A DNA stretch of 64,000 nt from an uncultured bacterium (lineage in GTDB: Bacteria > Patescibacteriota > Minisyncoccia > Phycocordibacterales > UBA2100). Positions within the stretch are counted from its first letter, which is position 1. The number at the start of each line of letters is the position of its first letter. The notes under the pieces are model-generated. The model made no database searches and was not told where the DNA came from. It worked only from the letters and a program-made list of their open reading frames with translations. Shown here piece by piece: positions 1 through 64,000 of the stretch. Position numbers and translations under genes: made by a program. The stretch is taken from assembly GCA_903858755.1 (NCBI GenBank), contig CAIOKC010000032.1, positions 29,930-93,929 on the forward strand, given 5' to 3'.

Positions 1-256
1 CTCGCGGATCACCATGTGCAGTCTGAAGCGCGGAGGCGCCTGCGAGCCGCCATCCGCGCTTCCCTCGGACGAGAGATACATTGGCATGCGAGTAGCTTTG
101 GAGCGCGTAGCGCATTTTCGAGATCTCGGAGCGCACAGAGCTCGCGCGCGCATGCACGAGCCCGAAATCGCGAGTGTAGAGCGTGTATACCCTATCGCTC
201 TCCCCGCTTTCGCGGCTCCTCAAGATAAGCGCCTCAGTCTGATACTTCTGGTACAT
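1..256 (-). CDS. recO: DNA repair protein RecO, N-terminal portion (gene continues past window start)
   Basis: Minus-strand translation from ATG (complement 254-256) reads MYQKYQTEALILRSRESGESDRVYTLYTRDFGLVHARASSVRSEISKMRYALQSY..., a RecO-like N-terminus. Not a complete ORF in the track. Confidence 0.5.
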   Translation of the reverse strand, partial: MYQKYQTEALILRSRESGESDRVYTLYTRDFGLVHARASSVRSEISKMRYALQSYSHANVSLVRGKRGWRLAGASALQTAHGDPR

Positions 257-257
257 G

Positions 258-3095
258 CTATTCGAATTGGATAGTCGTACTCGTCGCCTTTTGTATCTGC
301 TCGATATTCTTTTCGATGGCTATACGATGAGGATCATCGCCCTTCACCTTGAAGACCACAGGATCGCCGGGGCGCAGATTCTGCTCCTTGCGAAATGCCT
401 GTATCTCGCGGATGGTGTCGCGCACAAGCCCTTCCGCTTTCAACTCGTCGGTGAGTGCCGTATCAAGCGCAAGTTCTTTCCCGGGCTTTACTTCTTTTAC
501 GTTCACCTCTTCCGCAATAATGGTCATGTACCCAAGCGGCAATTTTGAGTCGGCAGGGACCACGAGCGACGAGAGTGGCTGACGAATCTTGATCCCCGCC
601 CTATCGCGCGCCTCAAGCGCCTGCGAGACGATCATACGCGCCGTGCGCATCGCCGCGAGCACGTTTGCGTCATCGCTGCCGAAAAGACGCTCGAAGATAG
701 ATGCATTCCGCGATACCTCCGGCCACCTGGCGAGGTGTACGCTTTCTTCATCTTCGCTCTCGCGAATTTCTTGGAAGAGACGCTCCGCAAAAAACGGTGC
801 GGACGGCGCCATGACACGCGCAAGCGCATGAAGCACGTAGCGCATCGTCGCGAGTGCGGCTTTTTTATCCAGCGTATCTTCCTTGAAGCGGTCGCGAGAG
901 CGGCGGAGATACCATACCGAGAGGTCGTCTATAAATCCGCCGATGGGGCGCGTCGCCACATCAAGCTGGTATGCGTTGAACCCCGCGGTCGTCTCGCGAA
1001 TAAGCTCGTCGAGCCGCGCAATGATCCATGTGTCGAGAATATTTTCGCTCTTCCAGTCGCGCACCGTGCCATCCGCATACAGCTTGTAAAATGCGAGCAC
1101 ATTGCTAAGGCGTCCGATATGCTTCTTCGCCACCTCATCCACCCCCTTTTCCGAGAAACTCAGATTTTCCGCCTGCATGACCGGTGATGAGAGAAGGTAC
1201 ATGCGGAGCGAATCCGCCCCGTATGTGTCGACCATCTCCATCGGGTCGGGATAATTCTGGAGCTTCTTCGACATCTTCTTGCCGTCTTCCGCGAGCACGA
1301 TGCCGTTGACGATCACATTCTGGAACGCATTGCTGCCAAACAGGGCGCCTGCAAGGACATGGAGGTAGTAGAACCACGCGCGGGTCTGATCAATCCCCTC
1401 CGCGATGAACTGTGCGGGAAAGACTTTGTCGAATGCCGCCTTATTCTCAAAGGGATAGTGCCGCTCTCCGTAGGGCATGGATCCGGAGTCAAACCATGTA
1501 TCAAGCACGTCCGGGATGCGCCTCATCGAGCCGCCGCATGCGCAGGGCACCGCGACATCGTCCACGACGTGTTTGTGGAGGTCATCGATCTTTTCGCCGC
1601 TCGCCTCTTCAAGCTCACGCGCGGAGCCGAATACGCGCTCCGCTTCGCATATCTGGCAACGCCATATCGGGATGACGCTTGCCCAGAATCGCTGGCGAGA
1701 GATAGACCAATCCCTCGCGCCAAGGAGCCACTTCCCCCACCGGCCTTCCTTGATATGCTCGGGCGACCACTTGATAGACTCCGCGTTTTTTAGAAGGTCG
1801 TCTTTGATGTGCGCGACGGAGACAAACCACGAGCTCGTCGCGTAATTCAAAAGCGGCGTGTCGCAGCGCCAGCAATGCGGATACGAGTGCGCGATGTTTT
1901 CTTTCGAGAAAAATAATCCGTGCTCTTGGAGGTATGTGAGGACTGCGATGTCTGCACCCAAGCGCACGCGATCATCTTCCGAATTCGGCTTCACTTCCAT
2001 TCCTGCAAAATCTTTTACTTCCGGCTTGAATGTGCCGTCCGGATTCACGTGTTGTACGAAGGGCAGATGTTCTTTCTTCAAAAGCTCCCAGTCTTCCGCG
2101 CCGAATGCGGGCGCCTCATGCGCGATTCCCGTGCCGCTCTCTGCGGTGATAAAATCCGCCGCATATACTTTCCAGCCATTCTCGCGATTCTTAAGATGCG
2201 GATCGCTGGCGTAGTAATCGAACAGTGGCTCATATTCCAAGCCGACGAGATCTGCGCCCTTGAATCGTTTCGTGACGGTGCGCTGAAGCGCATCGGCGTA
2301 CTTGTTCGACACGATAAGCTGGCTTTTGTCGTCCCAGTGCAGAGCTACGTACTCAATGTCGCCATGCACCGCGAGCGCGACATTGCCCGGCAGGGTCCAC
2401 GGGGTCGTCGTCCATGCGAGCATGTATGCTTCGCCCGACAACCCGAGCTTCTCGGGATTCTTCAATTTACACTTCACCGTCACCGCGATGTCTTTCACAT
2501 CTTTGTACCCCTCCGAGACCTCTTGCTGAGAGAGTGTCGTCTCGCAGCGCGGGCAGATGTGCATCGAGCGATAATCTTCGTAGACGAGTCCTTTGTCGTA
2601 GAGCTGCTTGAAAACCCACCACACGGATTCCATAAACGGCTTGTCCATGGTGCGGTACGCGTGCTTCATATCCGCCCATCTCCCGATGCGAGGGATTATC
2701 TTCTCCCACTCGTGCGCATACGTGAGCACTTGCTCGCGGCAGCGCTCGTTGAATTGCGCGACGCCCATCGCCACGATTTCCTTCTTGTGCTTGAAACCGA
2801 GCTGCTTCTCGACGATATTTTCTATCGGGAGTCCGTGGCAATCCCACCCCCACACGCGCGGCACGCGGTAGCCCTGCATCGTCCAGTAGCGCGGCACGAC
2901 ATCTTTGATGACAGAAGCGACGATGTGCCCGTAGTGCGGCAGACCCGTCGCAAAAGGTGGACCGTCGTAGAAAATGTAGTCGCCATGTCGCGCCGGCTTA
3001 TCGAGCGTCTGTTGGAATATACCGCGCTCTTCCCACCATTTGAGTATCTCTTCTTCCCGCAGAGCAGCATCCGATTTTTGCGGTTTTTCAGACAT
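258..3095 (-). CDS. ileS: Isoleucyl-tRNA synthetase
   Basis: 945-aa ORF with class I HIGH-type motif (PHYGH) and KMSKS-type motif (KMSKKLQNY); editing and anticodon-binding regions recognisable. Confidence 0.95.
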   Translation of the reverse strand: MSEKPQKSDAALREEEILKWWEERGIFQQTLDKPARHGDYIFYDGPPFATGLPHYGHIVASVIKDVVPRYWTMQGYRVPRVWGWDCHGLPIENIVEKQLGFKHKKEIVAMGVAQFNERCREQVLTYAHEWEKIIPRIGRWADMKHAYRTMDKPFMESVWWVFKQLYDKGLVYEDYRSMHICPRCETTLSQQEVSEGYKDVKDIAVTVKCKLKNPEKLGLSGEAYMLAWTTTPWTLPGNVALAVHGDIEYVALHWDDKSQLIVSNKYADALQRTVTKRFKGADLVGLEYEPLFDYYASDPHLKNRENGWKVYAADFITAESGTGIAHEAPAFGAEDWELLKKEHLPFVQHVNPDGTFKPEVKDFAGMEVKPNSEDDRVRLGADIAVLTYLQEHGLFFSKENIAHSYPHCWRCDTPLLNYATSSWFVSVAHIKDDLLKNAESIKWSPEHIKEGRWGKWLLGARDWSISRQRFWASVIPIWRCQICEAERVFGSARELEEASGEKIDDLHKHVVDDVAVPCACGGSMRRIPDVLDTWFDSGSMPYGERHYPFENKAAFDKVFPAQFIAEGIDQTRAWFYYLHVLAGALFGSNAFQNVIVNGIVLAEDGKKMSKKLQNYPDPMEMVDTYGADSLRMYLLSSPVMQAENLSFSEKGVDEVAKKHIGRLSNVLAFYKLYADGTVRDWKSENILDTWIIARLDELIRETTAGFNAYQLDVATRPIGGFIDDLSVWYLRRSRDRFKEDTLDKKAALATMRYVLHALARVMAPSAPFFAERLFQEIRESEDEESVHLARWPEVSRNASIFERLFGSDDANVLAAMRTARMIVSQALEARDRAGIKIRQPLSSLVVPADSKLPLGYMTIIAEEVNVKEVKPGKELALDTALTDELKAEGLVRDTIREIQAFRKEQNLRPGDPVVFKVKGDDPHRIAIEKNIEQIQKATSTTIQFE

Positions 3096-3118
3096 ATTTT
3101 AGCCTATGGTAGCAAACG

Positions 3119-3147
3119 AAAAGCCCGGCAGCGAGTGCCGGGCTTTT
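3119..3147. terminator. GC-rich hairpin flanked by A-run and T-run (bidirectional intrinsic terminator-like), 24 nt upstream of ileS start
   Basis: aaaagcccggcagcgagtgccgggctttt: 8-bp stem gcccggca/tgccgggc with A4 and T4 flanks. Confidence 0.5.
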
Positions 3148-3338
3148 GCATACGTGTCGGCGCGGGATCACTGCGCATCGGCGATCGCATCCTCGTAGCG
3201 AGGATCGATGATTGACCAGCCGCTGCCTGGAGAGCTTCTTCCCGGCTGAGAAACATCCTGGCTTTGCGAGCAAATTCTGCCATTATTTCCTCCTTTGGCT
3301 CCTCACTGCAGACTACCTGCAATCGGAGAATTACGCAA

Positions 3339-4997
3339 TTACATCCTCTCCGGAGCGGGAATGCCGAGAATCCAAAGACCGTTTTTGAGCGTCTTCGCAA
3401 CAGCCGCAGTCAGTGCCACCTTGTGGTGAGCGCTAGTCGAACCATCGAGAATCTGCTCGCGCGCGTACCAGCTGTTGAATGCCGATGCGACTTCGAGGAG
3501 ATACGTGGTGAGAAGGTGCGGCTCGAGCTTGCTGGCCGCATATTCGACGATCTCAGGAAAACGATACAAAAGTCGCTCCAAATCGTTCGGTGCAGTGATA
3601 TGATATATCATATCAGTCAACCCTTGTGTTCTGGCTCTCTCGACGACGGCGTGCGCGCGTGCGTGCGCATACTGCAAGTACGGACCCGAATCTCCCTCGA
3701 GCGAAAGCGCGCGCTCGCGGTCGAACACGATGTCTTTGCCCGACGCTTGCTTGAGTATCTGGTATTTTATGGCGGCGACGGCGACATCTCGCGCGAGCGC
3801 GCTCGCATCGTCCGCGCGGCTCTCCGCCGCGCGCGCTTTCGCCGCTTCGATCAGCTCACGGAGGAGCGCCTCGCCAGTGATCACATCGCCAGTGCGCGAC
3901 GACATCTTCCCCGATGGAAGCCGCATCATGCCGTGAGAGACATGCCGTATGTTTGTAGCAATGTCTGGAAGCACCTTCCTCATCGCAGCGAGCACCACTT
4001 CGAAATACCCGGCTTGTTCGTGGGCTGTGATGGTGATCGAGGTGTCAAAGCCCCACACCTCCGATTTCATCTGCGCGAGCCCAAGATCCTTCGCCTCGTA
4101 CGTCGGGAGACCCTTGGACGTAATAAACACGCGGGTATGGAGACCGTCCTGCTCGCCCTTGTAGACCACAGCGCCATCGCTCTCTTCGAAAATCTCCGGG
4201 TGCGCTTTCACGAGCGCAAGACCCTTCGGCGCTGTCTCGCTCTCGAAAAAGTAGTGATCGAATTTCGTGCCGAGTATTTTATACAGCTCCTCAAAATGCT
4301 TGAGTGATGCCTCGCGCCCCGTCGCGTATAGCTTGTTTACCTTCTCGTCGGAGCGCTCGTATACTTGCGCATTGATCGCATCGATTTCCTCTTTCGCACC
4401 TGGGTCAGATTCGTACGCTTTTGAACCCTCCGCGTAGGCGCGCCCAAGCTCGGAAGCATCCTTCGGGTCGACACCGAGCTTCATCACGCCCCAGATCGAT
4501 TTCGCCACGTGCGGACCCACATCGCCTTGGTAATTCGCCCGCTTCACCTCAGCGCCGGAACACTGGAGAAGGCGCGAGATCGCCTCGCCTATCGCGTTCG
4601 ACATCAAGTGCCCGATGTGGAATTCTTTGAAAGGATTCGGGTCGGTATACTCGACCATTATTTTTTTACCACTTTGATTTGTATTCGCTCCCCACATGTC
4701 TTCAGAGCGCGCTTGTTCGAGCGAGGCGGCGAGTACTCCCGGTGCGAGATAGAAATTGATGAAGCCCGCGCCAGCGACCTCTATTTTCGCCACGCCATCG
4801 AGAGTACCCAGTGTCTCCACAAGCTTTTCCGCGAGTGCACGCGGCACCATTCCCGCCTGCTTCGCGTACTGAAGCGCCGCGCTCGTCGCATAGTCGCCAT
4901 TCCCTAATTCTGCTGGACGTTCGACGACTACGCTGCCAGCAGCGATGCCCACGCTCTGAAGCGCGACGATGAGTGCTTGTTCGAGTTTCTCCCGCAT
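3339..4997 (-). CDS. argS: Arginyl-tRNA synthetase
   Basis: 552-aa ORF with HIGH motif (FHIGHLMSNAIGE) and typical ArgRS anticodon-binding C-terminus. Confidence 0.95.
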   Translation of the reverse strand: MREKLEQALIVALQSVGIAAGSVVVERPAELGNGDYATSAALQYAKQAGMVPRALAEKLVETLGTLDGVAKIEVAGAGFINFYLAPGVLAASLEQARSEDMWGANTNQSGKKIMVEYTDPNPFKEFHIGHLMSNAIGEAISRLLQCSGAEVKRANYQGDVGPHVAKSIWGVMKLGVDPKDASELGRAYAEGSKAYESDPGAKEEIDAINAQVYERSDEKVNKLYATGREASLKHFEELYKILGTKFDHYFFESETAPKGLALVKAHPEIFEESDGAVVYKGEQDGLHTRVFITSKGLPTYEAKDLGLAQMKSEVWGFDTSITITAHEQAGYFEVVLAAMRKVLPDIATNIRHVSHGMMRLPSGKMSSRTGDVITGEALLRELIEAAKARAAESRADDASALARDVAVAAIKYQILKQASGKDIVFDRERALSLEGDSGPYLQYAHARAHAVVERARTQGLTDMIYHITAPNDLERLLYRFPEIVEYAASKLEPHLLTTYLLEVASAFNSWYAREQILDGSTSAHHKVALTAAVAKTLKNGLWILGIPAPERM

Positions 4998-5014
4998 GCG
5001 CTCATTCTACACAA

Positions 5015-5632
5015 TTACTTGAGAATTCGGCTTACCAGCGCCCAGACATCTTTGTGTACCGTGTCTATAGAGCGGTCTGCATTTACAAAATATATTTTTG
5101 AGCCCTTCGGTTTGAATTTCTTGAATCCGGCGCGCACCGCGCGATGATACGAAAGCGGTTTTTTGTCGTACGCATTCAGGTCCTTCGCGCGGTCGGTCAA
5201 GAGTCTTTCCCGAGCTTTCTTCGGATCAGAATCAAGGATGATATACGCGTCGGGCACCGCTTTTCTAAGCACTTCACCCGAGAAGGCGCGGATGAGCTTT
5301 GCGTACTCGGGGCGCTTCCCTGCGCATACCTGATACGCATACGTGGAGGAATCGAAACGATCGGAGATTGCCATACGCCCCTTTTTTAGCGCGGGCGCGA
5401 TTATCTCTTCCACGAGCGCCGCGCGCGATGCGAGAAAAAGAAAAAAGACCGCAAGCGGCGACAGCGTCTTGCTCCCAAGAAGGACCGCGCGAACAGCCTC
5501 CCCCGTCGGGGTGCCTCCGGGGTCGTGCGTGAAGACCGCTCTGCTGCCAAGCTTCTTCCGCAGAAGCTTCACCTGGGAGCTTTTGCCTGAGCCGTCGATG
5601 CCGTCGATGACGATGAATCTCGCTCTCCTCAT
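5015..5632 (-). CDS. tmk: Thymidylate kinase
   Basis: P-loop FIVIDGIDGSGKSSQ and dTMP-binding pattern. Start taken at the internal Met (MRRARFIV) so that it does not overlap rplK. Confidence 0.85.
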   Translation of the reverse strand: MRRARFIVIDGIDGSGKSSQVKLLRKKLGSRAVFTHDPGGTPTGEAVRAVLLGSKTLSPLAVFFLFLASRAALVEEIIAPALKKGRMAISDRFDSSTYAYQVCAGKRPEYAKLIRAFSGEVLRKAVPDAYIILDSDPKKARERLLTDRAKDLNAYDKKPLSYHRAVRAGFKKFKPKGSKIYFVNADRSIDTVHKDVWALVSRILK

Positions 5633-5663
5633 GGGCTGATTATGCCCAATTATTCCCAAATCG

Positions 5664-6089
5664 CTAGCGGCTCTCGACGTCCACCCCCATGCTGCGCGCC
5701 GTGCCCGCGATGATTTTCTTGGCTTGCTCAAGATCGTTGGCGTTCAAATCTTCCATCTTGTCTTTCGCGATATCCTCAAGCTGCTGCTTCGAGAGCTTGC
5801 CCACTTTGTTCTGCGGCTTGTCCGACCCCTTCTCGATGCCGAGCGCCTTCAAGACCATGCGGGAGGCAGGCGGCTTTTTCACGATGAAGGAGAACGTGCG
5901 ATCCTTATAGACCTGCATGACGACCGGCAAAATACTACCGATTCTATCTTTGGTCTGCGCGTTGAATTGATTGACGAATTCCCCGATATTGACGCCCGCA
6001 GGACCAAGCACCATACCCACCTGCGCAGCAGGAGTAGCGGTACCCCCCGGAAGCTGCAATTTGATTACTTTCGTTATTTCTTTTGCCAT
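5664..6089 (-). CDS. rplK: 50S ribosomal protein L11
   Basis: [43 protein letters not shown]... is a canonical L11 sequence. Confidence 0.9.
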
Positions 6090-6128
6090 ACGGAATCTGT
6101 GTCGGTGCACTATACCTGCAAGTCGACG

Positions 6129-7118
6129 TTATTTCAAGCTTTTGAGCTTCGTCAGGATTGGACGTGCCAGCTTCCGTGCATTCCCATGCGAGAGCAGCCC
6201 ACTGTATGATTCCAGCACCGGTTTGCTCTCGCTTCTCGCCGTGGCGCTCATCATCCGCCGCTTCGTCGCGGTGCGCAGCACGCGGTGGTCGGGAAAATGC
6301 ACCCAGCCCAGGAAATCGACACCGGATGCGAGCGTCTTGATGAACACCTTGTCGGGATGGAGTGTGAGTGCGAGTCGGCGCTCAAGAAATTCTGCAATCT
6401 TCGGGAGCAGGATATCAAGGTCCGACCTTGACGCAGAGAGGAAGACGAAATCATCCGCGTAGCGGACGTAGTGCTTCGCTTTCAGACGATGCTTCACGAA
6501 TTGGTCGAATTCATTCATGTAGATATTTACCAACAGTTGGCTCGTGAGGTTGCCGAGCGGGAGTCCCCTGTGCTGACACCGATTCCCCACGGTCGTGGTG
6601 AATCGGTGGCGGTGCGGGCTGCAGGAGCAGAAGCTCCCGATGATCTCCGAGAGGAGCGCGAGGATGCGCTCGTCTGCAATCGAGCGGCGCAGGATGTCGA
6701 GCAGAATAGATTGATCGATACTCGCGAAGAATTTCCTGATGTCGCACTTGAGTACCCAGCAGGTGCGCGTGTGATTGCGCGAGACTGTGTACGCAAAGCG
6801 GCGAAAGCGGTCCATTGCCTTGTGCGTACCCTTTCCTCTCCGGCATGAATACGAGTCTGCGATGAAGGCGCGATCGAAGAAGGGATAGAGCATGCGGTAT
6901 ATCGCATGGTGGAGCGCGAAGATGTTGTCCATGAGCGCGTGCTGGAATTCCTGTACATCGAGCTTCTTGCGCTTGCCCCGCACAAATTCTCGCCAAGCTT
7001 CGAGGAGATTTTCTACCGAGATGATATCCTCGTAGTTATGCGCGAAGCGGATGCGACCAATACGCCCCCCCGGCCGAGGACTGCTGCCTGTTTTGGAGCG
7101 CATCAAGACCGCGTACAT
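6129..7118 (-). CDS. Reverse transcriptase, diversity-generating retroelement (DGR) type
   Basis: 329 aa with RT motifs 1-7 and YADD. Motif 4 reads GLPLGNLTSQLLVNIY, the [I/L]GxxxSQ signature of DGR RTs, rather than the QGxxxSP of group II intron or retron RTs. No maturase/X domain. The N-terminus (NYEDIISVENLLEAWREFVRGKRKK) fits DGR RT starts. Confidence 0.75.
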   Translation of the reverse strand: MYAVLMRSKTGSSPRPGGRIGRIRFAHNYEDIISVENLLEAWREFVRGKRKKLDVQEFQHALMDNIFALHHAIYRMLYPFFDRAFIADSYSCRRGKGTHKAMDRFRRFAYTVSRNHTRTCWVLKCDIRKFFASIDQSILLDILRRSIADERILALLSEIIGSFCSCSPHRHRFTTTVGNRCQHRGLPLGNLTSQLLVNIYMNEFDQFVKHRLKAKHYVRYADDFVFLSASRSDLDILLPKIAEFLERRLALTLHPDKVFIKTLASGVDFLGWVHFPDHRVLRTATKRRMMSATARSESKPVLESYSGLLSHGNARKLARPILTKLKSLK

Positions 7119-7587
7119 TTTGTGGCATGAGTACCATTCTAAACTGCCAAAGACTCACCGATACACCGTTGGTGCAAAGATAGATTCGCTGTTCGCAGAG
7201 GTGATGGAGATGGTATCGGCGGCGGCATTTTTGCCGAAACAGGAGAAACTGTCCTATGTACGGACCGCGATACGAAAGTCTGACGCGCTGAAGCTCCTGC
7301 TTCTGATTCTGTGGGAAACGAAATCTCTTGATACGAAGAAATACGCCGCGCTATGCGCGCCACTCGATGAGGTGGGCAAGATGCTCGGCGGCTGGCAGGG
7401 GCAGCTTGTAAAAAACTCAGCCCCGCGCGAAGGCGCGGGGCTGAAGTGCAAAGGTCAAAGCGGCCAAGTGCAATACAAGTGTCAGAGAGTCGAAGACACT
7501 TCCGGGACGCCAGCGAACGACCAGTCGTCGTGCCAGTCGAGGCCGCCGCGGCTGACGTACACGCGGCGCGCGTCAGGCCAGCGGTAG
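7051..7587 (+). CDS. Four-helix-bundle protein of the Avd / 23S-rRNA-IVS family (putative DGR accessory variability determinant)
   Basis: LPKTHRYTVGAKIDSLFAEVMEMV...LKLLLLILWETKSLDTKKYAALCAPLDEVGKMLGGWQGQL fits the PF05635/Avd-like pattern (PKxxRYxL..Q..RAA ... EVGKMLxGL). The ORF has no stop until 7587. It reads through the convergent gene's terminator hairpin and overlaps the 3' end of the 7482-8126 gene on the opposite strand, so the true C-terminus is uncertain and it may be decayed. Confidence 0.5.
   Translation: MRPIRPPGRGLLPVLERIKTAYILWHEYHSKLPKTHRYTVGAKIDSLFAEVMEMVSAAAFLPKQEKLSYVRTAIRKSDALKLLLLILWETKSLDTKKYAALCAPLDEVGKMLGGWQGQLVKNSAPREGAGLKCKGQSGQVQYKCQRVEDTSGTPANDQSSCQSRPPRLTYTRRASGQR
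7417..7442 (-). terminator. GC-rich hairpin (11-bp stem, GAAG loop) followed by T6 on the minus strand. Intrinsic terminator of the 7482-8126 gene and possible DGR VR-proximal hairpin.
   Basis: cagccccgcgcgaaggcgcggggctg. On the minus strand the hairpin is followed by agtttttt. Confidence 0.5.
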
Positions 7588-8126
7588 AACGCGGCGAAGC
7601 AATATTTGCCGTCAGCGTCGATCCACTGACAAGCAAGCCCCTTCTCGTCGGCCGCGGCAGGATTTTTCTTACAGTAGTCCGCGAGAGCTTCCACGTCAAC
7701 GCGAAGGCCACGCTGACGATATTCCTCGGCAAGATCGTTGCAACTCAACACACCATCCTTGTACTTCGACTTGTCGACGTTGAAGATGTGGAGTCGGGCG
7801 CTAGACTTCGTACCGCGCGGCATTGTCGCGACAACCGCCGAATCGGAATAAATCTTCCGACCAGTATCAATCAATACCTGCTCGTTCGAGCGGGAACGGT
7901 CGATCGTGCGGACGGTGTGGACGATCGAGCCAACAGTCATCGCGATGTGCTTACGCAGGACACCGATCTGCTCGCCAAGATAGCGGTTCTGCCCGAGGAC
8001 CGCCTGCACTGCGGCCGAATCGCCGATTGCCGTGCGATGGGTCATGAGCAGTGCCCTGTAATGGGCGACGGCTTTGTCGACCTGCTTGAGAGTCATTGGG
8101 TTTGATGGGGTCATGGTCTGTGCCAT
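7482..8126 (-). CDS. Hypothetical cytoplasmic protein; candidate DGR target (variable) protein
   Basis: 214-aa ORF immediately upstream, in transcription order, of the Avd-like ORF and the RT. C-terminus ...RRVYVSRGGLDWHDDWSFAGVPEVSSTL loosely recalls RGGSW...-type DGR variable regions. No homologous template repeat found. Confidence 0.35.
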   Translation of the reverse strand: MAQTMTPSNPMTLKQVDKAVAHYRALLMTHRTAIGDSAAVQAVLGQNRYLGEQIGVLRKHIAMTVGSIVHTVRTIDRSRSNEQVLIDTGRKIYSDSAVVATMPRGTKSSARLHIFNVDKSKYKDGVLSCNDLAEEYRQRGLRVDVEALADYCKKNPAAADEKGLACQWIDADGKYCFAAFYRWPDARRVYVSRGGLDWHDDWSFAGVPEVSSTL

Positions 8127-8228
8127 GGCGTCATCTCCTTTTGTGAACGAGCTGTCCTGACGTCCGAGAATACGGAGTCATCAGCTAAATTGATTGTACC
8201 ACTCTTTATCAAAAAAGCAAGTCCACGA

Positions 8229-8252
8229 AAAAGCCCCTTTTTCGGGGTTTTT
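8229..8252. terminator. Short hairpin with A/T runs downstream of nusG (terminator-like)
   Basis: aaaaagcccc ttttc ggggttttt on the plus strand; the complement gives ccccgaaaaggggcttttt on the minus strand. Confidence 0.4.
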
Positions 8253-8274
8253 TCAGCCTTCGTGGCTTTTGTTT

Positions 8275-8820
8275 TTACACTCGCTGTACCTGGTCCGCTT
8301 CGAGCTCCACCGGTGTCTCGCGACCGAACATTGGTACGAGCACTTTAACTTTTCCGCGCTCTTCGTCAATCTCTCCCACCTTTCCTTCCAGATCTTTGAA
8401 CGGTCCGTCGATGATAACGACCGCATCGCCCTCCGAGAGATCGATCGCGTGGCGGACAGTATCTCCGAGCGCGCGCTTGAGGATCTTGTCTACCTCTTCC
8501 TGCGCGAGCGGCACCGCCTGATTCGCGGTACCCACAAACCCCGTCACCTGCGGAGTGTTTCTCACCACGCTCCACGCATCGTCGCTCGCGATCATGTCGA
8601 CAAGGACATAGCCGGGGAATATCTTTTCCTTGGTCTCGGTCTTGCGGCCGTTCTTGATTTTTATCTTCTTCTCGGTCGGGACGACGACTTGGAATATCTT
8701 CTCCCCCATGCCGAAAGAGTCGACGCGCTGCCTCAAATTGCGGGCGACCGCGTCCTCGTATCCGGAATACGTGTGCACCGCATACCACTTCCGCTCACTG
8801 CCGTGTGTCTGCTTCATATG
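8275..8820 (-). CDS. nusG: Transcription termination/antitermination factor NusG
   Basis: KWYAVHTYSGYEDAVARNLRQRV...IFPGYVLVDM... (NGN domain) plus C-terminal KOW (GDAVVIIDGPFKDLEGKVGEID). Confidence 0.9.
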   Translation of the reverse strand, partial: HMKQTHGSERKWYAVHTYSGYEDAVARNLRQRVDSFGMGEKIFQVVVPTEKKIKIKNGRKTETKEKIFPGYVLVDMIASDDAWSVVRNTPQVTGFVGTANQAVPLAQEEVDKILKRALGDTVRHAIDLSEGDAVVIIDGPFKDLEGKVGEIDEERGKVKVLVPMFGRETPVELEADQVQRV

Positions 8821-8821
8821 T

Positions 8822-9094
8822 TTATTGGGTCGTCGTGGTCGAGACCTGCTCGACGACAAACGGCGAATCGGAGATCGGCTGCTGCGTGATAGTGATCGGA
8901 TTTTCCTGCGGAAGCACGTTTAAGAAGCGCGCGAGCCCTGTCGTGAAATGAAAGTCGAAAAGCCCGAGGTAGAGCGCGACGAAGATTGAGACGAGTACCA
9001 CAAGAATCGTGTATACGATTGTCTGCACCTGGGTCGGCCACGCGACGTGGTGAAGCTCGCCGCGTGTGTCTTTGAGGTATTGAATGAATGACAT
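8822..9094 (-). CDS. secE: Preprotein translocase subunit SecE
   Basis: 90 aa, FIQYLKDTRGELHHVAWPTQVQTIVYTILVVLVSIFVALYLGLFD: SecE signature and single TM. Immediately upstream of nusG. Confidence 0.8.
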   Translation of the reverse strand: MSFIQYLKDTRGELHHVAWPTQVQTIVYTILVVLVSIFVALYLGLFDFHFTTGLARFLNVLPQENPITITQQPISDSPFVVEQVSTTTTQ

Positions 9095-9117
9095 ATCGAG
9101 GTGTAATGAGTCATTTT

Positions 9118-9138
9118 AAAAACGCCTCCCGGCGTTTG
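9118..9138 (-). terminator. Hairpin plus T-run on the minus strand (terminator downstream of the SIMPL-domain gene)
   Basis: aaaacgcctcccggcgttt; the minus strand reads aaacgccgggaggcgttttt. Confidence 0.45.
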
Positions 9139-9213
9139 CAAGAATAGTACTCGCTTGGGCAATACTGTCAAGCCGCCCCCCCCTGGGGGCGGCTTGATCT
9201 CTCCGCACAGTCC

Positions 9214-10029
9214 CTAGCGGATCTCGTAGGTTATATTCACGTTTGAGGTGATTTTGTTTTCGCCGGCGGGAAGCTCGGGAGATGCCTTCGTCGCAGAAGC
9301 GTCCATGCGCTCCGCGCCACCCATGCCGTATGCATAGGGCGCCGGGTACCCGCCCTCGTTTTCGTAGAATCCGACGACGCGTACAACCTCAACGCCCAGA
9401 GAGTCCGCGAGCGCCTCTGCTTTTTCTTTCGCCTGCGCAATCGCCTTGTCGCGAGCCTCCGCCTTGAGCGCATCTTCGTCGTCGATGGTAAACGAAAGCC
9501 CCGATACAGAGGATGCTCCAAGACCACCGACTCCCGAGAGCAAGTCTCCTGCTTTCTTCGTGTCGCGCACTTTTACGGTAAGGGTCTGACTTACTTGGAA
9601 GCCGCGGAGCTCCTGACGACCTCCGGGGCAGTAGCCGCCCGAGCACGCGACTTGAATGTAATCATATTGAGGGTACACGCTGTAGTCGGTGGTCTTGATG
9701 TCTTTTTCCTCGATGCCCTCTTTCTTCAAGTACGCGACGATGTCGTTGGATTTTTTAGTCGCGACATCTTGCGCGTCTGCGACTTGCTTCGCCTCTTCCT
9801 GGACGGTCACGCTGAATGTCGCGGTGTCCGGCACGGCAAATACCTCGCCTTCGCCTGATACGGTGATGCTGTTGGTCGCAGTGACTCCGCTTCCGATATA
9901 GCGATACCCTTTCAAAGCAGCAAGCGCCTCGACAAAAAGAAATACGGAAAGCGCGATGAGCGCTACCGCCGCGAATTTCCGCACTCGTTCCGTCGCACTG
10001 ATAATCTTGTCCGCCGCTTGTCCATCCAT
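9214..10029 (-). CDS. SIMPL-domain (DUF541) secreted protein
   Basis: N-terminal TM/signal; central and C-terminal pattern typical of the 26-kDa periplasmic immunogenic protein / SIMPL family (…VSQTLTVKVRD…GLSFTIDDEDALKAEARDKAIAQAKEKAEALA…). Confidence 0.65.
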   Translation of the reverse strand: MDGQAADKIISATERVRKFAAVALIALSVFLFVEALAALKGYRYIGSGVTATNSITVSGEGEVFAVPDTATFSVTVQEEAKQVADAQDVATKKSNDIVAYLKKEGIEEKDIKTTDYSVYPQYDYIQVACSGGYCPGGRQELRGFQVSQTLTVKVRDTKKAGDLLSGVGGLGASSVSGLSFTIDDEDALKAEARDKAIAQAKEKAEALADSLGVEVVRVVGFYENEGGYPAPYAYGMGGAERMDASATKASPELPAGENKITSNVNITYEIR

Positions 10030-10090
10030 ATGATGAATGTGTTATGAAATAAAAGCTTTCGCGATATACGACGAGTATACCACCCGCTTC

Positions 10091-10546
10091 TTACCGAGCG
10101 GCATGAATATTGAGACGACCCTTGTACTGCGCGAGAAAAAACGGCCATTGGGAGTGCATCGGCTCAGGAAATTGACCAAACGGAAACCATCTCACGTCAT
10201 CGAATTTGTGTGGCTCGCCATTTTGAACCTGGCTCCTGTCGACCAAGACCTTGTAGTCGAGACTGACCCAGTGCGTCTTATTCCCATCCTGCTCGCGAAA
10301 GACATCCCGGAAACCGAGAAACTCTACCTCAAGTGCATCCGCGCAGTACTCTTCTTTCACTTCCTTCCGAACCGTCTCTTCTCCTGTATGTCCGAACTCG
10401 ACACTACCTCCCCCGCAATCCCATCGTCCGTGCTCATCGCGGCAATTGACCCCACGCTTAGAGAGTACGACATTCCCCTCTCCGTCATGACAAAGGTACG
10501 ATGCGGTGACCCCGATGTAATCTATTCCTTTTCTGCTTATTTCCAT
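10091..10546 (-). CDS. NUDIX hydrolase
   Basis: Nudix-box-like GGGSVEFGHTGEETVRKEVKEEY. Start placed at the internal Met (MEISRKG). Confidence 0.6.
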   Translation of the reverse strand: MEISRKGIDYIGVTASYLCHDGEGNVVLSKRGVNCRDEHGRWDCGGGSVEFGHTGEETVRKEVKEEYCADALEVEFLGFRDVFREQDGNKTHWVSLDYKVLVDRSQVQNGEPHKFDDVRWFPFGQFPEPMHSQWPFFLAQYKGRLNIHAAR

Positions 10547-10762
10547 GGGCGATCGTCGGGAATCGAACCCGAATTGAGAGCTCCACAAGCTCCAGTGTTG
10601 ACCGTTACACCACGATCGCCATCAAACACAGATACTGTATAGCAGATTTGGGAGAGAGATGCGACTTCGTCGCGCACTATCGCCTCACCTGTTCGAGATT
10701 TGGCAATTTTTCTACAAGCACCACCGTAAAAAGAACGCGACCGATGATCTGCCCATGCTCTG

Positions 10763-11779
10763 TCAACACGTTGACCGCCATTCACCCGGACGCACATCCT
10801 CCTTGATCGAGTACCCTCTGTATCCCCCATCGCGACCGCCGAGAATCGGAAACTGCTCCGTATTCGTCGTCTGCCACGAGCCGAGCGCCGGATCATAGTA
10901 TTGCCACTCGTGGAAAATCGTCGTCGCAAGACCGGTGGGCGCAAAAATCGCGCTCCAGACGACCACTGTATCGATCGGAGCCTGGTGAAAGGTCTTGCTG
11001 TACCGTTCGAGGATATTCCACCACTCCCGCGGCTCTTCGGTGAGCACGTACGCGCCGTCGGAAAGACGCTGTACGGAGTGGAATACTCCCGCTTCTTTCA
11101 GCGCGAGCGGCAAGGGCGGAATGGCATTCGAGAAATACAGGACATTGAATATGACAAAGATGACGGCGATTGTGCGCGCGACTCGCGTGCGCTCTTTCCG
11201 CACCACCTCGGGGACAACGAAATACAAAACCTTCATGAAAAGCGTGACGGCGCAGAGGCTCACGATTCCGCTCACGACGAACATCCACGGACCGATAGTG
11301 CGGAAAACGACCGGTAGAAAAAATATGAAGAATGAGAAGAGGACGGTGAAATACAGACTGACCTGAAATGTAAAGCGCCGGTACAGACGGAGGAAGCGCT
11401 CGTTGCCGACGAGCAATACCGCGAGCGCCAGTATGAATATCCAGCTCACCGCATACGCCGCGCTCCTCGAATAGAGCGAGAGAAATCCGCTGAAAAGTCC
11501 TCCGAAAGAAAACTGCACGACGATGGGGATCGCGGGGGCAACGTTCAGAATCCACCGCGTCTTTACCCGGCCAGTCTCCAGCACATTGACCGCAATGATG
11601 CCAAGCGCGGCACATGCGAGATATGAAAAAAGAAGGAGGTTCGACGTCCAGAGATCTACGCGCCGGAGCAAGACGAGATTGTCTGCGATGAATCCCCCGA
11701 TCAGCGCGAGGGGTGAGATGTAGCGCTCGTACCAGTGGACAAGTTCTTCTACATTGTGCGGGAGTCGCGGGCGTGCCAT
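10763..11779 (-). CDS. Polytopic integral membrane protein (DUF2914-like)
   Basis: 338 aa, about 7 hydrophobic helices, then a soluble C-terminal domain. Confidence 0.5.
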   Translation of the reverse strand: MARPRLPHNVEELVHWYERYISPLALIGGFIADNLVLLRRVDLWTSNLLLFSYLACAALGIIAVNVLETGRVKTRWILNVAPAIPIVVQFSFGGLFSGFLSLYSRSAAYAVSWIFILALAVLLVGNERFLRLYRRFTFQVSLYFTVLFSFFIFFLPVVFRTIGPWMFVVSGIVSLCAVTLFMKVLYFVVPEVVRKERTRVARTIAVIFVIFNVLYFSNAIPPLPLALKEAGVFHSVQRLSDGAYVLTEEPREWWNILERYSKTFHQAPIDTVVVWSAIFAPTGLATTIFHEWQYYDPALGSWQTTNTEQFPILGGRDGGYRGYSIKEDVRPGEWRSTC

Positions 11780-11781
11780 AG

Positions 11782-12339
11782 CTACTGATACGAAGGGGGT
11801 TGTTCGGAGACGTGGGCGCGATGGTTTACGAAGCGCGTGAGCGCATAGAGAAGCGAGGAGAGCCGATTCGCATACGCGCGGCTCGAATCAGATATGGCGC
11901 GCTCACCGGATTCGTGCAGCGTGGCGACGCGGCGCTCCGCGCGGCGCGAGACCGCGCGCGCGATGTCGAGCCGCGCGGAGAGCTCGGTCGCACCCGGCAC
12001 CAGAAAGGTCTTGACCGGCGGCATCTCTGCTTCAATGCGGTGTATCAGCATCCCCATCGCCTCGACGCTCGAAAGTGGGATCGATTTCTCCGCGCCGGCG
12101 ACCTCCGCCTGAAGCGTGAAAAGGTGATCTTGCACGTCGTGCAAGACGAGCTTCATCCGTCTTCCCTGCACTTCAGTCCCTTCGCCACATTCCGCCTTGC
12201 ACCACCCGACAAGCGTATTTAATTCATCGAGCATGCCGAGACACTCGAAAATCGGCGAGGTCTTTGACACGCGCGCGCCGGGCGGCGAATCGAAAAGCTT
12301 CGACGTGCCGCCATCTCCTTTCCCGGTGAAAAAAGCCAT
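11782..12339 (-). CDS. ATP:cob(I)alamin adenosyltransferase, PduO/MMAB type
   Basis: MAFFTGKGDGGTSKLFDSPPGARVSKTSPIFECLGMLDELNTLVGW... with the TGDGGTT-like motif of PduO-type adenosyltransferases. Start at MAFFTG, 45 nt inside the track ORF. Confidence 0.8.
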   Translation of the reverse strand: MAFFTGKGDGGTSKLFDSPPGARVSKTSPIFECLGMLDELNTLVGWCKAECGEGTEVQGRRMKLVLHDVQDHLFTLQAEVAGAEKSIPLSSVEAMGMLIHRIEAEMPPVKTFLVPGATELSARLDIARAVSRRAERRVATLHESGERAISDSSRAYANRLSSLLYALTRFVNHRAHVSEQPPSYQ

Positions 12340-12356
12340 GACTCCATGATAGCAAA
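12259..12356. repeat. 98-bp direct repeat copy A (covers the 5' end and start codon of the adenosyltransferase gene)
   Basis: Identical to 14912-15009 except one synonymous G/A difference (12310 vs 14963). Confidence 0.9.
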
Positions 12357-12391
12357 TATCACTCGGTCCCACGTGCAGAGACACGACTCCG

Positions 12392-12784
12392 TTACGGCAG
12401 AACGATCGGAGCGTCTGGATCGTTTCCTCGAGTGACTCCCGAATACAAGACGTATAGAAGCGGTGTCACGGCGACGACGAAATAACTGACCCATACAAAG
12501 GGGGTGAAAAATATCGAAAAACCAATGGATGGCAAAAGAACGAGCGCATCGAGCACGATGTGCATCAGCCCAAATCCGATCCCGTATCCGATAGCAGCCA
12601 CGGCAGTCAGTGGACCCAAAAATCGCGTAGCAACAAGCACGAGCGCACACACGGTGATGTACCCCGCGACTTGCGCCCCTAAGCCGTACGAGAGTCCGTA
12701 GGTCGAAAGTACCGCCCATAGGAAGAAAACCCCCGAGTACGTGACGAAGCCCCACCACAGGACGAACGAATAGCGGATGGGCAT
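12392..12784 (-). CDS. Small 4-TM membrane protein (cargo of repeat-flanked segment)
   Basis: 130 aa, four hydrophobic helices, no recognisable family. Confidence 0.45.
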   Translation of the reverse strand: MPIRYSFVLWWGFVTYSGVFFLWAVLSTYGLSYGLGAQVAGYITVCALVLVATRFLGPLTAVAAIGYGIGFGLMHIVLDALVLLPSIGFSIFFTPFVWVSYFVVAVTPLLYVLYSGVTRGNDPDAPIVLP

Positions 12785-12817
12785 GCATTTCAGTGTATCA
12801 TGGTCAGATAAAGCTCC

Positions 12818-14920
12818 ATGAAACTGCCCGAACTGTCGTTCGCAGCGCTTGCATTAATGGTTATCACTGCACTTTTCAGCGCTACCACGGTCCTTGTACA
12901 TCCTTCCACGGAGGTTGCGCAAACAGTCAGAGCGACATCGCAAAAAGGCAATTGTAAGCTCGGGGACCTAGAATTCAGAGGGGCAAGCAGTATCGGGGAG
13001 CAAGAGTGCAAACGCGGCGCTGAGTATGAGATCATCGCACCAAAAAAGAAGGGGGATTTTGTCTACGATATAAAAACGAAAAAATGCCCACCATCCCCAC
13101 CACCTACCCCACGAGGCGTGAATCCTGAAGTGTGGAAGAAACAGTGGGAGGCAAAGCAGCCAGAAGGAGTGGTAAGTCTAAAGACACCGACCAACGGGAC
13201 GCTCATCGTGACCTGCGACAAGAAATTGGGCAGTTCGGGATCCTTCATGAAGGAGGTCGGCGACATATCGCGTGCCTCTTTGGGTGAGGCGCGAACTACA
13301 TCCCCCGAAAGTCCTCGGACGCCTTCGGCGCCAGCGCGTGAAAGCAGCTATGCTTTTCAAGATTCTTTCGATGAGCAACCCCCTTCTTCTTCGAACTCGG
13401 ACGGAACAGAAAAACCGAAGACGTCGCTTGAGGATTTGGCGAAAGAAATCGCACAAAAAAGAAACGACCTCAACAACAGCGACCCCGCAATCCAGCGCGC
13501 GGCGCAAGACTACTTGGCACTACAATCACGACTCGGAGAAGGGCGCTACATCGGCGTGGAAAGCAGCGAGCGGGACGGGACGCTCGGTGGAGCTATTCAA
13601 AAAGATGTGCGCGAAGCGTCGGCTCGTAATACAGCTCTGGCGATTTCAGACACATTTGCCAATGCGGACGGAGTCTACGTGACCAACGTCGAGCAAAAAG
13701 GTTTGGCGACGCGAGTCCTCGATAGAGCGACCGGGAGCGAGACCTTTTACAGCAATGTTACCGGGAGACCCTTTCTGGAGGTGGACGGCAACGCTCTTTC
13801 TCTTATCTCTGCCGACGGATCAGTGTACCCCGTGGCGCCTGACGGAGAGTGGCAAAACAAACTCGGGACGCTGGACAAAACAGAATACGATGTCTTTGCA
13901 GATAATTACCTCTCCCCGAGAGAAATGCCTGTTCAATCTTTCAAATACGATCCACCAGTGGCGGCCTGGACAGATGATACTGGCGCTGAAATACCGCCAG
14001 CGACTTCTGAATACCCGAATGGTCGCGTGACTATCACTGACAGTGACGGGAACAAAAAGGTTATTCCGGCAGATGAATACTGGGCGGTAATTGAAGCGGG
14101 TAAACGCGTGTACGATACCGACCAACTCGCACGAGAAATAAATCAATGGACACACGGCAAGATCCTTCTCTCGCCGCCAGAAGCATTCCCTTCTTCGAAG
14201 GGCGGCTTTTTTGCTGAAGGCGGCAATGTACCTGCAAGTTCGCTCACGCCACAGTCTATCGGGCAATATGCGAGTGCAATGGAGAAAATGTACGACGTAT
14301 ACAAACAAATGCCGCCGGAACTATGGGCAAACGAGGGTATACAACCTACTGATGTATATACTTTTGCACAAGATCCTGCCGCACCAAAAGTCAGAGCGGC
14401 GGGAATCGCATATCTTGGTGGGGGCAGTCAGTGGTCAAATCCCGACGCACACGACGTATACATGACAACTGGTCACGAGCTTGGGCATACGTTGGGAAAC
14501 GTCTTCCCGAGTGATCAGCAGTGGGGCTCAAGTGTGTATGGCGAATCGTGGCAGCGTGCATACGGTGGGAAAGATTCAGTTGAGGCGTACGCTGCCGGTA
14601 AACTTGGGTACGACAGAGCTCCGGGTTATGCGACGACATACGGCTTTGCGGGCGGTGTGCGTGAAGATCAGGCGGAGATATTTGGTGCCATGCTCACGAA
14701 TTATCCGGCGGTACAACACGCCGCTGCAAGCGATCCTGCGTTGAATCAAAAAATGCAGATGGTGCAGGATTCGTTTTCCGCAGCAACAGGTGGCGTTATG
14801 AATCAGAATTACTGGAACAACATGAAAGTTCTCGACTCAGACTTCTTCCTCGCACAATCAAACCCTAACTTTTTGACAACACTATACCGAGTACTCGGAG
14901 CCAAGCGTGCGGGTCTTTGA
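12818..14920 (+). CDS. Secreted/membrane-anchored protein with HExxH zinc-metallopeptidase motif
   Basis: 700 aa; N-terminal TM/signal (MKLPELSFAALALMVITALF); Pro/Ser-rich linker; HELGH motif near the C-terminus (DVYMTTGHELGHTLGN). The stop codon lies inside direct-repeat copy B. Confidence 0.55.
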   Translation: MKLPELSFAALALMVITALFSATTVLVHPSTEVAQTVRATSQKGNCKLGDLEFRGASSIGEQECKRGAEYEIIAPKKKGDFVYDIKTKKCPPSPPPTPRGVNPEVWKKQWEAKQPEGVVSLKTPTNGTLIVTCDKKLGSSGSFMKEVGDISRASLGEARTTSPESPRTPSAPARESSYAFQDSFDEQPPSSSNSDGTEKPKTSLEDLAKEIAQKRNDLNNSDPAIQRAAQDYLALQSRLGEGRYIGVESSERDGTLGGAIQKDVREASARNTALAISDTFANADGVYVTNVEQKGLATRVLDRATGSETFYSNVTGRPFLEVDGNALSLISADGSVYPVAPDGEWQNKLGTLDKTEYDVFADNYLSPREMPVQSFKYDPPVAAWTDDTGAEIPPATSEYPNGRVTITDSDGNKKVIPADEYWAVIEAGKRVYDTDQLAREINQWTHGKILLSPPEAFPSSKGGFFAEGGNVPASSLTPQSIGQYASAMEKMYDVYKQMPPELWANEGIQPTDVYTFAQDPAAPKVRAAGIAYLGGGSQWSNPDAHDVYMTTGHELGHTLGNVFPSDQQWGSSVYGESWQRAYGGKDSVEAYAAGKLGYDRAPGYATTYGFAGGVREDQAEIFGAMLTNYPAVQHAAASDPALNQKMQMVQDSFSAATGGVMNQNYWNNMKVLDSDFFLAQSNPNFLTTLYRVLGAKRAGL

Positions 14921-15009
14921 CACGCGCGCGCCGGGCGGCGAATCGAAAAGCTTCGACGTGCCACCATCTCCTTTCCCGGTGAAAAAAGCCATGACTCCAT
15001 GATAGCAAA
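14912..15009. repeat. 98-bp direct repeat copy B
   Basis: See copy A. Lies 59 bp from tRNA-Leu. Confidence 0.9.
14913..14991 (-). pseudogene. Orphan 5' fragment (first ~27 codons) of the PduO-type adenosyltransferase gene
   Basis: Encodes MAFFTGKGDGGTSKLFDSPPGARVSKT, then diverges and stops. The full gene is at 11782-12339. Confidence 0.6.
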
Positions 15010-15068
15010 AGTCCGCGCGAGTCGCCGAGCGAAGCGAGGCGGCCTCATCCGACTTGCAATTTCCTTTC

Positions 15069-15155
15069 TGGTGCGCAGGGGGAGACTCGAACTCCCATGC
15101 CCTTGCGGGCGCTACCACCTCAAGGTAGTACGTCTACCAATTTCGCCACCTGCGC
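15069..15155 (-). tRNA. tRNA-Leu (anticodon GAG), type II with long variable arm; CCA encoded
   Basis: Manual cloverleaf: acceptor gcgcagg/cctgcgc, anticodon stem ctacc/ggtag, loop ttGAGgt, variable arm cgcccgcaagggcatg, T-loop ttcgagt. Confidence 0.8.
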
Positions 15156-15211
15156 AATGCGAGTAAATAGTACTCGGTTTTGTTGGAAACTCCAGCGTTT
15201 CTGGAGGTCTC

Positions 15212-15676
15212 CTATTTCGTCTCCTCGACCGGCGCCGTCATCTCAGCGACGATCTCTTCTTTTTGTGCTTCCGTCTCCTCCGCAAAATCAGCAGGGACTC
15301 CCTGCATGTCGTTGGATGAGATATTCATCATGCGAGTGCGGCGGAGCTGGCGGCGCGCTTCGCGCGCCACTTTGTCGCGTATGTAGTAAAGCTTGGCGCG
15401 GCGGACGCGAGCGCGCTTCACGACTTCGATACTCTCTACCATGGGAGAATAGAGCGGGAAAATCTTCTCGACTCCGACGCCGCTTGCGACGCGGCGCACG
15501 GTGAAAGTCGCACCCGCTTCGGTGCCGTGCTTGCGCGCGAGGACCAGCCCCTCAAAAGCCTGCAAGCGCTGCTTGCCCTTTTCGATGATTTTCTGCATGA
15601 CACGCACCGTATCCCCCGGTCGGAGGTCGAGGTTCTTGCGAGAATCCATCTGTATCGGTGATACTTTGATCGCCAT
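15212..15676 (-). CDS. rplS: 50S ribosomal protein L19 (with C-terminal acidic extension)
   Basis: [51 protein letters not shown]... is a canonical L19. Confidence 0.9.
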
Positions 15677-15920
15677 ATGCGCGGGCACTATACCACCTGG
15701 AGTCTAATAAAACAATATTCGCCGGGTGTCTCTATTGTACCAAGCTAGAACCTATTTTCAAACGCGTTGACTTCCCACGCGCAGAGCGCGTGGTGGCTTT
15801 GACCTGAATCGTACGCTCCACGAACACCGCCCCCCGCCTCGCGGACTCGGCGGCAACCCCGAAAAGAAAAACGCTCCATGCATTGGTTGTTAATTGGACA
15901 AACCTTCTTTTGTCGCGCAT

Positions 15921-15947
15921 ATGCAACACATATTAGGTGTTGCATTT
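15921..15947. promoter_or_regulatory. 9-bp-arm inverted repeat (atgcaacac-N7-gtgttgcat) upstream of TA operon; candidate antitoxin operator
   Basis: Perfect inverted repeat, about 40 bp upstream of an extended -10 (tggtatact at 15988-15996) and the antitoxin ATG at 16003. Confidence 0.35.
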
Positions 15948-16002
15948 AGAATTAGAACTCGCGTGGAATAGCCCGCTTTGTCCCTTATGGTATACTGCTC
16001 GT

Positions 16003-16185
16003 ATGAACAAGACAGGCAAGAAAAATGTATCCCTGAGCGACCTCTACCAAGAGGTTAGGGCTCTTCGTCGTGATATGTCGGTGTTCATGCCCACCGAATC
16101 TTTTGACGACTATAAAAATAAGAAGGAGCTCGTGGCCGCACACCGTGATACGCGTAAGGAAATAGCTCGCACTAGGCGAGCATAA
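16003..16185 (+). CDS. Small putative antitoxin (partner of downstream RelE/ParE-like toxin)
   Basis: 60-aa basic/acidic ORF ending 2 nt before the toxin ORF: MNKTGKKNVSLSDLYQEVRALRRDMSVFMP... Confidence 0.4.
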   Translation: MNKTGKKNVSLSDLYQEVRALRRDMSVFMPTESFDDYKNKKELVAAHRDTRKEIARTRRA

Positions 16186-16187
16186 CC

Positions 16188-16442
16188 ATGCGGATTGTCC
16201 GCACGAAAAAGTTTGAGAGGATGCTTGGGCGCTTGCCTGCATCTGTGCAAAAAGTATATCGCGGGCAAGAAAATCTCCTTCAGGAAAACCCGCGAGATTC
16301 TCGTCTTCATCTTAAGAAACTACAAGGGATCGAGGATACATACTCCTTCCGCATTACGCGCTCTTACCGGGCGCTTTTCATATGGGAAGATAACACGGCT
16401 TGGCTTTTTGCCATCGGAGATCGAAAAGATATTTACAACTGA
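16188..16442 (+). CDS. RelE/ParE-family type II toxin
   Basis: 84 aa; ...LHLKKLQGIEDTYSFRITRSYRALFIWEDNTAWLFAIGDRKDIY matches the RelE/ParE C-terminal pattern (LkkLkG..d.yRiRigdYRiif....). Confidence 0.65.
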   Translation: MRIVRTKKFERMLGRLPASVQKVYRGQENLLQENPRDSRLHLKKLQGIEDTYSFRITRSYRALFIWEDNTAWLFAIGDRKDIYN

Positions 16443-16445
16443 TAT

Positions 16446-16754
16446 ATGGAATTTGAGACACTGGATCAAATACTCGCCAAAAGGAAAGAGGTTGAACAGG
16501 AGCTAATTGAATTTCTAAAGGAGACGGAGAGCGATTTTACCTTAGAGGATATTCAGCAAGTTATTTTCGAAGAAGAGAACACCGACGACTTAACCGATGT
16601 TATAGCCATGTTTGATACGGGGCACGGCCAGTTGGAATTGAGTGCCATTCTCGAGACGGTCAACGACGCGTGGAATTATTTTCCACATAAAATTTTGGGA
16701 GGGATCTCTCCCGCTGAAATGATACTAAATCACAAACGAAAATCGCGCAGTTGA
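16446..16754 (+). CDS. Acidic hypothetical protein in low-GC islet
   Basis: 102 aa, strongly acidic, in the AT-rich segment adjacent to the TA pair and tRNA genes. Confidence 0.35.
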   Translation: MEFETLDQILAKRKEVEQELIEFLKETESDFTLEDIQQVIFEEENTDDLTDVIAMFDTGHGQLELSAILETVNDAWNYFPHKILGGISPAEMILNHKRKSRS

Positions 16755-16815
16755 CGCATCAAAAATACCGCCGCCTTCTGCGCGACGCGTCCCGGTCTCT
16801 CGACTTAGCATTGTC

Positions 16816-16891
16816 TGGTGCGCGGTGCAGGACTCGAACCTGCGACCTTCTCTGTGTAAAAGAGTTGCTCTACCAACTGAGCTAACCGCGC
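16816..16891 (-). tRNA. tRNA-Val (anticodon TAC), CCA encoded
   Basis: gcgcggttagctcagttggtagagcaactcttTTACAcagagaaggtcgcaggttcgagtcctgcaccgcgcacca; anticodon loop tttacac. Confidence 0.85.
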
Positions 16892-16893
16892 GT

Positions 16894-16965
16894 TGCCCTC
16901 GGTAGGAATCGAACCTACATAGCCGGCTTAGAAGTCCGGAGTTCTATCCATTGAACTACAAGGGC
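16894..16965 (-). tRNA. tRNA-Arg (anticodon TCT)
   Basis: gcccttgtagttcaatggatagaactccggacttCTAAgccggctatgtaggttcgattcctaccgagggca; anticodon loop cttctaa. Confidence 0.85.
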
Positions 16966-17012
16966 TCTGTGTGAGCACCCTAACTGTACACAGCGTTTAC
17001 GTTTATGACAAT

Positions 17013-17345
17013 TTATTTTGATGGATCGGATGGAAGGTCAGGCGCGCGCCCTTTGAGCGCTTCGAATCGGGCATTCCGCGCGTCGAATGCCGCGATAGTC
17101 GTGTTCAATGTTGAACGATCAAGTGCGGGCGCGGGCGTAGGTGCCGTACTGTACGCTCCACCGAGCGCGACGAGAACCCTGTTTAGAGTCAAAATCCCGT
17201 AGGTAAAGACCGCGACAACCGCGACAAAGGCGAGTACGAGGAGCGCGCGCCAATACAGATCGGTCAGGCGCCGGAGATTCTCCGGCTGGTGCCTGCCAGC
17301 GTACACATCGTACAAACCTTCCAAAAATGATGGAGCGATCTTCAT
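17013..17345 (-). CDS. Small single-TM membrane protein (pilus-assembly operon member)
   Basis: 110 aa from MKIAPSFLEGLYDVYAGRHQPENLRRLTDLYWRALLVLAFVAVVAVFTYG...; ATGA overlap with the upstream gene. Confidence 0.4.
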   Translation of the reverse strand: MKIAPSFLEGLYDVYAGRHQPENLRRLTDLYWRALLVLAFVAVVAVFTYGILTLNRVLVALGGAYSTAPTPAPALDRSTLNTTIAAFDARNARFEALKGRAPDLPSDPSK

Positions 17346-17881
17346 GGCGAGAGCGTCGAGCTGGTAAGGAGGCTGACCGAAGTATTCATGGTCCACGTCG
17401 CTCCCGCATCGGGAAGATGCTCGAGGTCGAAGCGACGTATGGACGAGGGAAGCGACAGTGTCTCGAAAAGCTGGAGCGCGTGCATCAGCTCTGCGAACGT
17501 GCCCTCGCCCGCCACCACGAATCCGACGGCGTCCACGGAAAGATTGGGTACGGTCGGCGCGCTTTCGGGCGCGGCATTCCCGAGCTGCGCACTGATCCCT
17601 GCCGCCTTTCCCGCCCCCTCGATCAACTCGACCGCGGAGACGACATCCGTCGCGAGAAGCGCATCGAGGCGCGCGCGATCGCCCGCGGTATCCTGTACCA
17701 AAGCATGCAGCCGCACTGCGACATCGTGCCGGAGCGCGGTTTGCTGGGCGGTTTGAATAGCTTCTGTGCGCCGCACTTCGTCGGCGGATATCGTCCACGC
17801 AAAATACCCGACGCAAAGCCACGAGAGCACGGCGGCTGCGAGCGCGACCCATGAGACAGCGATACTAGTGCGTGATTTCAT
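17342..17881 (-). CDS. PilO-like type IV pilus assembly protein (putative)
   Basis: 179 aa, N-terminal TM then coiled/soluble domain; operon position after pilM/pilN-like genes. Confidence 0.4.
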   Translation of the reverse strand: MKSRTSIAVSWVALAAAVLSWLCVGYFAWTISADEVRRTEAIQTAQQTALRHDVAVRLHALVQDTAGDRARLDALLATDVVSAVELIEGAGKAAGISAQLGNAAPESAPTVPNLSVDAVGFVVAGEGTFAELMHALQLFETLSLPSSIRRFDLEHLPDAGATWTMNTSVSLLTSSTLSP

Positions 17882-17891
17882 ACGAAGTAAT

Positions 17892-18398
17892 TCAAAATCT
17901 TCCTGAGAGGGTCATGGAAAACCGCCCGCCCTGCGCTCCCGCAAGATCGCCGATGGGGACGACCACGGACGAGAACGTAGGATCAGCAGCGAGTGCTTTT
18001 CTGTAGATGCCAACGCCCTCGCGACTCTTCGACAAGCCGGCGAGCACGAGCGAGCCGGGCGTGTAGCTGATGTGATCGACGATCACTCCCGAGGGTCGCA
18101 GCGAAAGCGCGCGCGCGAGCGCCGCGGAAGGAGTCGTCGTTGCCTCTACAAGAGGAGCAAACACAGTGAGAATCGCTTGTGTCCGCCGGATATCTTCTTG
18201 ATCCTTCGCGCTCGCCACGCGCTCTGTCTGCTCGGAAGGCGTCTCCTCATCCGCATGCAGCGCGAGATAGCTTGGCAGGAGCGAGAGCGCGGAGAGGAGC
18301 GCAGCGAGGAGTGCGACAGCGGATCCCGCGACTATAAAACGAGCGCGGTAAATCCGCCCCAGTGCTCGCTCTGCGTCGGGTGGGAGGACGTTGGTCAT
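17892..18398 (-). CDS. PilN-like type IV pilus assembly protein (putative)
   Basis: Start MTNVLPP...; short cytoplasmic N-terminus, TM (FIVAGSAVALLAALLSALSLLP), periplasmic domain; 4-nt overlap with pilM. Confidence 0.45.
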   Translation of the reverse strand: MTNVLPPDAERALGRIYRARFIVAGSAVALLAALLSALSLLPSYLALHADEETPSEQTERVASAKDQEDIRRTQAILTVFAPLVEATTTPSAALARALSLRPSGVIVDHISYTPGSLVLAGLSKSREGVGIYRKALAADPTFSSVVVPIGDLAGAQGGRFSMTLSGRF

Positions 18399-19528
18399 GG
18401 CAATGTACGAAGCGCGAGACCGATCGCTGTCGCGAATTGGAGCGAGCGGCGGCAATCGATCGGCGGGATGTATTCGTCGAAATCGCAGATATGCCTCCAC
18501 ACATTCGCGCGCGCCGTCGGTGCCTGGACGCGCGCGGCGATGTAATCCGTAAGACCGCTCAGATTTGCACTCCCGCCTACGAACAGGACCTGCCCTACCG
18601 GGGTCATGCGATCGCCGCGCTCATTCCTTCGGGTATCCCAGTAGTGGAAGTGCCGCGTGACCTCATCGGCAAGCGCCGCTGCCGTACCCATCGCGACCTG
18701 CACCGCCTCAGACGAATCTCCGCTCTCGACCTGCAAACCTTTCTCATTGCGGAACGCCTCGGCTTCCTCCGCAGTCATTGAGAGTTTCTCCACAAGAGCC
18801 TTCGTGATGCCGTCTCCGCCCACCTCAACCGTCGAGGTGAATATCGGCACGCTCCGCTTAAGGACGGCGAAGCCGGTGCGAGCGCGCCCGAAATCAACAA
18901 GGAGCGTGATCGGCTCGTCCTCTTGTCCGCTCGAGACCGCCCGCGCGATTGAACGCGCCTCGACTTCAAGCGAGATAAGCGTGATGCCAGCCATGTCGAA
19001 TGCCGCGACATAGCTTTCTGCAAGATCGCGAGGAAAGACGGAGACTCCTATCTCCTCCCCTTCTCCGTCGTCGTGCTTGAGAATGACGTCGAAATCGTAG
19101 ACCGCGGTCGCGGGCGTGATCGGCACGCGACCCTCAAACTCGAATTCGATCATGCGGAGCACCTGATCGCGCGGCGTCCCTTCCGGCACGTGCATAGTGA
19201 ATACGTACGCTGCCTCTTCAGGAAGCGCTGCATGCGCGAAGGAGATGCCTCCAAGATTCCTTTTTACTTCGGCGAGGGTGTCTGCAAGCGCTTCCACGTC
19301 TTGTATCACGCCGCCGACGACTACGTCCGGCGGAAGCGGCGTGTCGCCCCACGAGACGACGCGGTGCGTATCCTTGAATGGAGCGAGCACGAGCCACTTG
19401 ACCGACGAATCGGAAATATCGATTCCCGCCGACTGCGGTGAAAGGATCGACGGCGTCGGAAACCACCGACCAAAAGTACGGGAAAGTGCACGCGCCCTTT
19501 CTCCGAGCTGCGCGGTTCTCGTGTTCAT
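18395..19528 (-). CDS. pilM: Type IV pilus assembly protein PilM (actin-like ATPase fold)
   Basis: 377 aa with an actin/FtsA-like fold pattern (GIDISDSSVKWLVL ... LLVDFGRARTGFAVL ... VLFVGGSANLSGL). Confidence 0.7.
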   Translation of the reverse strand: MNTRTAQLGERARALSRTFGRWFPTPSILSPQSAGIDISDSSVKWLVLAPFKDTHRVVSWGDTPLPPDVVVGGVIQDVEALADTLAEVKRNLGGISFAHAALPEEAAYVFTMHVPEGTPRDQVLRMIEFEFEGRVPITPATAVYDFDVILKHDDGEGEEIGVSVFPRDLAESYVAAFDMAGITLISLEVEARSIARAVSSGQEDEPITLLVDFGRARTGFAVLKRSVPIFTSTVEVGGDGITKALVEKLSMTAEEAEAFRNEKGLQVESGDSSEAVQVAMGTAAALADEVTRHFHYWDTRRNERGDRMTPVGQVLFVGGSANLSGLTDYIAARVQAPTARANVWRHICDFDEYIPPIDCRRSLQFATAIGLALRTLP

Positions 19529-19556
19529 CCCGATAAGTATAGCATCGTGCGCGATG

Positions 19557-19889
19557 CTACTTCAGCTTCGTCCCGAGCGGCACATCGCGCTCGGGCGAAA
19601 TAAGCGCGACTCCCTCCTCGTCGCTCGCCGCGAGCAACATTCCCTGGCTTTCGATTCCGCGAATCACGCGCGGCGCAAGATTCGTAATGTACGGAAATCG
19701 ACGCCCGATGAGCTCTTCCGGTTTTTTCCACTCCGCGATACCGGATACGATCGTCCGTACTCCCGATTCACCGAAATCCACTGCGCATTTGATGAGCTTA
19801 TCGGTCTCCGGCACCAACTCCGCCGCGACGACCTGCCCGATGCGTATCTCGAGCTTTGCAAAATCATCGTATGAAATCTCATTTCCCAT
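19557..19889 (-). CDS. tRNA-binding domain protein (CsaA/Trbp111/EMAP-like)
   Basis: FAKLEIRIGQVVAAELVPETDKLIKCAVDFGESGVRTIVSGIAEWKKPEELIGRRF... Confidence 0.75.
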   Translation of the reverse strand: MGNEISYDDFAKLEIRIGQVVAAELVPETDKLIKCAVDFGESGVRTIVSGIAEWKKPEELIGRRFPYITNLAPRVIRGIESQGMLLAASDEEGVALISPERDVPLGTKLK

Positions 19890-19896
19890 ATTCCGC

Positions 19897-20304
19897 CTAT
19901 TCTAGCGTATCCGGCAACGGCGCATCCGAGTGCATGTCGAGGTACCGCTGGAGTATCACGGCAGCGGCAGCAGCGTCGTTGTGCCCTTCTCCCTCAGGCG
20001 CATAGCGCGACGACTCGACAGAACTCCCCGCCTCCCACGCAGGATGCACCACAGCCCCACTCGACGCGAGCGTTTTCATAAAACGCTCCGCCTCTTCCGT
20101 GATGGCATTTACCGCGCCGCCAAATGCGCGCGTATCGCCGACGACGACAGCCCCGACCCGCTTTTCCTCGAGGATGTTTAGAATGCGCGGCACAAGCTTG
20201 TCGTCGCTCGCCACTGTCTCGAGAGGAAACGCGATAACGCCGGTCGCATCCGAGAGCGCGAGCCCCACGCGCTTCGCGCCATAGTCGATGCCGAGATATT
20301 TCAT
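19897..20304 (-). CDS. ruvX: Holliday junction resolvase-like protein RuvX/YqgF
   Basis: MKYLGIDYGAKRVGLALSD... RNase H-like YqgF pattern. Confidence 0.85.
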   Translation of the reverse strand: MKYLGIDYGAKRVGLALSDATGVIAFPLETVASDDKLVPRILNILEEKRVGAVVVGDTRAFGGAVNAITEEAERFMKTLASSGAVVHPAWEAGSSVESSRYAPEGEGHNDAAAAAVILQRYLDMHSDAPLPDTLE

Positions 20305-20311
20305 CGCACTA

Positions 20312-20719
20312 TCATGCCAGTTTGGACGTTTTATACAACTCCGGTCGGTGCGGCTTCAGGCGCACGATGCGGGCACGGAGCCCCGCGGCTTCTATATCCC
20401 GCTCGAGATTCTTCACGTACTCACCCTCCTGATCGTAGCCGAGGGCGATGATATCCGGTCGTGCGGCGACCATATGCTCGGCATACCCCTCCGCATCGCC
20501 AAGCACGACCTCATCCGCAAGACCACTCGCTCGGATCGCTTCGCGACGCTCTTTTTCCGAATGCCGTGGCCGACTCCCCTTCACTCGCTCGACGACGAGG
20601 TCGCGCGCGACCGAGACGACAAGACGCGCATCGGGCGCAAGCGCTCGCGCTTGCGCAAAAAGATTCCTGTGCCCTTCGTGGAGGATGTCGAAGGTGCCAA
20701 ATACCATGACGCGCGTCAT
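20312..20719 (-). CDS. Cytidylyltransferase-like nucleotidyltransferase (HxGH motif)
   Basis: [23 protein letters not shown]...: (H/T)xGH nucleotidyltransferase family (RfaE domain II / RibL / TagD-like). Confidence 0.6.
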
Positions 20720-20728
20720 ATGTTCACC

Positions 20729-21685
20729 CTATGCCCGGCTTTCACCCGCCGCGTTGATGTTGCTCAGCATGTAGAGCGCGGACAAAAGGACTGCCGTACC
20801 AATCCACTGTCCCGCGAAAAGCCCGAAGTAGGTGCCTTCCGCCCACGCGCCGGGGATGAAATACGCATTCACGAACACCGCCGCGAGCGGGAATCCGAGC
20901 TCGGCAAGCGTCGCGATCGATGCCCGCGTGTATTGCAGACCGTAGTAGTAGAGAAAGAGCGAGAAGACGCCAGAAGCGAGCGCGATTACCCCGATAAAAA
21001 TCCAATCGGTGGTACTCACCGACGAAAACGGCGGGGGAGTGCCTTCGATCACCACGTTGAGAATGCCGAGAAACACAAACGCGCCGAGAAACCTGAGCGC
21101 GGTCAGCGTCTGGAACGAAATCGAGCTCAAGACGTATTTCCCGAATACGGTCGACGCGCCCCAGAGCACCGCGGCGGCAAGCGCAAGGATCACGCCCATC
21201 GTATTTGGGTTAAACACCTCCCCCGCATACAGCTGCGGCACGAGATTCGGAAAACTCACGAGGTACGCTCCGCAAAGCGCAAGCGCCGCCCACAGCCAGA
21301 ATCTTTTGCTCAACTTCTCCCCCAAGAAAAACCCCGCGAGCGTGATCGCGATAAGCGGCTGCAGCTTTTGCAGCAGTATCGCGACCGACGGATTCACATA
21401 ATGGAACGACTGCGTGAACGCGACGGAGCCGAGCGCGGAGCCGCCGACCGCAATCGCCCCGACGGCGAGCCAGCCGCCAAGCGACAGATTTTTGAGATCA
21501 CGCCAAAAGTAGGCGAGGATGGGGATCGCGAAAAGCGAATCGACTCCGTGCTCCGCAAATACAATGAAGCTGGAAGAGAGCCCCTCGGTGAGATGCGAGC
21601 GGAAAGGCGCGTCGGTCGCCCAAAGCACCGCCGCGAGGAAGACAAAACCGGGACCCCACGCGAGCATCGAGCGCGCGTTGCTCAT
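20729..21685 (-). CDS. DMT-family (EamA-like) transporter
   Basis: 318 aa, 10 predicted TM helices, duplicated EamA-like halves. Confidence 0.65.
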   Translation of the reverse strand: MSNARSMLAWGPGFVFLAAVLWATDAPFRSHLTEGLSSSFIVFAEHGVDSLFAIPILAYFWRDLKNLSLGGWLAVGAIAVGGSALGSVAFTQSFHYVNPSVAILLQKLQPLIAITLAGFFLGEKLSKRFWLWAALALCGAYLVSFPNLVPQLYAGEVFNPNTMGVILALAAAVLWGASTVFGKYVLSSISFQTLTALRFLGAFVFLGILNVVIEGTPPPFSSVSTTDWIFIGVIALASGVFSLFLYYYGLQYTRASIATLAELGFPLAAVFVNAYFIPGAWAEGTYFGLFAGQWIGTAVLLSALYMLSNINAAGESRA

Positions 21686-22143
21686 AGAAGCGCCAGCTCG
21701 AGCGCGGCGACTGCCGCTTCGATGCCTTTGTTGGTCTCCCCGCGGGAGCGAGTGCGCGCCTGCGCGAGAGTATTGGGAGTGATCACTCCAAACGATATCG
21801 GAATGCCCGATTCGAGCATGATCTGCATGATGCCGGAAGAAGCCGCGCTCGCGATATAGCGATCATGCTCGGTCTCGCCCTTGATCACACAACCGAGCGC
21901 GACGACCGCACGCACTCTTTTCTTCCGTATGAGAGAACGGCACCCGAACGGGATCTCGAAGCTCCCGGGCACATGGAGGATATGGATGTTTCTTTCTTTC
22001 ACTCCCCATGTCGCAAGCGTGCGAAGAGCGCCTTCAAGCATCGACTCCGTGATGTCCTCATTGAAGCGCGACACGACGACCCCGACGCTGAGCTTGGAGG
22101 CATCACGCGCTTTCCTTGCCTTTGCGTACTCCTTTCGCTGCAT
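21682..22143 (-). CDS. ribH: 6,7-dimethyl-8-ribityllumazine synthase
   Basis: KLSVGVVVSRFNEDITESMLEGALRTL...HVPGSFEIP...AVVALGCVIKGETEHDRYIASAASSG. Confidence 0.9.
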   Translation of the reverse strand: MQRKEYAKARKARDASKLSVGVVVSRFNEDITESMLEGALRTLATWGVKERNIHILHVPGSFEIPFGCRSLIRKKRVRAVVALGCVIKGETEHDRYIASAASSGIMQIMLESGIPISFGVITPNTLAQARTRSRGETNKGIEAAVAALELALL

Positions 22144-22735
22144 TGCGGCTCACTCTACCACACGCGCTTTTCCTGGCGAGAAAGGGCGTCCGATCCAGCT
22201 CTACGTTGACGGTATCCCCTGCGCCGAGTCTCCCGAGATTCGTCTTCGCGAGCGTATGCGGGATAAGCGCGACAGTGCACACGCCTTTTGCTTTGCGAGC
22301 GACGGTGAGGCTGACCCCATTGACCGCGAGAGAGCCGCGCAGCAGTATCTCTCTCGAAAGCTTCGGCATTGAGAGCGATATCTCACGGGAGCGACCCTTC
22401 TCGATGATCGAGACGACGCGCGCCTTTCCGTCGACATGCCCCTGCATAAGGTGCCCATCGATGCGGTCGCCATACACGAGCGAACGCTCAAGATTCAAGA
22501 AAGTGCCGCGCACAAAAGCAGAAGCGGTCGTAGAGGAAAGCGTCTGCGGCATGTACTCCACGTCGAAGAAATCTTTTCCGTGCGAAACGACCGTCGAGCA
22601 GATGCCGTCGATTGCGATACTTTGCCCATCCGAAAGCCGCCACGCACGCGGCTTGCGTATCCTGACGCAGAGCATGCGCGCGCGCCGCGACACTGAGATG
22701 ACGCGCGATTCCGCCTGGACTATCCCGCCAAACAT
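22103..22735 (-). CDS. ribE: Riboflavin synthase alpha subunit
   Basis: MFGGIVQAESRVISV... two lumazine-binding repeats; 41-nt overlap with ribH as drawn. Confidence 0.85.
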   Translation of the reverse strand: MFGGIVQAESRVISVSRRARMLCVRIRKPRAWRLSDGQSIAIDGICSTVVSHGKDFFDVEYMPQTLSSTTASAFVRGTFLNLERSLVYGDRIDGHLMQGHVDGKARVVSIIEKGRSREISLSMPKLSREILLRGSLAVNGVSLTVARKAKGVCTVALIPHTLAKTNLGRLGAGDTVNVELDRTPFLARKSACGRVSRNAAKGVRKGKESA

Positions 22736-22773
22736 GCCCGCACCATATCATCCCCTCCGTGATCGCGCGATTT

Positions 22774-22818
22774 CCAATATTCCAAATCCTACGCCATGGC
22801 GGAGGATTGGGAATATTG
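22774..22818 (-). promoter_or_regulatory. 17-bp-arm imperfect inverted repeat between the riboflavin kinase stop and ribE start (terminator/attenuator-like hairpin)
   Basis: ccaatattccaaatcct acgccatggcgg aggattgggaatattg; 15/17 arm complementarity; central gccatggc palindrome. Confidence 0.3.
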
Positions 22819-22819
22819 C

Positions 22820-23164
22820 TTACAGCTGAAAATAGGCGCGTACGGCTTTTACGTCTGCAGCGATCGCCTCGCGGAGCGACACGGCATCGTCAAATGCCTG
22901 GTCTTCGCGGATTTTCTTGTGAAGCTCGATCGTGATCTCTCGCCCGTACAGATCATCGGAAAAGTCGAGGATGTGCGCTTCGAGCAGTTTCCTTCTTCGA
23001 TCGACGAAGACCGCCGCCGCGCGAGGGGTTTCGTTTTGGATACGCGCGCGCGCGGCATAAATGCCCGAGATCGACTCGTCGGTGAGCGGGATGTTCGCGG
23101 TCGGAAATCCGAGCTCCGACCCTCGTCTCTCGCCTTTTTGGACAGTGCCTTTCAAAATGTCCAC
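22820..23164 (-). CDS. Riboflavin kinase (stand-alone RibF C-terminal-like domain)
   Basis: KGTVQKGERRGSELGFPTANIPL... riboflavin kinase motif (GxxxGxxLGFPTAN). Confidence 0.8.
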   Translation of the reverse strand: MDILKGTVQKGERRGSELGFPTANIPLTDESISGIYAARARIQNETPRAAAVFVDRRRKLLEAHILDFSDDLYGREITIELHKKIREDQAFDDAVSLREAIAADVKAVRAYFQL

Positions 23165-23165
23165 T

Positions 23166-23250
23166 CGGAGGGGGTGAGATTCGAACTCACGGTGGGTTGC
23201 CCCACTCTTGTTTTCAAGACAAGCGCGTTAGACCACTCTGCCACCCCTCC
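23166..23250 (-). tRNA. tRNA-Ser (anticodon TGA), type II
   Basis: ggaggggtggcagagtggtctaacgcgcttgtctTGAaaacaagagtggggcaacccaccgtgagttcgaatctcaccccctccg. Confidence 0.85.
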
Positions 23251-23329
23251 AAACCACCGTTGTACCACGGTGCGCCCGATGTACACAGCCCGCACACCGA
23301 GCTCACTGCCCCACGGTACAATGACCCAT

Positions 23330-23770
23330 ATGAAAAACCCTTCGACAGGCTCAGGGCGGACACGAGGATTTACCCTTATCGAATTACTCGTCGTCATCGC
23401 GATCATCGGCATTCTCGCTTCGATCGTCCTTGCCTCACTCGCAAGCTCTCAATCGAAAGCCCGCGACGCGCGACGCATGGAAGACGTGAATTCTCTTCAG
23501 AAAGCATTTGCTCTCTACCTCGCGACCTCGGGCACCTATCCTATCTCCGTCTCGACGACGACGCTAAACGGCGGCGGCGGCGACACGATCTCTGCAGTGC
23601 TTGTCGCGAGCGAAAATATCCCGACTGCCATCAAAGACCCGCAATCGCCCGTGTACGACTACACCTACAGCTCCAATTCGACGGGCAACACCTACATGAT
23701 CGGCTTCTGCCTCGAGACCGACAACATACGCAACTACAGCGCGGGATGCAGCAACTACGTCAGACCCTGA
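23330..23770 (+). CDS. Type IV pilin (prepilin with class III signal peptide)
   Basis: MKNPSTGSGRTRGFTLIELLVVIAIIGILASIVLASL...: G|FTLIE prepilin peptidase site and hydrophobic alpha1 helix. An alternative ATG lies at 23321. Confidence 0.85.
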   Translation: MKNPSTGSGRTRGFTLIELLVVIAIIGILASIVLASLASSQSKARDARRMEDVNSLQKAFALYLATSGTYPISVSTTTLNGGGGDTISAVLVASENIPTAIKDPQSPVYDYTYSSNSTGNTYMIGFCLETDNIRNYSAGCSNYVRP

Positions 23771-23785
23771 GCCCGCCGCCCAAGC

Positions 23786-24277
23786 GTGCGGATGATGTAC
23801 AATAGATACGTCATGCCCCCTTCGCCCACACTCCGCTGGAGCGCGTACGAGCACGAACACATCGAGCGAAGCAGTGATTGGTTCTGGGCGCTCGGGATCA
23901 TCGCGGTCTCTGTCGCGCTTGTCAGCGTTCTATTTCACAACTTCTTTTTTGCCGTCATCGTCGCCATCGCCGCCACCGTCCTCGGCATGATCGCAAACAT
24001 CCCGCCCGACCTGGTGGAATTCGAGATCTCCGACAAGGGGGTGCGTACAGGCGACACGCTGCACCGTTTTGAAGAAATAATCTCTTTCTGGGTGGACGAA
24101 GAGAGGGAGCGCCCCCTCCTCCTCGTCGACACGACAAAAGTGATGGCGCCGAATCTCATCATCCCGATCGAGCACATCGATCCGCGCATAGTGCGCGCAT
24201 TCCTCCAAGAGAGGACGACGGAGACCCGGATGAAAGAGCCTTTCTCGCACAAGATTCTCGAATTTTTCGGGCTGTAG
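23786..24277 (+). CDS. Hypothetical membrane protein
   Basis: 163 aa, two TM helices, downstream of the pilin gene. Confidence 0.4.
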   Translation: MRMMYNRYVMPPSPTLRWSAYEHEHIERSSDWFWALGIIAVSVALVSVLFHNFFFAVIVAIAATVLGMIANIPPDLVEFEISDKGVRTGDTLHRFEEIISFWVDEERERPLLLVDTTKVMAPNLIIPIEHIDPRIVRAFLQERTTETRMKEPFSHKILEFFGL

Positions 24278-24280
24278 ATT

Positions 24281-26341
24281 CTAGAGTCTCGTCACGGTGG
24301 TGGTGGCGCCTCGCGCGCCGCCTCCGATCGTCTGGCAATTGAGCACGTAGTCTTGCGTCGATGTGATCGATGAAGTCTCTGCGGTGCCCGATACGCTCGT
24401 ATTGGAAGAATTGCGCGTCGTGAAATCCGAATCGCTCGGACTCGAGACCACGCACGACTTCATGCCGGTCGTGATCCACCCGATGATCGATTTTTCGCCC
24501 GAAGCGACGCTCTTCGGATTCGCGACAAGGACGATCGAGGGCACGGCGACCTGAACCGAGCACTGCGCGCCGGTCGTCGCTCCGCCGCTAGTGCAGGTGA
24601 GCGTGTACGTCGCGGTGTTCTTCCCCGCCGGAGGCGTGGCGATCGTCGTCGTCGCCGTGCCCGAGGGCGAAGTGGTCGCGGTAAATCCTCCGCCTACCGC
24701 GACACCAGAAGCGCAGGAGTACGAGATGGCGAGCGTCATGCCCACGTCTGCCACTTTCGGCTCGCACGAAAGCGTCGCGCCGCCTGTGCCAGAATTCGGG
24801 ACGCATTGCCATCCCGTGATGCAGGAGCCGCTCTGCGTGGGCTTCCACGTGCCCGCGGTGCAGCTCTCTGCCGCCGGCTGCGGCGGCTGCGACTGGCATT
24901 GCTGGCTGGTCGACGGCGTGCACGGCACCGGCTGGATCGGCGGCACTACGCTCGAGCTCTGACCGTACATGCTGCTCAATTGCTGCTGATAGTTGTATTG
25001 CTGGAGCTGGAGATTGTATTGCTGGAGCTGCTGCTGATATTGCTGCTGCTGCTGCGCATACGTATTGGGATCGGTGGAGCATGCTTGCGCAGGCGCTTGC
25101 GGCGGCTTCGGCTGCAATAGACCTTTCAAAAGATTCGCGAGCGCGGGCAGCATCTTCCCGATGCCGTCTCCCCCGCCGGTCCCACCACCTCCTCCGCCTC
25201 CGCCGCCACCTGCGCAAAGAGATCCCGTGCATTCCGGCTTTATATCTGTACACACAGAATTAACTTTCGTCTGACCTACTGGACATGGAGTGTTCTCACC
25301 GAGGGCAGGTGGAGTCTCTGCCTGCTTTTTAAGAGCTTCAAGTGTACGGAGGTCACGCGCGTCACAATACCCAGCATCGCATTGAGCCTTTAATCTGCCG
25401 TAGGCGTCCTTTGCCTCGACCTGTTTCTCGTATGCCCTAAGGGTCTGCAGGTCTCTCGCGTCACAGTGTCCCGCAGCACACTGAGCTCTCAGATTCGCAA
25501 TGTCTGCCGACTTGTCGGCATCAACCTTCTTCGTATCTTTAAGCGCATTATCAATATCAGCCGGAGTGCCCTTTTGATCTTCGCCGATTCCATCACACTG
25601 ATCTTGCCCGCAGGCAGCAAAATTTTGAAGTGTTTTCTGTGCAGCATCCGCTTTCAGAGGATCATTCGGATCACTAAATACACTAGTATCGCGCTTTCTC
25701 TCCTCTAGGGCAGCGTTGACCTGATCAAGAGCATTTTGGCTCATTGGGGGCAGTGATGCTCCCGGGTTGTTCATCATACTGTCCGCGATTTTTCTCGGAG
25801 CTTCCTCAACTGCCCGCTGTGTCTCTTTCGCAAGCACGAAATTAAGATCGTCGTTTGCTCGCGCAAAATCTGTCCCTTGAAGATAAATGCTTTTCAGGAT
25901 CTTGCACTTATTCAGGTCTTCTTCTCCTTTTGGACAGTCGTATAACCGGCACGATGCATTCTTTGCACTTATTTCTTCTACTTTTCTTGCGGTAACGACC
26001 GAAACGAATTTGCCTTTTTGTATATCTCCATGCACAGCATATGTGACATTGTAATTTTTGATTGCACCGCTCACCTGCTTCTGACACACGCACTGCTGCT
26101 TGTTTTCGGTTGCCGTATCTGCGATGAACGATTGCCCCTCTTTTGGACACGCAAGACTGACCTTCGACTTATCCGCGGGCGGCGGTGTGGCGCGAACACC
26201 GGGGACAATGGGGGTAATAAGTGCAGCAGCGGTCTGCGCCTCGGGATTTCCTGAAGCAGAGATGCCGAGCGCAGCTACTCCCAAAAGCCCTACCAATACA
26301 AGAGCGGCAAGGAGCGAGACGCCACGCTGTGAGGCACGCAT
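24281..26341 (-). CDS. Large secreted low-complexity protein (poly-Gly, poly-Gln, tandem QC(D/A)AG(Y/H)CDARDL(R/Q)TL repeats)
   Basis: 686 aa, N-terminal signal/TM, Cys-rich repeats, G16 and Q-rich tracts, C-terminal Thr/Gly-rich beta-rich domain. Paralogous in architecture to 30953-32431. Confidence 0.55.
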   Translation of the reverse strand: MRASQRGVSLLAALVLVGLLGVAALGISASGNPEAQTAAALITPIVPGVRATPPPADKSKVSLACPKEGQSFIADTATENKQQCVCQKQVSGAIKNYNVTYAVHGDIQKGKFVSVVTARKVEEISAKNASCRLYDCPKGEEDLNKCKILKSIYLQGTDFARANDDLNFVLAKETQRAVEEAPRKIADSMMNNPGASLPPMSQNALDQVNAALEERKRDTSVFSDPNDPLKADAAQKTLQNFAACGQDQCDGIGEDQKGTPADIDNALKDTKKVDADKSADIANLRAQCAAGHCDARDLQTLRAYEKQVEAKDAYGRLKAQCDAGYCDARDLRTLEALKKQAETPPALGENTPCPVGQTKVNSVCTDIKPECTGSLCAGGGGGGGGGGTGGGDGIGKMLPALANLLKGLLQPKPPQAPAQACSTDPNTYAQQQQQYQQQLQQYNLQLQQYNYQQQLSSMYGQSSSVVPPIQPVPCTPSTSQQCQSQPPQPAAESCTAGTWKPTQSGSCITGWQCVPNSGTGGATLSCEPKVADVGMTLAISYSCASGVAVGGGFTATTSPSGTATTTIATPPAGKNTATYTLTCTSGGATTGAQCSVQVAVPSIVLVANPKSVASGEKSIIGWITTGMKSCVVSSPSDSDFTTRNSSNTSVSGTAETSSITSTQDYVLNCQTIGGGARGATTTVTRL

Positions 26342-26420
26342 ACCGCAATCATGCGCCCCAGAAGCATTCGGTGCAATACAAAAATGTGGAAAAGGACCGA
26401 CCTTCAGGCTTTTCTATCAT

Positions 26421-26492
26421 TGCTCCCGGCAGGAATCGAACCCACATTACATCCTCCGCAAGGATGCGTCCTATCCATTGAACGACGGGAGC
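26421..26492 (-). tRNA. tRNA-Arg (anticodon read as GCG)
   Basis: gctcccgtcgttcaatggataggacgcatccttGCGgaggatgtaatgtgggttcgattcctgccgggagca; anticodon loop ttgcgga. Confidence 0.7.
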
Positions 26493-26539
26493 TATCGAGG
26501 GAAATGTAGCACAGGTCTCTCCTTTTCCCCAACACCACC

Positions 26540-26575
26540 ATTAACAAATACGCACGGTCGGACGCATTTGTTAAT
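26540..26575. repeat. Palindromic repeat family member P1 (ATTAACAAA...CGGTCGGA...TTTGTTAAT)
   Basis: attaacaaatacgcacggtcggacgcatttgttaat, between tRNA-Arg and the PaaX-like gene. Confidence 0.7.
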
Positions 26576-26587
26576 ATACGAGGAACT

Positions 26588-27178
26588 ATGAACAACGGAG
26601 GCGGAGTCGAGCAGCGCGCGAGAAGCAAGATCTTTCGAGGAGCATTGAAGACCGCGATCCTTCAGGTCGCCGCCACGGTGGGGATACTCTCGCTTGCGGT
26701 CGTTGCTCCCAACACGCTCAAAGCAATCCCCCGCGAGACGCTGAATCTCGTTTTTAACAGACGAAAGAATTCCCGCAATGTGACCATATCGCGTCTTGTA
26801 AAAGAAGGTTTTCTTACTCGGGAACACCACAGAGGGACACGGGTGCTCCGAATCACGAGCAAGGGTCTGAGGTATCTTGAGCACGAGCGGCAAAAGCACG
26901 CGCTCAAAAGACCGGGGAAATGGGACAGGCACTGGCGTATCGTTGCTTTCGATATCGGAGAAAAGCGCAGGAAAACGCGCGACGCGCTTCGGCGGGAACT
27001 TCGCAGCGCTGGATTTTTCCGCTTGCAAGACAGCATGTGGGTCTACCCCTTCCCGTGCGAAGACTTTATTGCGCTGCTGAAAGCAGATCTCCGAGTGGGC
27101 AAGGATATCTTGTACGTCGTTGCGAGAGAGATCGAGAATGACGCGTTTCTTCAAAAACACTTCCGCCTGGTCGCATAG
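26588..27178 (+). CDS. PaaX-family transcriptional regulator-like protein
   Basis: 196 aa; C-terminal WDRHWRIVAFDIGEKRRKTRDALRRELRSAGFFRLQDSMWVYPFP matches the PaaX C-terminal domain pattern. Confidence 0.5.
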   Translation: MNNGGGVEQRARSKIFRGALKTAILQVAATVGILSLAVVAPNTLKAIPRETLNLVFNRRKNSRNVTISRLVKEGFLTREHHRGTRVLRITSKGLRYLEHERQKHALKRPGKWDRHWRIVAFDIGEKRRKTRDALRRELRSAGFFRLQDSMWVYPFPCEDFIALLKADLRVGKDILYVVAREIENDAFLQKHFRLVA

Positions 27179-27186
27179 AAGGTGGT

Positions 27187-27222
27187 ATTAACAAAAACGT
27201 CCGACCGGACGTTTTTGTTAAT
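27187..27222. repeat. Palindromic repeat family member P2
   Basis: attaacaaaaacgtccgaccggacgtttttgttaat; 16-bp arms, immediately after the PaaX-like stop. Confidence 0.7.
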
Positions 27223-27271
27223 GTCGGCGGAGGGCGCGTTCAAGGCACATCCCCCACCCGAGAAGAGGGTA

Positions 27272-27538
27272 TTACTTCGCAAGCGCGGCGATGCGCTTCG
27301 CGATGCGAGATTTCATGCGCGCAGCCGTGTTTTTCTTGATGGTACCGCCCTTCGCCGCCTTATCGAGCGCCTTGTGGAGAGCGGGAAGCAGTGCAGCCGC
27401 CTCTGCGGCGCTCTTTCCCTCGATCGACTTGCCGATATTCTTCATCGCGTCCTTCACCGCCTTCTTGCGGCGCGCATTAAAAACGCGCTTGCGGGATGCG
27501 ACGCGCTGTGCCTTTTTTGCGGAACGTGTCTTTGCCAT
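27272..27538 (-). CDS. rpsT: 30S ribosomal protein S20
   Basis: MAKTRSAKKAQRVASRKRVFNARRKKAVKDAMK... Confidence 0.9.
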   Translation of the reverse strand: MAKTRSAKKAQRVASRKRVFNARRKKAVKDAMKNIGKSIEGKSAAEAAALLPALHKALDKAAKGGTIKKNTAARMKSRIAKRIAALAK

Positions 27539-27690
27539 ATATATGTATATGACGTCTTCGCTCGCCTCTCAAGAAAGTGAACTTTCTTGATTTGGCTCGC
27601 TAGCCGCCATAACGCTGGGATACTACAGTACAAAAACGCCGGGCGCAATGCCGATTTCAGGACTTCGGCGGAGTAGCCTATACTTGCCGT

Positions 27691-28257
27691 ATGATAGGAC
27701 ACTTGAAGGGTGAGGTCTTCGCGGTTCGCGGAGGTTCCGTGATTCTCTCGGTACAGGGCGTCGGATATGCAATCGCGATAACGCGGGAGGCGCTCGAGGG
27801 TCTCAAGGTCGGCGCGGAAGCTGCTTTGTGGACGCACCTTGCGGTGCGAGAAGACGCGCTCGACCTCTACGGATTTGCAAACGAGGAAGAACTGCGGTTT
27901 TTTGAGCTTCTCCTCACGGTCCCCGGCATTGGTCCGAAATCCGCGCTCGCGGTGATCGATATCGCGTCTCTCGAGACGCTGCGCAACGCGGTCGCATCCG
28001 GCAACGCATCGTACCTGACCAACGTCTCCGGCATCGGCAAAAAGACGGCGGAAAAGATCGTACTCGAACTCCGCGACAAAGTCGGCGCCGTCGATGCGCG
28101 CGCTTCTCTCACCGGAGACGAAGAAGCCTTGCAGGCGATGCGCGCGCTTGGATACACCCAATCTGAGGCGCGCGAAGCGCTCCGCAAGGTGCCATCCGCC
28201 ATCGAGACATCGAGCGACCGGCTGCGCGAAGCGCTGCGAATTCTCGGATCCCGATGA
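27691..28257 (+). CDS. ruvA: Holliday junction DNA helicase RuvA
   Basis: MIGHLKGEVF...; OB domain, two HhH motifs (LLTVPGIGPKSALAVI; LTNVSGIGKKTAEKIVLEL), C-terminal domain III. Confidence 0.9.
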   Translation: MIGHLKGEVFAVRGGSVILSVQGVGYAIAITREALEGLKVGAEAALWTHLAVREDALDLYGFANEEELRFFELLLTVPGIGPKSALAVIDIASLETLRNAVASGNASYLTNVSGIGKKTAEKIVLELRDKVGAVDARASLTGDEEALQAMRALGYTQSEAREALRKVPSAIETSSDRLREALRILGSR

Positions 28258-29519
28258 GTATGCCCAAGATACGGACAGCGCTGCGTTCGCTCCTCCCCGC
28301 TCGGCTGATCTCCCTCTACCATCTTGCGTTCGCGTATGCCGGCGCGCTCCTCTATGGATTTCCTTCGAGGAAACTTCTCGTCATTGCGGTCACCGGCACC
28401 AAAGGAAAATCCTCCACGGTCGAATGCGCAAACGCCATCCTCGAAGCCGCCGGGTATCGGACGGCGCTCATCAATTCGATTCGCTTCAAGACCGCAGACA
28501 CGTCAGTACCCAATGCGCTCGGTCGCTCGACCCCTGGGCGTTTTTTCATACAAAGATTTCTCCGGGACGCGCTCAAAAAAGGGTGCACCGCGGCGATCCT
28601 TGAAATGACGTCGGAAGGCGCGCGACAGCATCGCCATCGCGCAATCGCATTTGATGCGCTCATCTTCACGAATCTTGCGCCCGAGCATATCGAATCGCAC
28701 GGGTCGCTCGAAGCATACAAGGACGCCAAATTCGAAATCGGCGCGGCGCTTGCGCGCTCCGCAAAGCGACCGCGCATCGTCGTCGCACATGCGGACGATG
28801 CGGAGAGCGCCCGCTATCTCGACCTCCCCGTAGAAAAGAAATCCGCCTTTTCACTCGATTCTGCCGCACCATACGAAGCCGGCGAGAAAGGAGGATTTTT
28901 CACACTCGAAGGGGCGCGGATACCGATCTGTCTGCCCGGAGAATTTTCTCTTAAAAACGCGCTCGCGGCGGCGGTGTGCGCGCGAGCGCTCGGCGTCGAT
29001 CTCTCCGCAATCGAGCGCGGTCTCGGGGCACTGCGCCGCATTCCCGGCCGTGCCGAATCGATCGACCTCGGGCAAGACTTCCTCGTCGTCGTCGACTATG
29101 CGCACACTCCCGAATCGCACGAAGCGCTCTACAAAGCATACGATTCGCGCAAGAAAATATGCGTCTTCGGCTCCGCAGGCGGCGGACGCGACACATGGAA
29201 AAGACCCGTGATAGGCACAATCGCGGAGAGATACTGCGCCCACACCATCCTCTGCGACGACGAAGTGTACGACGAAGACCCGGAGCGGATTATCGACGCC
29301 ATCGCATCGGGCATGTCGAAGCCGCCGGACATAATCCGCGATCGCCGCCGCGCGATACGCCGCGCGCTCGAGCTCGCAAAGAAGGGAGACGCGGTTTTGA
29401 TAACAGGCATGGGAGTCCACGGCATGATGATGCAGCCAGACGGGCGCACGGAAGAGTGGAGTGATGTCGACGTCGCACGTGAAGAACTCGGCAATCTCCT
29501 GAAGACAAGGGCGCTATAA
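28254..29519 (+). CDS. Mur ligase family protein (MurE/MurF-like UDP-N-acetylmuramoyl-peptide ligase)
   Basis: VIAVTGTKGKSST P-loop; Mur ligase middle and C-terminal domains; 421 aa, so it lacks the usual N-terminal domain. Confidence 0.7.
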   Translation: MSMPKIRTALRSLLPARLISLYHLAFAYAGALLYGFPSRKLLVIAVTGTKGKSSTVECANAILEAAGYRTALINSIRFKTADTSVPNALGRSTPGRFFIQRFLRDALKKGCTAAILEMTSEGARQHRHRAIAFDALIFTNLAPEHIESHGSLEAYKDAKFEIGAALARSAKRPRIVVAHADDAESARYLDLPVEKKSAFSLDSAAPYEAGEKGGFFTLEGARIPICLPGEFSLKNALAAAVCARALGVDLSAIERGLGALRRIPGRAESIDLGQDFLVVVDYAHTPESHEALYKAYDSRKKICVFGSAGGGRDTWKRPVIGTIAERYCAHTILCDDEVYDEDPERIIDAIASGMSKPPDIIRDRRRAIRRALELAKKGDAVLITGMGVHGMMMQPDGRTEEWSDVDVAREELGNLLKTRAL

Positions 29520-29526
29520 TGGAAGC

Positions 29527-30507
29527 ATGGTACGGCGCATTCTTCTGCTGTTGCTTCTCTTCATGGTGGCGGCGCTCGTCGTCTTGTGGCTGATCACAGG
29601 CGGGATATCTGCGATTGCACAGACGGCAAAAAACTTCGTAAATCCGATCAACATCTTCTCCGGAGGAGACGCTACCGGATCTTTCATCAGACTGCCGTGG
29701 CAAATCGACGCGCCGCGCGGACCGGATCTTTCGTCGATCGGCGGAGAAAGCGGAGAAAGCGGTCAGACACCGGAGGAGTACGCGACCGCATACGAGCAGC
29801 TCAGCGCGCGCGCTGCGGCGCTCCAAACATTTGGAGAGCCGTCGCCGTACGCGGGGAGCATCGCGATCAGCGGCAGTGCGGTGCGAGAAGGAGCCGCAGC
29901 GCACGAGTACGTCGAACTCCGCGCATCGGGCGGCACTCCGCTCACTATCACCGGATGGTCTCTCCAGAGCGCGGTCTCGGGACTTCGCATTTTTATCCCG
30001 CCCGCCGCGTCTCCCTTCACCCTGGGCGCACTGAATCCGTCGGAGCAGGTATCCATGCGCCCGGGCGAAACGGCAATCGTCGTCTCCGGTCCTTCTCCGC
30101 TCGGAGTATCCTTCAAAGAAAACGCGTGCAGCGGATATCTCAGCGAATTGCGATCGTTTACGCCGGAGCTTTCGAGCGCGTGCCCCGCTCCGTCCGATCT
30201 ACTGATCGAGACGCCCGATAGTCTCCGCATCTACGGAAGCTCGTGCTTCGATTACGTGCAAACGATCCCGCAGTGCCACTTCCCCGGCACCGCGTACCCA
30301 GCAAACATCTCCGCGCCATGCCGCACACTGCTCGCCAACACGCTCTCATACAACGGGTGCGTGCAGGCACATCGGTACGACTCTTCTTTCGAGCGTTCGA
30401 CCTGGCGCATCTACCTCAACTCCCGCGCTACTCTCTGGGACGACGCGCACGACATCATACGGCTCATGGACGCCGAGGGGCGGACCGTCGACGTGTATAC
30501 GTACTAA
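29527..30507 (+). CDS. Secreted protein with lamin-tail-like domain
   Basis: N-terminal TM; HEYVELRASGGTPLTITGWSLQSAVSG resembles the LTD fold signature. Confidence 0.45.
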   Translation: MVRRILLLLLLFMVAALVVLWLITGGISAIAQTAKNFVNPINIFSGGDATGSFIRLPWQIDAPRGPDLSSIGGESGESGQTPEEYATAYEQLSARAAALQTFGEPSPYAGSIAISGSAVREGAAAHEYVELRASGGTPLTITGWSLQSAVSGLRIFIPPAASPFTLGALNPSEQVSMRPGETAIVVSGPSPLGVSFKENACSGYLSELRSFTPELSSACPAPSDLLIETPDSLRIYGSSCFDYVQTIPQCHFPGTAYPANISAPCRTLLANTLSYNGCVQAHRYDSSFERSTWRIYLNSRATLWDDAHDIIRLMDAEGRTVDVYTY

Positions 30508-30525
30508 TACGATATACTGTCTGGC

Positions 30526-30924
30526 ATGCTCTCTCTTTTCCCGCAGATTCTCTTTCTCTCTCCTCTCGCGGCGACCATCTTGCGCGTCGCTGCCGCGCTC
30601 GTCTTTTTCTCCGTCGCCTATGCGCACTACCGAAAACGACAGGAATTCGCATTCCTCGATTTCCCTTTCGTCGGACGCGGCGCGTGGATACCGATCTTCG
30701 CCGCGGGAGCGGAGCTCGCGATCGCCCTCGCGCTCAGCGCCGGAATCTATACGCAGCTCGCAGCGCTCTTCGGAGCAATCGGCGCTCTAAAATTCTTGGT
30801 GCTGAAGAAGCGGTACCCGGCGTTCGTCCCTATTTCCAAAACTGCGAGCGCGCTCCTCTTCGTCATCTGTATTTCGGTCGTGTTCACCGGCGCGGGAGCA
30901 TTTGCTTTCGATTTGCCGCTCTAG
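30526..30924 (+). CDS. DoxX-like small membrane protein
   Basis: 132 aa, 4 TM helices. Confidence 0.45.
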   Translation: MLSLFPQILFLSPLAATILRVAAALVFFSVAYAHYRKRQEFAFLDFPFVGRGAWIPIFAAGAELAIALALSAGIYTQLAALFGAIGALKFLVLKKRYPAFVPISKTASALLFVICISVVFTGAGAFAFDLPL

Positions 30925-30942
30925 TGGTATATTGCGCAAAAC

Positions 30943-31015
30943 CGCCCATAGCTCAGTCGGTAGAGCAGCTGCCTTTTAAGCAGTTTGTCGTAGGTTCGAT
31001 TCCTACTGGGCGGAC
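30943..31015 (+). tRNA. tRNA-Lys (anticodon TTT)
   Basis: ccgcccatagctcagtcggtagagcagctgcctTTTaagcagtttgtcgtaggttcgattcctactgggcgga. Confidence 0.9.
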
Positions 31016-32431
31016 GAGATACAAAAACAGCACCAACGTGCTGTTTTTGTTTACTCGTCCGGGTCGGAGCGCGACGGCGCGAGACGTGCCCAGGCAAATT
31101 TTCAGCAGAAAATTATGCGTGGGGACAAAGTAAATAGACCGATTCACCACCTCGTACCCCGTCACGTGAGAGCCGTCGGGCGCATCGCACGAAATCGAAA
31201 ATGTCGTCGCGCCCGTGATGGGGACGGTCGCGGCGCCGCCCGAGAGCGTGTTGTGCTTGAAGCTTCCGTCGGGCGAGATCTCGGTGCAGTTCGACACGCC
31301 CTGAGTGTTCCAGAAAATCGTCGTGCGTGCGCCGAGCGGGACAGCAGCGGGCACCGCCCAGATGTCTACCTTGGGCGGAATCGCGGGTGCCGTCGCGACG
31401 GGAGCGGGCGCTTCCGGAGCCGCGCTCGTCGCGGGCTTCGCGGTATTCGCCTTGATCAGCGTCTGCTGAAGCGAGGGCGACTGCTGCACGGGCTCCGGCA
31501 TGCCCACCTGGTAGCCGCGCGACGTGCACAGACCGTCGAAAAAGGTCGGCGGAATAACAAGCGACAGGAAATTCTTCGTCCACGGGCGCGATTGGCACCA
31601 CTGCCCGATCAGACCCTGCGGCTGTCCCATGGTGCCAGCGCCATAGAATCCCGCGGTCTCGGTATTCTGCTGCTCGCTTCGTGAGCCTGCGACGAGCGTC
31701 GCTCCCCCGGTGAGCAACTTGAAATCGCCGAAGACTCCCGGCAAGCCCGGAGTGAGACCGACCGAGCCCTGCGGGACGGGGAGGGTCGACGTCGTCGCGA
31801 GGATCGACGCAGAAAGAGAGGCGCCTTCGTCTGTATTGGTATTGGTATTCGTGTTGACGTTGTCGAGCAAGGTCGCGCTCAGGTCGGCGCCGGAAGAATC
31901 TCCCCCGAGCGCGTCGAGAAGCGCGCCGGATCCACCCACGGTCGACGCGGAGCCAGCCGGCACGTAGGTCGCGCACGGATTTCCCTGAAGCAGAGCGACA
32001 TCGCTCACCTGCACATACTGCGTGCAGGTGGTCGAGGTAGTGGGCGGCGGTGTCGCAGGCGCGCCCCCTCCTCCCCCGCCCGGCGGCTTGCCCTGCATGA
32101 GTTTGCCCATCAGATCGCCGAGTATTTTTGCGACTTGATCCAGTCCGAGCCCTTTTCCGTCTCCGGTGATGCCCTTACAAATTCCAGGAGCCACACACTT
32201 TCCTGCTGTTACTTTCCCGTTCGTGGTATCTTGACAGTCCACAAGCGGACAGAATTTTGGTGACTGCGGATCCAGAACACACGGGCAAGGCGCCTGTCCA
32301 ACTGCATGCGCAGCCGACGGCCCAGTGAGAAGAAAGAAGAGCCCAATGAATAGTCCGATAATTAACGTCCTGACTTGAGACCCTGAAACACTAAGATTGT
32401 TCATAATTCCCAATAAATCAAATAGTATCAC
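30953..32431 (-). CDS. Secreted Gly/Thr-rich protein (paralogous architecture to 24281-26341); 3' end uncertain
   Basis: 492-aa ORF with signal peptide, Cys-rich N-terminal module, G6 tract and NTNTNTNT repeat. The ORF has no stop until it has crossed the tRNA-Lys gene and its terminator on the opposite strand, so the true end may be earlier or there may be a frameshift. Confidence 0.45.
   Translation of the reverse strand: MILFDLLGIMNNLSVSGSQVRTLIIGLFIGLFFLLTGPSAAHAVGQAPCPCVLDPQSPKFCPLVDCQDTTNGKVTAGKCVAPGICKGITGDGKGLGLDQVAKILGDLMGKLMQGKPPGGGGGGAPATPPPTTSTTCTQYVQVSDVALLQGNPCATYVPAGSASTVGGSGALLDALGGDSSGADLSATLLDNVNTNTNTNTDEGASLSASILATTSTLPVPQGSVGLTPGLPGVFGDFKLLTGGATLVAGSRSEQQNTETAGFYGAGTMGQPQGLIGQWCQSRPWTKNFLSLVIPPTFFDGLCTSRGYQVGMPEPVQQSPSLQQTLIKANTAKPATSAAPEAPAPVATAPAIPPKVDIWAVPAAVPLGARTTIFWNTQGVSNCTEISPDGSFKHNTLSGGAATVPITGATTFSISCDAPDGSHVTGYEVVNRSIYFVPTHNFLLKICLGTSRAVALRPGRVNKNSTLVLFLYLVRPVGIEPTTNCLKGSCSTD
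31021..31047 (+). terminator. Intrinsic terminator after tRNA-Lys
   Basis: aaaaacagcaccaacgtgctgtttttg: 6-bp stem cagcac/gtgctg, then T5. Confidence 0.5.
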
Positions 32432-33069
32432 ACCCCCGAGAGCGCAAAACGCTCCAGCGCATATTCCAAATCCTCACCCCTCCGGCGCGCTTCGTGGGGC
32501 AAAGCGGCAAGCGCTGCGATGATCTTCTTCGCCCTCTCTCTCGTTTTCTCGTCCCGCGACTTTGTACACATGTCTTTGGCACCCCAGAAGAGTACGCCGT
32601 GCACGGCTTCCGGCGCTTTCCCGCCCATAAGCTCGCGCTGAAGACCGAGCCAAAGCGCCCGCCTATCTTGCGCGCGAAGCGCATTCGCGAGCGTGAAGAT
32701 GCTTGAATCCTTCCCCTTCGCGGGCGCGTCGAATTGTTGCACCTTCTCCGCATGCTTCTCGATGCGCTTCTTCGCATCGGCGTCGAGCTTGCCTTCCAGC
32801 ATGAAAAAAACATCGGGCGACGCCGCGACCGACGGCAATGCGGCGAGAAAAATGCCGCGCATTTCTTCATTCGCGAGAATGCCGTCGAATGCCGCTACTT
32901 GCCGCTGCCCGAACATGCCCGCGCCCCGAAGCGCGGCGCGCAAATCGCTCGCCGCGTTTGCATCAGTGATGCGCACGAGCTGCGCACCATCGCCTACAGC
33001 CTTCTCCACCTCGGCGCGCATCGCCGCACGCGCTTTTGCTCTGTCGGTACCGCCGTAGAAATGCAACAT
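32428..33069 (-). CDS. DNA polymerase III delta-subunit-like protein (putative HolA, short)
   Basis: 213 aa, MLHFYGGTDRAKARAAMRAEVEKA...; weak resemblance to the HolA N-terminal and middle domains; upstream of polA. Confidence 0.35.
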   Translation of the reverse strand: MLHFYGGTDRAKARAAMRAEVEKAVGDGAQLVRITDANAASDLRAALRGAGMFGQRQVAAFDGILANEEMRGIFLAALPSVAASPDVFFMLEGKLDADAKKRIEKHAEKVQQFDAPAKGKDSSIFTLANALRAQDRRALWLGLQRELMGGKAPEAVHGVLFWGAKDMCTKSRDEKTRERAKKIIAALAALPHEARRRGEDLEYALERFALSGV

Positions 33070-33107
33070 GCCATCTAGTATACGCCCGCTCGCGGCACGT
33101 GTCGCAT

Positions 33108-33143
33108 ATTAACAAACTCGTACGGTCGTACGAGTTTGTTAAT
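33108..33143. repeat. Palindromic repeat family member P3
   Basis: attaacaaactcgtacggtcgtacgagtttgttaat (the arms extend to gcatattaac...gttaatatgc, 33104-33147); between the holA-like gene and polA. Confidence 0.7.
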
Positions 33144-33160
33144 ATGCAGACAAACGACAC

Positions 33161-35578
33161 TCAGCGGGCGAGCTTCTTCATGGCGCCCCAATTTTTGCCG
33201 AGCGATGCCTCCGCAACGACAGGGACGCCGGAGAGCGCTCCGGTCGGGGCTGCGGATTCCATCACCTTCCGTATTTTCTCCGCCGCTTCTTCTGCGACAT
33301 CTTCGTCGAGCTCGTAGACGAGCTCGTCGTGCACCTGCATGATGAGCTTCACCTTCTCCCGCCACCCCGCCTGCTCGATGAGCGCATCCGCCTCGACCAT
33401 CGCGAGCTTGATGATGTCGGATTGCGTCCCCTGTATGGGCGCGTTGATCGCCATGCGCTCCGCCTGCGCGCGCAGACCGTCCATCGAGGACTTGAGCGCC
33501 GGGAAGTAGCGGCGTCTTCCGAAGAGCGTCTCGGTGTACCCTTTGTTCGCTGCGTCCGCCTTCGTATGCTCGATGTAGCGCGAAAGCCCGGAAAAGTTCT
33601 TGAAATACTCAGAAAGAAATTTCGCGGCGTCCTCGCGGGAGACGCCTTCTCCGAGATTCGCGCGGAGCGCATTCACGCCCATGCCATAGAGGATGCCGAA
33701 ATTGATCACTTTCGCGCGACGCCGCATTTCGTAGTCCACATGCTCGGGCGGCACATTGAATACTTCGGCAGCGACCGCCGTATGAATGTCGCCGCCTTTT
33801 TTAAATACCTCGACGAGTTTCTCGTCGCCGGAGAGACCCGCCGCGATGCGGAGCTCTATCTGCGAGTAGTCGATGGCGCAGAGGATCTTCCCCGGAGGCG
33901 CCGCAAACGCTTCGCGAATGCGGCGCCCGTATTCCGTCTTGATGGGTATATTCTGCAAGTTCGGATTCTGGCACCCCATGCGCCCCGTCACGGTGCCTGT
34001 CTGCAAAAACTCCGCATGCAGCCGCCCGTCCTTTGCGATAAGCCCGGGCATTTTCTCGATGTATGTGGAGAGCAATTTCTGCAATTCCCGATACGCGAGA
34101 ATGTCGGCGATGATCGGGTGCATCTCCGAGAGCTTCTCGAGCTCGCTTTCTTTTGTCGTGCGCGCGCCGGTCGGCGTTTTCTTCTGCTTCAGGGGCACGA
34201 TCTTGAGCTCATCGTACAAGACGGTCGCAAGCTGCTTCGGCGAATTGATATTGAATTCGCGCCCCGCATGCGCGTATATCCTCCCCGCGAGACTCCCGAG
34301 CTCCTTCCCGTACTCGCGCGCCAGCTCCGCAAGATGCGGCGCATCGACGTAGACGCCAGCCGCATTCATGCGCTCGACTACCGGCATGAGCGGGCGCTCG
34401 ATCTTTTCGTACACCTCATGCAGCCTTCCCGTCTTCCTCAGCTCTGCAAAGATGTATTCGCGCGCCGAGTCGAAATCGCTCGTCTTCGCGTACGCGAGAA
34501 TATCCTCGAGTGTCGGCGTCGTCGTGTCTGAGTGCAAAAGCCAGAGCGCGAGCGCAGCTTCGCCGAACAAGCGGGGGTCGACCTCGGGATGCGATGCCAC
34601 ACTCGCTGCCGGCTCTTTCGAAAAAGCTCTGCGGAGGCGCTCCTTGAGCGCCCTGAATTCAAGCTCGTCGTAGAGCACGGAAATGCTTTCTACGTGCTCG
34701 CCAAGCTGCCAGCGCTCTTTCGGCAACTCAAACTCGATCGGGGCGTCCGTATGAATGGTCGCGAGCGTCTTCGAGAGCGCGGCGTCTTTTTTCCCGGCTC
34801 GAAGCAATTCGACGACGCGCGGCTTCACTTTTTGCGCGAACGACGCCGGATCTTTTTCGAGCGCCCGGTAGATGTCTTCGACCGAACCGAACTCCTTGAT
34901 AAGCTCGGTCGCCGTCTTCTCTCCGATGCCCCGTATGCCGGGGATGTTGTCCGACGGATCGCCGCGAAGACCTTTGTAATCGACGACGCGGTCGGGATCG
35001 AATCCATACCGCTCGCGCACCGCGTCTTCGTCGTAGAGGACGGTATCGTTGATGCCTTTGCGGAGAGTGTAGACACAGACGTTCGGGCTCACGAGCTGAA
35101 GAGTGTCCATGTCCCCCGTCGCGATGATGAGCGCAAGATCCTTACGATCGCCAAGCTTCCTCACGATGGTGCCGATGATGTCGTCGGCTTCGTATCCTGC
35201 CTGCTGGTAGACAGGAATACCGAATGCCTCGAAGACGCGCGGCGCGCGTTCAAGCTGAGCGACAAGTTCGTCTTCCGCCTTCGCGCGAGTCCCTTTGTAC
35301 GCCTCAAAAAGCCCGTGGCGGTGCGTGTCGCCCGGCATGTCGCGCGCCGCGATGATGTAATCGGGCTCGATCTCGTCGACCGCTTTCAGGAGCATGGTCG
35401 AGAGACCGTAGAGCGCGCCCGTGGGCTCGCCCTTGCTCGACGAAAAATCCGGAAGCGCGTGGTACGCGCGATGCAAAATCGCGTGCGAATCGAGGATGAG
35501 TACCCGCAGTGCCTTTTCAGTTTCCCTCTGTGCTTTTTGCTTCGCCATTGGCAGTGATGATACGCCCCTCTCCGACAA
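33161..35578 (-). CDS. polA: DNA polymerase I
   Basis: 805 aa: 5'-3' exonuclease domain, then polymerase motifs A (IMQVHDELVYE-like region), B (RRRAKVINFGILYGMG) and C. The likely start is MAKQKAQ at about 35548. Confidence 0.9.
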   Translation of the reverse strand: MSERGVSSLPMAKQKAQRETEKALRVLILDSHAILHRAYHALPDFSSSKGEPTGALYGLSTMLLKAVDEIEPDYIIAARDMPGDTHRHGLFEAYKGTRAKAEDELVAQLERAPRVFEAFGIPVYQQAGYEADDIIGTIVRKLGDRKDLALIIATGDMDTLQLVSPNVCVYTLRKGINDTVLYDEDAVRERYGFDPDRVVDYKGLRGDPSDNIPGIRGIGEKTATELIKEFGSVEDIYRALEKDPASFAQKVKPRVVELLRAGKKDAALSKTLATIHTDAPIEFELPKERWQLGEHVESISVLYDELEFRALKERLRRAFSKEPAASVASHPEVDPRLFGEAALALWLLHSDTTTPTLEDILAYAKTSDFDSAREYIFAELRKTGRLHEVYEKIERPLMPVVERMNAAGVYVDAPHLAELAREYGKELGSLAGRIYAHAGREFNINSPKQLATVLYDELKIVPLKQKKTPTGARTTKESELEKLSEMHPIIADILAYRELQKLLSTYIEKMPGLIAKDGRLHAEFLQTGTVTGRMGCQNPNLQNIPIKTEYGRRIREAFAAPPGKILCAIDYSQIELRIAAGLSGDEKLVEVFKKGGDIHTAVAAEVFNVPPEHVDYEMRRRAKVINFGILYGMGVNALRANLGEGVSREDAAKFLSEYFKNFSGLSRYIEHTKADAANKGYTETLFGRRRYFPALKSSMDGLRAQAERMAINAPIQGTQSDIIKLAMVEADALIEQAGWREKVKLIMQVHDELVYELDEDVAEEAAEKIRKVMESAAPTGALSGVPVVAEASLGKNWGAMKKLAR

Positions 35579-35978
35579 TGTCGAACGTGAGGCGGATTGC
35601 GCTCTCGGGAATGCATTCTGGCACCCGCTCCGGCCACTCGAGAATGATCAGGTTTCCCGGCTCCGTCGCTAGCTCCCTCCATCCGATGGTCTGCAACTCA
35701 TGCGCACCTTGAAGCCGGTACGCATCGATATGGATAAGGTGCTCCCACTTCTGCCCCGTAAGCTTGTAGATCTTTTCTATGACGAACGTCGGGCTTGCAA
35801 CCACCTCCTCCACGCCAAGCGTCTTCGCGACCCCTTGCGCGAACGTCGTCTTCCCCGCTCCCAATTCGCCGGAGAGCGCGACGACGGTCGCCGAGGACAG
35901 CCGCGGGGTAAGCGCCGCGGCGAACGCCGCGGCGAACGCTACGAATTCTTTTTCACTGCCGACATGCTTCGTGTTCAC
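35517..35978 (-). CDS. tsaE: tRNA threonylcarbamoyladenosine biosynthesis protein TsaE
   Basis: LSGELGAGKTTFAQGVAKTLGV... P-loop and C-terminal WRELATEPGNLIILEWPE. The track ORF extends to 36044 but would overlap pilB; start is probably the internal GTG. Confidence 0.75.
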   Translation of the reverse strand: MNTKHVGSEKEFVAFAAAFAAALTPRLSSATVVALSGELGAGKTTFAQGVAKTLGVEEVVASPTFVIEKIYKLTGQKWEHLIHIDAYRLQGAHELQTIGWRELATEPGNLIILEWPERVPECIPESAIRLTFDIVGEGRIITANGEAKSTEGN

Positions 35979-36032
35979 CGACGCATTGTAGCATCGGCGG
36001 ATTCTGCGCTTTTTGTGCGATACAATTGAAAC

Positions 36033-37727
36033 GTGGCGACACAATTCAACGAAAAAAAGCAGGAGGAGCGCCTTGAAGAGCTCCGCGCGCGCGAAGAAGA
36101 GCAGCTCGCCGAGATGCTCTCACACAAATACGGAGTCGAGTACGCCGACCTGACCTCGAAATCCATCGAGACCGACGCGCTGCGCCTCATCGACGAAAAG
36201 GTCGCGCGCGCGACCGAGATCGCGGCATTCCGCAAACAAAATAAATTGATCTTCATCGCGATGCGCGCGCCGGAGCGAGCCGATGCGCTGCAAGCGATCA
36301 AAGACGTGGAGAGTCTCGGCTACCAGACGAGGCGGTTCATCGTCTCGAAGGCATCGCTCGATCATGCGTGGGACCGCTACCACGATCTCTCGTACGCGAC
36401 GGAGACCGAGGCCGGCATCCTCACGCTCTCCAACGAAGTCATCCAACGCATGATCGAAGAGCTTAAGACCCTGCAAGACGTGCAAGCGGAGATCGCGACG
36501 CACGCCGGCTCGAAAGACGTGCATCGCATCTCGCGCGTACTCGAGGTCATCATGGGCAGCGCGCTCTCGCTCGGCGCGTCCGATATCCACCTCGAGCCGG
36601 AAGACGCGGGGGTCCGCATGCGCTACCGACTCGACGGCGTCTTGGTGGAAGTGACTATGTTCGATGCGCCCACCTACGCGCTCGTCTCCTCGCGCATCAA
36701 GCTGCTCTCAGGGCTGAAGCTCAACATAAAAAGCGCGGCGCAAGACGGTCGATTCTCTATCGTCGTACACCAGAAAGAGATCGAGATACGCACCTCGGTC
36801 TTGCCGGGCGCGTATGCGGAGACGATCGTGATGCGCGTCCTCGACCCGACGACGATCGCGCTCCCGATGGAAGCTCTCGGCTTCGATAAGTACCTGATGG
36901 ACATCTTCACGCGCGAGATTTCGAAGCCAAACGGCATGATCCTGAATACCGGACCGACCGGAAGCGGTAAGACCACGACCTTGTACGCCTTTTTGCGCCA
37001 GGTGCACAACCCGGGAATCAAGATCGTGACGATTGAAGACCCGATCGAATACCACTTGCCCGGCATCGTGCAGACGCAAGTGTCGAAAGACTACTCCTTC
37101 GCGCTCGGACTGCGCTCGACACTCCGCCAAGACCCCGACGTGATCATGGTCGGTGAGATCCGCGATGCCGAAGTGGCGGCGACCGCCGTGCATGCCTCGC
37201 TCACCGGCCACCTCGTCTTCTCCACGCTTCACACCAACGATGCCGCGGGCACCTTCCCCCGCCTTATCGACATGGGGGTAAACGCCGACATTCTCGGCGC
37301 CGCGGTCACCGTCGCGATGGCGCAGCGCCTGGTGCGGCGGCTCTGCCCCGTCTGCCGCGAGGCGAAACCGATCGGTGCCGCAGAGCGCGCGCTGATGGAG
37401 CCGCTTTTGAAAAACATCCCACATGCGGACGAACTCCCCGCGAATCGCGAGACGATGTGGACGCCGAAAGGGTGCGAGAAATGCGGCGGGCTCGGATACA
37501 AGGGGCGAATCGCCGTCGTCGAGGCGGTGCTTATGGATCAAGAGATCGAAGAGTGCGTGCGGCACTCATCGAGCGAGCGCGATATCTGGAAAGCGGCGAA
37601 GCATCAGCAGATCCGCCGCATGGCGCAAGACGGGGCGGTAAAAATATTGCAGGGTGTAACCTCGCTCGACGAACTCTCGCGCGTCGTCGACCTGCACGAC
37701 GAGGTGATGCTCGCGGGTATCGCGTGA
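36033..37727 (+). CDS. pilB: Type IV pilus assembly ATPase PilB / GspE family
   Basis: Walker A LNTGPTGSGKTTTLYAFL, Asp box, Walker B and His box (VGEIRD...TGHLVFSTLHTNDA), and a C4 zinc motif (CPVCRE...CEKCGG). Confidence 0.9.
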   Translation: MATQFNEKKQEERLEELRAREEEQLAEMLSHKYGVEYADLTSKSIETDALRLIDEKVARATEIAAFRKQNKLIFIAMRAPERADALQAIKDVESLGYQTRRFIVSKASLDHAWDRYHDLSYATETEAGILTLSNEVIQRMIEELKTLQDVQAEIATHAGSKDVHRISRVLEVIMGSALSLGASDIHLEPEDAGVRMRYRLDGVLVEVTMFDAPTYALVSSRIKLLSGLKLNIKSAAQDGRFSIVVHQKEIEIRTSVLPGAYAETIVMRVLDPTTIALPMEALGFDKYLMDIFTREISKPNGMILNTGPTGSGKTTTLYAFLRQVHNPGIKIVTIEDPIEYHLPGIVQTQVSKDYSFALGLRSTLRQDPDVIMVGEIRDAEVAATAVHASLTGHLVFSTLHTNDAAGTFPRLIDMGVNADILGAAVTVAMAQRLVRRLCPVCREAKPIGAAERALMEPLLKNIPHADELPANRETMWTPKGCEKCGGLGYKGRIAVVEAVLMDQEIEECVRHSSSERDIWKAAKHQQIRRMAQDGAVKILQGVTSLDELSRVVDLHDEVMLAGIA

Positions 37728-37813
37728 GAAACTTTCTACACCACAAAACCCCATTGCGTGCGCGCAATGGGGTGGTATCGTTTCCGCAGGTAGTTTCGCA
37801 CGGGAGGTGAGCA

Positions 37814-37926
37814 CTATAGGGTGATGCTTTTGTAGAAAAGTTGCGACCGGGTCCTAAGGATAGCGGCAGCGGTATGCCGCAAGCGGCAGAACCGCCGCGT
37901 CCTCGGAAAAGTCACCATCACCCTAT
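37814..37926 (+). ncRNA. Candidate structured RNA (long-range 12-bp stem enclosing a GC-rich domain with an SRP-RNA-like GGUCC...GGA.AGC.GCAGC motif)
   Basis: ctatagggtgatg (37814-37826) pairs with catcaccctata (37915-37926). The interior contains GGGUCCUAAGGAUAGCGGCAGCGG (compare E. coli 4.5S RNA GGUCCGGAAGGAAGCAGCC) and a GCGG-UAUG-CCGC hairpin. Intergenic between pilB and ruvB. Confidence 0.25.
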
Positions 37927-38062
37927 ACTGCGCGCCTCTCAGTGCAAAAGAAAAAGCGGATGTATTCCGCTTCTAAGTGAAGTATAGCATACCAGAGCCA
38001 TTTGTCAAGGCAATTACGCAAGCCCGCGCGCTCCCCCTTTTCGGGCATCGCGAGGTCTTTCT

Positions 38063-39076
38063 ATGTCAAAACCTCAAGAAAACACCCCAGAAAAAGCCGG
38101 TCGCACGCTTGATCAAGCGTTGCGCCCCGCCGATTGGAGGGAATACGTCGGGCAGCCGACGATAAAAGAGAATCTGCGCATCCTCCTCACGGCGGCGAAG
38201 GGTCGCAACCACCAGCCCGAGCACGTGCTTTTGTACGGACCGCCAGGGCTCGGTAAGACCACGCTTGCACATCTGATGGCGAAAGAGATCGGCGCCTCCC
38301 TTCGCTCCACCTCCGGTCCCGCAATCGAGCGCGTGGGCGATCTCGCAAGCATCCTCACCAATCTTTCTCCGGGCGACGTGCTTTTCATAGACGAAATCCA
38401 CCGTCTCAATCGCACGATCGAAGAAGTCCTCTACCCCGCGATGGAAGCGGGCGTGCTCGACATCGTCATCGGCAAGGGACCTTCGGCACGCACGGTGCAG
38501 CTCGAGCTTCCGCCCTTCACGCTTATCGCCGCGACGACGCGCATCTCGATGCTCTCCGCGCCGCTTCGCTCGCGATTCTCCGGCGGCACGTTCCGATTGC
38601 AGTACTACGCCGACGACGAAATCGCGGAAATCCTTCGACGCTCCGCGAAGATACTGAATATCCCCATCGACGCCGATTCGCTTATGGAGATTTCCCGCCG
38701 CTCGCGCGCGACGCCGCGCACCGCCAACTACTTGCTGAAACGCGCGCGCGATTTCGCGGAAGTAAACGGCGAGTCGCTTGATATACGGACGGTGAAAAAA
38801 GCGCTCGCGCTCCTGGAGATCGACGAGCGCGGACTCAATCAGACCGACCGCGATATTCTCACCATCGTCGTCGAGAAATTCGGCGGCGGACCGGTGGGTC
38901 TGAAGACGATCGCGGCTGCGCTCTCCGAAGAAGAGGCGACGATAGAAGAGGTGAACGAGCCGTACCTGATGCAGACAGGGCTTCTCGAGCGCACCCCGCG
39001 CGGTCGCACCGTGACCGCCAAGGGACACGAGCATATCGGCGCGGATGCGCCAAGATCGCAATCCGCATTGCTCTAA
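38063..39076 (+). CDS. ruvB: Holliday junction branch-migration helicase RuvB
   Basis: LLYGPPGLGKTTLAHLMA (Walker A), DVLFIDEIHRL (Walker B), sensor and winged-helix regions. Confidence 0.95.
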   Translation: MSKPQENTPEKAGRTLDQALRPADWREYVGQPTIKENLRILLTAAKGRNHQPEHVLLYGPPGLGKTTLAHLMAKEIGASLRSTSGPAIERVGDLASILTNLSPGDVLFIDEIHRLNRTIEEVLYPAMEAGVLDIVIGKGPSARTVQLELPPFTLIAATTRISMLSAPLRSRFSGGTFRLQYYADDEIAEILRRSAKILNIPIDADSLMEISRRSRATPRTANYLLKRARDFAEVNGESLDIRTVKKALALLEIDERGLNQTDRDILTIVVEKFGGGPVGLKTIAAALSEEEATIEEVNEPYLMQTGLLERTPRGRTVTAKGHEHIGADAPRSQSALL

Positions 39077-39154
39077 ACGCTCGCGCTGCTGGGGATAAGA
39101 AAGAAAATGTCTGTCTGCGGCGTGTACACTAGCGGTACGCGCACGGTAAACAAA

Positions 39155-39186
39155 GACCTCCCTTCCGGGAGGTCTTTGCGTTTCGG
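39155..39186 (+). terminator. Intrinsic terminator after ruvB
   Basis: aaagacctcccttccgggaggtctttgcgttt: 9-bp stem, then a T-rich tail. Confidence 0.5.
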
Positions 39187-39651
39187 TCATTCTGAATCTC
39201 GGTGAGCGTACTCGCTTGGATCGATATGATCTCCTCGCGCGAGCAAGAGCTTGGTGTGCATCCGAACTCGCTTCACCCATCCCACCACTCCTGACCGACT
39301 GTTCCCGCAGTGTCCTCAAGCTTTCGCAAGACAAGACTCACGGAACTGATATTCGGCGCATCGGGTTTCCCCGCCCTGCCTCCTATCGCCGACGCACGGT
39401 AAAGCGCATCAGACTTCAGATGATACACGGCGCATTTTCTGCGCATTTTTTCAAAAAGTCGTGTTTCCGGGGATATGTTGTGCACCGAGCTGTGTATAAG
39501 CATGTGCATAACGGCGTGGATATGAAAGAGGTGCGTGGCGGGTTTGTCTGGCACGCGAACGACCGGCACAGCGACAGCGCACGTTTTTACGCCCTACTTG
39601 GTGCAGTGCTACGCGGCGCAAAATAGCCTTTTCACGCTTAACCATACGTAA

Positions 39652-39918
39652 TTAGCACCAGAGGTGCTTGTAAATATCTTTCTCATCCAGACCACATTTA
39701 GCAACCAGAAACTCTTCCACGAAGTCTTTCAAGAGGTGTTTATTCACAGGGCTTGTCCTTGGTATTCCAAAAGCATGCCCAGTTGCCAGATGCCTAATCT
39801 TTGTGTGTTTCGAACTCCAGAACAGAGTTTCAAATCCTCCCAACTTGTCTATTGCCCCAAAAACATCATCGGGAGTACAGGCAGCGAGTTTGGGTTTACC
39901 CCCTCTTGGCTTGACCAC
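39652..39918 (-). CDS. HicA-family type II toxin (putative)
   Basis: 88 aa; ...SSKHTKIRHLATGHAFGIPRTSPVNKHLLKDFVEEFLVAKCGL fits the HicA pattern (gSHh...hp.tg...iP.H...i..g.l..ilkq.gl). In an AT-rich islet. Confidence 0.5.
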   Translation of the reverse strand: MVKPRGGKPKLAACTPDDVFGAIDKLGGFETLFWSSKHTKIRHLATGHAFGIPRTSPVNKHLLKDFVEEFLVAKCGLDEKDIYKHLWC

Positions 39919-39927
39919 ACAAAGGAG

Positions 39928-40284
39928 TTAGCAAACAGAGTCCTGGAGAGTTAAGGTTGTCTCACTACTACCGCGCTGCTCAATTTCTTTTTCCATAGAA
40001 ACGAACTGATTGAACATCTCCTCGATGCGGACATGTTGTTCCGTAAGTGGCATATAAAATCCGACGTCTTTTCTTTCATTCTCCGGTATTTCAAAGTAAG
40101 TCAAAATTGCATCATTTACCATCAGTAGCAATTCTGCTGAACTGCTTGCTTGCGTATAGCAATCAGAAATTTTCCCATCTGGCGTTGAGATTTTTGCCCA
40201 AAGACCATCGTCGTTATTCTCAATACGAACTTCCACTCGGATTGGAAGGCGACTTCTATATTCTTGAGTTTTTTTGTCGTCCAT
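39928..40284 (-). CDS. HicB-like antitoxin (UPF0150 fold, putative)
   Basis: 118 aa; N-terminal ...VEVRIENNDDGLWAKISTPDGKISDCYTQASSSAELLLMVNDAILTYFEI fits the HicB/UPF0150 RNase-H-like pattern. Located 10 nt upstream of hicA-like. Confidence 0.5.
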   Translation of the reverse strand: MDDKKTQEYRSRLPIRVEVRIENNDDGLWAKISTPDGKISDCYTQASSSAELLLMVNDAILTYFEIPENERKDVGFYMPLTEQHVRIEEMFNQFVSMEKEIEQRGSSETTLTLQDSVC

Positions 40285-40444
40285 ACTTCCTTAGACGCCT
40301 GCTCCCCATCATTTTTACATGAGTTTGATGACGTCTGGATGAACTATATCCCCAATTGGGGAAATCTCATAATTATGGGATGAAGGGATAGGCACTGATA
40401 TGAAAGAGCGCCGCCCCCAGGGGGGGCGGCGCGGGTATTCCGAC

Positions 40445-40723
40445 TCAGGCGGCGATCCGAGGACGAGACGCTTTCTGAATACGCTGCTTGAGTTCGCGGA
40501 GATCAGCTTCAGCGACTGTCTTTTGCACCTTGAACCACAGCGAGCAATCCGTATGGCGGATGACTTCTAATCCGGCGTTCGGATTGATCGCTCGCATGAT
40601 GCCCAGGACTTCATCGTTGTCCGGGAAACGCCTCGGGAGTTTATCCCAAATCAGCATGTACTTCTTCGTGGCTTTATCCGAGCTCTCCTCGATCAGATGC
40701 AGCTCAAGTTTTGATTCGGACAT
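40445..40723 (-). CDS. Hypothetical protein
   Basis: 92-aa ORF; no recognisable family. Confidence 0.3.
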   Translation of the reverse strand: MSESKLELHLIEESSDKATKKYMLIWDKLPRRFPDNDEVLGIMRAINPNAGLEVIRHTDCSLWFKVQKTVAEADLRELKQRIQKASRPRIAA

Positions 40724-40840
40724 CCCTGCCTCACTTTCATTTCGAATTCAAACTTCGCCTAGGATACCCGCGTATTCTGATTTGTAAATACGCGGGGCGG
40801 ATTTTTGCATTTTTGTTCCTCCCGGCGCATACTCGATTGC

Positions 40841-41371
40841 ATGGCAGGACACAGCAAGTGGGCACAGATAAAGAGGCAGAAAGGAGCGAATGACGCCGCA
40901 AAAAGCAAAACATGGGGCAAGCTCGGACGCCGCATCAGCGTCGAGAGCAAAAAGGCAAAAGGCGACACGAGCGCCGCACCCCTGCGCGCGGTCATCGAGA
41001 AAGCGAAGAAGGAGAACATGCCGAAAGACGCGATCGAACGCGCCGTCGCCAAGGGAAGCTCGACAGACGCAAGCACGCTCGACTCGATCACTTACGAGAC
41101 GTATGGTCCGGGCGGCGTCGGCATCATCATCGAGACGCTGACCGACAGCCGCAATCGCACCGCGCAAGAAATCAAGCACCTTTTGAGCGAGCTGGGTCTT
41201 GCGCTCGCCGCTCCGGGGAGCGCGGCGTGGGCTTTTGAAAAGACTCACGAAGGGTACGCTCCGAAGACCACCGTCGCGATTTCAGACGACGACGCAGAAA
41301 CACTGGCTCAGATTGTGGAGAAAATCGAGGCGTACGACGACGTGGAAGAGGTCTATACGAACGCTGAATAA
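40841..41371 (+). CDS. YebC/PmpR-family transcriptional regulator (short form)
   Basis: MAGHSKWAQIKRQKGANDAAKSKTWGKLGRRISVESKKAKGD... is a canonical YebC N-terminus. Confidence 0.8.
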   Translation: MAGHSKWAQIKRQKGANDAAKSKTWGKLGRRISVESKKAKGDTSAAPLRAVIEKAKKENMPKDAIERAVAKGSSTDASTLDSITYETYGPGGVGIIIETLTDSRNRTAQEIKHLLSELGLALAAPGSAAWAFEKTHEGYAPKTTVAISDDDAETLAQIVEKIEAYDDVEEVYTNAE

Positions 41372-41420
41372 CGCGCTACCCTGAGTACACGACCTTCCAC
41401 GCAAAGAAAAGGAGGCGGTC

Positions 41421-41819
41421 GTGAAGCTCTTTCAATACATTCTGTGCATCGCGGCGCTGACTGCGAACTTTCCTGCGTTCGGACAAAAGATCGAGCGCGC
41501 AAACGCGAACGGCTCGTACTCGGCATTCTGCGACACTCCGGCTCTTCTGCGGGAATACGTCGCACTCGTTGAAGACGGCGCTGAGCCCGTCGACGTCGCG
41601 GAAGCGGTGAGCAAAAAAGCGAAGCGGCGTTTCGCATGCATCGTCGATCACATCGCGTATTTCGCTGAGGACGAGGAGCACGGTCGCATCGTGACGAAAA
41701 ACGCCGTGTACAGCATACGCAAGATCGTCGTGGTCGGCGTCGCGCGCGCCGGCAATTACATCCGGGTGCCGATGCGAGGCGGCTACGGAGTCGTCCTCGT
41801 GCCGGCGACAAAATCATGA
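41421..41819 (+). CDS. Hypothetical secreted protein
   Basis: 132 aa with an N-terminal signal peptide (MKLFQYILCIAALTANFPAFG). Confidence 0.35.
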   Translation: MKLFQYILCIAALTANFPAFGQKIERANANGSYSAFCDTPALLREYVALVEDGAEPVDVAEAVSKKAKRRFACIVDHIAYFAEDEEHGRIVTKNAVYSIRKIVVVGVARAGNYIRVPMRGGYGVVLVPATKS

Positions 41820-41911
41820 TTACACACTGCTCCCACGGGGAGCGATGCGGGGGATCACTCTGATGCCCCGCTTTTTTCTGCTGGTATCATTCTGCTGATA
41901 TCATTCTTTGC

Positions 41912-42409
41912 ATGAGAGTCTTCGGCATAGACCCGGGATACGGCAGATGCGGCGTTGCGGTGGTCGAGAAACAAGAAGGCAAAGAGGTGCTCCTCTATTC
42001 CGACTGTATTGAGACGCCTATGGGTGCGGAATTTGCCGCGCGACTCCTTCGCGTCGCCGACGAGTGCGCCCGGCTCATACGGGAGTACGCGCCCGACAGC
42101 ATCGCCATGGAAAAAGTATTTTTCTCCAACAATCAAAAAACGGCGATGCAGGTTGCCGAAGTGCGCGGCGCGCTTATCAATTGCGCATCGGGCTTTGGAC
42201 TCACCGTGTCCGAATACTCTCCCGGTGAAGTCAAAGTCGCGATTGCAAACTCAGGGAAAGCAGACAAGAAGCAGATCGCTGCGATGCTCCGCATGCTGAT
42301 CGCAATCAAAAAGCCAATCAAGCGCGACGACGAATACGATGCGATAGCGATCGCTGTCGCCCATCTCGCCCTGAAGCATGGCGACGAAGCGAGAAAACGT
42401 CTACAATAG
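41912..42409 (+). CDS. ruvC: Crossover junction endodeoxyribonuclease RuvC
   Basis: MRVFGIDPGYGRCGVAVVE...; RNase H-like fold with catalytic D/E positions. Confidence 0.9.
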   Translation: MRVFGIDPGYGRCGVAVVEKQEGKEVLLYSDCIETPMGAEFAARLLRVADECARLIREYAPDSIAMEKVFFSNNQKTAMQVAEVRGALINCASGFGLTVSEYSPGEVKVAIANSGKADKKQIAAMLRMLIAIKKPIKRDDEYDAIAIAVAHLALKHGDEARKRLQ

Positions 42410-42414
42410 ATCGA

Positions 42415-44835
42415 ATGCGCCGGATACGAAAGTGGTGGCGGATGATGCCCGCATGGATGGAGCTTCCGCTCATCGCGATCGCGGTCGCGTTTTTTGTGCT
42501 GATAGGATTTTCCGTGCTCTGGGCGACCTTCGCGCCGCTCCCGTCGATCGACAATTTTGAAAATAGACAAGTCGCGCAGTCGACCAAAATCTACGACCGC
42601 ACCGGCAACGTCGTCCTCTACGATGTGCACGGCACCATGCGGAGGACCGCCATCCCGCTTGAAGAAATGTCGGAGTATCTGCGCGAGGCGACGATCGCCG
42701 TCGAAGACGACACGTTCTACACCAACGCCGGCTTCCGACCACAATCATTCGCGCGCGCTATCTGGACCAATCTCATGCAGGGAGACCTCCTGACGGGGCA
42801 GGGCGGCTCGACGATCACGCAGCAGGTCGTGAAGAATTCCCTCCTCACGCAGGAGAAGACCATTACGCGGAAAATAAAGGAGATCATCCTTGCACTGCGC
42901 CTCACCAGAGCGTACTCAAAAGACCAGATCCTCCAGACCTACCTCAATGAGACGCCGTACGGCGGTACCATCTACGGCGTGCAGGAGGCAAGCCAGTACT
43001 TCTTCGGCGTCGACGCGAAAGACGTGGATCTTGCGCAGGCGGCATATCTCGCGGCGCTTCCGCAGCGACCCACCTACTACTCGCCGTATGGGAACCACCG
43101 AGAAGCGCTCGATACGCGCAAGAATTTCGTGCTCTCGCGCATGAAGCAGCTCGGACTTATCAGCCAAGAAGAATACGATCAGGCGGCAAACGAGATCGTG
43201 CAATTCCGCGCGGAAGCCGAAGCGGGCATCAAAGCGCCGCACTTCGTCTTTTACATCCGCGAATACCTTGAGCAAAAGTACGGAGCGGACATTGTCAATC
43301 TCGAAGGACTCCACGTCATAACGACGCTCGACTACGAGCTCCAGAAAAAAGCGGAGGAGATCGTCGCGAAGCACGCGCCCGGCATGCAGCAGAATTTCGA
43401 CGCATCGAACGAAGGTCTCGTCGCGATCGACCCGAAATCCGGTCAGATACTCGCGATGGTCGGATCCCGCGGATACTTCGACGAGACTATCGACGGACAG
43501 GTAAACATCACAGTCGCGCACCGGCAGCCGGGATCGAGCTTCAAGCCGTTCGTCTACGCGGCGGCATTCGAGCAGGGCTACACCCCGGAGACGGTCGTCT
43601 TCGATCTCAAAACTCAGTTCTCCGCGTATTGTCAGCCCAACGACTTCTCAGAGACCGCGCCCTGCTATTCGCCGAACAACTTCGATGGGAAATTCCAGGG
43701 TCCCATCACCTTGCGCAACGCGCTCGCGCAGTCGGTCAACGTCCCCGCCGTCAAGACGCTCTACCTCACCGGCATCGACAACGCGCTGCGCGTCGCAAAA
43801 GAGCTTGGCATCACGACGCTCGGCAACGCAAACCAATACGGACTCACTCTCGTCCTTGGAGGCGGAGAAGTAACCCTCCTCGAAATGACGGGTGCGTACG
43901 CGGTCTTTGCAAACGAAGGAGTCAAAAATCCGCCGACTGGCATCCTGCGCGTGGAAGACAAGAAAGGAGTGGTGCTTGAAGAGTACGCCGAGCAGGGCTC
44001 CCGCGTTATCGACTCGCAGATCGCCCGCCTCATCAACGACGTCCTATCCGACAACGTCGCGCGCACGCCGGAATTCGGCGCGGATTCGCCGCTCCATTTC
44101 TCGGGCTACGACGTCGCGGACAAAACCGGCACCACCAACGACTACCGCGACGTGTGGATCATCGGGTACACGCCGTCGATCTCCGTCGGCGCGTGGGCGG
44201 GCAACAACGACAACACACCGATGCAGAAAAAGATCGCCGCCTTTATCATCGCGCCGATGTGGCACGAATTCATGCTCGCCGCACTTGAGAAATACTCCTC
44301 CCCTTCAGACGCGTTTGAGCCGCCCGCGCCCGAGACGGCTTCCCTTCCGCCCGTTCTTACCGGCAATTGGAATACCGACCCTTCGCAAGGGGTGCATGAG
44401 ATCCTCTACTGGGTCAACAAAGACGACCCCCGCAGCGGGCGACCGGTAGACACTGCAGGCGACGCGCAGTTTCCGCGCTGGGACTACGCGGTACAGCTGT
44501 GGGCAGGGCAAAATCCCGGCGCGATTGGCGCACCAATCGGCATCACATCGGGCGGCGTCGAGGCACCGCCAGCGGATTTTTCGATATCGTCTCCGCAATC
44601 CGACGTGCTCATTCCGTGGGGTGTCCTTGTGAGCGCAATCATCACTCCTCCGCAGTCCGGGAGCGTCAAATTCGTCACGTACTACCTAAACGGCGCGTTC
44701 GCGGGCGTCGCCTCGCAGGCACCCTATTCGCTATCCATAAGACCGGACATGCGTGGTCCGAATACGCTACGCGCCGTAATGACGAAACAAGACGGCACCA
44801 ACACCGAACGATCAGTCTCATTCGTCGTGCAGTAA
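42415..44835 (+). CDS. Class A penicillin-binding protein (PBP1A: glycosyltransferase + transpeptidase)
   Basis: GT51 motifs (EDDTFYTNAGF; GGSTITQQVVKN; RKIKE), then transpeptidase SxxK (PGSSFKPF), SxN and KTG (ADKTGTT). Confidence 0.9.
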   Translation: MRRIRKWWRMMPAWMELPLIAIAVAFFVLIGFSVLWATFAPLPSIDNFENRQVAQSTKIYDRTGNVVLYDVHGTMRRTAIPLEEMSEYLREATIAVEDDTFYTNAGFRPQSFARAIWTNLMQGDLLTGQGGSTITQQVVKNSLLTQEKTITRKIKEIILALRLTRAYSKDQILQTYLNETPYGGTIYGVQEASQYFFGVDAKDVDLAQAAYLAALPQRPTYYSPYGNHREALDTRKNFVLSRMKQLGLISQEEYDQAANEIVQFRAEAEAGIKAPHFVFYIREYLEQKYGADIVNLEGLHVITTLDYELQKKAEEIVAKHAPGMQQNFDASNEGLVAIDPKSGQILAMVGSRGYFDETIDGQVNITVAHRQPGSSFKPFVYAAAFEQGYTPETVVFDLKTQFSAYCQPNDFSETAPCYSPNNFDGKFQGPITLRNALAQSVNVPAVKTLYLTGIDNALRVAKELGITTLGNANQYGLTLVLGGGEVTLLEMTGAYAVFANEGVKNPPTGILRVEDKKGVVLEEYAEQGSRVIDSQIARLINDVLSDNVARTPEFGADSPLHFSGYDVADKTGTTNDYRDVWIIGYTPSISVGAWAGNNDNTPMQKKIAAFIIAPMWHEFMLAALEKYSSPSDAFEPPAPETASLPPVLTGNWNTDPSQGVHEILYWVNKDDPRSGRPVDTAGDAQFPRWDYAVQLWAGQNPGAIGAPIGITSGGVEAPPADFSISSPQSDVLIPWGVLVSAIITPPQSGSVKFVTYYLNGAFAGVASQAPYSLSIRPDMRGPNTLRAVMTKQDGTNTERSVSFVVQ

Positions 44836-44847
44836 ACCCTCCCCGCG

Positions 44848-45945
44848 CTACCGATTGAGCGGCATGACGAGGTAGATAAAATCGGGGTCGGAGACGCCCT
44901 TGACGATAAGCGGTCTTCCCGCTCCGGAAAAAGAGAGAACGATCGAATCCGATGCGACCGTAGGAAGACAATCCGCGAGGTACCCGATATGGAAATTGAT
45001 GTCGATGTCCTCGCCGGAGAGCGCGGCATCGATCGAGTCGGACATTTCTCCCACATCCGCGCTCCGCGCCGTTGCGGAACATACTTTCTTTTTCGGATAC
45101 ACATGAAGCCCGACATGCTGGTCGCCGCCTGAAAAGACGCGCGCTTTCTTCAACATCTCGGCGAAGTCGCTCTTGAGAAGGGTCGCTTCGGTCGTCGCTG
45201 TCTTCGGTATGATCTCCTTGTAATTCGGAAACACAGCGTCCACGACGCGCGAGACGTAGCGAGCGCCGCCGCCCTCAACGATCATCTGCGAGTCGTCCGC
45301 CGAAAGCCGCACCTCCTCGTCGCTCACGCGCTCGAGAATATGCACAAGCTCAAGGGCATGCTTCAGGGGTATAAGGAGCTCGACCTCGCCGCCGCCCGAG
45401 ACACCGACAATCCGCTTCTCAGCGAGACGAAAGGAATCAGTCGCTACACAAGTAATATGCTTACCGTCGATACTCACATACACGCTCCCCAATTCTGGTC
45501 TGATCATCGATGGAGACGCCGCGTAGACGACGCTTTGGATGCCGCGCATCAGATCTTCTCGACCGATCACGACACCTTTTTTCCCGTCCACGACCCCAAA
45601 CGATGGAAATTCGTCGTGCGGAACCGCTTTTATGAGCGTTTTCGTGCCTCGCGACTCGACAAGCAAATTACCCTCATCCGTCTGGAGCGTCACTGTATTT
45701 CCCGACAACGAACGAAGCGTCTGCGAGAAGATTCCAGCTGGTACAGCAACGATCCCCTTCTCCCCCACCTCACACTGGCTCACCACCTCCACACCGGCTT
45801 CGAGGTTGGTGGCTCGGACAGAGAGCTCTTTCCCCACATCAAGAAGCACGCACGAAAGTATAGGGAGTGTCTCTTTTTTCCCCGTGATCCTTTCTGCAAG
45901 AAGAATTGCGTTAAGGATTTTTTCTTTCGGGATTGTTATGCGCAT
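44848..45945 (-). CDS. dnaN: DNA polymerase III beta subunit (sliding clamp)
   Basis: 365 aa, MRITIPKEKILNAILLAERITGKKETLPILSCVLLDV...; three-domain clamp pattern. Confidence 0.9.
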   Translation of the reverse strand: MRITIPKEKILNAILLAERITGKKETLPILSCVLLDVGKELSVRATNLEAGVEVVSQCEVGEKGIVAVPAGIFSQTLRSLSGNTVTLQTDEGNLLVESRGTKTLIKAVPHDEFPSFGVVDGKKGVVIGREDLMRGIQSVVYAASPSMIRPELGSVYVSIDGKHITCVATDSFRLAEKRIVGVSGGGEVELLIPLKHALELVHILERVSDEEVRLSADDSQMIVEGGGARYVSRVVDAVFPNYKEIIPKTATTEATLLKSDFAEMLKKARVFSGGDQHVGLHVYPKKKVCSATARSADVGEMSDSIDAALSGEDIDINFHIGYLADCLPTVASDSIVLSFSGAGRPLIVKGVSDPDFIYLVMPLNR

Positions 45946-46181
45946 ATAGTTGAATTTATTTCTTTATAAAGACTATTACTACTATTAGTGCTGTGGAAAG
46001 TGGGGAGAACTGTATTTTGTGCTGATTGTAAGGCGTATTTTCTCTGTCTCATCGAGTGGAAAAGTCTCGTATAAACGAAAGCCGTCGTGGGGACATCCTC
46101 CTTCTTTGAGATGTTCGACTGCGTGTAGACGTCTTTTCCTCGCATATTCCCCGCCTTGTCCACAGTGTTGTGCATAGGTGT
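45946..46181. promoter_or_regulatory. Candidate oriC: AT-rich dnaA-dnaN intergenic region with DnaA-box-like 9-mers
   Basis: Markedly AT-rich (aatttatttctttataaagactattactactattagtg) in a ~60% GC genome. Contains ttgtccaca (46156-46164; consensus TTATCCACA with 1 mismatch), tgtggaaag (45993-46000) and cgtggatga. Confidence 0.5.
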
Positions 46182-47528
46182 TTATGCGTGGATGAGCGTA
46201 CGGATATGCTCCAGCTCTTGTTCGAGCGACGTGTTTGATTTCACCTCCTCCTTTATTTTTTCGCACGAATGGATGACGGTCGTGTGGTCGCGTCCGCCGA
46301 GTTTTTCCCCGATCGAGGGGTATGAGACGCCGAACTCCTCGCGGAGCATATACATGATGATTTGTCGCGGCTTCACCACCTCTTTCTTGCGCGTTTTTTC
46401 GTAGATGCTCTTTTCTGCCACTTCGTAGTACTGGGCGATGCGTCGTACTACTTCGTCGACCGATACGCCGCGGTTCGGCTTCACATTGTGCTTTATAAGC
46501 GCCCGAACGTCGGCGTGTGATATCGCCTTCCCTTTCAGCTGGGACTTGCAGACGATCATGTTGAGAACCCCCTCGAGTTCGCGGATGTTGCCACGGACGT
46601 TCTCGGCGATGTACTGGACGATGTCGTCGGGGATCGAAAATCCGTGGCTCTCGAGCTTTGCCCTGATGATCGCGATGCGTGACTCCACGTCGGGCTCTGG
46701 AATCTCCGCGATCATGCCCGACTGGAAGCGGCCTTTGAGGCGCTCTTCGAATCCCGGCAGCATCGCGGGGTGCTTGTCGGACGAAAAGACGATCTGCTTG
46801 TTGTTGTCGTGCATCGCGTTGAAGAGGTGGAAGAGTTCCTCCTGCGTTTTCTCGGTGTTTGCGATGAACTGGACGTCGTCCATGATAAGGACGTCGTAGG
46901 ATCGGTACTGGTCTTTGAAGTTGTTCGCCTTCCCTGCGCGTACGGAATTTATGTAGTCGATAGCGAAGCGCTCGCTTGTCACGTACAGCACTTTTTTGTT
47001 GGCGTGCGCCTTTTTGAAGTAGTTGCCCACGGCCTGTATGAGATGCGTCTTGCCGTGCCCGGTCGAACCGTAGATGAAGAGCGGATTGTATGAGAGACCG
47101 GGGCGCTCGATAATCGCTTTCGCCGCCGCGTGGGCGAGCTGATTGAACGGCCCCACGACGAATGTCTCGAACGTGTAGCGCGGGTTGAGGTTGTCGCGCT
47201 TGTCTATGTAGAGCGATTGGATGTCGATTGCCGTATTCTCGGGCGCCGCGGGGCGCGGCTGGCGCTTTTCAGCAGGCAGCGCGCTCCTGTGGACCGCGTA
47301 CTCGACAGTGCGTATGGAACTATCAAGTCCCCGGAGCGCTTTGAGGATGAGCTTGTGGTGTTTCTCCAAAAGCCACTCCTTCACAATCTTCGAAGGGACG
47401 GCGACCTGGACCGTCCCTCCATCGCGGCTTGCGATGTCTGTGTTGCGGAACCACGTCCGGAACGACGCTTCGGAGGTTCCAAGCTCGATCTGCACGAGCG
47501 CGTTCTGCCATAATTCACGATTGCTCAT
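46182..47528 (-). CDS. dnaA: Chromosomal replication initiator protein DnaA
   Basis: AAA+ Walker A (GSTGHGKTHLIQAVGN), Walker B (DVLIMDDVQF), sensor motifs and C-terminal DnaA-box-binding HTH. Start taken at MSNRELWQ, giving 448 aa. Confidence 0.9.
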   Translation of the reverse strand: MSNRELWQNALVQIELGTSEASFRTWFRNTDIASRDGGTVQVAVPSKIVKEWLLEKHHKLILKALRGLDSSIRTVEYAVHRSALPAEKRQPRPAAPENTAIDIQSLYIDKRDNLNPRYTFETFVVGPFNQLAHAAAKAIIERPGLSYNPLFIYGSTGHGKTHLIQAVGNYFKKAHANKKVLYVTSERFAIDYINSVRAGKANNFKDQYRSYDVLIMDDVQFIANTEKTQEELFHLFNAMHDNNKQIVFSSDKHPAMLPGFEERLKGRFQSGMIAEIPEPDVESRIAIIRAKLESHGFSIPDDIVQYIAENVRGNIRELEGVLNMIVCKSQLKGKAISHADVRALIKHNVKPNRGVSVDEVVRRIAQYYEVAEKSIYEKTRKKEVVKPRQIIMYMLREEFGVSYPSIGEKLGGRDHTTVIHSCEKIKEEVKSNTSLEQELEHIRTLIHA

Positions 47529-47719
47529 AGGGGTTGTGTGCCATGCGCGCAGCCCGGACATTATACGTGCCTCTTTGATCGACGGAAGAGTCCACGCACG
47601 GACGGGACGAGTGCATAACCTGTGGACGAGATGGGGACAGTGGGACATACCGGGCGGTGGCATCGGCGTCCCCGCTCTGCGGGGGTTGAAGTTATGGAAA
47701 GTTTTAGTATAGTGGCGCC

Positions 47720-47854
47720 ATGAGACGAACGTGGCAGCCAAAAAAGCGGAAACGCGCCCGAGCTCACGGATTTTTGGGTCGCTCCAAGACAAAGAGCGGG
47801 ACCAACCTTCTTCAGCGACGCCGAAGAAAGGGTCGTGCCCGACTTTCGGTCTAA
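47720..47854 (+). CDS. rpmH: 50S ribosomal protein L34
   Basis: [44 protein letters not shown] is a canonical L34. It is a short in-frame ORF not listed in the six-frame track; read directly from the sequence. Confidence 0.9.
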
Positions 47855-47858
47855 TCGA

Positions 47859-48188
47859 ATGCCCAGAGCCAAAAGACTTTCCCGCCGAGATTTTGAGATC
47901 ATCGGTCGTTCTCCCCGCAAGCGGTTCAACGGAGCGTATTTTTCCTTGACGATCGCCCCTTCCCCCAAGGGTGGGGGTGTCCAGGCAGCGTGCGTGGTCT
48001 CGAAGAAGGTCTCCCCGCGCGCAGTCGTCCGCAATCGAATAAAGCGGCGTTGCCGCGATATTGTCCGCTCACTGCTTACACGGCGCGCACTTCTCGGAGC
48101 GGTGCTTCTCACAGCGAAACGCGAGGCAGCGAGCGCATCGTATGAAGACATGCGATCCGACATCGAGCGTCTGCTTGCGCGACTCTAG
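47859..48188 (+). CDS. rnpA: Ribonuclease P protein component
   Basis: MPRAKRLSRRDFEIIGRSPRKRFNGAYFSL... RnpA pattern, directly after rpmH. Confidence 0.8.
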   Translation: MPRAKRLSRRDFEIIGRSPRKRFNGAYFSLTIAPSPKGGGVQAACVVSKKVSPRAVVRNRIKRRCRDIVRSLLTRRALLGAVLLTAKREAASASYEDMRSDIERLLARL

Positions 48189-48221
48189 CGATTATCGCGG
48201 CGTCGAGATACAATCCCGAGC

Positions 48222-48950
48222 ATGATATCCTCCGCTTTCCATGCGGCTATCTATGTGCCGCTCTACAACGGTCTTGTCTTTCTGGTGGGTCATATACCGA
48301 CTCACGATATGGGTCTCGCGGTCATCGCGCTCACCATCCTCGTCCGCATCGTCGTCTTCCCGCTCTCCCATCGCGCAGTTCGCTCGCAGATAGCGATGAA
48401 GAAGCTCGCGCCGGAAGTCGAGGAGCTGAAGAAGAAGTTCAAGAGCAACTCGCCGGAGCAGAGTGCGGCGATTTGGAAGCTCTATCGAGAACGCGGCATT
48501 CACCCGCTCGCGAGCCTCGGTCTTCTCCTCATACAGCTCCCCGTCCTTTTCGGGTTGTACTGGGTCTTTTTGCTCGGCGGGTTTCCCCAGATCGACTCAT
48601 CTCTCCTCTACTCGTTCGTATCCGCCCCGCCTTTTACCGACATGCACTTCCTGGGATTCGTCGATATGGGAGCGAAGCACAATATCGTCCTCGCGCTGTT
48701 GGTCGCCGCGAGCCAATTCGTCTACACGCGTCTTTCCATGGGTCCGCGGGGGCAGAGTGCAAACATCGAGGCGTCGCTTTCCGCCGATATGGCGAAGAGC
48801 TTCGACCTCCAAGCACGCTACCTCTTTCCGCTCATGTTTGCGGGTATTTCGTATTTCGTCGCGGCGGCCGCTCCCCTCTACTGGCTTACAGGCAATCTCT
48901 TCATGATCGGTCAGGAATATTTGGCGGGCAGGAGATTCCGTGATAGATAG
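48222..48950 (+). CDS. yidC: Membrane protein insertase YidC (short, Oxa1-like form)
   Basis: 242 aa, 5 TM, conserved ...AVIALTILVRIVVFPLSHRAVRSQIAMKKLAPEVEELKKKF... Confidence 0.85.
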   Translation: MISSAFHAAIYVPLYNGLVFLVGHIPTHDMGLAVIALTILVRIVVFPLSHRAVRSQIAMKKLAPEVEELKKKFKSNSPEQSAAIWKLYRERGIHPLASLGLLLIQLPVLFGLYWVFLLGGFPQIDSSLLYSFVSAPPFTDMHFLGFVDMGAKHNIVLALLVAASQFVYTRLSMGPRGQSANIEASLSADMAKSFDLQARYLFPLMFAGISYFVAAAAPLYWLTGNLFMIGQEYLAGRRFRDR

Positions 48951-48955
48951 AGTGG

Positions 48956-49426
48956 ATGGCAGCGGTTGAAACCATCCTCACGGAGCTTCTCGACGCGCTC
49001 GGGGTCTCGTACTCCGGTATTGAAAAGAGCGAGATTGCGGGTCAGGAGATATACGCGATCCGTACCGACGATGCGCGGACGCTCATCGGAGCGCACGGTG
49101 ATACGGTCCATGCGCTCGACATGCTCGCGAAGAAAATATACGAAAAACGGAATCCCGCCGAAGGAGGAGAGGGTGAACGAACGCCGATGTTTCTCGTCGA
49201 CGTCAACGACTACCGAAGCAAGCAGATAAAAGATTTGCAGACCAAGGCGCTCATGATGGCGGAGCGTTCGCGCTCGTTCCAGTACGATGTCGAGCTCTCC
49301 CCCATGAGCTCCTACGAGCGCCTCATTATTCACACCACATTGCAGGGTGCGCCGCACATCAAGACGGAATCTCAGGGAGAAGGTCGAAACAGGCGGGTCG
49401 TCATCAAATACTCTGCCGACGCTTAG
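48956..49426 (+). CDS. jag: Jag/KhpB RNA-binding protein (KH + R3H)
   Basis: 156 aa, KH-like N-terminal region and C-terminal R3H (ERLIIHTTLQGAPHIKTESQGEGRNRRVVI). Confidence 0.8.
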   Translation: MAAVETILTELLDALGVSYSGIEKSEIAGQEIYAIRTDDARTLIGAHGDTVHALDMLAKKIYEKRNPAEGGEGERTPMFLVDVNDYRSKQIKDLQTKALMMAERSRSFQYDVELSPMSSYERLIIHTTLQGAPHIKTESQGEGRNRRVVIKYSADA

Positions 49427-49965
49427 GCTCCGCCGTTGAACAGGGATTCGGTCGGGCTTTCGGGCAGTCCCTGATCGTTGAAACCCGGCACGGGCGAGCC
49501 TGAGGGACCGGAGTTATTTATTTGTTGCGATTGCTGCTGCGCGGGCAGCGGCTTGATTCTCTTGAGCGCGTCGAGCGTAAGGATGCCCGGATTGATCTGG
49601 TAGAGGATGAGGTAAATGGCAAGAAGGAGAAGTATGCCGAGCGTCACGTCGCCGATGATCTCTTTCGCTTCGCCCTTGTGGCTCCACATGTCCGCCTGCC
49701 CCATGTAGAGGTATCCTGCATAGGCGAGCCGTATGACCGCGCCGATCGCGCCGATCGCGATCGCGAATTTGAACAGACCATTCACGAAATTCGACAGGTC
49801 GGTCGAAGCGTACAGGTTGCCCAGTTTCGAGGACGCAGGCGTGTCTGCGAGCGGTACGAACGCCTGGGACATGACCAATCGTCCTCGCGCGCGCATCCAC
49901 TTTGAAAGTGTCGGTATGATTTTATTCATGTATGCGTAGTACCCAGAGAGACCTGTCGCTTGCAT
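49423..49965 (-). CDS. Two-TM membrane protein, candidate VirB2/TrbC-like T4SS pilin
   Basis: 180 aa: leader, two long hydrophobic helices (LFKFAIAIGAIGAVIRLAYAGYLYM; IIGDVTLGILLLLAIYLILYQI), Gln/Pro-rich tail. First gene of the T4SS-like block. Confidence 0.35.
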   Translation of the reverse strand: MQATGLSGYYAYMNKIIPTLSKWMRARGRLVMSQAFVPLADTPASSKLGNLYASTDLSNFVNGLFKFAIAIGAIGAVIRLAYAGYLYMGQADMWSHKGEAKEIIGDVTLGILLLLAIYLILYQINPGILTLDALKRIKPLPAQQQSQQINNSGPSGSPVPGFNDQGLPESPTESLFNGGA

Positions 49966-51214
49966 TGACGAACGCGATTGCTGAGCCGTTTGGCGCGATG
50001 GCGGGGTCCTTCACGTCGAGGGACGTGTTTGAACCGGGCGTATAGAGCGCGCGCGCGGTGTTTGCCGACACGTCGATTTCCCACCACGCGTCTGCGGTGT
50101 GCAGCTCCCCGCGGTACCAACGATCGAGGTAGCCGCCTGCGGGAAGCGTTTGCGGTACCGCGCAGTACAGTATGTTTGCGCGCGCGGGTGCCCACACGCA
50201 TTTCTCGGCCACCGTGCGGACAGGAAGCTGCACGGACGATGTCTCGCCCGTGCGAGCGAACAAGCGGACGCCGTCTTCTCCGGATGTGCTATATGCGAGC
50301 GCGGTCGATGACGCGCGCGGTAGTACCACGAGCCCGGGAAGTCCGGGCGCGATTTTCGTGATCCCGCCGCTCCTCACTTCGTACGCGTGTCCCAGGGTGC
50401 GGTCCGCAGGCTCTTCAAGAAAGATAATGCGACCATCGGAGAGCCAGTCGACGCGCCACGATCCGATGCCGGAGAGAAATACGCGCTTCTGCCCGCCTCC
50501 GCGCGCGCCCGCGCGTATGCCGACAAATTTTCCCGCGTCTTGCGCCAGATACAGCACCTCGTCTCCCGCAGGGGAAAGTGCAATACGGAGGATGTTTTTC
50601 CCGAGAGCGACGCCCGACAGAGAGCGCAGCGCGTCGGAGGTTGTCGTCGAAAGAGTCCCGGAGAAGGTTGTGATAGCGTCGTTCCCATCGAGTCCGCGCA
50701 TCAGTATCGTTCCGTTTTTCCCGAACAACGCTTCGTAGGTCTTGGGCATCAGCGTGTTTGAAAGGCGCTCGACCGCCTCCGACGCCGGATCCGCCGAGAA
50801 GACGTATCCGGTCGACCGTTCCGCGAAGTAGAGGCGCTCGCCCCGCTCTTCGGCGACAAACCCGAAACCGGCGACCGGCGTCTGGGTAACCCGCCAGAGA
50901 CCTTGCGTCGAGCGGGTCTCCCCTTCCGCGTCTCCTTGTCCGAAGACGGTAGAGATGGCGTTTTGGTACGCATTGCCGAGTGCCCCGACAAAGGTCGGCG
51001 CGTCCGCGCCGAATCCGCGCGCACTGTCCCGGTCGGCAGTCGCCTGTGTTTCTCCGCGGATGAAGAAGTACCATCCCGAAAGCGCGCCGAGCACGATGAC
51101 GATGATCGCAGCGAGTGTGAATCCGATGAGAGAGTGTACGCGCATACTCATTCTGCTGAAGGGTTGCCGAATAATCCTCCGGAGCCGCCGCCCGAAGACA
51201 GGGTAATCCCCCAT
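49922..51214 (-). CDS. Membrane-anchored periplasmic protein (beta-propeller/TolB-like, putative)
   Basis: 430 aa, N-terminal TM, repeated hydrophobic/Gly-rich beta-strand segments. Confidence 0.4.
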   Translation of the reverse strand: MGDYPVFGRRLRRIIRQPFSRMSMRVHSLIGFTLAAIIVIVLGALSGWYFFIRGETQATADRDSARGFGADAPTFVGALGNAYQNAISTVFGQGDAEGETRSTQGLWRVTQTPVAGFGFVAEERGERLYFAERSTGYVFSADPASEAVERLSNTLMPKTYEALFGKNGTILMRGLDGNDAITTFSGTLSTTTSDALRSLSGVALGKNILRIALSPAGDEVLYLAQDAGKFVGIRAGARGGGQKRVFLSGIGSWRVDWLSDGRIIFLEEPADRTLGHAYEVRSGGITKIAPGLPGLVVLPRASSTALAYSTSGEDGVRLFARTGETSSVQLPVRTVAEKCVWAPARANILYCAVPQTLPAGGYLDRWYRGELHTADAWWEIDVSANTARALYTPGSNTSLDVKDPAIAPNGSAIAFVNASDRSLWVLRIHE

Positions 51215-51741
51215 GATTCGGAAGCTTCGAAGAATACGTTCGCGAGATGAGAGATGTCGAGAGTAAGAAGCCCGATGCCGTTTGAGTTTTGCGCCCCGAT
51301 CGTGATCGCGTACGGACGCTCGTCGTCAGCGGGGATCGCTTTGCCGTTGACGATCCAAGACCACTGCAGCAGCCGGTCGGAGAGGCGCGCGACGGGGGCG
51401 AAATACGGTATCGCCGCGAACGTCATTTCAGAATCAGGTATCAGGGATTGCGCGCCGAGCGCTCGGTGGTACGTCACGCCGAAAAGCGGGTGATCCTGGT
51501 AGAGGTCGAGCGTCGGCTCTGCGGAAGGGATTTGGACGGACGCGCTCCCCGCGAGCTGCCGGTCGAGCGTCGCCGCCTCGACCGATACGGTATCGCTCCC
51601 GAAAAGGACCGGCGCCGGAATGCTTACGCTTGATTTCCCGCGCCCCGACACGCTTCCGAGTATTTGGTCGTTGCGCCTCCATGTGAAGACGATGTCGGAG
51701 ATCGCCGCCTCCTTCCCTCCTTCGTAGACGAAGTGCGGCAC
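51148..51741 (-). CDS. Hypothetical protein; in frame with, and possibly continuous with, 51769-52200 across a single TAA
   Basis: GTG-initiated ORF in the same frame as the upstream ORF; a VPxFYEG motif is repeated on both sides of the stop. Confidence 0.35.
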   Translation of the reverse strand: MPHFVYEGGKEAAISDIVFTWRRNDQILGSVSGRGKSSVSIPAPVLFGSDTVSVEAATLDRQLAGSASVQIPSAEPTLDLYQDHPLFGVTYHRALGAQSLIPDSEMTFAAIPYFAPVARLSDRLLQWSWIVNGKAIPADDERPYAITIGAQNSNGIGLLTLDISHLANVFFEASESWGITLSSGGGSGGLFGNPSAE

Positions 51742-51768
51742 TGCTTCGAGGCGGAGAGTCGAGCCCGC

Positions 51769-52200
51769 TTAAGGAAGCGCGCGACCTTCGTAAAACGGCG
51801 GGACGTACGAGTCGGCATCAAACAAAAGGTCGATCTCTGTCGGGGCTATGGTGAGTGCCGCAAACAATGCTGCGTCGTCGGGAGCGACGACGTCGACCGA
51901 GACGTCGATCGCAGAGCCGAGCGCGCCCGCGACAAGCTCGGCGGATGTCGCGCCTACTCCCTGCGCGAAGACCTTGCCGTTCACTCGCCACGTGAGCGTG
52001 CTGTCCGAGAGGTCGTAGGCACTACTTCGTGCTTCGAGGCGCACAGTGTCGTGCGGAGCCGGGTACGCGGGCGAAAGAGTGATGGAGACGGCATCGCCTA
52101 TGCCCGGAAGCGCGAATTGCGCGTACGCATGCGGAGCGAAGAGCAGGATCGCGCTTGCGAGTGCGCCGAGAGCGTACGCATGTGCCCGCGTCGCGCTCAT
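51769..52200 (-). CDS. Secreted hypothetical protein (signal peptide), upstream half of a possible split gene
   Basis: MSATRAHAYALGALASAILLFAPHAYAQ signal; ends ...PPFYEGRALP-TAA. Confidence 0.4.
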   Translation of the reverse strand: MSATRAHAYALGALASAILLFAPHAYAQFALPGIGDAVSITLSPAYPAPHDTVRLEARSSAYDLSDSTLTWRVNGKVFAQGVGATSAELVAGALGSAIDVSVDVVAPDDAALFAALTIAPTEIDLLFDADSYVPPFYEGRALP

Positions 52201-54140
52201 ACGGTCGGCATGCGCGGGATGCCGGATGCTTGCGGCGCCGTGTCTGCTCCCGGAGCGGCGTGCGCTCCGCCTGAGAGCGGCGCCGATTGTGCGGGCGCGG
52301 CGCTCGCAAGCGAAGATGGAGCGATGTCTTGCGCCTGCGCGAGCTCCTGCTTCGCTTTCTTGATAGCGAGAATCTGCGACGGGTCAGACGTGATGATCTG
52401 ATCCTCGGTGTACGAAGCAATGACCTTGATCGCGACGTGCTTCAATCCCGCGAAGAAAATACCCTCCCCCACGTCTGACTCGAGCAAGAGGTACTTTTCT
52501 TCGTCGGAGAGCTTGAATGTCTGCTGCACGAGATCGACGGAAGTCGGCGACTGGCGCAAAAGGAGCTGGATCGAGGAGTTGGTGATCATGGGGATGCCAT
52601 ACGGCGAATTGAGGAAGTCGGAGACGTCTTGCGTGATGGTCGAGATGCCGAGGTAGTATTTGCGACCGCGTTTTGCGATTGAGAACAAAAAGGAGGCAGT
52701 GTCTTGGCTTCGCATCATCCACCACGCCTCGTCGATCACGAGAAGACGCTTGCGGAGCTCTTTCCGCACGGTGTTCCAGATGTGGTGGGTGATGATGTAC
52801 ATCGCGACCGGCTTTAGGTCGTCCTCCATATCGCGCACGGAGAAGACGATAAGCTTCTTGTTCATGTCGACGTTGGTCGGTCGGTTCATGAATCCAGACC
52901 ACGTGCCCTTGGTGTATTTCGAGAGACGCTGCACGAGAGACTCGCTCCCCTCCATGCCGGAGAGCACGAGCTCGAAGTCGGAAAGGAGCGGCGGCTCCAC
53001 CTGCGCAAAGTTGGCATCCGCGGTGATGTCTTTGAGAGCGTACGTCTCGGTGATCGCCTTGTCGATGATCGCGTCCTCTTCGGGCGTGAGACCGCCGAGC
53101 ATGATGCGGAAGAGCCCCACGAGGGTAATGATGTTGTTGCGCAGTATGTCGGACGGATTCTCGTCTTCGCGCGGGATGGGGAGGTCGAACGGATTGATGT
53201 GGTTCTCCGACGAGAGCGATATGTTGAAGTAGCGCCCGCCCACCGTCTCGGCGAGGTACTCGTATTCGCGCTCGGGGTCGATCACGATGACTTCGGTGTC
53301 AAACATGAGCGAACGGAGGATTTCGAGTTTGGTCGTGTAGGATTTCCCCGCGCCAGATTTGGCGAAGGTCACCGAATTGTAGTTCTCGAGCGAAAAGCGG
53401 TCGAAGAGGATGAGGGAAGAGTTGTGGCGGTTGATGCCGTAGAGAATGCCGCGGTCGCTCGTAAGGTCGAACGAAATGAACGGGAATATGGAAGAGAGCG
53501 GCGCAGAGTTGAGTTTCGTGTGGACATTGAGCTCGTCGGTCGCAAGCGGCAGGACCGAGCGGAATCCCTGTTCCTGCTGGAAAAGCGCGGGACGAATGTA
53601 GACAAGGCGTGATTCGAGGATCGAGCGCACCTCGCTCTCGACCTTGTCGATCTCCTCGCGGGTGCTGCCGTAGATGGTCATGTAGAGACCCACTTCGAAT
53701 ATGCGCTCCTGCGCTTGCTGGAGAGAGTCGCGGAGCTGCTCGAGATCGGAGTAGGCGGTATCGAGCATCGGGTCGCGCACCATCCCCTTCGACTCGCGCA
53801 TGGATATCTGGCTCTGGACCTCCGCGACCTTCTTCTGAAATTTGCGCAGCATCTCGTTGGTGTCCATGGGGTGGACGAAGATCGAGATATCGATGACCTT
53901 ATCCATGTTGATGATGGGGGCGAACCACCCCGTGGTGAGGAAGCGCGGGTAGGAGATGACGAAGAACGTGCGGGCGATCTTTTCGCCCAGATCGAGTTCG
54001 CGCGAGCTGACGCGGAGCGCGTGCGGTGCGATAACGTCTTGCAAGTCAAGGACGCCGGACTTGTAGATTTCTTCCGGCAATACCGGGAGGACGTTCGGGC
54101 TCTCCGCGTCTTTTTTCTTGAACAGGTCGATAAGTGTCAT
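52197..54140 (-). CDS. VirB4/TrbE/CagE-family type IV secretion ATPase
   Basis: 647 aa; Walker A (VTFAKSGAGKSYTT), Walker B (LLVIDEAWWMM), conserved VirB4 C-terminal motifs. Confidence 0.8.
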   Translation of the reverse strand: MTLIDLFKKKDAESPNVLPVLPEEIYKSGVLDLQDVIAPHALRVSSRELDLGEKIARTFFVISYPRFLTTGWFAPIINMDKVIDISIFVHPMDTNEMLRKFQKKVAEVQSQISMRESKGMVRDPMLDTAYSDLEQLRDSLQQAQERIFEVGLYMTIYGSTREEIDKVESEVRSILESRLVYIRPALFQQEQGFRSVLPLATDELNVHTKLNSAPLSSIFPFISFDLTSDRGILYGINRHNSSLILFDRFSLENYNSVTFAKSGAGKSYTTKLEILRSLMFDTEVIVIDPEREYEYLAETVGGRYFNISLSSENHINPFDLPIPREDENPSDILRNNIITLVGLFRIMLGGLTPEEDAIIDKAITETYALKDITADANFAQVEPPLLSDFELVLSGMEGSESLVQRLSKYTKGTWSGFMNRPTNVDMNKKLIVFSVRDMEDDLKPVAMYIITHHIWNTVRKELRKRLLVIDEAWWMMRSQDTASFLFSIAKRGRKYYLGISTITQDVSDFLNSPYGIPMITNSSIQLLLRQSPTSVDLVQQTFKLSDEEKYLLLESDVGEGIFFAGLKHVAIKVIASYTEDQIITSDPSQILAIKKAKQELAQAQDIAPSSLASAAPAQSAPLSGGAHAAPGADTAPQASGIPRMPTV

Positions 54141-54145
54141 AGCGC

Positions 54146-54814
54146 CTATTGGGTAAGCCCCGCGATCGGCATGGGCTTCCCCTCTTCGCCCGGGTTGAAC
54201 ATTTTGTAGAGAAGCTCGATCGCCTCTTCGGTCCCCAGCTGCACGGTGCGCACGCCGGTCCGGACCAGACCCTGCTGCACGATCGAGATGCGCTGTTCAA
54301 GCTGCGTCGCCTGCTCCTCGAACGAGCGATTCTTCTCTTCGGTGTTTTGTTTCTTTTTTCCGAATGGAATAAGAGAGCCGATGCCGCTTTTTGAAACCGC
54401 AATGACCGGAGAATACGGCACGACGACAAAGAAGTTTTTCGTCATGATGTTTGCCGCTTCCGTAAAGCTCTTGATGAATTCGATGTACTCGCGGATCTGG
54501 ATGCGCATGAGGTCGTCGAGCTGATTCTTGTATGCTGCTTCGAGGGTCGCGACGTACGGTCGGATATCGAGCATGCGCGATTGCACGAATATCTGCGCGG
54601 AAAAATCGAGTGAGTTGAGGAAATTCTGGAATTGCACGATGAATGCGGTCTGTTCGTCTTCTGACTTGAGGGCGAAATTGATGGAGGAGGCGAGGAGAAT
54701 CGCGCGCAGGCTTCCGTCTTTGAGGACGACGATTCCGTCGCGCACCTCGGATACCGGCAGGAATTCCTGCGTGCTCTTCGCCGATGTGCGCGGATTTGCG
54801 GTCTGGGTCGGCAT
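54146..54814 (-). CDS. Hypothetical soluble protein of the T4SS-like operon
   Basis: 222 aa, no TM, no recognisable family; between the PrgI-like and VirB4 genes. Confidence 0.35.
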   Translation of the reverse strand: MPTQTANPRTSAKSTQEFLPVSEVRDGIVVLKDGSLRAILLASSINFALKSEDEQTAFIVQFQNFLNSLDFSAQIFVQSRMLDIRPYVATLEAAYKNQLDDLMRIQIREYIEFIKSFTEAANIMTKNFFVVVPYSPVIAVSKSGIGSLIPFGKKKQNTEEKNRSFEEQATQLEQRISIVQQGLVRTGVRTVQLGTEEAIELLYKMFNPGEEGKPMPIAGLTQ

Positions 54815-54816
54815 AA

Positions 54817-55320
54817 TTATTGGACGAGCGCCTGCCGGGCGGTCCGCACGGGAGCGACGAGATCCTCAGCCGTTCGTACGGCGTGGCGGTCCTCGTCGTT
54901 CGCGACCCCGGCAGAGATCCGCTCCTTGATGTCGAGACTCCACGCAAGCTCATGGAGCTTGCTTTCGGACAACTTCGGGACGTATACCTGGGCGGCGGAA
55001 TCCGGCTTGGCTGCGGCTTTCTTGGCAGACTGCTTTCGGGCGTTGTTCCAGAGGTAGAGCTTGCCGCGTATATAGAAGAAAAACGCGTTCTCAAGCCCGA
55101 GGATGAAGGGGCGTCCGTTGAATCGAAAGAACGCAAGCGCCGCCGCAAGACCTCCGACGACGAGGATGAGGGGTCCCGAGAGGTAGACGGGGAATATGCG
55201 CCATAGAATGTACGCCGCGCCGGCTCCCCCGCCGAGGTAGATGAACTGTTTGAAGGTCAGCGGTCCGAATATTTTATCCTCGACCTCTATGAACTGTGGT
55301 ACTTGGAACTGCATACGCAA
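54817..55320 (-). CDS. PrgI-family (VirB3-like) membrane protein
   Basis: VPQFIEVEDKIFGPLTFKQFIYLGGGAGAAYILW, then a second TM: the PrgI family hallmark. Confidence 0.6.
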   Translation of the reverse strand: MRMQFQVPQFIEVEDKIFGPLTFKQFIYLGGGAGAAYILWRIFPVYLSGPLILVVGGLAAALAFFRFNGRPFILGLENAFFFYIRGKLYLWNNARKQSAKKAAAKPDSAAQVYVPKLSESKLHELAWSLDIKERISAGVANDEDRHAVRTAEDLVAPVRTARQALVQ

Positions 55321-56073
55321 TTAAAGTATAGCAACGTTTTCCTGCTCATCCGGCGTACGTGCGTGGAATATGTCGAACAATGTGTCGACCGAGGCGATTT
55401 CGGCGGGAGGAATGGGCAGCGCATCTTTCGAAAGGAGTTTCGACTCTTGCCGCGTGCCGCTGCAGTAGTCGTTGAAGCTGGAATACTTGTATGTCTGTAT
55501 GAAGGTTGCCGCGCGCTCTTTCTCCGCGATGCCGTGTTCCCGCCAGCCGGGCTGCAAGAGGTCTAACGGATTCAGGTGTATATATGAGAACAGCCAGCGC
55601 ATGTACTCATCCGAATCTGCGTGCTTTGATCGGAACGGTCGAGCGAACAGCGGTCCGCTCCGCTGGTGTTTTGTGTTGAAGTACATCGAGTACGCGGTCA
55701 TGAGCTTGAGCATGAACTTTGATATGCCTCCCTCGGTGCTCTCACGCAGGGCAAGGTGAATATGATTGGGCATCAGCGCATACCCCATGATTGCCGTGAG
55801 ACGCCCCTCTTCCGGTTTGGACTCGCCTTCTAGCCACTTTATCAAGGGTTCCCCTTGATATTTCTTCAGAGTGTTCGCGACATGGACGGGCTTCTTGCTG
55901 TTGCACAGGAGGAGCAGGAGCATGAATCGGTCATAGTCGCGATTTTCTAGGAATATCGTCCTTTTTTCGACTCCGCGCGTGTACACGTGGTAGTTCTCGC
56001 CCTCTACAAAGGGAACCTTCCTCTCCATGAGGTCATCATAGCGTATTATCAAGGGGACCCCTTGATAATCCAC
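55321..56073 (-). CDS. IS200/RAYT-like HUH Y1 single-strand DNA nuclease/transposase-family protein
   Basis: YHVYTRGVEKRTIFLENRDYDRFMLLL; HUH motif LMPNHIHLAL; YSMYFNTKH; GPLFARPFRSKHADSDEYMRWLFSYIHLNPL, which aligns to TnpA-REP/RAYT (QPRFWEHAIRN...DYIYINPVKHG). No flanking intergenic DNA. Confidence 0.65.
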   Translation of the reverse strand: MDYQGVPLIIRYDDLMERKVPFVEGENYHVYTRGVEKRTIFLENRDYDRFMLLLLLCNSKKPVHVANTLKKYQGEPLIKWLEGESKPEEGRLTAIMGYALMPNHIHLALRESTEGGISKFMLKLMTAYSMYFNTKHQRSGPLFARPFRSKHADSDEYMRWLFSYIHLNPLDLLQPGWREHGIAEKERAATFIQTYKYSSFNDYCSGTRQESKLLSKDALPIPPAEIASVDTLFDIFHARTPDEQENVAIL

Positions 56074-56082
56074 AAGACGAGT

Positions 56083-56631
56083 TTACTGCGGCGATTCGCG
56101 GTACGGATCGTCGTGCACTGATGCGCGCGCCGCCGACGTCTCGCCCGATTTGTATCCTTCGGATACCGGCGCGCGCGCGACCTTTTCGGAAGGGGGCGCC
56201 GCCGGCGGCGTTGCGGGGGCGACGGGCGCTGGCTTCGCAGTATTCGAGAGTATCGCGCCCCGCGCCGCCTCGACGCTACTCACCTTCTCTGCTTGCGCCT
56301 CAGGGTGATCGAGCTCTCGTTCAAGCTCTTGCCGGATTGGTTCGAATACGAGTCTTGATATGTCCGCCGTGAGCGCTTTCGCGGTCTCCGTGTCGACTTT
56401 TACTTCACCCTCAACATTTTTTTGAAGGTCCTCGGAATTCTCAACGCCGAGAAGCGTAAGCATGACCTGGTTCTCCAGAGTCTCCCACTGGTCGAGGTGT
56501 AATTTGTGAACATTCGCAAGTTCTCGCAAGTGCTGCGCCACATCAGCAGACGTTATCGCGTCCTGCACGACTTTTGGCAGCAACTTGAAACGCTCTTGTA
56601 TCAACTGTCCGTACTCGTTGTCGTTGTCCAT
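56083..56631 (-). CDS. Hypothetical protein (T4SS-like operon)
   Basis: 182 aa, acidic N-terminal helical region, Pro/Ala-rich C-terminus. Confidence 0.35.
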   Translation of the reverse strand: MDNDNEYGQLIQERFKLLPKVVQDAITSADVAQHLRELANVHKLHLDQWETLENQVMLTLLGVENSEDLQKNVEGEVKVDTETAKALTADISRLVFEPIRQELERELDHPEAQAEKVSSVEAARGAILSNTAKPAPVAPATPPAAPPSEKVARAPVSEGYKSGETSAARASVHDDPYRESPQ

Positions 56632-56634
56632 ACA

Positions 56635-58893
56635 TTAGTGTCCGTGACCTCCGCCTCCGTGCTCATCGTGTCCTCCTCCTGAGGGTGGTGTCGAGGGTGT
56701 GGTCGGAGTTGCTGGTGCAGCTGCTCCATGTCCTCCTCCGCCAGTCTTATCTTTTAGGTAGTCGGCGATTTTCTTCGCCTCTTTTTTCTCGTGGTGCTCC
56801 CCAACTTCTTTTCGTGTGAGCTGTGCCAATCGGTCGTTATCTTTTGTGCTCAATCCTGTGGCGCGGGCGAGCAGATTCGTATACCGCTTGTGTGCGAGGT
56901 GTTCTCCGAGTTCCGCTTCGGATTTGTATTCTTCTTTCAGTTTGCTGCCCATCGCAAAGAACTGCTTGCCTCTCGCGATGGCATTCGCCTTTGCTTCGTC
57001 CTCGATGTTTTTAATAACAGTGTTTGCGCTGCTGAGTTTTTCAGTCGCGCTCTTGATGCGCTCCTCCTGCTTCCTCAAGTTCGTGTCGTGTTCTTTCACT
57101 TTCTTTTCTGCCGCGGTTTTTGCTGCGCTGTCGCCCGCCCGCTCGGCTTGATTGCGCTCAAACTCCGCTTGTTCGCGGGCCTTCCGCGTCGCGTCGTATT
57201 CTTTTTGTGCGGCGTTTTGGTCGGTCTTGTGAGTATCGGCGGCCTGCGTCGCTTCAGCGTGTCGTCCACCCAGCCCTGCGTTGTTCGAGAGCTCTTTTTT
57301 GATCGCCTGTGCGGTGATTTCACCTTGTTTTTTCCCATCCACGTGCAACATATCCGCTTTCTCCGCGAATTTTTCCGCGCGCCTCTTGAGAGAACCTTCG
57401 AAGCCTTTTACCTCTTTGCCTGCGAGTGTCTTGAGATCCATCCCTGCTGTTTTCGCGATGGCGCCTCCGAGGAGTGGAGTACGAGCGAGGTTCATGTCGG
57501 ATTTTGCTACACTTCTGAATCCTCTCGAACCGAACGAATACAGGGACTGACGAATACTGCCGTCCGGCGCATTTTGCGCGCGCCTCTTCAGTGCCTCACT
57601 TGCGGCAGAACTTCCGCGACCGATGGTCTGTCTGCCGAGTATTCCTGCAAAGCGTGAACCGAGCCCGAGTGCGACGGCAGGGGCAAGCGCCGCTATATTG
57701 AATCCAGAAATTTTCCCGGCGAAGCTGCTCGCGAGCCGGAAAGAGAAGAAGAGCGTGCCCACGCCGATGATGTAGAGGAGGATGGTGGTCCAGCTATCAC
57801 CCGAGAGCTGCTGCCGCGGGTCGCTCACGACGCTGCCGATCGGGGTCTGTGCGACCGCGCCTGCCGCACTCACGATCGCGAGCGATATCGAGAGGAGGAG
57901 CATGAGGAGCGGCGCGAAGATCGCGGCGTTGATGAGCGTCTTCCACCACTCCTTCCACCCGTAGGTGCTATTGGCGAGATTCGGGAGGAGGTATGTCGCA
58001 AACGCGAGCGCCGAAGTGAGCATGAGTACGATGAGGAGCACTCCGCGCGCGGCGATCAAGAAACATCCGTAGAGAATGACGCCAGCGGTCGCGAGAAGCA
58101 TCGCGCCTCCTACAAATCCGAAAAAGAACGCTTGATAGCCGCTCCCCGTCTCTTTGAGAACCTTCTTCGTCGCCTCCCCGGAGTCGTTCCAGATGCTCGT
58201 TATCTTCATCGGAGTGAGAAACGCCTGCGCGATGTCAAATGTCTCAGGCTGCGCCGCCATCTGCTTATAGATGGCGAACGCGGCGAAATTGGAGGCGTCG
58301 ATGATCATTTTCGTAAAGAGCAGGCTGAAATTGATCAAGACTGCGATGATGAGCACGTTTGCGATCAGCTTCTTCTGCCCGAACTCTTTCAGACCGAGGA
58401 TGATCGAGACCGCGATGAACGTGAAGATGCCGATGATGAGAATGTTGGAAAAATCTCTGAAGATGCTCCATGCCTCGGCGATCGCCGGAATGATGCGGAG
58501 TGTATCGAGCGAGTTCCTGAATCCGACAACGATGTGAGATACGAGATTGTCGAAGAGCGTCCCCGCAAGCCGTAGAATCATGGCGCCGAACGCGAGGAAC
58601 CACGAGCCGAGCCAGCTCAGGAAGACGTTGAAACATCCGTTGATGGAAAAGTAGAGTGGATTGATCGAGCACTCCGTGTCGTATGTGTTGACTTTGGGCT
58701 TTGCCGAAGCGGTGCTTGGCGCGGCGCTGCCTGCTCCTGTGGTCGCGGTCGTCTGCGCGAGCGCACTCGGCGCTTTGAGCGATATCGTGTCTGCAGTCAA
58801 CGAGAGCGGCAGCGCCGCGCCCGCCACGCACGTGCTCGCGAGGATGAGAGCGCTCACTAGGTACTGTACAGGTGCATGCGTGCGGCGGGTCAT
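56635..58893 (-). CDS. Polytopic membrane protein with long C-terminal coiled-coil/His-Gly tail; VirB6/TrbL-like candidate
   Basis: 752 aa: signal, about 8 TM helices, then a Lys/Glu-rich coiled coil and GGGGHG tail. Confidence 0.4.
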   Translation of the reverse strand: MTRRTHAPVQYLVSALILASTCVAGAALPLSLTADTISLKAPSALAQTTATTGAGSAAPSTASAKPKVNTYDTECSINPLYFSINGCFNVFLSWLGSWFLAFGAMILRLAGTLFDNLVSHIVVGFRNSLDTLRIIPAIAEAWSIFRDFSNILIIGIFTFIAVSIILGLKEFGQKKLIANVLIIAVLINFSLLFTKMIIDASNFAAFAIYKQMAAQPETFDIAQAFLTPMKITSIWNDSGEATKKVLKETGSGYQAFFFGFVGGAMLLATAGVILYGCFLIAARGVLLIVLMLTSALAFATYLLPNLANSTYGWKEWWKTLINAAIFAPLLMLLLSISLAIVSAAGAVAQTPIGSVVSDPRQQLSGDSWTTILLYIIGVGTLFFSFRLASSFAGKISGFNIAALAPAVALGLGSRFAGILGRQTIGRGSSAASEALKRRAQNAPDGSIRQSLYSFGSRGFRSVAKSDMNLARTPLLGGAIAKTAGMDLKTLAGKEVKGFEGSLKRRAEKFAEKADMLHVDGKKQGEITAQAIKKELSNNAGLGGRHAEATQAADTHKTDQNAAQKEYDATRKAREQAEFERNQAERAGDSAAKTAAEKKVKEHDTNLRKQEERIKSATEKLSSANTVIKNIEDEAKANAIARGKQFFAMGSKLKEEYKSEAELGEHLAHKRYTNLLARATGLSTKDNDRLAQLTRKEVGEHHEKKEAKKIADYLKDKTGGGGHGAAAPATPTTPSTPPSGGGHDEHGGGGHGH

Positions 58894-58894
58894 A

Positions 58895-61015
58895 CTATTT
58901 GATTCTCCACTTCTCCGTCCATGATGCGATCACGCTCTTATCATTCGTATTGCACCATGCGCCTGGGGAATCCGCCCACGATTTCACCGTATCTTCCACG
59001 AGCGTCGCCATCGCGGCGTCGACTTTCGTTTTCTGTTCCACTTTGTTGGTGAGGTCGGGCTTGAGGTGGAGCGCTCGGTCGACCACGAGCGAATCGAGCT
59101 GCTGGAGCGCGAGGCGCTGCGCATTTAAGGATGCGGTATTCGTGATGCTGGTGACGAGATTGGTGATGAGCCGGAGCGCAGTCTGCGATGTCTTGATGTC
59201 GTTGAGCGTTTCCGTCGCGAGCGGCGTTATCTGCGGATCGATGATCGCCTGGGAGTATGCGGTCGATGTCGCCACCTTGAGCTTCGAGCCGACGGGGCAC
59301 GTGATCGTCGTCGGGTTTTGCGTGATCGTGCATGAAGCGAGCTGCGCGGTTTGGATGAAATTGCCGACCGTACAGCTTGCGCCGCCGTTGCCATCGTCGG
59401 TGCAATTGCTGGTGAACGAGATGCAGGTATTGTCGGCGGCGACCGGCGTCGCGCACGTCTTTTGGATGATGGTATTCCAGCACTGCCGCTCGGCGCCCCG
59501 AAGGTCGTTGATCGCTTTCGTGAGCGTTGCGGCGATCTTGTTGACGGTCTCGAGATAGTTTGCCTCCACCTGCCGCGCTTCGTTGAGAATGCTGAGACCT
59601 GTGTTGACGGCGGCGTTCCTCACTCCCTGCGCGGATTCTTTCGCGATCTGGTCAAGGTACGACGTCTGACCGCCGGAAGATCGGGCAAGACCCGTAAGAC
59701 CCTGTGAGTCGGAGAGTACCTGCGTCGTCACGCCTCCGTAGAGCGCGCTGATCATTTGCCCGATATCGTTGGCGCTTTCAAGCTGGCGCACCGGGCTGTC
59801 GAAGAGCGTCTGGAACGATTGCTGGATCGTGATACTCGGCGTGCGGGTCTTGCGTGCAAGCGGATCTGAAGCGCCGTCGGTGCCCGCGTAGTATCCGTTG
59901 CCCCATGACCACTGATTGCGCTGGTACTCGAGCGCTTGCGCGATTTTCCTTCCGACGTAATCCTCGGACAGCAAATACGCGCCCCTAAACGTGCACGCCG
60001 GATTCTCGAGGGCGGTGAGCGCGTCCCAGATCGACTTGTCGGGCGTTCCGTTCCTGACGCTGGCGAGATCGCCTTCGTACGGGCACTTGAGCGCGTTTTC
60101 GGGCGCGCGCGTCTTTGCCTGGTAGCGCTGGGCGAGCGTGCGTATGACGGATGATTTCAGGGTTGGATCGAGAGAATCAAACGCTCCGCTTTCGAGAAGC
60201 GAAAGAAATTGCGGATCCGCGACGTACGTGAGCTCCTCTTGTCCCTGATTTACGACGAATTGCGGATTGCCATCGCGCCCCGTCATGACGCCCGTGTATC
60301 CTTTCTTCAAGAAGGCAGACATCGCCGCCTCGCGCTCGCGATTGATGACTTCGCGCAAGATGCACTCTTTGTATACGAGAACGCCGGTATTGAGCTCGAC
60401 CGCGGCGTCTGCGACCGGTACGTATACGCCGCCGATTGCGCCGAGCGACCCCACACTCATCGCATACGCGCCGTTTTGGTTGCAGTCGAAGATTCCCTGC
60501 CGCTTGAATTGGTAGGGCTCGGAAGAGAGCGGGGGCTGCGTGCTTCCGGTGCCGCTCGTGCCTGCTCCGCCAGTACCCGCGCCGCTGCTTGCACCTGCTC
60601 CGCCAGTACTCGTGCCTCCTCCGCTTGCGCTTCCCGCCCCTGTGGCCGCGGAAGAAAGCGTGGTGGTATTCGCGCTATTTGATTCCGCGGAGACATTTCC
60701 CGCGGCGTCGTATGCGCGAATGCGGTAGGTGTAGCTCGTCGCCGGCTGAAGCCCTGTGTTCTCGAACGAGGTGGTCGTCGATGTCGCCACTTGCGCGAAA
60801 TTCGTCGAAGCGCCGGGCGCGCGGTAGATTTTGTAGCCGACCACGCCGACTTCGTCGGTCGATACGCCCCACGAAAGGTCGATTTCCGTCGATAAGACGC
60901 CGACGATGGTGAGATGTGCGGGTGCGCTCGGCGCGGTCGCATCGGTCGTTTGCGCGCGCGCCGCGAGCGGCACCAATGCCGTGAGTACGAGGAGCGAAGA
61001 GAGAAGTTGCGTCAT
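58895..61015 (-). CDS. Secreted surface protein with N-terminal fibronectin type III domain
   Basis: Signal peptide; FN3 (PSAPAHLTIVGVLSTEIDLSWGVSTDEVGVVGYKIYR...TYRIRAYDAAGNVS); Gly/Ser/Thr linker; large C-terminal domain. Confidence 0.5.
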   Translation of the reverse strand: MTQLLSSLLVLTALVPLAARAQTTDATAPSAPAHLTIVGVLSTEIDLSWGVSTDEVGVVGYKIYRAPGASTNFAQVATSTTTSFENTGLQPATSYTYRIRAYDAAGNVSAESNSANTTTLSSAATGAGSASGGGTSTGGAGASSGAGTGGAGTSGTGSTQPPLSSEPYQFKRQGIFDCNQNGAYAMSVGSLGAIGGVYVPVADAAVELNTGVLVYKECILREVINREREAAMSAFLKKGYTGVMTGRDGNPQFVVNQGQEELTYVADPQFLSLLESGAFDSLDPTLKSSVIRTLAQRYQAKTRAPENALKCPYEGDLASVRNGTPDKSIWDALTALENPACTFRGAYLLSEDYVGRKIAQALEYQRNQWSWGNGYYAGTDGASDPLARKTRTPSITIQQSFQTLFDSPVRQLESANDIGQMISALYGGVTTQVLSDSQGLTGLARSSGGQTSYLDQIAKESAQGVRNAAVNTGLSILNEARQVEANYLETVNKIAATLTKAINDLRGAERQCWNTIIQKTCATPVAADNTCISFTSNCTDDGNGGASCTVGNFIQTAQLASCTITQNPTTITCPVGSKLKVATSTAYSQAIIDPQITPLATETLNDIKTSQTALRLITNLVTSITNTASLNAQRLALQQLDSLVVDRALHLKPDLTNKVEQKTKVDAAMATLVEDTVKSWADSPGAWCNTNDKSVIASWTEKWRIK

Positions 61016-61860
61016 GGCGATTTGCTCTTGTAGTACGCGGTCAGCGCGTTGAACGATGCGAGAATGTCGGTCTCAGCTTCATTATAACTGCGCAGCAGCG
61101 CGACGGTCGCAAACGGATCGTCCGCATGCGCACTCATCGAGTGTAGCGTCGCCGCAAATTTCCCCATCGCGTTCAGTATGGCGACGTGGTACGGTACCGC
61201 ATCTCTTGGCGCGATGACTGAGGCGGTCGCCGATTGCGCGTCGTGGTAGCGCTTCGCGATGTCGTCCAGTTGGGTGAGGTACGCCGCGTCTTTCGTCTGC
61301 ACATAGAGCGCGAATACCTCATACTCCGGTCGAGTGTTGTCGAGAAGCGGAGCGAGGCTTTCTCGGAGATCGCTCCGGTAGGCGAGCATGCGCGCGTATG
61401 AAGTATCTGGGTCGGTGCGGATGTCGGAGGTCTGGTACGCGAGATACTCGACGGGCGCTTTGAGCGCAGACGCGAAATCTTCGGCGGCTTTCTGCGCATC
61501 CTGCGCCGTGTACGAACCATCCTCTTGCATGCCGACGTAGGTTTCGAGGAGCTGATTGATGACGGCTGGTCCGATAAGGCTCACGACGTCGGTCGATGTC
61601 GCTTCCGTCTCTGATCCGAAAGAGGGCGCGTCTTCTTGCGAAGTTGATTCCCCCGCATACGTCGCGACGAACGACGATACCGACTGCTTCTCATGCGCGA
61701 CGCGCCGGATTTCCCAGCCGACGACCGCGAGGAGCGCCGCCACGGAGATCGCGGCGGTGATGACGATAGGAGCAAATCCGTATTCGCGTGCGGGAGACGA
61801 ACTTGCGTCTTTGCAATACCACAAAAGCCCTACGCCCGAACTTGCGCGCATGTTCTTCAC
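61012..61860 (-). CDS. Membrane-anchored hypothetical protein
   Basis: 282 aa, one N-terminal TM, periplasmic domain. Confidence 0.4.
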   Translation of the reverse strand: MKNMRASSGVGLLWYCKDASSSPAREYGFAPIVITAAISVAALLAVVGWEIRRVAHEKQSVSSFVATYAGESTSQEDAPSFGSETEATSTDVVSLIGPAVINQLLETYVGMQEDGSYTAQDAQKAAEDFASALKAPVEYLAYQTSDIRTDPDTSYARMLAYRSDLRESLAPLLDNTRPEYEVFALYVQTKDAAYLTQLDDIAKRYHDAQSATASVIAPRDAVPYHVAILNAMGKFAATLHSMSAHADDPFATVALLRSYNEAETDILASFNALTAYYKSKSP

Positions 61861-61929
61861 TCGTACAGTATACCGCGCGCGTATGCGCGCATACGTCGGA
61901 AAAACGCGGATATGTGTCTTGCAGTGAAT

Positions 61930-62904
61930 CTACAAGCTGATCGGCTTGAACGTGAAGGCGCTGCCGGGGTCGTCGGCTGTGAACGAGACGCCGTATGCTC
62001 CGAATGTGTCGACGAGCGCGACGTAATGCTTGCCGAATGCGTCTGCGGAGGTGTTGTAGACGCCGATCGCCGCGAGGAAATCGCTGTCACTTTCTGCTTT
62101 TGGCACGAGGGCGAGATTCGCGCCGATCTCCATGTAGCTCTCCGCGAGCGCTTTGTTGAGCGCTATCGCAGCTGCGGGGACCGGCTGTATGAGGAGGAGA
62201 CCGCGACCTGTCTCCCAGAGCGCGCGGCTAAGCTGGACGACCGCCGCTCGTTTTGTCTCGTCGTTCCTGTCTTCCAGCCAGTGCTTAAGTACCTGGGACT
62301 GGTCGCGATGCGACTCTTCGAATGATTGTATATATGAGCCTGCTTCGTTGCCGTAGTCGTAGAGTTCTTGCTGGATCTTGCTCCGCTTTTTCACCTGAGT
62401 GGTCGTGGATATGAAGCCCGAGGGTATGAACGAAAACGCTTCTTCAATCGCCGCTCCTGCGCCCGCACTCGGGGTGCGCTGGGAGGCGCCCGAGAGCTCG
62501 GCGATAAACGCATTGAAGTCGAATTCCTCTCCGGTCGGGGTGTACGAATCTCCGCTCGCCGGGGCGGGAGGAATGTATGAGTATGGAAGTGATGTTTGCG
62601 CCGGGGCGGTCATGCCGGGGTCGCGCCCCTCGCCGCCGCTGTATGCGGGGTTGAGCAGGTTGATATTGATGCCGCCCCACGCGGCACCGGAACCTGATGG
62701 TCTGACCGCAGAGCGGGTCGAGACAAAGAGCGCGCCGAGGAGGACGATCGCGCACACGACCGCAAGCACGCTCGTGTAGGGGTGCGCGCGGAACCAATCC
62801 GCTTTCGTGCGCTGCGATACCGCGCCTGGCGGCGGGGTGTGCTCGGGCGTCGGCGCGATCTCGTTGAAGTCGTGTCCCGATATCTTGAATTGGTCCATCA
62901 TCAA
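61930..62904 (-). CDS. Membrane-anchored hypothetical protein
   Basis: 324 aa, N-terminal TM (VLAVVCAIVLLGALFV), Gly/Pro-rich linker, C-terminal globular domain. Confidence 0.4.
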   Translation of the reverse strand: MMMDQFKISGHDFNEIAPTPEHTPPPGAVSQRTKADWFRAHPYTSVLAVVCAIVLLGALFVSTRSAVRPSGSGAAWGGININLLNPAYSGGEGRDPGMTAPAQTSLPYSYIPPAPASGDSYTPTGEEFDFNAFIAELSGASQRTPSAGAGAAIEEAFSFIPSGFISTTTQVKKRSKIQQELYDYGNEAGSYIQSFEESHRDQSQVLKHWLEDRNDETKRAAVVQLSRALWETGRGLLLIQPVPAAAIALNKALAESYMEIGANLALVPKAESDSDFLAAIGVYNTSADAFGKHYVALVDTFGAYGVSFTADDPGSAFTFKPISL

Positions 62905-62953
62905 AAACTATACCATCCCGTTGCGCATCGTATTCACGGTGTACAATATATGG

Positions 62954-63277
62954 ATGCCGATACGCGCCATAGGATTTCTCGCCGGCATCGCGGCGCTCGC
63001 TGCTCCGCTGACCGCGCTCGCTTTTCCGTTCGGCGGTCAGGCGAGCATCGTCGTCCCCTGCTACAATCAGGCGATCTACGCCAATCTCGGTCCTCCGCGC
63101 GGCGGACCGTACGTATGGACTCCCTCGACGCGCACGTACCAATTCGGCGCGCCGACGCACGCAGGACAGTGGCTCTTGGGTCTCGCCGGCGCGCCGTACT
63201 TTTGCGTCGTTTCCAGACAGCCAGTCATCGTCTGGGCAGGTACGTATATAACAATGATGGGCTCAAGTCAGCAATAA
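62954..63277 (+). CDS. Small secreted protein
   Basis: MPIRAIGFLAGIAALAAPLTALAFP... signal peptide; about 108 aa. Confidence 0.35.
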   Translation: MPIRAIGFLAGIAALAAPLTALAFPFGGQASIVVPCYNQAIYANLGPPRGGPYVWTPSTRTYQFGAPTHAGQWLLGLAGAPYFCVVSRQPVIVWAGTYITMMGSSQQ

Positions 63278-64000
63278 TTCTTTCGCGAGGTGTTTCCACT
63301 TCTCAAGCTGTACGTCCTCCGCTCGCGCCTTCTCGTCGATATCGCATGCGACGAGTGCGGCAGCAGCTCTTTCTTTTCCGAACACAGAGGCGAGATTGTT
63401 CAGCAGGAACTTTCGTTTTGAGGCGAATCCCGCGCGGACAACCTTGAAAAAAGATTCTTCGTCAGTCGCCGAGGAGAACGGTCGAGACACGGCGTCGACG
63501 AGCAGAATCGCAGAGTCCACGGAAGGCGGAGGAGAAAAATTGCCTTTCGAGACTTTTGCCACGATGTTCGGCACACCAAACACTTTGACCGAAATAGAAA
63601 GGATGCTTTCTTTGCCGTCCCGCGCGAGGATTCGATCCGCCACTTCTTTTTGGATAAGCAGCGCAAGCGCACGCGGCTGATATGTTGCCGTAAGGAACAT
63701 TCTGATGATTTCACCGGTGATGTAGTACGGAATGTTTGCGGCGACAACGTACTGTTTCATACCAAGTGTTTCGGGAGAAACATCGCGCACGTCGCCGGAG
63801 ACAACGACCAGCTTGCCCGAAGCGACCTCGCGCGCAAATGCTATGCGCAGGCGCTCGACGAGCTTCGTGTCTTTTTCGACCGCGACGACACGCGCGTCTG
63901 TCGCGAGAAGCTCTTTCGTAAGCGCGCCCGCACCGGGACCTATCTCAAGGATTGTCTCGCCGGGGCGTACGGCGATTGCCCCTGTAAGCGCGCGCGCCGC
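63263..64000 (-). CDS. rsmA: 16S rRNA (adenine1518/1519-N6)-dimethyltransferase RsmA/KsgA (N-terminus runs past window end)
   Basis: ...GETILEIGPGAGALTKELLATDARVVAVEKD... (SAM motif), then NIPYYITGEII and the C-terminal domain. Confidence 0.8.
   Translation of the reverse strand, partial: AARALTGAIAVRPGETILEIGPGAGALTKELLATDARVVAVEKDTKLVERLRIAFAREVASGKLVVVSGDVRDVSPETLGMKQYVVAANIPYYITGEIIRMFLTATYQPRALALLIQKEVADRILARDGKESILSISVKVFGVPNIVAKVSKGNFSPPPSVDSAILLVDAVSRPFSSATDEESFFKVVRAGFASKRKFLLNNLASVFGKERAAAALVACDIDEKARAEDVQLEKWKHLAKELLLT

Follow-up and report, generated by a model that had tools for sequence, protein, structure and literature searches.

Palindromes bracketing a short PaaX-like gene of a Patescibacteria genome are most likely repressor-binding sites, not a mobile REP repeat

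A first-pass annotation of the 64-kb stretch of DNA analyzed here (the window) described three intergenic palindromes, two of them on either side of a PaaX-like gene. It suggested that they may be REP-like elements mobilized by a RAYT-like transposase and gave a protein operator site as a fallback. What are these palindromes, and what recognizes them? The comparative evidence favors the fallback: they are most likely binding sites of the PaaX-like repressor and not a mobile REP repeat.

Three palindromes and a short PaaX-like protein

The three sequences were found where the annotation had placed them, at 26540-26575 (P1), 27187-27222 (P2) and 33104-33147 (P3); none is assigned to a strand. 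All have the same 36-bp layout of a 9-bp arm, six variable positions, a CGRYCG center, six variable positions and a second 9-bp arm, with identical outer spacing (N18, total 36 bp). The pattern TTAACAAA-N(10-30)-TTTGTTAA occurs three times in the window compared with 0.00 expected from 100 shuffles, which excludes chance, and within the window the exact half-site TTTGTTAAT is confined to P1, P2 and P3. P2, with 17-nt arms, and P3, in which the arms of the 36-bp core (33108-33143) are lengthened to 21 nt, are 100% self-complementary, and the three inner pairs that differ between them are all compensated. The annotated self-complementarity of the inner nucleotides thus applies to these two; in P1, ATTAACAAA-TACGCA-CGGTCG-GACGCA-TTTGTTAAT, 3/7 inner pairs are mismatched on DNA. 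The RNA fold of P1 is weak on the + strand (-9.6 kcal/mol, z -2.0), and a better one on the - strand depends solely on G.U pairs. The CGGTCG core described as conserved is replaced in P2 by its reverse complement, CGACCG. No Rfam family matches the palindromes.

As annotated, P1 and P2 bracket a PaaX-like gene (26588-27178, + strand). Its 196-aa product matches Pfam PaaX_M (PF20803, 69 bits) and, partially, TIGR02277 (49.9 bits, far under the equivalog cut-off of 264.55). The best Foldseek match of its AlphaFold2 model (pLDDT 82) is E. coli PaaX (8a39, E 1.2e-5). These matches place the protein among the DNA-binding relatives of PaaX. Besides a K/R-rich tail and a hydrophobic helix that is conserved, it has a winged helix-turn-helix and the Cas2-like PaaX_M domain, and so shares the N-terminal winged helix and central PaaX_M of PaaX from E. 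coli and Pseudomonas. PaaX, at 316 aa, differs from it in having the ligand-binding PaaX_C domain, which the short protein lacks. The short protein also has a hydrophobic N-terminal helix, is found in CPR/Patescibacteria, and has no paa catabolic genes in the neighborhood of its own gene.

In the E. coli PaaX box, TGATTC-N27-GAATCA, the half-sites are distal and the whole spans 39 bp; PaaX represses its own promoter, Px, by obstructing RNA polymerase (PMC9493321). The palindromes described here are likewise long inverted repeats with distal half-sites (36 bp) and include a site over the regulator's own promoter, which implies a predicted autorepression of the same kind. They differ from the PaaX box in their conserved CGRYCG or CTATAG center, in the leaderless promoter embedded in the site, and in the second putative operator, which at almost all loci directly follows the stop codon.

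P1 is separated from the PaaX-like ATG by 12 nt, and a divergent tRNA-Arg gene lies ~47 nt from it. Its four terminal nucleotides, followed by AT, make up a predicted -10 hexamer, TAATAT (26572-26577, + strand), preceded by TG-T as in an extended -10. By sequence geometry, P1 therefore overlaps the -10 of a putative leaderless-type or short-leader promoter. P2 begins 8 nt past the PaaX-like stop codon, 647 bp from P1, between the PaaX-like gene and the convergent rpsT. P3 lies 13 nt beyond the stop codon of polA and directly adjoins the promoter-like site GCGACA-17-TATACT (33077-33105, - strand; a consensus match only, 9/12 positions), whose -35 overlaps the P3 edge. The TATACT ends 7 nt ahead of the ATG of a 213-aa ORF (32428-33069, - strand), again a leaderless geometry. 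This ORF, a candidate extra target, is weakly similar to DNA polymerase III delta (holA; TIGR01128, E 0.0095, 15 bits, far under the cut-off) and has no Pfam match. A P3 equivalent is absent from the syntenic relative L120.

Sites and protein diverge together across related loci

The comparison covered 90 related loci, drawn from genomes and metagenomes of CPR/Patescibacteria. Among the non-redundant loci that carry a homologue (83), a site was counted when a 36-mer with at least 13/18 pairs lay within 140 nt of the gene. Such sites were found upstream at 58/80 loci and downstream at 68/79, compared with 2.3% of 2949 background zones. Once arm matching was added, both sites were found in 66/76 loci; most of the others proved on inspection to have degenerate copies, so that nearly all loci carry sites on both sides. 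Downstream copies start at a median of 15 nt past the stop codon. The layout is the same in the distant homologues L049 (Parcubacteria) and L073 (Patescibacteria). Of the strict-layout sites in related loci (516 kb in total), 80 adjoin a PaaX-like gene and 6 lie elsewhere; copies that stand apart from the gene are rare, at about 1 per 100 kb. Upstream of smc, locus L170 has three sites in tandem, each with an arm type of its own, and L206 also carries a site with another arm type, so that a single genome harbors several specificities. It counts against an operator role that there is no evident promoter for the downstream site to control; the neighboring gene is convergent in 44/74 loci.

The promoter geometry of P1 recurs. 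In all six members of the syntenic clade, the predicted -10 (TAATAT or TAAGAT) is the arm end plus AT. At 32 distinct loci the upstream site ends at the ATG and its right arm contains a predicted -10; a TAnnnT hexamer at a distance of exactly 6 nt from the ATG occurs in 19/32 upstream copies, compared with 4/29 downstream copies at the same position. At other loci, TATAAT comes after the upstream site. In many loci the upstream copy precedes the predicted transcription start.

The two copies of one locus have 29.6 of 36 bases in common, compared with 15.8 ± 4.7 between loci. Within the syntenic clade (six genomes, 51-69% protein identity), where the order PaaX-like gene, rpsT, ruvA and Mur ligase gene is kept, the arms drift jointly in both copies (ATTAACAAA, CTTATCAAA, CTTAACATA, CTTAATTA, ATTACCTAA). 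Gene conversion between flanking repeats could be an alternative source of this concerted divergence. We then compared protein columns with arm positions 1-9 by entropy-corrected mutual information. The signal clusters in residues 60-73, the predicted recognition helix (p = 0.003), with columns 62, 61, 58, 67, 65 and 68 at the top. No enrichment of the recognition helix was seen for the inner DNA positions in the same analysis. Shared ancestry confounds such a test, but this regional contrast argues against it as the explanation. Consistently, three proteins only about 23-32% identical, all with ATTAACAAA-type arms, have T-[IL]-S-R in the recognition helix.

Weighing the alternatives

The annotation read the compensatory changes as selection on a hairpin or cruciform. 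In its RNA form, this would make the palindromes mainly bidirectional intrinsic terminators or 3'-end stabilizers that insulate a small gene, their symmetry being selected for stem formation. We consider this unlikely, although it is the strongest of the competing explanations. As RNA of either strand, P2 and P3 form very stable folds (-21 to -34 kcal/mol, z -5 to -11), and both lie at gene 3' ends, as downstream copies generally do. P2 has the anatomy of a bidirectional terminator with A-tract, G+C-rich stem and T-tract (AAAAACGTCCG-ACC-GGACGTTTTT), P3 less clearly so, and P2 resembles an ordinary terminator of the same genome at 31018-31053 (ACAAAAAC-stem-GTTTTTGT). Within the clade, covariation is strong and symmetric (score 0.383 versus 0.148), 12/16 pairs having changed on both sides, and the compensated inner pairs of P2 and P3 are left unexplained by a protein that reads arms and center alone. 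Against this, upstream copies contain the predicted -10 and end at or overlap the start codon, and hence would be absent from the sense transcript. G.U pairs are not in excess among mismatches on either strand, G.T being as frequent as A.C, and pairs 10-12 are only about 55% complementary. The 23 compensatory changes within loci barely exceed the 17.0 ± 3.3 simulated for independent substitutions under the same ascertainment. At least five T in 8 nt follow only 6/65 downstream copies, most arm types not being T-rich; the annotation's statement that these are not ordinary terminators is accordingly right for the family (59/65 downstream copies without a T-tract) and less clearly so for P2 and P3. 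Contrary to the annotation, P2 has a T-run behind a G+C-rich stem (GGACGTTTTTGTT). The fixed 36-bp length and the sequence conservation of center and locus-specific arms also differ from intrinsic terminators, and an RNA role leaves the covariation of arms with recognition helix unexplained. P2 and P3 may have a terminator function on top of an operator function.

Explanations based on mobility fare less well. For the REP/REPIN reading speak the short, intergenic, hairpin-capable palindromes, in the 30-45 bp range of such elements, and the IS200/RAYT-like ORF at 55321-56073 (- strand; the + strand frame has six stops). This ORF does match Y1_Tnp, as annotated, though weakly (25.8 bits), and its REP_Tyr_transpos score (30.8 bits) is far under the NCBIfam cut-off of 80. 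The copy distribution contradicts mobilization by it: the window holds just three copies, all within 7 kb, with neither isolated half-sites nor REPIN-type close doublets, and copies in related loci adjoin the PaaX-like gene instead of being dispersed. No such palindromes flank the RAYT-like gene, which is unlinked and has a homologue at only 1/85 other loci, and arm differences between genomes keep step with the PaaX-like protein. We regard this as the least probable explanation by far. It is improbable, too, that palindrome, gene and palindrome form a mobile or formerly mobile cassette with recombination ends recognized by the winged-helix/Cas2-like protein or a host factor. Such a cassette would account for the tight bracketing in nearly all loci and for the widely differing contexts: one copy lies within a ribosomal-protein operon, in the S14-L5 gap on the opposite strand, others adjoin recA/efp or aroC/fusA or sit in a glycosyltransferase cluster, and tRNA genes are often adjacent. 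A regulator that binds mostly around itself is also typical of selfish modules. Yet synteny is held in six genomes while the arms diverge in place, each locus has one copy and no second paralogue was found, and there is no target-site duplication (1.38 nt versus 1.37 for shuffled partners). Pfam and NCBIfam profiles detect no transposase, integrase or HUH domain in the protein, and viral contigs nearly lack the family (1 locus in 2.9 million contigs). Integron attC sites are 57-141 bp long with an R''/R' core, RYYYAAC/GTTRRRY. The palindromes resemble them in being imperfect, in flanking single promoter-proximal ORFs and in combining conserved ends with an interior that varies yet is mostly complementary; at 36 bp, with the core missing in most arm types, no integrase, single cassettes instead of arrays and stable synteny, we rejected this candidate.

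Similarly improbable is that another DNA-binding protein, encoded elsewhere, binds the sites and the PaaX-like gene is its target. The case for it begins with the conserved N-terminal hydrophobic segment of the PaaX-like protein (19 residues behind the K/R-rich tail, Kyte-Doolittle about 2.0). It resembles a membrane anchor; by the positive-inside rule, the DNA-binding part would then be outside the cell, which casts doubt on a cytoplasmic location and counts against the protein as binder; the distant homologues L049 and L073 are without the segment and keep the sites. Binding by this protein is deduced from sequence comparison, and other arm types occur at L170 and L206. However, an unlinked regulator would have to change its specificity in parallel with the PaaX-like gene, and do so in all lineages. 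It is specifically the recognition helix of the PaaX-like protein with which arm identity covaries, and autoregulation through long-spaced inverted repeats is already known in the PaaX family.

A predicted autoregulatory circuit

We infer, with a probability of roughly 0.7, that P1, P2 and P3 are double-stranded DNA operators (PaaX boxes) of the short PaaX-like protein. A dimer, or a higher oligomer joined by the Cas2-like domain, would place one recognition helix in each outer 9-bp arm, the arm centers being 27 bp apart, and the CGRYCG center could serve as a third contact or structural element.

In lac (O1/O2/O3), gal (OE/OI) and deo, repressors loop DNA between several operators. These systems likewise contain at least two copies of the same operator, hundreds of base pairs apart, with one at the promoter, and looping between P1 and P2 is plausible as a functional analogy only; here the second site comes after the 3' end of the regulator gene, so that the pair brackets the whole gene. 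P2, presumably a second operator kept throughout the family, might loop cooperatively with P1 across about 650 bp, stop read-through as an insulator or protein roadblock, or, given its A/T-rich arms in this genome, add a bidirectional terminator role.

Since P1 lies over the -10 of its own promoter, the bound protein would block RNA polymerase there and repress its own synthesis, and through P3 it would also control the holA-like gene that lies downstream of polA.

Three 36-bp palindromes in the window

The first-pass annotation had placed palindromes at 26540–26575 (P1), 27187–27222 (P2) and 33104–33147 (P3), and the sequence bears these positions out. The family itself is real: the pattern TTAACAAA-N(10–30)-TTTGTTAA has three matches in the window, against 0.00 expected from 100 dinucleotide-preserving shuffles. 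All three copies share a 36-bp layout consisting of ATTAACAAA, 6 nt, CGGTCG or CGACCG, 6 nt and TTTGTTAAT, with the conserved 9-bp arms set 18 bp apart. The exact 9-mer TTTGTTAAT is confined to P1, P2 and P3, and the 64 kb therefore contain no isolated half-sites. P2 and P3 are perfect palindromes (17- and 21-nt arms, respectively), so the earlier description of self-complementary inner parts holds for them but not for P1, where three of seven inner pairs are mismatched. As plus-strand RNA, P1 folds weakly (-9.6 kcal/mol, z -2.0); the minus strand folds better, solely via G·U pairs.

The gene map of the region starts with a 686-aa ORF (minus strand), followed by tRNA-Arg (26421–26492, minus), P1, a 196-aa ORF with a PaaX_M domain (26588–27178, plus) and P2, confirming that P1 and P2 bracket a PaaX-like gene. 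Next come rpsT (minus), then ruvA, a Mur ligase gene, an LTD-domain ORF, a 132-aa ORF and tRNA-Lys (all plus), a 492-aa ORF (30953–32431, minus), a holA-like 213-aa ORF (32428–33069, minus), P3 and polA (minus).

Elsewhere in the window, positions 22775–22818 hold a 44-bp near-perfect palindrome, CAATATTCCAAATCCTACGCCATGGCGGAGGATTGGGAATATTG, between flavokinase-like and riboflavin-synthase-like ORFs (both minus strand), lying upstream of the riboflavin-synthase-like ORF and ~40 nt from its start; this palindrome may serve a riboflavin gene cluster as operator or terminator. Two overlapping ORFs at 6129–7587, one for a reverse transcriptase (minus strand; RVT_1, 86 bits) and one bAvd-like (plus strand), look like a diversity-generating retroelement. 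Inside the reverse transcriptase ORF lies a fourth 36-bp site (6575–6610) with the 9-6-6-6-9 layout and a CGGTCG centre, whose arms, GACACCGAT...ATCGGTGGC, differ from those of P1–P3; ~0.03 CGGTCG-centred sites of this layout are expected per shuffled window.

The site-gene-site layout in related loci

We scanned 185,579 species-representative genomes for the exact arms, ATTAACAAA-N18-TTTGTTAAT. There were at least 116 matches, mostly single chance matches in A+T-rich genomes; only matches with a CGRYCG centre at the exact position are informative, and among those listed there were five, in four CPR/Patescibacteria loci (L033, L035, L049 and L073) and in Thalassotalea (L062), the last probably by chance. 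L049 and L073 encode distant PaaX_M proteins (~23–32% identical); in both loci a palindrome immediately precedes the gene and another immediately follows it. The Saccharibacteria loci L033 and L035 carry ATTAACAAA-N6-CG[AG]TCG-N6-TTTGTTAAT sites (2229–2264 and 1628–1663, respectively). No PaaX-like gene was present in the DNA examined (2.8 kb for L033, 8 kb for L035), which leaves two possibilities: sites lying at a distance from the regulator gene, or a regulator encoded elsewhere.

Homologues of the window protein were then traced to their own contigs, and 80 metagenomic loci encoding relatives 39–48% identical to it were added. When 36-mers with at least 13 of 18 complementary pairs were counted as sites, one was found within 140 nt upstream of the gene in 58/80 loci and within 140 nt downstream in 68/79, compared with 2.3% of 2949 equal-sized background zones. 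Once arm matching was added, both sites were present in 66 of 76 loci, and inspection of the ten that failed this two-site test revealed, in almost every case, copies that were degenerate or had slightly altered spacing. We conclude that the site-gene-site layout is a family trait, not a peculiarity of the window. The short PaaX-like family is large (691 clusters at 50% identity with E ≤ 1e-30; ~3500 with E ≤ 1e-10), and the nearest named homologue of the window protein is from Candidatus Kaiserbacteria.

Complementarity, counted per pair from the outside to the centre, is 0.72–0.98 at pairs 1–9 (the arms), about 0.5–0.6 at pairs 10–12, about 0.7 at pairs 13–14 and 0.9–1.0 at pairs 15–17. The centre has the consensus C-[GT]-[AG]-[TC]-[AC]-G and occurs as CGGTCG, CGACCG, CGATCG or CTATAG; the two copies of one locus can differ in centre type. 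Copies within a locus have 29.6 of 36 bases in common, compared with 15.8 ± 4.7 between loci, and in the window's clade the arms drift jointly in both copies (ATTAACAAA, CTTACACAA, CTTATCAAA, CTTAACATA, CTTAATTA, ATTACCTAA).

The first-pass annotation had suggested that the palindromes may be REP-like elements mobilised by a RAYT; copy number, distribution and the missing link to the RAYT-like gene contradict this. The window holds three copies and no lone half-sites, related loci totalling 516 kb have only six sites that are not next to the gene, and P1 and P2 enclose a gene at a spacing of 647 bp, unlike REPIN doublets. The ORF invoked as RAYT-like is real, a 250-aa IS200-like Y1 (HUH) ORF on the minus strand at 55321–56073, but its resemblance is limited to a weak IS200-like match (Pfam Y1_Tnp, 25.8 bits; REP_Tyr_transpos, 30.8 bits against a model cut-off of 80). 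It lies 28 kb away, its flanks lack such palindromes, and a RAYT homologue was found in one of 85 other loci when association across relatives was checked. A mobile cassette made of palindrome, gene and palindrome would be in keeping with the tight bracketing and with the varied contexts of the gene, including a copy in a ribosomal-protein operon. Stable synteny weakens this reading (in six genomes of the window's clade, at 51–69% protein identity, rpsT follows the PaaX-like gene), as do a single copy per locus (the family HMM detected no second PaaX-like paralogue in the loci) and near absence from viral contigs; flanking direct repeats, the target-site duplications of a cassette, transposon or MITE, do not exceed chance.

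Two further proposals were rejected. A phage or defence origin had one viral contig, marginal PHROG matches and PADLOC matches to the Cas2 domain only; the rule that the cassette is always antisense within an operon, drawn from five early loci, gave way to orientation classes of 19, 18, 17 and 9. Individual loci vary in setting. In a groundwater genome (L123, 9867–10600), a palindrome-flanked PaaX-like gene lies inside a ribosomal-protein cluster, on the opposite strand between rpsN (S14) and rplE (L5), and the cluster is interrupted by two more small opposite-strand ORFs. In L208, genes for two N6/N4 methyltransferases, a LexA-like/S24 peptidase and ThsB-TIR lie upstream of the PaaX-like gene (4518–9087), in what looks like a defence or prophage-type island replacing the context of other syntenic genomes. 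In L186, another pair of 36-bp palindromes (..AATAATTATCCrTACGGATAATTATT..; 1132–1825) surrounds an unrelated 146-aa ORF beside smc that has no Pfam match; the arrangement of a small gene between paired palindromes may extend beyond the PaaX-like family.

The PaaX-like protein and the nature of the sites

The 196-aa protein matches the Pfam PaaX_M (Cas2-like, central) model PF20803 with 69.2 bits against a cut-off of 24. Its AlphaFold2 model (pLDDT 82) comprises a winged helix-turn-helix (helix-turn-helix and wing at residues 43–90) followed by a ferredoxin-like domain. The top Foldseek match is E. coli PaaX (8a39, E 1.2e-5), with Rv0674 next, and the C-terminal half matches Cas2 structures; sequence-profile matches to 3kfw and 8a39 are weak. 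The protein is a PaaX relative built of two domains. It is not a PaaX equivalog, since it stops after PaaX_M with no match to PaaX_C, has other neighbours (tRNA-Arg, rpsT, ruvA and the Mur ligase gene, with no paa linkage) and scores 49.9 with TIGR02277, far below the cut-off of 264.55, in an alignment spanning residues 65–166. The Pfam PaaX N-terminal model gave no match to it either.

Protein alignment columns were compared with arm bases over 75 loci by entropy-corrected mutual information. This measure peaks in the predicted recognition helix, residues 60–73 (permutation p = 0.003), with columns 62, 61, 58, 67, 65 and 68 on top; inner DNA positions gave no such recognition-helix enrichment. 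Three proteins with ATTAACAAA-type arms, ~23–32% identical, all carry T-[IL]-S-R in this helix.

A K/R-rich tail precedes residues 22–40, a uniformly hydrophobic 19-mer (mean Kyte-Doolittle value ~2.0) that contains small-xxx-small motifs and is conserved across the ~190-aa subfamily. The segment resembles a membrane anchor, an unexpected element in a DNA-binding repressor. The distant homologues of L049 and L073 lack the 19-mer and keep the sites.

Are the palindromes bound as DNA or folded as hairpins? Covariation in the clade alignment is strong and symmetric: 84% of its cells are paired, both sides change in 12 of 16 pairs, and the score is 0.383 versus 0.148 in shuffles. This fits both readings, because a homodimer on two identical half-sites with drifting specificity predicts the same pattern. 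The discriminating tests, all based on sequence comparison, favour the DNA operator, which the first-pass annotation had offered as its fallback. Within loci, 23 compensatory double changes were counted, against 17.0 ± 3.3 in simulations with independent substitutions and the same palindrome-score filter, and 164 changes between the two copies were one-sided; a raw 4-fold excess of compensatory changes (48 versus ~12) was mostly gone after this ascertainment had been simulated. Mismatched pairs show no wobble bias, either in upstream copies (G·T 33 versus A·C 41) or in downstream copies (40 versus 44).

Promoter placement bears on the same question. In 32 distinct loci the ATG adjoins the end of the upstream copy or overlaps its last base, and 19/32 upstream copies have TAnnnT at exactly 6 nt ahead of the ATG, compared with 4/29 downstream copies at the same position. 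This spacing is leaderless promoter geometry, so that the upstream palindrome precedes the transcript. The -10 of the window's clade consists of the arm's last four bases plus AT (TAATAT or TAAGAT; 6/6 loci), and in other subfamilies TATAAT follows a few bases after the site. Downstream copies gave no clear -10 signal in either direction, and a T-tract (at least five T in the next 8 nt) follows 6 of 65 of them. An Rfam scan of 26000–34000 (E ≤ 1) matched no RNA family to the palindromes, returning two tRNAs and one sub-threshold match on the strand opposite the tRNA-Lys gene; a terminator consensus scan flagged none of P1, P2 and P3. Intrinsic terminator anatomy (G+C-rich hairpin, T-tract, transcript 3′ end) fits P2 and partly P3, but not P1, which has a weak stem and sits at a promoter. 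Pure terminators or RNA hairpins fail as an explanation for the upstream copies and for most arm types, while such a function is possible as a second role of P2 and P3.

Predicted regulation and its significance

Operator function and repression are predictions from these comparisons. P1 overlaps the extended -10 TGtTAATAT (26569–26577) of the predicted PaaX-like gene promoter; its occupancy would block RNA polymerase and so produce negative autoregulation. According to a review, the E. coli PaaX box is TGATTC-N27-GAATCA, and PaaX represses Px, its own promoter, through hindrance of RNA polymerase (PMC9493321). Like the PaaX box, the sites described here are long inverted repeats with distal half-sites, 36 bp in this case, and the predicted operator overlaps the regulator's own promoter (at the -10 or ATG); unlike PaaX, the window protein has neither PaaX_C nor paa gene neighbours. 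P1 occupancy might also affect the divergent tRNA-Arg promoter, TGcTACATT, which is ~25 nt away from the opposite edge of the palindrome. An extended -10-like TGnTACATT is conserved ~10 nt upstream of tRNA-Arg in the window (26493–26540) and in the syntenic relatives L119 and L120.

P2 lies 8 nt past the stop codon, between convergent genes. Evidence from sequence conservation in the family says that the second site is under selection, and cooperative looping over ~650 bp, a roadblock or insulation are candidate roles. P2 has an A-tract, a G+C stem and a T-tract and may also stop transcription arriving from either side. It closely resembles an ordinary-looking bidirectional terminator straight after tRNA-Lys (31018–31053; GATACAAAAACAGCAC-CAAC-GTGCTGTTTTTGTTTA), which has similar A/T flanks. 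P3 is 13 nt past polA and abuts the -35 of a promoter-like GCGACA-17-TATACT; 7 nt separate the end of its -10 from the ATG of the holA-like ORF. The syntenic relative L120 has no P3 equivalent, so this candidate target is lineage-specific.

Another example of sites away from the gene is found in L170 (5667–5796), where three tandem 36-bp sites, 46–48 bp apart, lie 85–215 nt upstream of smc. They share the core TGACGRYCGTC and have three arm pairs, one being that of the local PaaX-like gene, which hints at several paralogous specificities in one genome converging on one promoter.

Beyond autoregulation, the protein might mark its own gene as a discrete DNA segment, which we consider improbable. 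The segment would then be a self-recognising, possibly mobilisable cassette, for which the ribosomal-protein operon copy, the tight bracketing and the Cas2-like domain speak; or the N-terminal anchor-like helix may tether defined chromosomal sites to the membrane. If either version were true, paralogues with different arm codes would converge on few loci, such as that upstream of smc.

PaaX repressors and PaaX boxes are already known. In the literature searched, we found no description of the short CPR PaaX-like family, its fixed 36-bp site grammar, a site-embedded promoter or a universal second operator after the stop codon, nor a paper tying PaaX-like proteins to CPR or Cas2. CPR/Patescibacteria are mostly uncultured and their regulation has been little studied directly; to our knowledge, almost nothing is known of their transcriptional regulation. 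Should the module be an autoregulated repressor only, with few other targets, its biological interest would be moderate. The database names "CRISPR-associated endonuclease Cas2" and "PaaX" point to unrelated functions and are corrected here. With P1–P3 read as predicted operators, the analysis provides a large regulator family with a fixed 36-bp grammar, a predicted site-embedded leaderless promoter, an unexplained design feature in the universal second operator after the stop codon, and a candidate protein-DNA code relating recognition-helix residues 58–68 to arm positions 1–9. In vitro assays on synthetic protein and DNA would suffice to test these predictions, with no need to grow the organisms.

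Follow-up and report, generated by a model that had tools for sequence, protein, structure and literature searches.

Gene content and layout of the locus

The window, i.e. the whole 64-kb stretch of DNA analyzed here, has a GC content of 0.574, somewhat below the ~60% assumed in the original prediction, which was made from the sequence alone. Pfam identities give a jag-yidC-rnpA-rpmH block that is divergent from dnaA-dnaN (Table 1), in agreement with the earlier statement that this arrangement is complete, and the same order of rpmH, dnaA and dnaN was found in 80 of 80 genome loci. The window's DnaA aligns to the B. subtilis DnaA chain 8btg with 369 bits. The T4SS-like genes had been placed directly beside the origin; they do lie near dnaA, but begin ~6 kb from the proposed origin, and T4SS genes near dnaA in Patescibacteria have already been published (PMC12102498). 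An Rfam search of 45700-47900 at E ≤ 1 gave no RNA family match, and no tRNA was found near the dnaA-dnaN spacer. Small ORFs in this spacer (e.g. 45936-46175) were dismissed as spurious; in relatives, spacer sequence varies freely except at the motifs described below. A toxin-antitoxin pair guessed for ORFs at 39652-40284 was likewise discarded, as Pfam gave it no support.

Table 1. Coordinates of genes and sequence features at the locus (window numbering)
Feature	Position	Strand	Remarks
dnaN (DNA polymerase III beta clamp)	44848-45945	-	365 aa; Pfam DNA_pol3_beta N-terminal, central and C-terminal domains
dnaA-dnaN spacer	45946-46181		236 bp; GC 0.424
AT-rich stretch between repeat array and dnaN ATG	45946-45972		27 bp; 50-bp GC 0.24-0.28
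DnaA-trio-like array TAA TAG TAG TAA TAG (TAATAGTAGTAATAG)	45973-45987	-	five trinucleotide repeats
Spacer GCAC, proximal box to repeats	45988-45991	-	4 nt
Proximal DnaA box CTTTCCACA	45992-46000	-	2 mismatches to TTATCCACA; plus strand tgtggaaag
Abutting DnaA box TTCTCCCCA	46001-46009	-	2 mismatches; co-oriented with proximal box
Sigma-70-like site ATGAGA-16-TACAAT	46052-46025	-	
DnaA box TTTTCCACT	46055-46063	-	co-oriented with tandem pair
Distal DnaA box TTGTCCACA	46156-46164	+	inverted; near dnaA stop codon; sole exact TTGTCCACA in window
DnaA box-like CTATGCACA	46169-46177	-	2 mismatches; positional conservation weak
dnaA	46182-47528	-	448 aa; domains I, III, IV; Pfam DnaA_N, Bac_DnaA, Bac_DnaA_C
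dnaA-rpmH spacer	47529-47719		191 bp; GC 0.597
Putative dnaA promoter -10 element TATAAT	47560-47565	-	context CACGTATAATG
Array of three co-oriented DnaA boxes	47610-47640	-	11-bp phasing
Array box TTATGCACT	47618-47610	-	
Array box TCGTCCACA	47629-47621	-	
Array box CTGTCCCCA	47640-47632	-	3 mismatches
rpmH promoter-like site TTGAAG-16-TATAGT	47686-47713	+	consensus scan only
rpmH-rnpA-yidC-jag block	47720-49426	+	divergent from dnaA
rpmH	47720-47854	+	Pfam Ribosomal_L34
rnpA	ends 48188	+	Pfam Ribonuclease_P
yidC	48222-48950	+	Pfam 60KD_IMP
jag (R3H)	48956-49426	+	Pfam R3H
VirB4-like gene (T4SS-like)	52197-54140		
PrgI-like gene (T4SS-like)	54817-55320		

DnaA boxes, repeats and duplex stability in the dnaA-dnaN spacer

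The spacer between dnaA and dnaN has the length and the AT-rich composition originally described. On the dnaA-sense (minus) strand its last part consists of a pair of abutting DnaA boxes, five TA(A/G) repeats set off from them by a 4-nt spacer, and 27 AT-rich bases, immediately after which comes the dnaN ATG. The sense strand therefore reads boxes-GCAC-TAATAGTAGTAATAG and the antisense strand reads 5'-GACTATTACTACTATTAG-TGC-boxes. The repeat TAATAGTAGTAATAG is present once in the window and occurred 0 times in 100 shuffles.

All boxes in the window's spacer have 1-2 mismatches to TTATCCACA. A mismatch-tolerant search of the kind originally proposed returned five spacer boxes at ≤ 2 mismatches, compared with 0.74 in composition-matched shuffles (P = 2e-4) and 0.48 predicted from the window-wide rate, and the spacer is the densest 250-bp stretch for DnaA boxes across the 64 kb. 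A second box cluster is located at 39469-39523. Two of the three boxes named earlier were recovered, namely ttgtccaca as the distal inverted box and tgtggaaag as the proximal box of the tandem pair, while cgtggatga maps to 46187-46195, inside the 3' end of dnaA. The second box of the tandem pair, the repeat array, the boxes at 46055-46063 and 46169-46177 and the box TTATGCACT upstream of dnaA had all escaped notice.

The least stable 30- and 50-bp duplexes of the 64 kb coincide with the repeats and the adjoining AT-rich stretch (z 4.3-4.4; 50-bp segment at 45944-45994, z 4.4), and the 27-bp stretch is predicted to form the distal part of the DNA unwinding element. An E. coli-type oriC, with 13-mer AT repeats, an IHF site, GATC/SeqA control and a gidA-mioC context, was considered and rejected: the spacer holds no GATC, vs 5.7 per kb in the window, and the candidate adjoins dnaA.

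Conservation of the module among relatives

The module recurs with fixed spacing in ~150 Kaiserbacteria and Paceibacteria loci, and also in metagenome loci whose DnaA identity is as low as 52%. The number of repeats is exactly five in 68 of 81 loci. Within the repeats, the middle base is A and the third base a purine in 388 of 388 cases each, and the first base is T in 366, C in 19 and A in 3. Among 77 relatives, the gap between box and repeats is 4 nt in 73, and the tandem boxes are separated by 0 nt in 59 and by -1 nt in 15. The family consensus is nTATCCACA at the proximal position, where ~57 of the 77 have a box at ≤ 2 mismatches, and TTMTCCMCA for the second, abutting box. Further boxes also keep their places: the median is five per spacer at conserved positions, 61 of the 77 have a same-orientation box some -80/-75 from the repeats, and the commonest position of an inverted box is near -180 (32 in the modal 5-nt bin).

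The AT-rich stretch between the repeats and the dnaN ATG is variable in relatives, at 1-36 nt (median 22). This bears upon a reading in which the spacer is only a DnaA-regulated dnaN promoter or leader together with a dnaA terminator, so that the boxes would repress or activate dnaN, the AT-rich part would be the promoter and the origin would lie elsewhere. The dnaA-dnaN operon is commonly autoregulated by DnaA boxes, promoters and leaders typically have AT-rich DNA just before the start codon, and a sigma-70-like site is present in the spacer (Table 1). Because the repeats keep a fixed distance to the boxes and a variable one to the ATG, the opposite of what is expected of a promoter or ribosome-binding signal, we rejected the repeats as either of these. 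The position of the least stable duplex, together with the skew and covariation results given below, also stands against the reading as a whole, which we regard as very unlikely.

Strand asymmetry at the spacer

The skew evidence spans the 64-kb window or the ±4-kb flanks of relatives. The cumulative G-C minimum of the window falls at 45795, ~150 bp from the unwinding segment, although a deeper minimum may exist elsewhere on the chromosome; this restriction to 64 kb is a point in favor of an origin placed elsewhere, as supposed in the dnaN-promoter reading. Skew here depends also on gene strand, and the 49.4-64 kb block, which is almost entirely minus-strand, contributes to the rise seen rightward of the spacer. 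The sign change at the spacer nevertheless persists when gene strand is held constant: minus-strand genes have a skew of -0.045 to its left and +0.059 to its right (dnaN -0.099; dnaA +0.079).

At 4-fold sites in 81 genomes, coding-strand skew is +0.03 for dnaN, -0.05 for yidC, -0.10 for jag, -0.146 for dnaA and -0.086 for the PBP gene (GC3 -0.151), which puts dnaA with lagging-strand genes and dnaN with leading-strand genes. The value for dnaN exceeds that for dnaA in 71 of the 81 genomes (p = 9e-13). Both the skew switch and this asymmetry fall at the spacer, contrary to the expectation for a dnaN promoter. A rightward fork would meet 14 of the 18 genes right of the site head-on, which is unusual beside an origin.

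The dnaA-rpmH spacer

The spacer upstream of dnaA is GC-rich as originally described and 191 rather than 190 bp in length. It was said to contain only weak boxes, gtccacg and tgtggac. The latter is part of TCGTCCACA, whereas gtccacg falls in no conserved box, and the boxes present are homologous in position to those of a conserved array, two to three boxes with 11-bp phasing. Nearly all of 79 relatives have a homologous array about -114/-103/-92 from the dnaA ATG; in the window, two boxes were observed vs 0.33 expected in shuffles (P = 0.04). The motif GCGTATAATG is conserved upstream of the dnaA ATG at a variable distance of ~15-90 nt (25 relatives listed), and the box array lies upstream of this conserved -10 element. 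From the conserved phased boxes upstream of a -10 element, a bipartite origin and/or autoregulation of dnaA via the array appears likely.

With boxes on both sides of dnaA, unwinding could be placed in the rpmH-dnaA spacer, leaving the dnaA-dnaN spacer as an auxiliary DnaA-binding lobe only. The near-universal phased array would suit such an arrangement, and both dnaA and dnaN would then be co-directional with the leftward fork. The upstream spacer is, however, 60% GC and carries no AT-rich or repeat element in the window, whose least stable duplexes lie elsewhere; its boxes sit just upstream of the conserved TATAAT in the relatives shown, which fits promoter control; and 4-fold skew places dnaA among the lagging-strand genes in 71 of 81 genomes. 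We consider unwinding upstream of dnaA to be very improbable.

Covariation between the DnaA ssDNA-contact helix and the repeats

The ssDNA-contact helix of the window's DnaA (initiator-specific motif, ISM) is SERFAIDYINSVRAGK. Relatives with the ISM variant SERF-TT-D/E-F-L have CAA/CAG repeats in all five such loci (L054, L059, L069, L073 and L082), whereas a C-rich first repeat position is seen in none of the other 132 unique loci, of which 131 are T-type and one (L038) is mixed. The five variant loci represent three genomic backgrounds, as judged by DnaN and by the N- and C-terminal parts of DnaA. Third-codon-position identity, the comparison used for recent recombination of the variant ISM, is 0.4-0.6 everywhere, i.e. 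saturated.

Two B. subtilis residues defined by experiment as contacting the trios, N187 and I190, have their equivalents among the diagnostic ISM residues. Across 157 DnaAs, E183, E228 and a basic residue at position 202 (K) are invariant (B. subtilis numbering), and positions 190 and 193 are hydrophobic. The N187 equivalent is I, V or M, or T in the variant group, the N196 equivalent is G, and the I190 equivalent changes from I to L where T gives way to C in the repeats. This covariation is evolutionary support for direct base recognition of DnaA-trios, and indirect support for strand separation by the cognate DnaA that depends on boxes and trios. The repeats covary with nothing transcriptional, which stands against the dnaN-promoter reading.

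Comparison with known origins and the strand carrying the repeats

The canonical geometry of the basal unwinding system (BUS; Richardson 2019, Pelliciari 2021) was taken from PMC10721633, PMC7561715, PMC10316083 and Table S1 of PMC8287927. The closest likeness is to the BUS of B. subtilis oriC incC (boxes #6/#7, GC spacer, DnaA-trios and AT-rich 27-mer), which occupies the same place in the dnaA-dnaN spacer with rpmH divergent upstream. There too, two abutting co-oriented boxes point at the repeats across a 4-nt spacer, five to six trinucleotide repeats (six in B. subtilis vs five in the window) are followed by AT-rich DNA beside dnaN, and further boxes lie upstream of dnaA along with a distal box that may have either orientation. 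The same tandem boxes and 4-nt spacer are listed for B. subtilis, S. aureus and D. radiodurans (PMC8287927 Table S1). The last two, tested in vitro (PMC8287927), have a gap of 0 or -1 between boxes as seen here, and the spacer of S. aureus even has the same letters, GCAC (Table S1 of PMC8287927).

One difference lies in the strand. The sense strand of B. subtilis reads box-GGCC-CTA CTA TTA, with the trios antisense, and in S. aureus and D. radiodurans the sense-strand repeats are CTA CTA, i.e. of canonical polarity, whereas the window's sense strand reads box-GCAC-TAA TAG TAG. The BUS search rule (at least three NAN triplets separated by ≤ 16 nt from a box with ≤ 2 mismatches) nonetheless recovers the module: the canonical strand at 45971-45988, 3'-GAT TAT CAT CAT TAT CAG-5' (in the published register, plus strand 5'-GAC TAT TAC TAC TAT TAG-3'), holds at least three consecutive 3'-NAN-5' triplets, and the spacer, for which 0-16 bp is allowed, is 3 nt in this register and 4 nt when the sense strand is read. 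The strict DnaA-trio consensus 3'-[G/A]A[T/A]-5' is matched on the canonical strand by the box-proximal triplet alone, and in comparison with B. subtilis the preferred 3'-GA-5' is confined to the first repeat. All five repeats match the strict consensus on the sense strand, opposite to all tested origins. A further point against the B. subtilis-type reading is that N187, which reads the trio adenine in B. subtilis, is I/V/M here; N196 is G.

The BUS could accordingly be read on the dnaA-sense strand, with DnaA holding 5'-TAA TAG TAG TAA TAG-3', 3'-tailed relative to the boxes, where B. subtilis is reversed (5'-trios-spacer-TGTGGATAA-3'). The fit of all five repeats to 5'-[T/A]A[G/A]-3', with its invariant A and purine among relatives, speaks for such a reading, as does the position of the variable base (T/C/A), which is the one facing away in B. 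subtilis. In B. subtilis the captured guanine and adenine are bound by R202 (here K), E228 and E183, the invariant positions noted above, and the residue that changes to L with T-to-C is the I190 equivalent; I190 of B. subtilis lies beside the outward-facing T. CAR variants retain the A and R, the trios of H. pylori include CAG, and T. maritima DnaA is able to build head-to-tail oligomers on inverted boxes.

Several observations count in the other direction. Reversal of DnaA boxes #6/#7 relative to the trios inactivated incC in B. subtilis (PMC6669920) and is lethal for that origin; strand polarity is also fixed by the continuous-oligomer structure. Read in the canonical register, the array continues to satisfy the NAN rule, the spacer then being 3 nt, a length validated in H. 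pylori, and the base adjoining the array is C in ~80% of loci, giving a consensus first trio of 3'-GAT-5'. The covarying base is the middle one in the canonical register (G at most positions in the five variant loci), and it changes along with the N187 equivalent, the residue that reads the middle base. On balance, a BUS read on the sense strand is possible but rather doubtful. It is rather unlikely that Kaiserbacteria and most sampled Paceibacteria have trios inverted relative to the boxes, with the sense strand captured (3'-tailed) and with ISM and repeats having co-switched at least twice, in the pairs A/S-I/V/M-D-Y-I with TAR and T-T-D/E-F-L with CAR.

More distant systems share single features. 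H. pylori oriC2 belongs to a bipartite origin flanking dnaA, as the window's spacer may, and its functional 3-nt spacer matches the canonical-register reading of the window; unlike the window, it has another box consensus, eight trios and another genomic context. In Chitinophaga pinensis, a BUS predicted in Table S1 of PMC8287927 has the sense strand box-box-GCC-CTAATAGTAGTG, the same TAATAGTAG pattern after the boxes; this is a member of the Bacteroidetes with four repeats and a prediction only, and its strand is not known to have drawn comment. The eTrio of T. maritima oriC is a DnaA-bound ssDNA element of three TAG repeats, essential for ssDNA binding, and flexible box orientation is tolerated there. 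It differs from the window in its 12-mer tmaDnaA boxes, its ssDUE-recruitment (looping) model and its position outside the dnaA-dnaN spacer.

Discussion

We place the unwinding element between dnaA and dnaN because of five independent lines of evidence: the conserved module, the least stable duplex, the skew minimum, the 4-fold skew and the ISM covariation. The original prediction of oriC, or at least its unwinding element, at this site is strongly supported, mostly by features that it did not include. Of the features by which an oriC is recognized, the locus has the location, at least three boxes above chance, an easily melted AT-rich element, a skew switch (within the window and flanks) and boxes flanking dnaA. 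The AT-rich dnaA-dnaN gap is very probably the DNA-opening part of the chromosome origin. More specifically, we hold with good confidence that in this member of Candidatus Kaiserbacteria (Patescibacteria/CPR) the spacer forms the half of the chromosomal origin where DnaA assembles and the DNA is unwound, built on the B. subtilis incC BUS design. The element is a new example of an ordinary kind, a Bacillus-type design with one unsettled oddity, the strand that carries the repeats.

In the mechanism proposed, we infer DnaA binding, unwinding, helicase loading, the strand held and any need for the upstream lobe. DnaA domain IV would bind the co-oriented tandem pair of boxes (46009-45992, minus strand), assisted by the boxes at 46055-46063, 46156-46164 (the inverted, distal one) and 46169-46177. 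From this anchor, ATP-DnaA would oligomerize over the 4-nt spacer onto the five-repeat array, where the AAA+ ssDNA-contact helix would capture one strand. The repeats and the adjoining AT-rich stretch would then melt and the helicase would be loaded there. The three phased boxes at 47610-47640, which adjoin the putative dnaA promoter, probably serve autoregulation of dnaA, and the array may represent the second lobe of a bipartite origin.

A literature search found no study dissecting a CPR/Patescibacteria origin, and the part of the table available from a 2021 survey of 2070 species holds no Saccharibacteria or Parcubacteria entry. Narrowing of the origin to ~60 bp provides a reference point for estimating the replication rates of these episymbionts from metagenome coverage, as well as for rotating and checking closed genomes, and should aid in reading the published observation of T4SS genes near dnaA. 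The strand question would allow the rigidity of BUS geometry to be tested in a simple way, and the covariation points to the residues to swap, namely 189, 190 and 193 of the window's DnaA. If the co-switch of ISM and repeats is real, it would represent a natural change in the ssDNA specificity of a replication initiator.

Gene order in the window and its relatives

A DnaA protein scan with one genome per species returned 80 loci labelled Candidatus Kaiserbacteria, Paceibacteria or Parcubacteria, with DnaA 79-90% identical to that of the window, and a metagenome scan added 80 further loci with identities down to 52%. dnaA followed by dnaN was kept in 80/80 genome-scan loci, and rpmH lay upstream of dnaA on the opposite strand in all but two. 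In these relatives the median dnaA-dnaN spacer is 221 bp long, and the median spacer GC is 0.37. In the window, Pfam matches show jag, yidC, rnpA and rpmH diverging from dnaA and dnaN, and the original prediction was correct in the coordinates and composition of both spacers, set against a window GC of 0.574.

Features of the predicted origin region and its surroundings (window coordinates)
Feature	Position	Strand	Remark
Second least stable duplex	16420-16520		
T2SSE/PilB-type secretion ATPase	36033-37727		
ruvB	38063-39076		
Low-GC stretch	39100-40750		GC 0.49-0.52
Second box cluster	39469-39523		
Box TGTGTATAA	39491-99		
Box TGTGCATAA	39503-11		
Box CGTGGATAT	39515-23		
yebC	40805-41371		
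ruvC	41912-42409		
dnaN	44848-45945	-	Pfam
Least stable 50-bp duplex	45944-45994		
dnaA-dnaN spacer	45946-46181		236 bp, GC 0.424
Least stable 30-bp duplex	45957-45987		
Box tgtggaaag	45992-46000		
Conserved co-oriented box	46055-46063		
Box TTGTCCACA	46156-46164	+	
dnaA	46182-47528	-	Pfam
cgtggatga	46187-46195		
dnaA-rpmH spacer	47529-47719		191 bp, GC 0.597
CACGTATAATG	47556-47569	-	core 47565-47560
Box TTATGCACT	47618-47610		
Box TCGTCCACA	47629-47621		
Box CTGTCCCCA	47640-47632		
rpmH	47720-47854	+	Pfam
rnpA	ends 48188	+	Pfam
yidC	48222-48950	+	Pfam
jag (R3H)	48956-49426	+	Pfam
Near-unbroken gene run	49423-63790	-	
VirB4/TraG-like ATPase	52197-54140		
PrgI-like protein	54817-55320		
IS200-like Y1 transposase domain	55321-56073		

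A box-repeat module in the dnaA-dnaN spacer

On the dnaA-sense strand, the spacer ends in TTCTCCCCA CTTTCCACA GCAC TAA TAG TAG TAA TAG, followed by 27 AT-rich bases and the dnaN ATG. Among relatives the two boxes abut (0 nt apart in 59/77 loci, -1 nt in 15/77), the proximal box lies 4 nt from the repeats in 73/77 loci, and exactly five repeats are present in 68/81. The middle base of the repeat is A and the third a purine in 388/388 cases each, while the first is T in 366, C in 19 and A in 3; between the repeats and the dnaN ATG lie anywhere from 1 to 36 nt. Two more boxes hold conserved positions, one co-oriented at about -78 from the repeats and one inverted and distal near -180, of which the window copy is TTGTCCACA. 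This box and tgtggaaag, two of the three originally named for it, do lie in the spacer; the third, cgtggatga, falls inside dnaA.

At ≤2 mismatches the spacer holds 5 boxes, versus 0.74 in shuffles of the spacer itself (P=2e-4), and it is the box-densest 250-bp window within the 64 kb. Five consecutive TAR repeats (TAA or TAG) occur once in the window and in 0/100 shuffles. By nearest-neighbour stability, the least stable 30- and 50-bp duplexes of the whole window (z 4.3-4.4) both fall on the repeats and the AT stretch. An Rfam search of the region gave no family match. Next in instability comes a duplex in a 48% GC kilobase beside tRNA-Val and tRNA-Arg; it has one TTTTCCACA and no skew switch.

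As described, the basal unwinding system (BUS) has a DnaA box with up to 2 mismatches, commonly as one of a tandem pair; a spacer no longer than 16 bp; ≥3 DnaA-trios of the form 3'-NAN-5' (consensus 3'-GAT-5'); and then AT-rich DNA (PMC8287927). Box-anchored DnaA oligomerises onto one strand, where adjacent protomers grip two bases per trio (PMC10721633). The window's spacer follows this published search rule; tandem boxes with a 4-nt spacer are likewise found in B. subtilis, S. aureus and D. radiodurans, and the S. aureus spacer is the same GCAC (PMC8287927 Table S1). Judged by its sequence, the element is a predicted dnaA-linked BUS-type origin of the ordinary kind, in a lineage for which none had previously been reported.

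The rpmH-dnaA spacer

The spacer upstream of dnaA contains three boxes in the same orientation, phased at 11 bp (CTGTCCCCA, TCGTCCACA and TTATGCACT), and nearly all of 79 relatives carry two or three at about -114/-103/-92 relative to the dnaA ATG. We infer a role in dnaA autoregulation; by analogy with B. subtilis and H. pylori, they could possibly form a second origin lobe. In the relatives examined, GCGTATAATG is conserved ~15-90 nt before the dnaA ATG, the exact distance varying; it is present in the window as CACGTATAATG and probably serves as an extended -10 element of the promoter.

Replication asymmetry

Within the window, cumulative G-C declines from 0 to a minimum of -1155 at 45795 and rises afterwards. 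Since skew in this genome also tracks gene strand, the comparison was repeated with gene strand controlled: the plus-strand skew of minus-strand genes changed from -0.045 on the left side of the spacer to +0.059 on the right, and the same-strand neighbours dnaN (-0.099) and dnaA (+0.079) were opposite in sign. Coding-strand skew at 4-fold sites was then compared in 81 genomes. It was +0.03 for dnaN, -0.05 for yidC and -0.10 for jag, all predicted leading, and -0.146 for dnaA and -0.086 (GC3 -0.151) for the PBP gene, both predicted lagging. dnaN exceeded dnaA in 71/81 of these phylogenetically related genomes (p=9e-13, third codon positions being near saturation), which, over the window and short flanks, locates the switch in the dnaA-dnaN interval and not upstream of dnaA. 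The original observation proved real, and the proposal of an unwinding element between these two genes is supported and sharpened.

Surroundings of the predicted origin

The T4SS-like block placed beside the origin in the original prediction was confirmed ~6 kb to the right through a VirB4/TraG-like ATPase and a PrgI-like protein; T4SS genes close to dnaA in Patescibacteria were already reported in 2025 (PMC12102498). With the PilB-type ATPase ~8 kb to the left, secretion or pilus ATPases stand on both sides of dnaA. Right of the predicted origin, 14/18 genes lie on the minus strand and would be transcribed against a rightward fork, which is unusual; the near-unbroken minus-strand run there includes the VirB4/TraG-like ATPase, the PrgI-like protein and the transposase domain.

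Directly after ruvB, an ORF-poor stretch of ~570 bp holds a further box cluster, second only to the spacer in density across the 64 kb; it has three boxes at 12-bp phasing, a CGGGGATAT-like site and no TAR repeats beside it. This cluster could be DnaA-titrating or regulatory. The low-GC stretch between ruvB and yebC/ruvC, whose ORFs gave no Pfam match and of which one has a GC3 of 0.39, looks like an insertion.

Strand polarity of the repeats

The order 5'-trios-spacer-TGTGGATAA-3' is found on the trio strand of B. subtilis, C. difficile, S. aureus, H. pylori and T. maritima, so that the sense strand of these species reads box-GGCC-CTA CTA TTA, whereas that of the window reads box-GCAC-TAA TAG TAG. 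The trios may nonetheless lie on the canonical strand, with a 3-nt spacer and the array 3'-GAT TAT CAT CAT TAT CAG-5', which passes the NAN rule but fits the strict consensus in its first triplet only. In favour of this reading, the first consensus trio is provided by a C immediately before the array in ~80% of loci, the base covarying with the DnaA helix is the middle base in this register, and reversing boxes #6/#7 inactivates incC, the B. subtilis dnaA-dnaN origin region. If the trios are instead on the sense strand, a possible but somewhat doubtful reading, repeat polarity is inverted relative to the boxes. The strict consensus then fits 5/5 repeats, but the geometry is reversed relative to the tested origins. 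In favour of this strand, the third-position purine is never lost, the variable base is the one facing away in B. subtilis, and 157 DnaAs show no variation at the residues that bind guanine and adenine (R202, here K, E228 and E183 in B. subtilis numbering).

Only one of the sampled loci, L158, at 57% DnaA identity, shows the usual Firmicute-like polarity, with box-box-AGGT-CTT CTT ATT CTT ATT on the sense strand (L158:2838-3060, metagenome contig OBEQ010755940.1, box-box-AGGT-CTTCTTATTCTTATT); its DnaA contact residues are similar to those of the other loci. In the portion of the 2021 survey table covered, Chitinophaga pinensis is the sole cultured taxon with the Kaiserbacteria repeat pattern.

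Covariation of DnaA and the repeats

CAA/CAG (CAR) repeats replace TAA/TAG in five loci (L054, L059, L069, L073 and L082), and exactly these encode the helix SERF-TT-D/E-F-L in place of SERF-[A/S][I/V/M]-D-Y-[I/M]. A C-rich first repeat position was found in 0 of the 132 other unique loci, 131 being T-type and one (L038) mixed. By DnaN and the N- and C-terminal parts of DnaA, the five belong to three distinct backgrounds: the L059/L069/L073 clade, L054 adjoining L009, and L082 adjoining L003 and L022. Their DnaAs are alike at alignment columns ~150-250 only, ~100 residues of domain III. Eight residues are diagnostic, among them the counterparts of T186, N187 and I190 in B. subtilis, where N187 recognises the trio adenine and I190 sits beside the third base. 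The L054 array (CAA CAG AAC CAA CAA, versus TAA TAG AAG TAA TAG in its neighbour) looks derived in place, and that of L082 is the L003 array with every T changed to C. With synonymous sites saturated, the common protein patch may reflect old recombination or parallel change.

Specialist interest is limited to strand polarity and this initiator-repeat covariation. Under either origin of the patch, the co-occurrence of helix and repeat variants argues that the proposed ssDNA-contact helix of DnaA contacts the repeats, the claim at the heart of the BUS model.

Follow-up and report, generated by a model that had tools for sequence, protein, structure and literature searches.

The minus-strand gene block at positions 49423–62904 of the window (the whole 64-kb stretch of DNA analysed here) is the known origin-proximal chromosomal type IV secretion system (T4SS) of host-dependent Patescibacteria (CPR). 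We consider it probable that this locus derives by vertical inheritance from monoderm (MPF_FATA) conjugation machinery, gained a VirB2-like pilin and now serves host contact. Quinonero-Coronel et al. already described such a system in 2025 (PMC12102498), with the same components, without a relaxase and in the same dnaA/dnaN/ksgA neighbourhood; the novelty implied by an initial annotation of this DNA is therefore unsupported. To that description we add fold-level detail for the neighbours without a family, the tiling of TrsD and VirB4 on full-length models and a comparison with DnaA identity. Further new details are a TAA-split Ig-repeat gene, a non-core IS200-like insertion, the paralogy of g12 and g13, and the architecture of a 706-amino-acid (aa) protein.

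A fixed operon between housekeeping genes

The operon is tightly packed and adjoins jag, yidC, dnaA and dnaN. The initial annotation had placed the open reading frames (ORFs) correctly and had recognized a T4SS-like minus-strand block beside yidC–jag, which component profiles and synteny confirm; its count of 14 genes becomes 12 T4SS genes plus one inserted gene. The encoded set comprises VirB4, a TrsD-like protein, PrgI/VirB3, an extended VirB6-like protein, one VirB2-like pilin and seven lineage-specific unassigned proteins (the sizes of the pilin, the propeller protein, g12 and g13 were set by gene calls on identical contigs). Junctions between T4SS genes are mainly overlaps or gaps of 0–9 nt, and the widest gaps in the operon lie ahead of the pilin gene (~50 nt) and past g13 (~80 nt). 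The conserved order is ksgA–g13–g12–g11–VirB6–g9–PrgI–TrsD–VirB4–IgRepeat–propeller–pilin, then jag/yidC on the opposite strand and dnaA–dnaN. The succession of ksgA, T4SS and jag/yidC/dnaA/dnaN was found again in ~80 GTDB species representatives, named Kaiser-, Nomura-, Taylor-, Campbell-, Adler- and Wolfebacteria (Kaiserbacteria-like Paceibacteria). These observations demonstrate both the operon structure and the conserved chromosomal synteny. Because the same order stands between housekeeping genes in ~80 species, without an integrase or relaxase, the locus is a vertically inherited chromosomal system and not an integrated conjugative element.

The initial annotation had itself named an integrated conjugative element with a nearby relaxase and integrase as the finding that would count against its reading. 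Ordinary Gram-positive-type DNA export from such an element or an integrated plasmid would agree with the derivation of the VirB4, TrsD, PrgI and VirB6 families from Firmicutes conjugative elements, and with the presence in the operon of a gene for a Y1 nuclease of the HUH type, to which relaxases also belong. We nevertheless regard it as very improbable, given the constant order from ksgA to jag/yidC/dnaA. Families of integrase, relaxase, VirD4/T4CP and VirB11 have no Pfam match among the 30 scanned ORFs of ≥200 aa in window positions 1–44800, in line with the earlier statement that neither VirD4 nor VirB11 is visible. The GC content of the block (0.56–0.63) is in line with that elsewhere in the window (0.54–0.61), no plasmid copy shares more than 36% identity with the VirB4, and the published VirB4 tree tracks class taxonomy (PMC12102498).

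The nuclease gene also counts against a conjugative element on closer inspection. This IS200-like/REP-type Y1 gene (55321..56073, minus strand; PF01797, E = 1.3e-5; NCBIfam REP_Tyr_transpos, 2.3e-7) retains intact HUH (NHIHL) and YIHLNP motifs, and occupies this operon site in only 3 of 80 genome loci. Among 80 metagenome loci with homologues, just 4 have the gene beside T4SS genes and the other 76 have it elsewhere. It is also present in loci L013 and L014, with intact neighbours. The gene is an insertion, not a core T4SS component.

A divergent gene for a small secreted protein of 107 aa (62954..63277, plus strand), also called on identical contigs, separates ksgA from the first T4SS gene. 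It has tblastn matches in 25 loci at 34–79% identity (19 loci reach at least 56%), at roughly the same position and on the opposite strand in all except one locus (L003). A family search with this protein returned no match; it is a possible T4SS accessory.

Core components

The 647-aa VirB4-type ATPase body (52197..54140, minus strand) is of the monoderm (MPF_FATA/CD1110) type. It matches Pfam P-loop_TraG (1.7e-23) and AAA_10, the VirB4 structure PDB 4AG5 (5.4e-42) and NCBIfam conju_CD1110 (2.4e-108; 363 bits against a curated cut-off of 325), and Walker A (SGAGKS) and Walker B (LLVIDEAW) motifs are visible in its translation. The closest plasmid-encoded VirB4s, all from Firmicutes or Actinobacteria (monoderms), share 29–36% identity with it. 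VirB4 is very strongly conserved: it is ~90% identical across hundreds of Kaiserbacteria/Paceibacterota metagenome-assembled genomes, and its identity exceeds that of DnaA in all 40 complete loci (median identities: VirB4 78%, TrsD 63%, DnaA 56%, KsgA 52% and DnaN 41%).

The adjacent TrsD-like protein (222 aa; 54146..54814, minus strand; median identity 62% over 81 loci) is the counterpart of the N-terminal part of an undivided VirB4. Its matches, all below the curated NCBIfam cut-offs, are to TrsD (1.5e-6), VirB4_plasma (5.6e-9; positions 98–233 of 894) and TIGR00929 (positions 2–179 of 792). On the 752-position CD1110 model it spans 11–118 and the 647-aa ATPase 180–733, and the same tiling is seen on TIGR00929 and VirB4_plasma. 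From this alignment, the two proteins appear to be a split VirB4 in which TrsD supplies the missing N-terminal segment.

Immediately upstream of the TrsD-like gene, in each of the 77 loci that carry it, is the gene for PrgI/VirB3, a small membrane protein (167 aa; 54817..55320, minus strand; PF12666, 1.2e-10, 42.3 bits against a cut-off of 27). The VirB4 and PrgI assignments of the initial annotation thus hold in the profile searches by which it had proposed to test them. The extended VirB6-like polytopic protein (752 aa; 56635..58893, minus strand) has six hydrophobic segments followed by a ~330-aa hydrophilic coiled-coil tail with a His/Gly end. The VirB6/TrbL-like character suggested for it is borne out by its syntenic orthologues, 10 of 39 of which match PF04610 TrbL/VirB6 (best 6.5e-7); Pfam gives no match for the window copy itself. 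The order prgH–prgI–prgJ in pCF10 equates to VirB6–VirB3–VirB4, the same as here.

The VirB2-like pilin (149 aa; 49423..49872, minus strand), noted earlier as a candidate with two transmembrane (TM) segments, has two hydrophobic helices. PF18895 T4SS_pilin is matched by 23 of 23 orthologues (best 5.9e-10) and TrbC/VirB2 by six; the window copy scores just 0.057 against PF18895 and, like that of VirB6, misses the Pfam threshold unaided. A profile search found no second pilin copy in the window. Together these results establish the identities of VirB4, TrsD, PrgI, VirB6 and VirB2, and the proposed Gram-positive-type core of PrgI and VirB4 stands, in agreement with published Patescibacteria systems (PMC12102498, PMC10633639, PMC12857230).

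No VirB8-like or VirB1-like part, both of them standard in a monoderm T4SS, turned up at the locus. The sole T2SSE-family ATPase (36033–37727) carries an MshEN domain, is of the PilB type and is encoded amid genes for type IV pili.

Lineage-specific partner proteins

Downstream of virB4, the ORFs at 51148–51741 and 51769–52200 form a single minus-strand gene (51148..52200) that is cut by an in-frame TAA at 51769–51771, codon 144. When intact, it encodes a secreted 350-aa protein with three Ig/PKD-like β-sandwich repeats (weak Ig, PKD and BiPBP_C matches). Nearly all of ~74 relatives have one ORF of ~320–424 aa, a few being longer; the gene is intact in L002, and the near-identical contig L001 has TCA (Ser) at the stop site, a C-to-A change at 51770. 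Given the premature stop, the machine of this genome may be impaired. A locus in decay would also accommodate the recurrence of the stop allele on another contig (a 143-aa call), the non-core Y1 gene and the lack of an obvious hydrophobic leader in the pilin. We think decay improbable: the remaining genes are all intact and tightly coupled, the Y1 gene has intact neighbours where it recurs, and several pilin orthologues equally lack a clear leader. Contigs from several samples encode VirB4 with 100% identity, and three of them have the intact Ser codon, so the stop is a polymorphism within the population.

The next protein (409 aa; 49922..51151, minus strand; 68 loci) has one N-terminal TM segment and a probable TolB-like β-propeller ectodomain, as suggested by weak matches to Pfam Gmad1 (0.0014) and, for the orthologue profile, to 12 TolB chains (E 0.01–0.1). 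Between VirB6 and PrgI in 48 loci is g9 (182 aa; 56083..56631, minus strand), a cytoplasmic helical protein without TM segments, the disordered tail of which ends in DPYRE; D175, P176, Y177 and E179 are invariant in 37 orthologues, and Pfam, NCBIfam and PDB searches gave no match.

The secreted 706-aa protein g11 (58895..61015, minus strand) consists of a signal peptide, the FN3 domain already noted in the initial annotation (PF00041, 6.3e-10), a disordered linker and a mostly helical, Cys-containing core of ~530 aa that has no counterpart among solved structures. Its N-terminal adhesion modules are exchangeable. The model of g12 (279 aa; 61012..61851, minus strand), a membrane-anchored extracytoplasmic protein, is a four-helix bundle and not an NTF2 fold. 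The first gene of the block, g13 (323 aa; 61930..62901, minus strand), encodes a membrane-anchored helical-domain protein with one TM segment; it has no relatives in PDB or Pfam and aligns with the g12 family (hhalign probability 97%). The two are paralogous membrane-anchored four-helix bundles. In the earlier description of single-TM periplasmic proteins, the word 'periplasmic' is a small error, the cell being monoderm.

Assembly and function

We infer an assembly, with roles for the unassigned proteins and a direction of transport, as follows. The split VirB4, made up of the TrsD-like N-terminal part and the 647-aa body, would dock via PrgI/VirB3 onto the extended VirB6 membrane channel and drive extraction of the VirB2-like pilin and its polymerization into a pilus or conduit across the cell wall. 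The co-inherited extracytoplasmic proteins (the Ig-repeat protein, the TolB-like propeller, the two four-helix-bundle anchors and the large helical protein with exchangeable adhesion modules) would build the wall-spanning, host-contact part. The machine would serve contact with the required host cell and not conjugative export of its own DNA. The preference for host interaction or DNA acquisition over ordinary conjugation, already voiced in the initial annotation, fits the published Patescibacteria T4SSs (PMC12102498, PMC10633639, PMC12857230), the function of which has been termed "completely unknown" (PMC11665869). In Southlakia (Saccharibacteria), epibiotic growth requires the T4SS and its pilins, and comEC is dispensable (PMC10633639); essentiality data come only from this Saccharibacterium, with a differing cluster.

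With the direction of transport left open by the host-contact reading, one sub-case is a DNA or nucleotide importer, similar to Helicobacter ComB or archaeal Ced, that feeds a cell unable to make nucleotides. DNA-importing T4SSs also do without a coupling protein and a relaxase, a core feeding role would suit the housekeeping-like conservation of VirB4, and the idea was raised in PMC11665869, with comEC dispensable and the T4SS essential. We hold it only tentatively, as the core operon has no recognizable DNA-binding or nuclease component and a weak partial CedB match (5.2e-9 across ~70 residues) is restricted to the common P-loop region. Export of effectors or toxins into the host bacterium, speculated by Wang et al. 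and in a PNAS perspective, would require a coupling protein encoded elsewhere. Most Patescibacteria genomes do carry VirD4-like genes at a distance from virB4 (PMC12102498) and, as our view is limited to 64 kb, export via a distant coupling protein may apply. This reading, too, we hold only tentatively: the Southlakia coupling-protein homologue is non-essential whereas its T4SS is essential, and the operon shows no candidate effector/immunity pair. Within the host-contact reading, we lean slightly towards uptake of host material over effector export.

Comparison with known systems

Helicobacter pylori ComB and archaeal Ced are likewise VirB4-type ATPase machines without a coupling protein or relaxase. 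ComB differs in its diderm outer-membrane parts (VirB7, VirB9 and VirB10) and Ced in its use of CedA, CedA1 and CedA2; beyond the ATPase P-loop, we detected no specific component in common with the present locus. The MPF_FATA systems of Firmicutes (pCF10, the C. difficile CTn CD1110 family and pGO1 TrsD/TrsE) share the PrgI and TrsD families, and the present VirB4 passes the CD1110 cut-off. Compared with them, the present locus is chromosomal, fixed and not mobile, its VirB4 is at most 36% identical, and a relaxase, coupling protein, VirB1 hydrolase, VirB8-like protein and PrgB-type adhesin were not found; it has a VirB2-like pilin, which the Gram-positive systems lack.

Genetic data on this group come solely from the T4SS of Southlakia epibionticum ML1 (SEML1_0006–0019; Wang et al. 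2023, PMC10633639), which is essential. It has a monoderm-type core with pilins in a cluster without a coupling protein or relaxase, and its low gene numbers suggest a position near the chromosome start. It has an array of six divergent pilins, whereas there is one here, and its virB4 is followed by peptidase and lysozyme genes, where the present locus has no hydrolase and instead encodes the Ig-repeat and propeller proteins. VirB1-, VirB8- and VirD4-like parts of the Southlakia system are listed in a later review. The closest likeness is to the Paceibacteria arrangement of the Patescibacteria chromosomal T4SS (PMC12102498): VirB4 with an adjacent TrsD, PrgI/VirB3, VirB6 and a VirB2-like pilin, without a relaxase, beside dnaA, dnaN, ksgA, rnpA and rpmH, and inherited vertically inside a class. 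There is no essential difference between the two, and the present locus is an instance of that system.

A fixed operon beside the replication origin

[quoted passage not shown] Gene coordinates were corrected from gene calls on identical contigs. Junctions within the block are mostly overlaps or gaps of 0–9 nt; spacing is widest before the pilin gene, at about 50 nt, and behind the first gene, at about 80 nt. That first gene is g13 (g9, g11, g12 and g13 denote block genes with no family assignment). The block adjoins the replication origin, as the initial annotation held, because dnaA and dnaN lie beyond jag and yidC and the minimum of cumulative GC skew falls nearby, at 44–46 kb of the window; ksgA flanks the opposite end. 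On short contigs, only ksgA and one more gene (at least 433 aa) are found upstream. A scan for promoters and terminators gave no signal above shuffled expectation. All 13.5 kb of the operon lie right of the inferred origin and are encoded by the minus strand, and transcription would therefore run head-on to replication; related loci keep this orientation with respect to yidC/jag and dnaA.

We compared the locus across one genome per GTDB species, using tblastn of every window protein against 80 loci in which VirB4 is 73–95% identical. The order ksgA–g13–g12–g11–VirB6–g9–PrgI–TrsD–VirB4–Ig-repeat–propeller–pilin, followed by jag and yidC on the opposite strand and then dnaA–dnaN, is conserved in about 80 species. 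More distant lineages have the pilin and propeller genes swapped, and their outer genes g11–g13 fall below detection; variation is otherwise minor. For the 40 loci (among L003–L082) that contain all markers, median identity to the window is 78% for VirB4, 63% for the TrsD-like protein, 56% for DnaA, 52% for both PrgI and KsgA, 42% for YidC and 41% for DnaN. Identity is higher than for DnaA in all 40 complete loci for VirB4, and in 26 of them for the TrsD-like protein. Among the best 120 of 8000 VirB4 matches, which are 88–100% identical, all named sources are Candidatus Kaiserbacteria, Paceibacterota, Parcubacteria or unclassified bacterial metagenome-assembled genomes; the nearest plasmid-borne (non-CPR) VirB4s share only 29–36% identity and belong without exception to Firmicutes or Actinobacteria. 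Judged by these comparisons, the block is a fixed, vertically inherited chromosomal operon under very strong purifying selection, and not an integrated conjugative element (ICE).

An ICE with a standard relaxase and integrase nearby was the alternative under which the initial annotation would have regarded the block as ordinary. A Pfam scan covered 30 ORFs with a length of 200 aa or more in window 1–44800, in addition to the block ORFs, and recovered tRNA synthetases, PolA, RuvB, a MurC-like ligase, PBP1A, type IV pilus genes and a reverse transcriptase in that region. Neither a coupling protein (VirD4 or TcpA) nor a relaxase was found among the scanned window ORFs of at least 200 aa, and no integrase among the 30 in window 1–44800. 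The earlier observation that VirD4/TraG and VirB11 are missing from the window holds at the level of these Pfam searches. In every related species examined, the block is found at one and the same site. An ICE or plasmid origin is rejected on this synteny, which about 80 species share, and on the lack of an integrase, relaxase or coupling protein among the scanned ORFs.

Components of the inner-membrane machinery

The 647-aa VirB4 ATPase (52197–54140, minus strand) is secure: it matches NCBIfam conju_CD1110 at 2.4e-108 (363 bits against a curated cut-off of 325) as well as Pfam P-loop_TraG (1.7e-23) and AAA_10, and in the PDB the C-terminal domain of Thermoanaerobacter VirB4 (4AG5, 5.4e-42), against 1.6e-7 for TrwK of R388. 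Its translation has Walker A (SGAGKS) and Walker B (VIDEAW) motifs. The adjacent 222-aa protein (54146–54814, minus strand) matches NCBIfam TrsD at 1.5e-6, below the curated cut-off, and aligns to the first 120–230 positions of four different full-length VirB4 models; the 647-aa ATPase aligns to the same models from about position 180–290 through to the end. Because the two genes are neighbours and cover complementary parts of the models, they tile one complete VirB4, and on these alignments the ATPase is split between two genes. PrgI (54817–55320, minus strand; 167 aa), the small VirB3-like membrane partner of VirB4, was correctly recognized at the outset and matches PF12666 at 1.2e-10, above the Pfam cut-off.

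The 752-aa protein (56635–58893, minus strand) has a topology compatible with a VirB6-like polytopic channel protein. Ten of its 39 syntenic orthologues match PF04610 (TrbL/VirB6), the best at 6.5e-7, and the window copy is without a Pfam match. The two-helix VirB2-like candidate (49423–49872, minus strand; 149 aa) proves to be a pilin by its family: all 23 orthologues match PF18895 (T4SS_pilin) and 6 match TrbC/VirB2, with the window copy reaching only 0.057. In the stretch 49873–49965 (minus strand), no hydrophobic leader precedes the conserved FVPL motif of the window pilin; most orthologues have such a leader and a few are without it. The TrsD-like, PrgI and pilin genes all lie within five genes of virB4.

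No Pfam or NCBIfam match to a VirB8-like protein (NTF2 fold) or a VirB1-like cell-wall hydrolase was found in the block. The predicted structure of g12 is a four-helix bundle instead of an NTF2 fold.

Surface and other partner proteins

The ORFs at 51769–52200 and 51148–51741 are one gene, which is a single ORF in about 74 relatives (mostly 320–424 aa). This Ig-repeat gene (51148–52200, minus strand; 350 aa when intact) encodes a protein with a signal peptide and with three repeats in which a tryptophan is conserved; its matches to Ig, PKD and BiPBP_C are weak. Between the window and L001, a near-identical contig, 3 of 6,483 positions differ; one of these, position 51770, gives TAA in the window (51769–51771, minus strand) where L001 has TCA (Ser). 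The gene is also intact in L002, and a 143-aa gene call on another contig again represents the stop allele. The near-identical contigs with TCA are from other samples. The in-frame TAA appears to be a naturally occurring nonsense polymorphism, within an operon that is thought to be essential.

The adjoining 409-aa propeller protein (49922–51151, minus strand) has one transmembrane segment, and the profile of its orthologues matches TolB beta-propellers weakly but repeatedly. At the other end of the block, g12 (61012–61851, minus strand; 279 aa) and g13 (61930–62901, minus strand; 323 aa) are paralogous (hhalign 97%, E 2e-11), and the g12 model (pLDDT 83.7) consists of a membrane anchor and an extracytoplasmic four-helix bundle. 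The FN3 domain that had been assigned to a surface protein is confirmed in the 706-aa protein g11 (58895–61015, minus strand). Its model (pLDDT 81.5) comprises a signal peptide, the FN3 domain, a disordered linker and a helical core of about 530 aa, in which one helix spans 68 residues and there is a small beta insertion. FN3 is absent from most orthologues, and others have Ig-like or F5/8 type C modules in its place, which suggests that a conserved core is combined with exchangeable binding modules.

The 182-aa g9 protein (56083–56631, minus strand) is cytoplasmic and helical, and has no Pfam, NCBIfam or PDB signal. Its disordered, proline-rich tail is followed by an invariant C-terminal DPYRE motif, an arrangement that resembles a docking peptide. 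Between ksgA and the first T4SS gene, a divergent gene (62954–63277, plus strand) encodes a secreted protein of 107 aa with no family match; tblastn places it at about the same position in 25 loci, at 56–79% identity in 19 of them.

An embedded Y1 gene and other features of the window

In the 250-aa ORF at 55321–56073 (minus strand), both the HUH and the Tyr motif are intact, and the ORF matches IS200-like (Pfam, above cut-off) and REP-type transposases. As relaxases are also HUH enzymes, we tested whether this Y1 gene travels with the T4SS. Only 3 of 80 genome loci have it at the T4SS slot, one of these with an internal stop, and among 80 metagenome loci with a homologue just 4 adjoin T4SS genes; most occurrences of the family lie in other parts of CPR genomes. 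These counts remove the Y1 gene as a hidden relaxase or core part: it is a resident, non-core insertion. Same-slot orthologues are only 53–57% identical, and the gene lies 0 and 9 nt from its neighbours, with no space for IS ends; its appearance is that of a resident REP-type Y1 gene, not of an active IS. Besides the window copy, these observations concern L013, L014, L020, L084, L121, L122 and L127.

Elsewhere in the window, a 98-bp direct repeat (99% identical; 12259–12356 and 14912–15009) brackets a 700-aa ORF (12818–14920, plus strand) without a Pfam match, which adjoins tRNA-Leu (15069–15155) and is possibly an insertion whose target or att site has been duplicated. The reverse transcriptase gene (6129–7118, minus strand; RVT_1 2.6e-24) is not obviously a diversity-generating retroelement, and no template/variable repeat pair was found within 4–16 kb. 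Type IV pilus genes are scattered over 18395–19528, 22796–23770 and 36033–37727, and include PilM, a pilin with an N-methylation motif and a PilB-type ATPase with an MshEN domain.

Function and relation to known systems

The block encodes what looks like a complete inner-membrane core (split VirB4, VirB3 and a VirB6-like protein) together with a pilin and extracytoplasmic proteins that are co-inherited with it; parts for DNA processing or substrate reception were not found nearby. In T4SSs generally, VirB4, anchored by VirB3, energises the extraction and assembly of pilin on the VirB6 platform; on that precedent, the products would form a pilus and a contact-dependent conduit acting on the host cell. 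We lean slightly towards uptake over export, because T4SS-based importers (ComB and Ced) dispense with a coupling protein and relaxase, because these cells are auxotrophic and because VirB4 behaves as a housekeeping protein. Export by way of a distantly encoded VirD4 homologue is possible.

A bolder version of the uptake reading, which we put forward tentatively and consider rather unlikely to be right as a whole, is that the conserved non-VirB proteins are an undescribed host-docking, wall-spanning module that replaces the VirB8, VirB1 and adhesin of monoderm T4SSs, and that the machine is an essential importer of host material, not an exporter. The module would comprise the three-Ig-repeat protein, the TolB-like propeller, the paired four-helix-bundle anchors, the protein with a 530-aa helical core and swappable adhesion modules, and the cytosolic DPYRE-tail protein. 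Such an importer would run on a VirB4 whose conservation exceeds that of DnaA.

Patescibacteria, which live attached to other microbes, account for a large part of bacterial diversity. To our knowledge, theirs is the first T4SS shown to be essential for its bearer. By Tn-seq, Wang et al. (2023) found the T4SS and pilins essential for the growth of Southlakia on Actinomyces, and coupling and relaxase proteins absent from that system (PMC10633639). A 2025 review (PMC12857230) and a 2024 perspective (PMC11665869) call the function of the T4SS unknown, and speculate that it delivers effectors or takes up material by way of a pilus conduit. Quinonero-Coronel et al. (2025) surveyed 3,035 Patescibacteria genomes, in which VirB4 formed a monophyletic clade within MPF_FATA and relaxases were almost absent (PMC12102498). 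The initial T4SS interpretation is thus supported by both our tests and the literature; its suggestion of novelty is not, as the system has already been described and the window holds no new kind. The window provides a clean, well-conserved Paceibacteria example, and the map of twelve co-inherited genes, among them those for a split VirB4 and for several surface proteins of unassigned structure, could help to direct structural or proteomic work on how these cells tap their hosts.

Compared with the monoderm MPF_FATA conjugative T4SSs, which have a coupling protein, a relaxase and VirB8-like and VirB1-like parts, the block has yielded none of these. It resembles the Patescibacteria clade, in which virB4 is accompanied by TrsD, PrgI/VirB3, VirB6 and VirB2-like pilins and the Paceibacteria locus lies near dnaA, dnaN, ksgA, rnpA and rpmH (PMC12102498): the window likewise has TrsD, PrgI/VirB3 and a VirB2-like pilin near virB4, and shares with that clade both the chromosomal site near dnaA, dnaN and ksgA and vertical inheritance.
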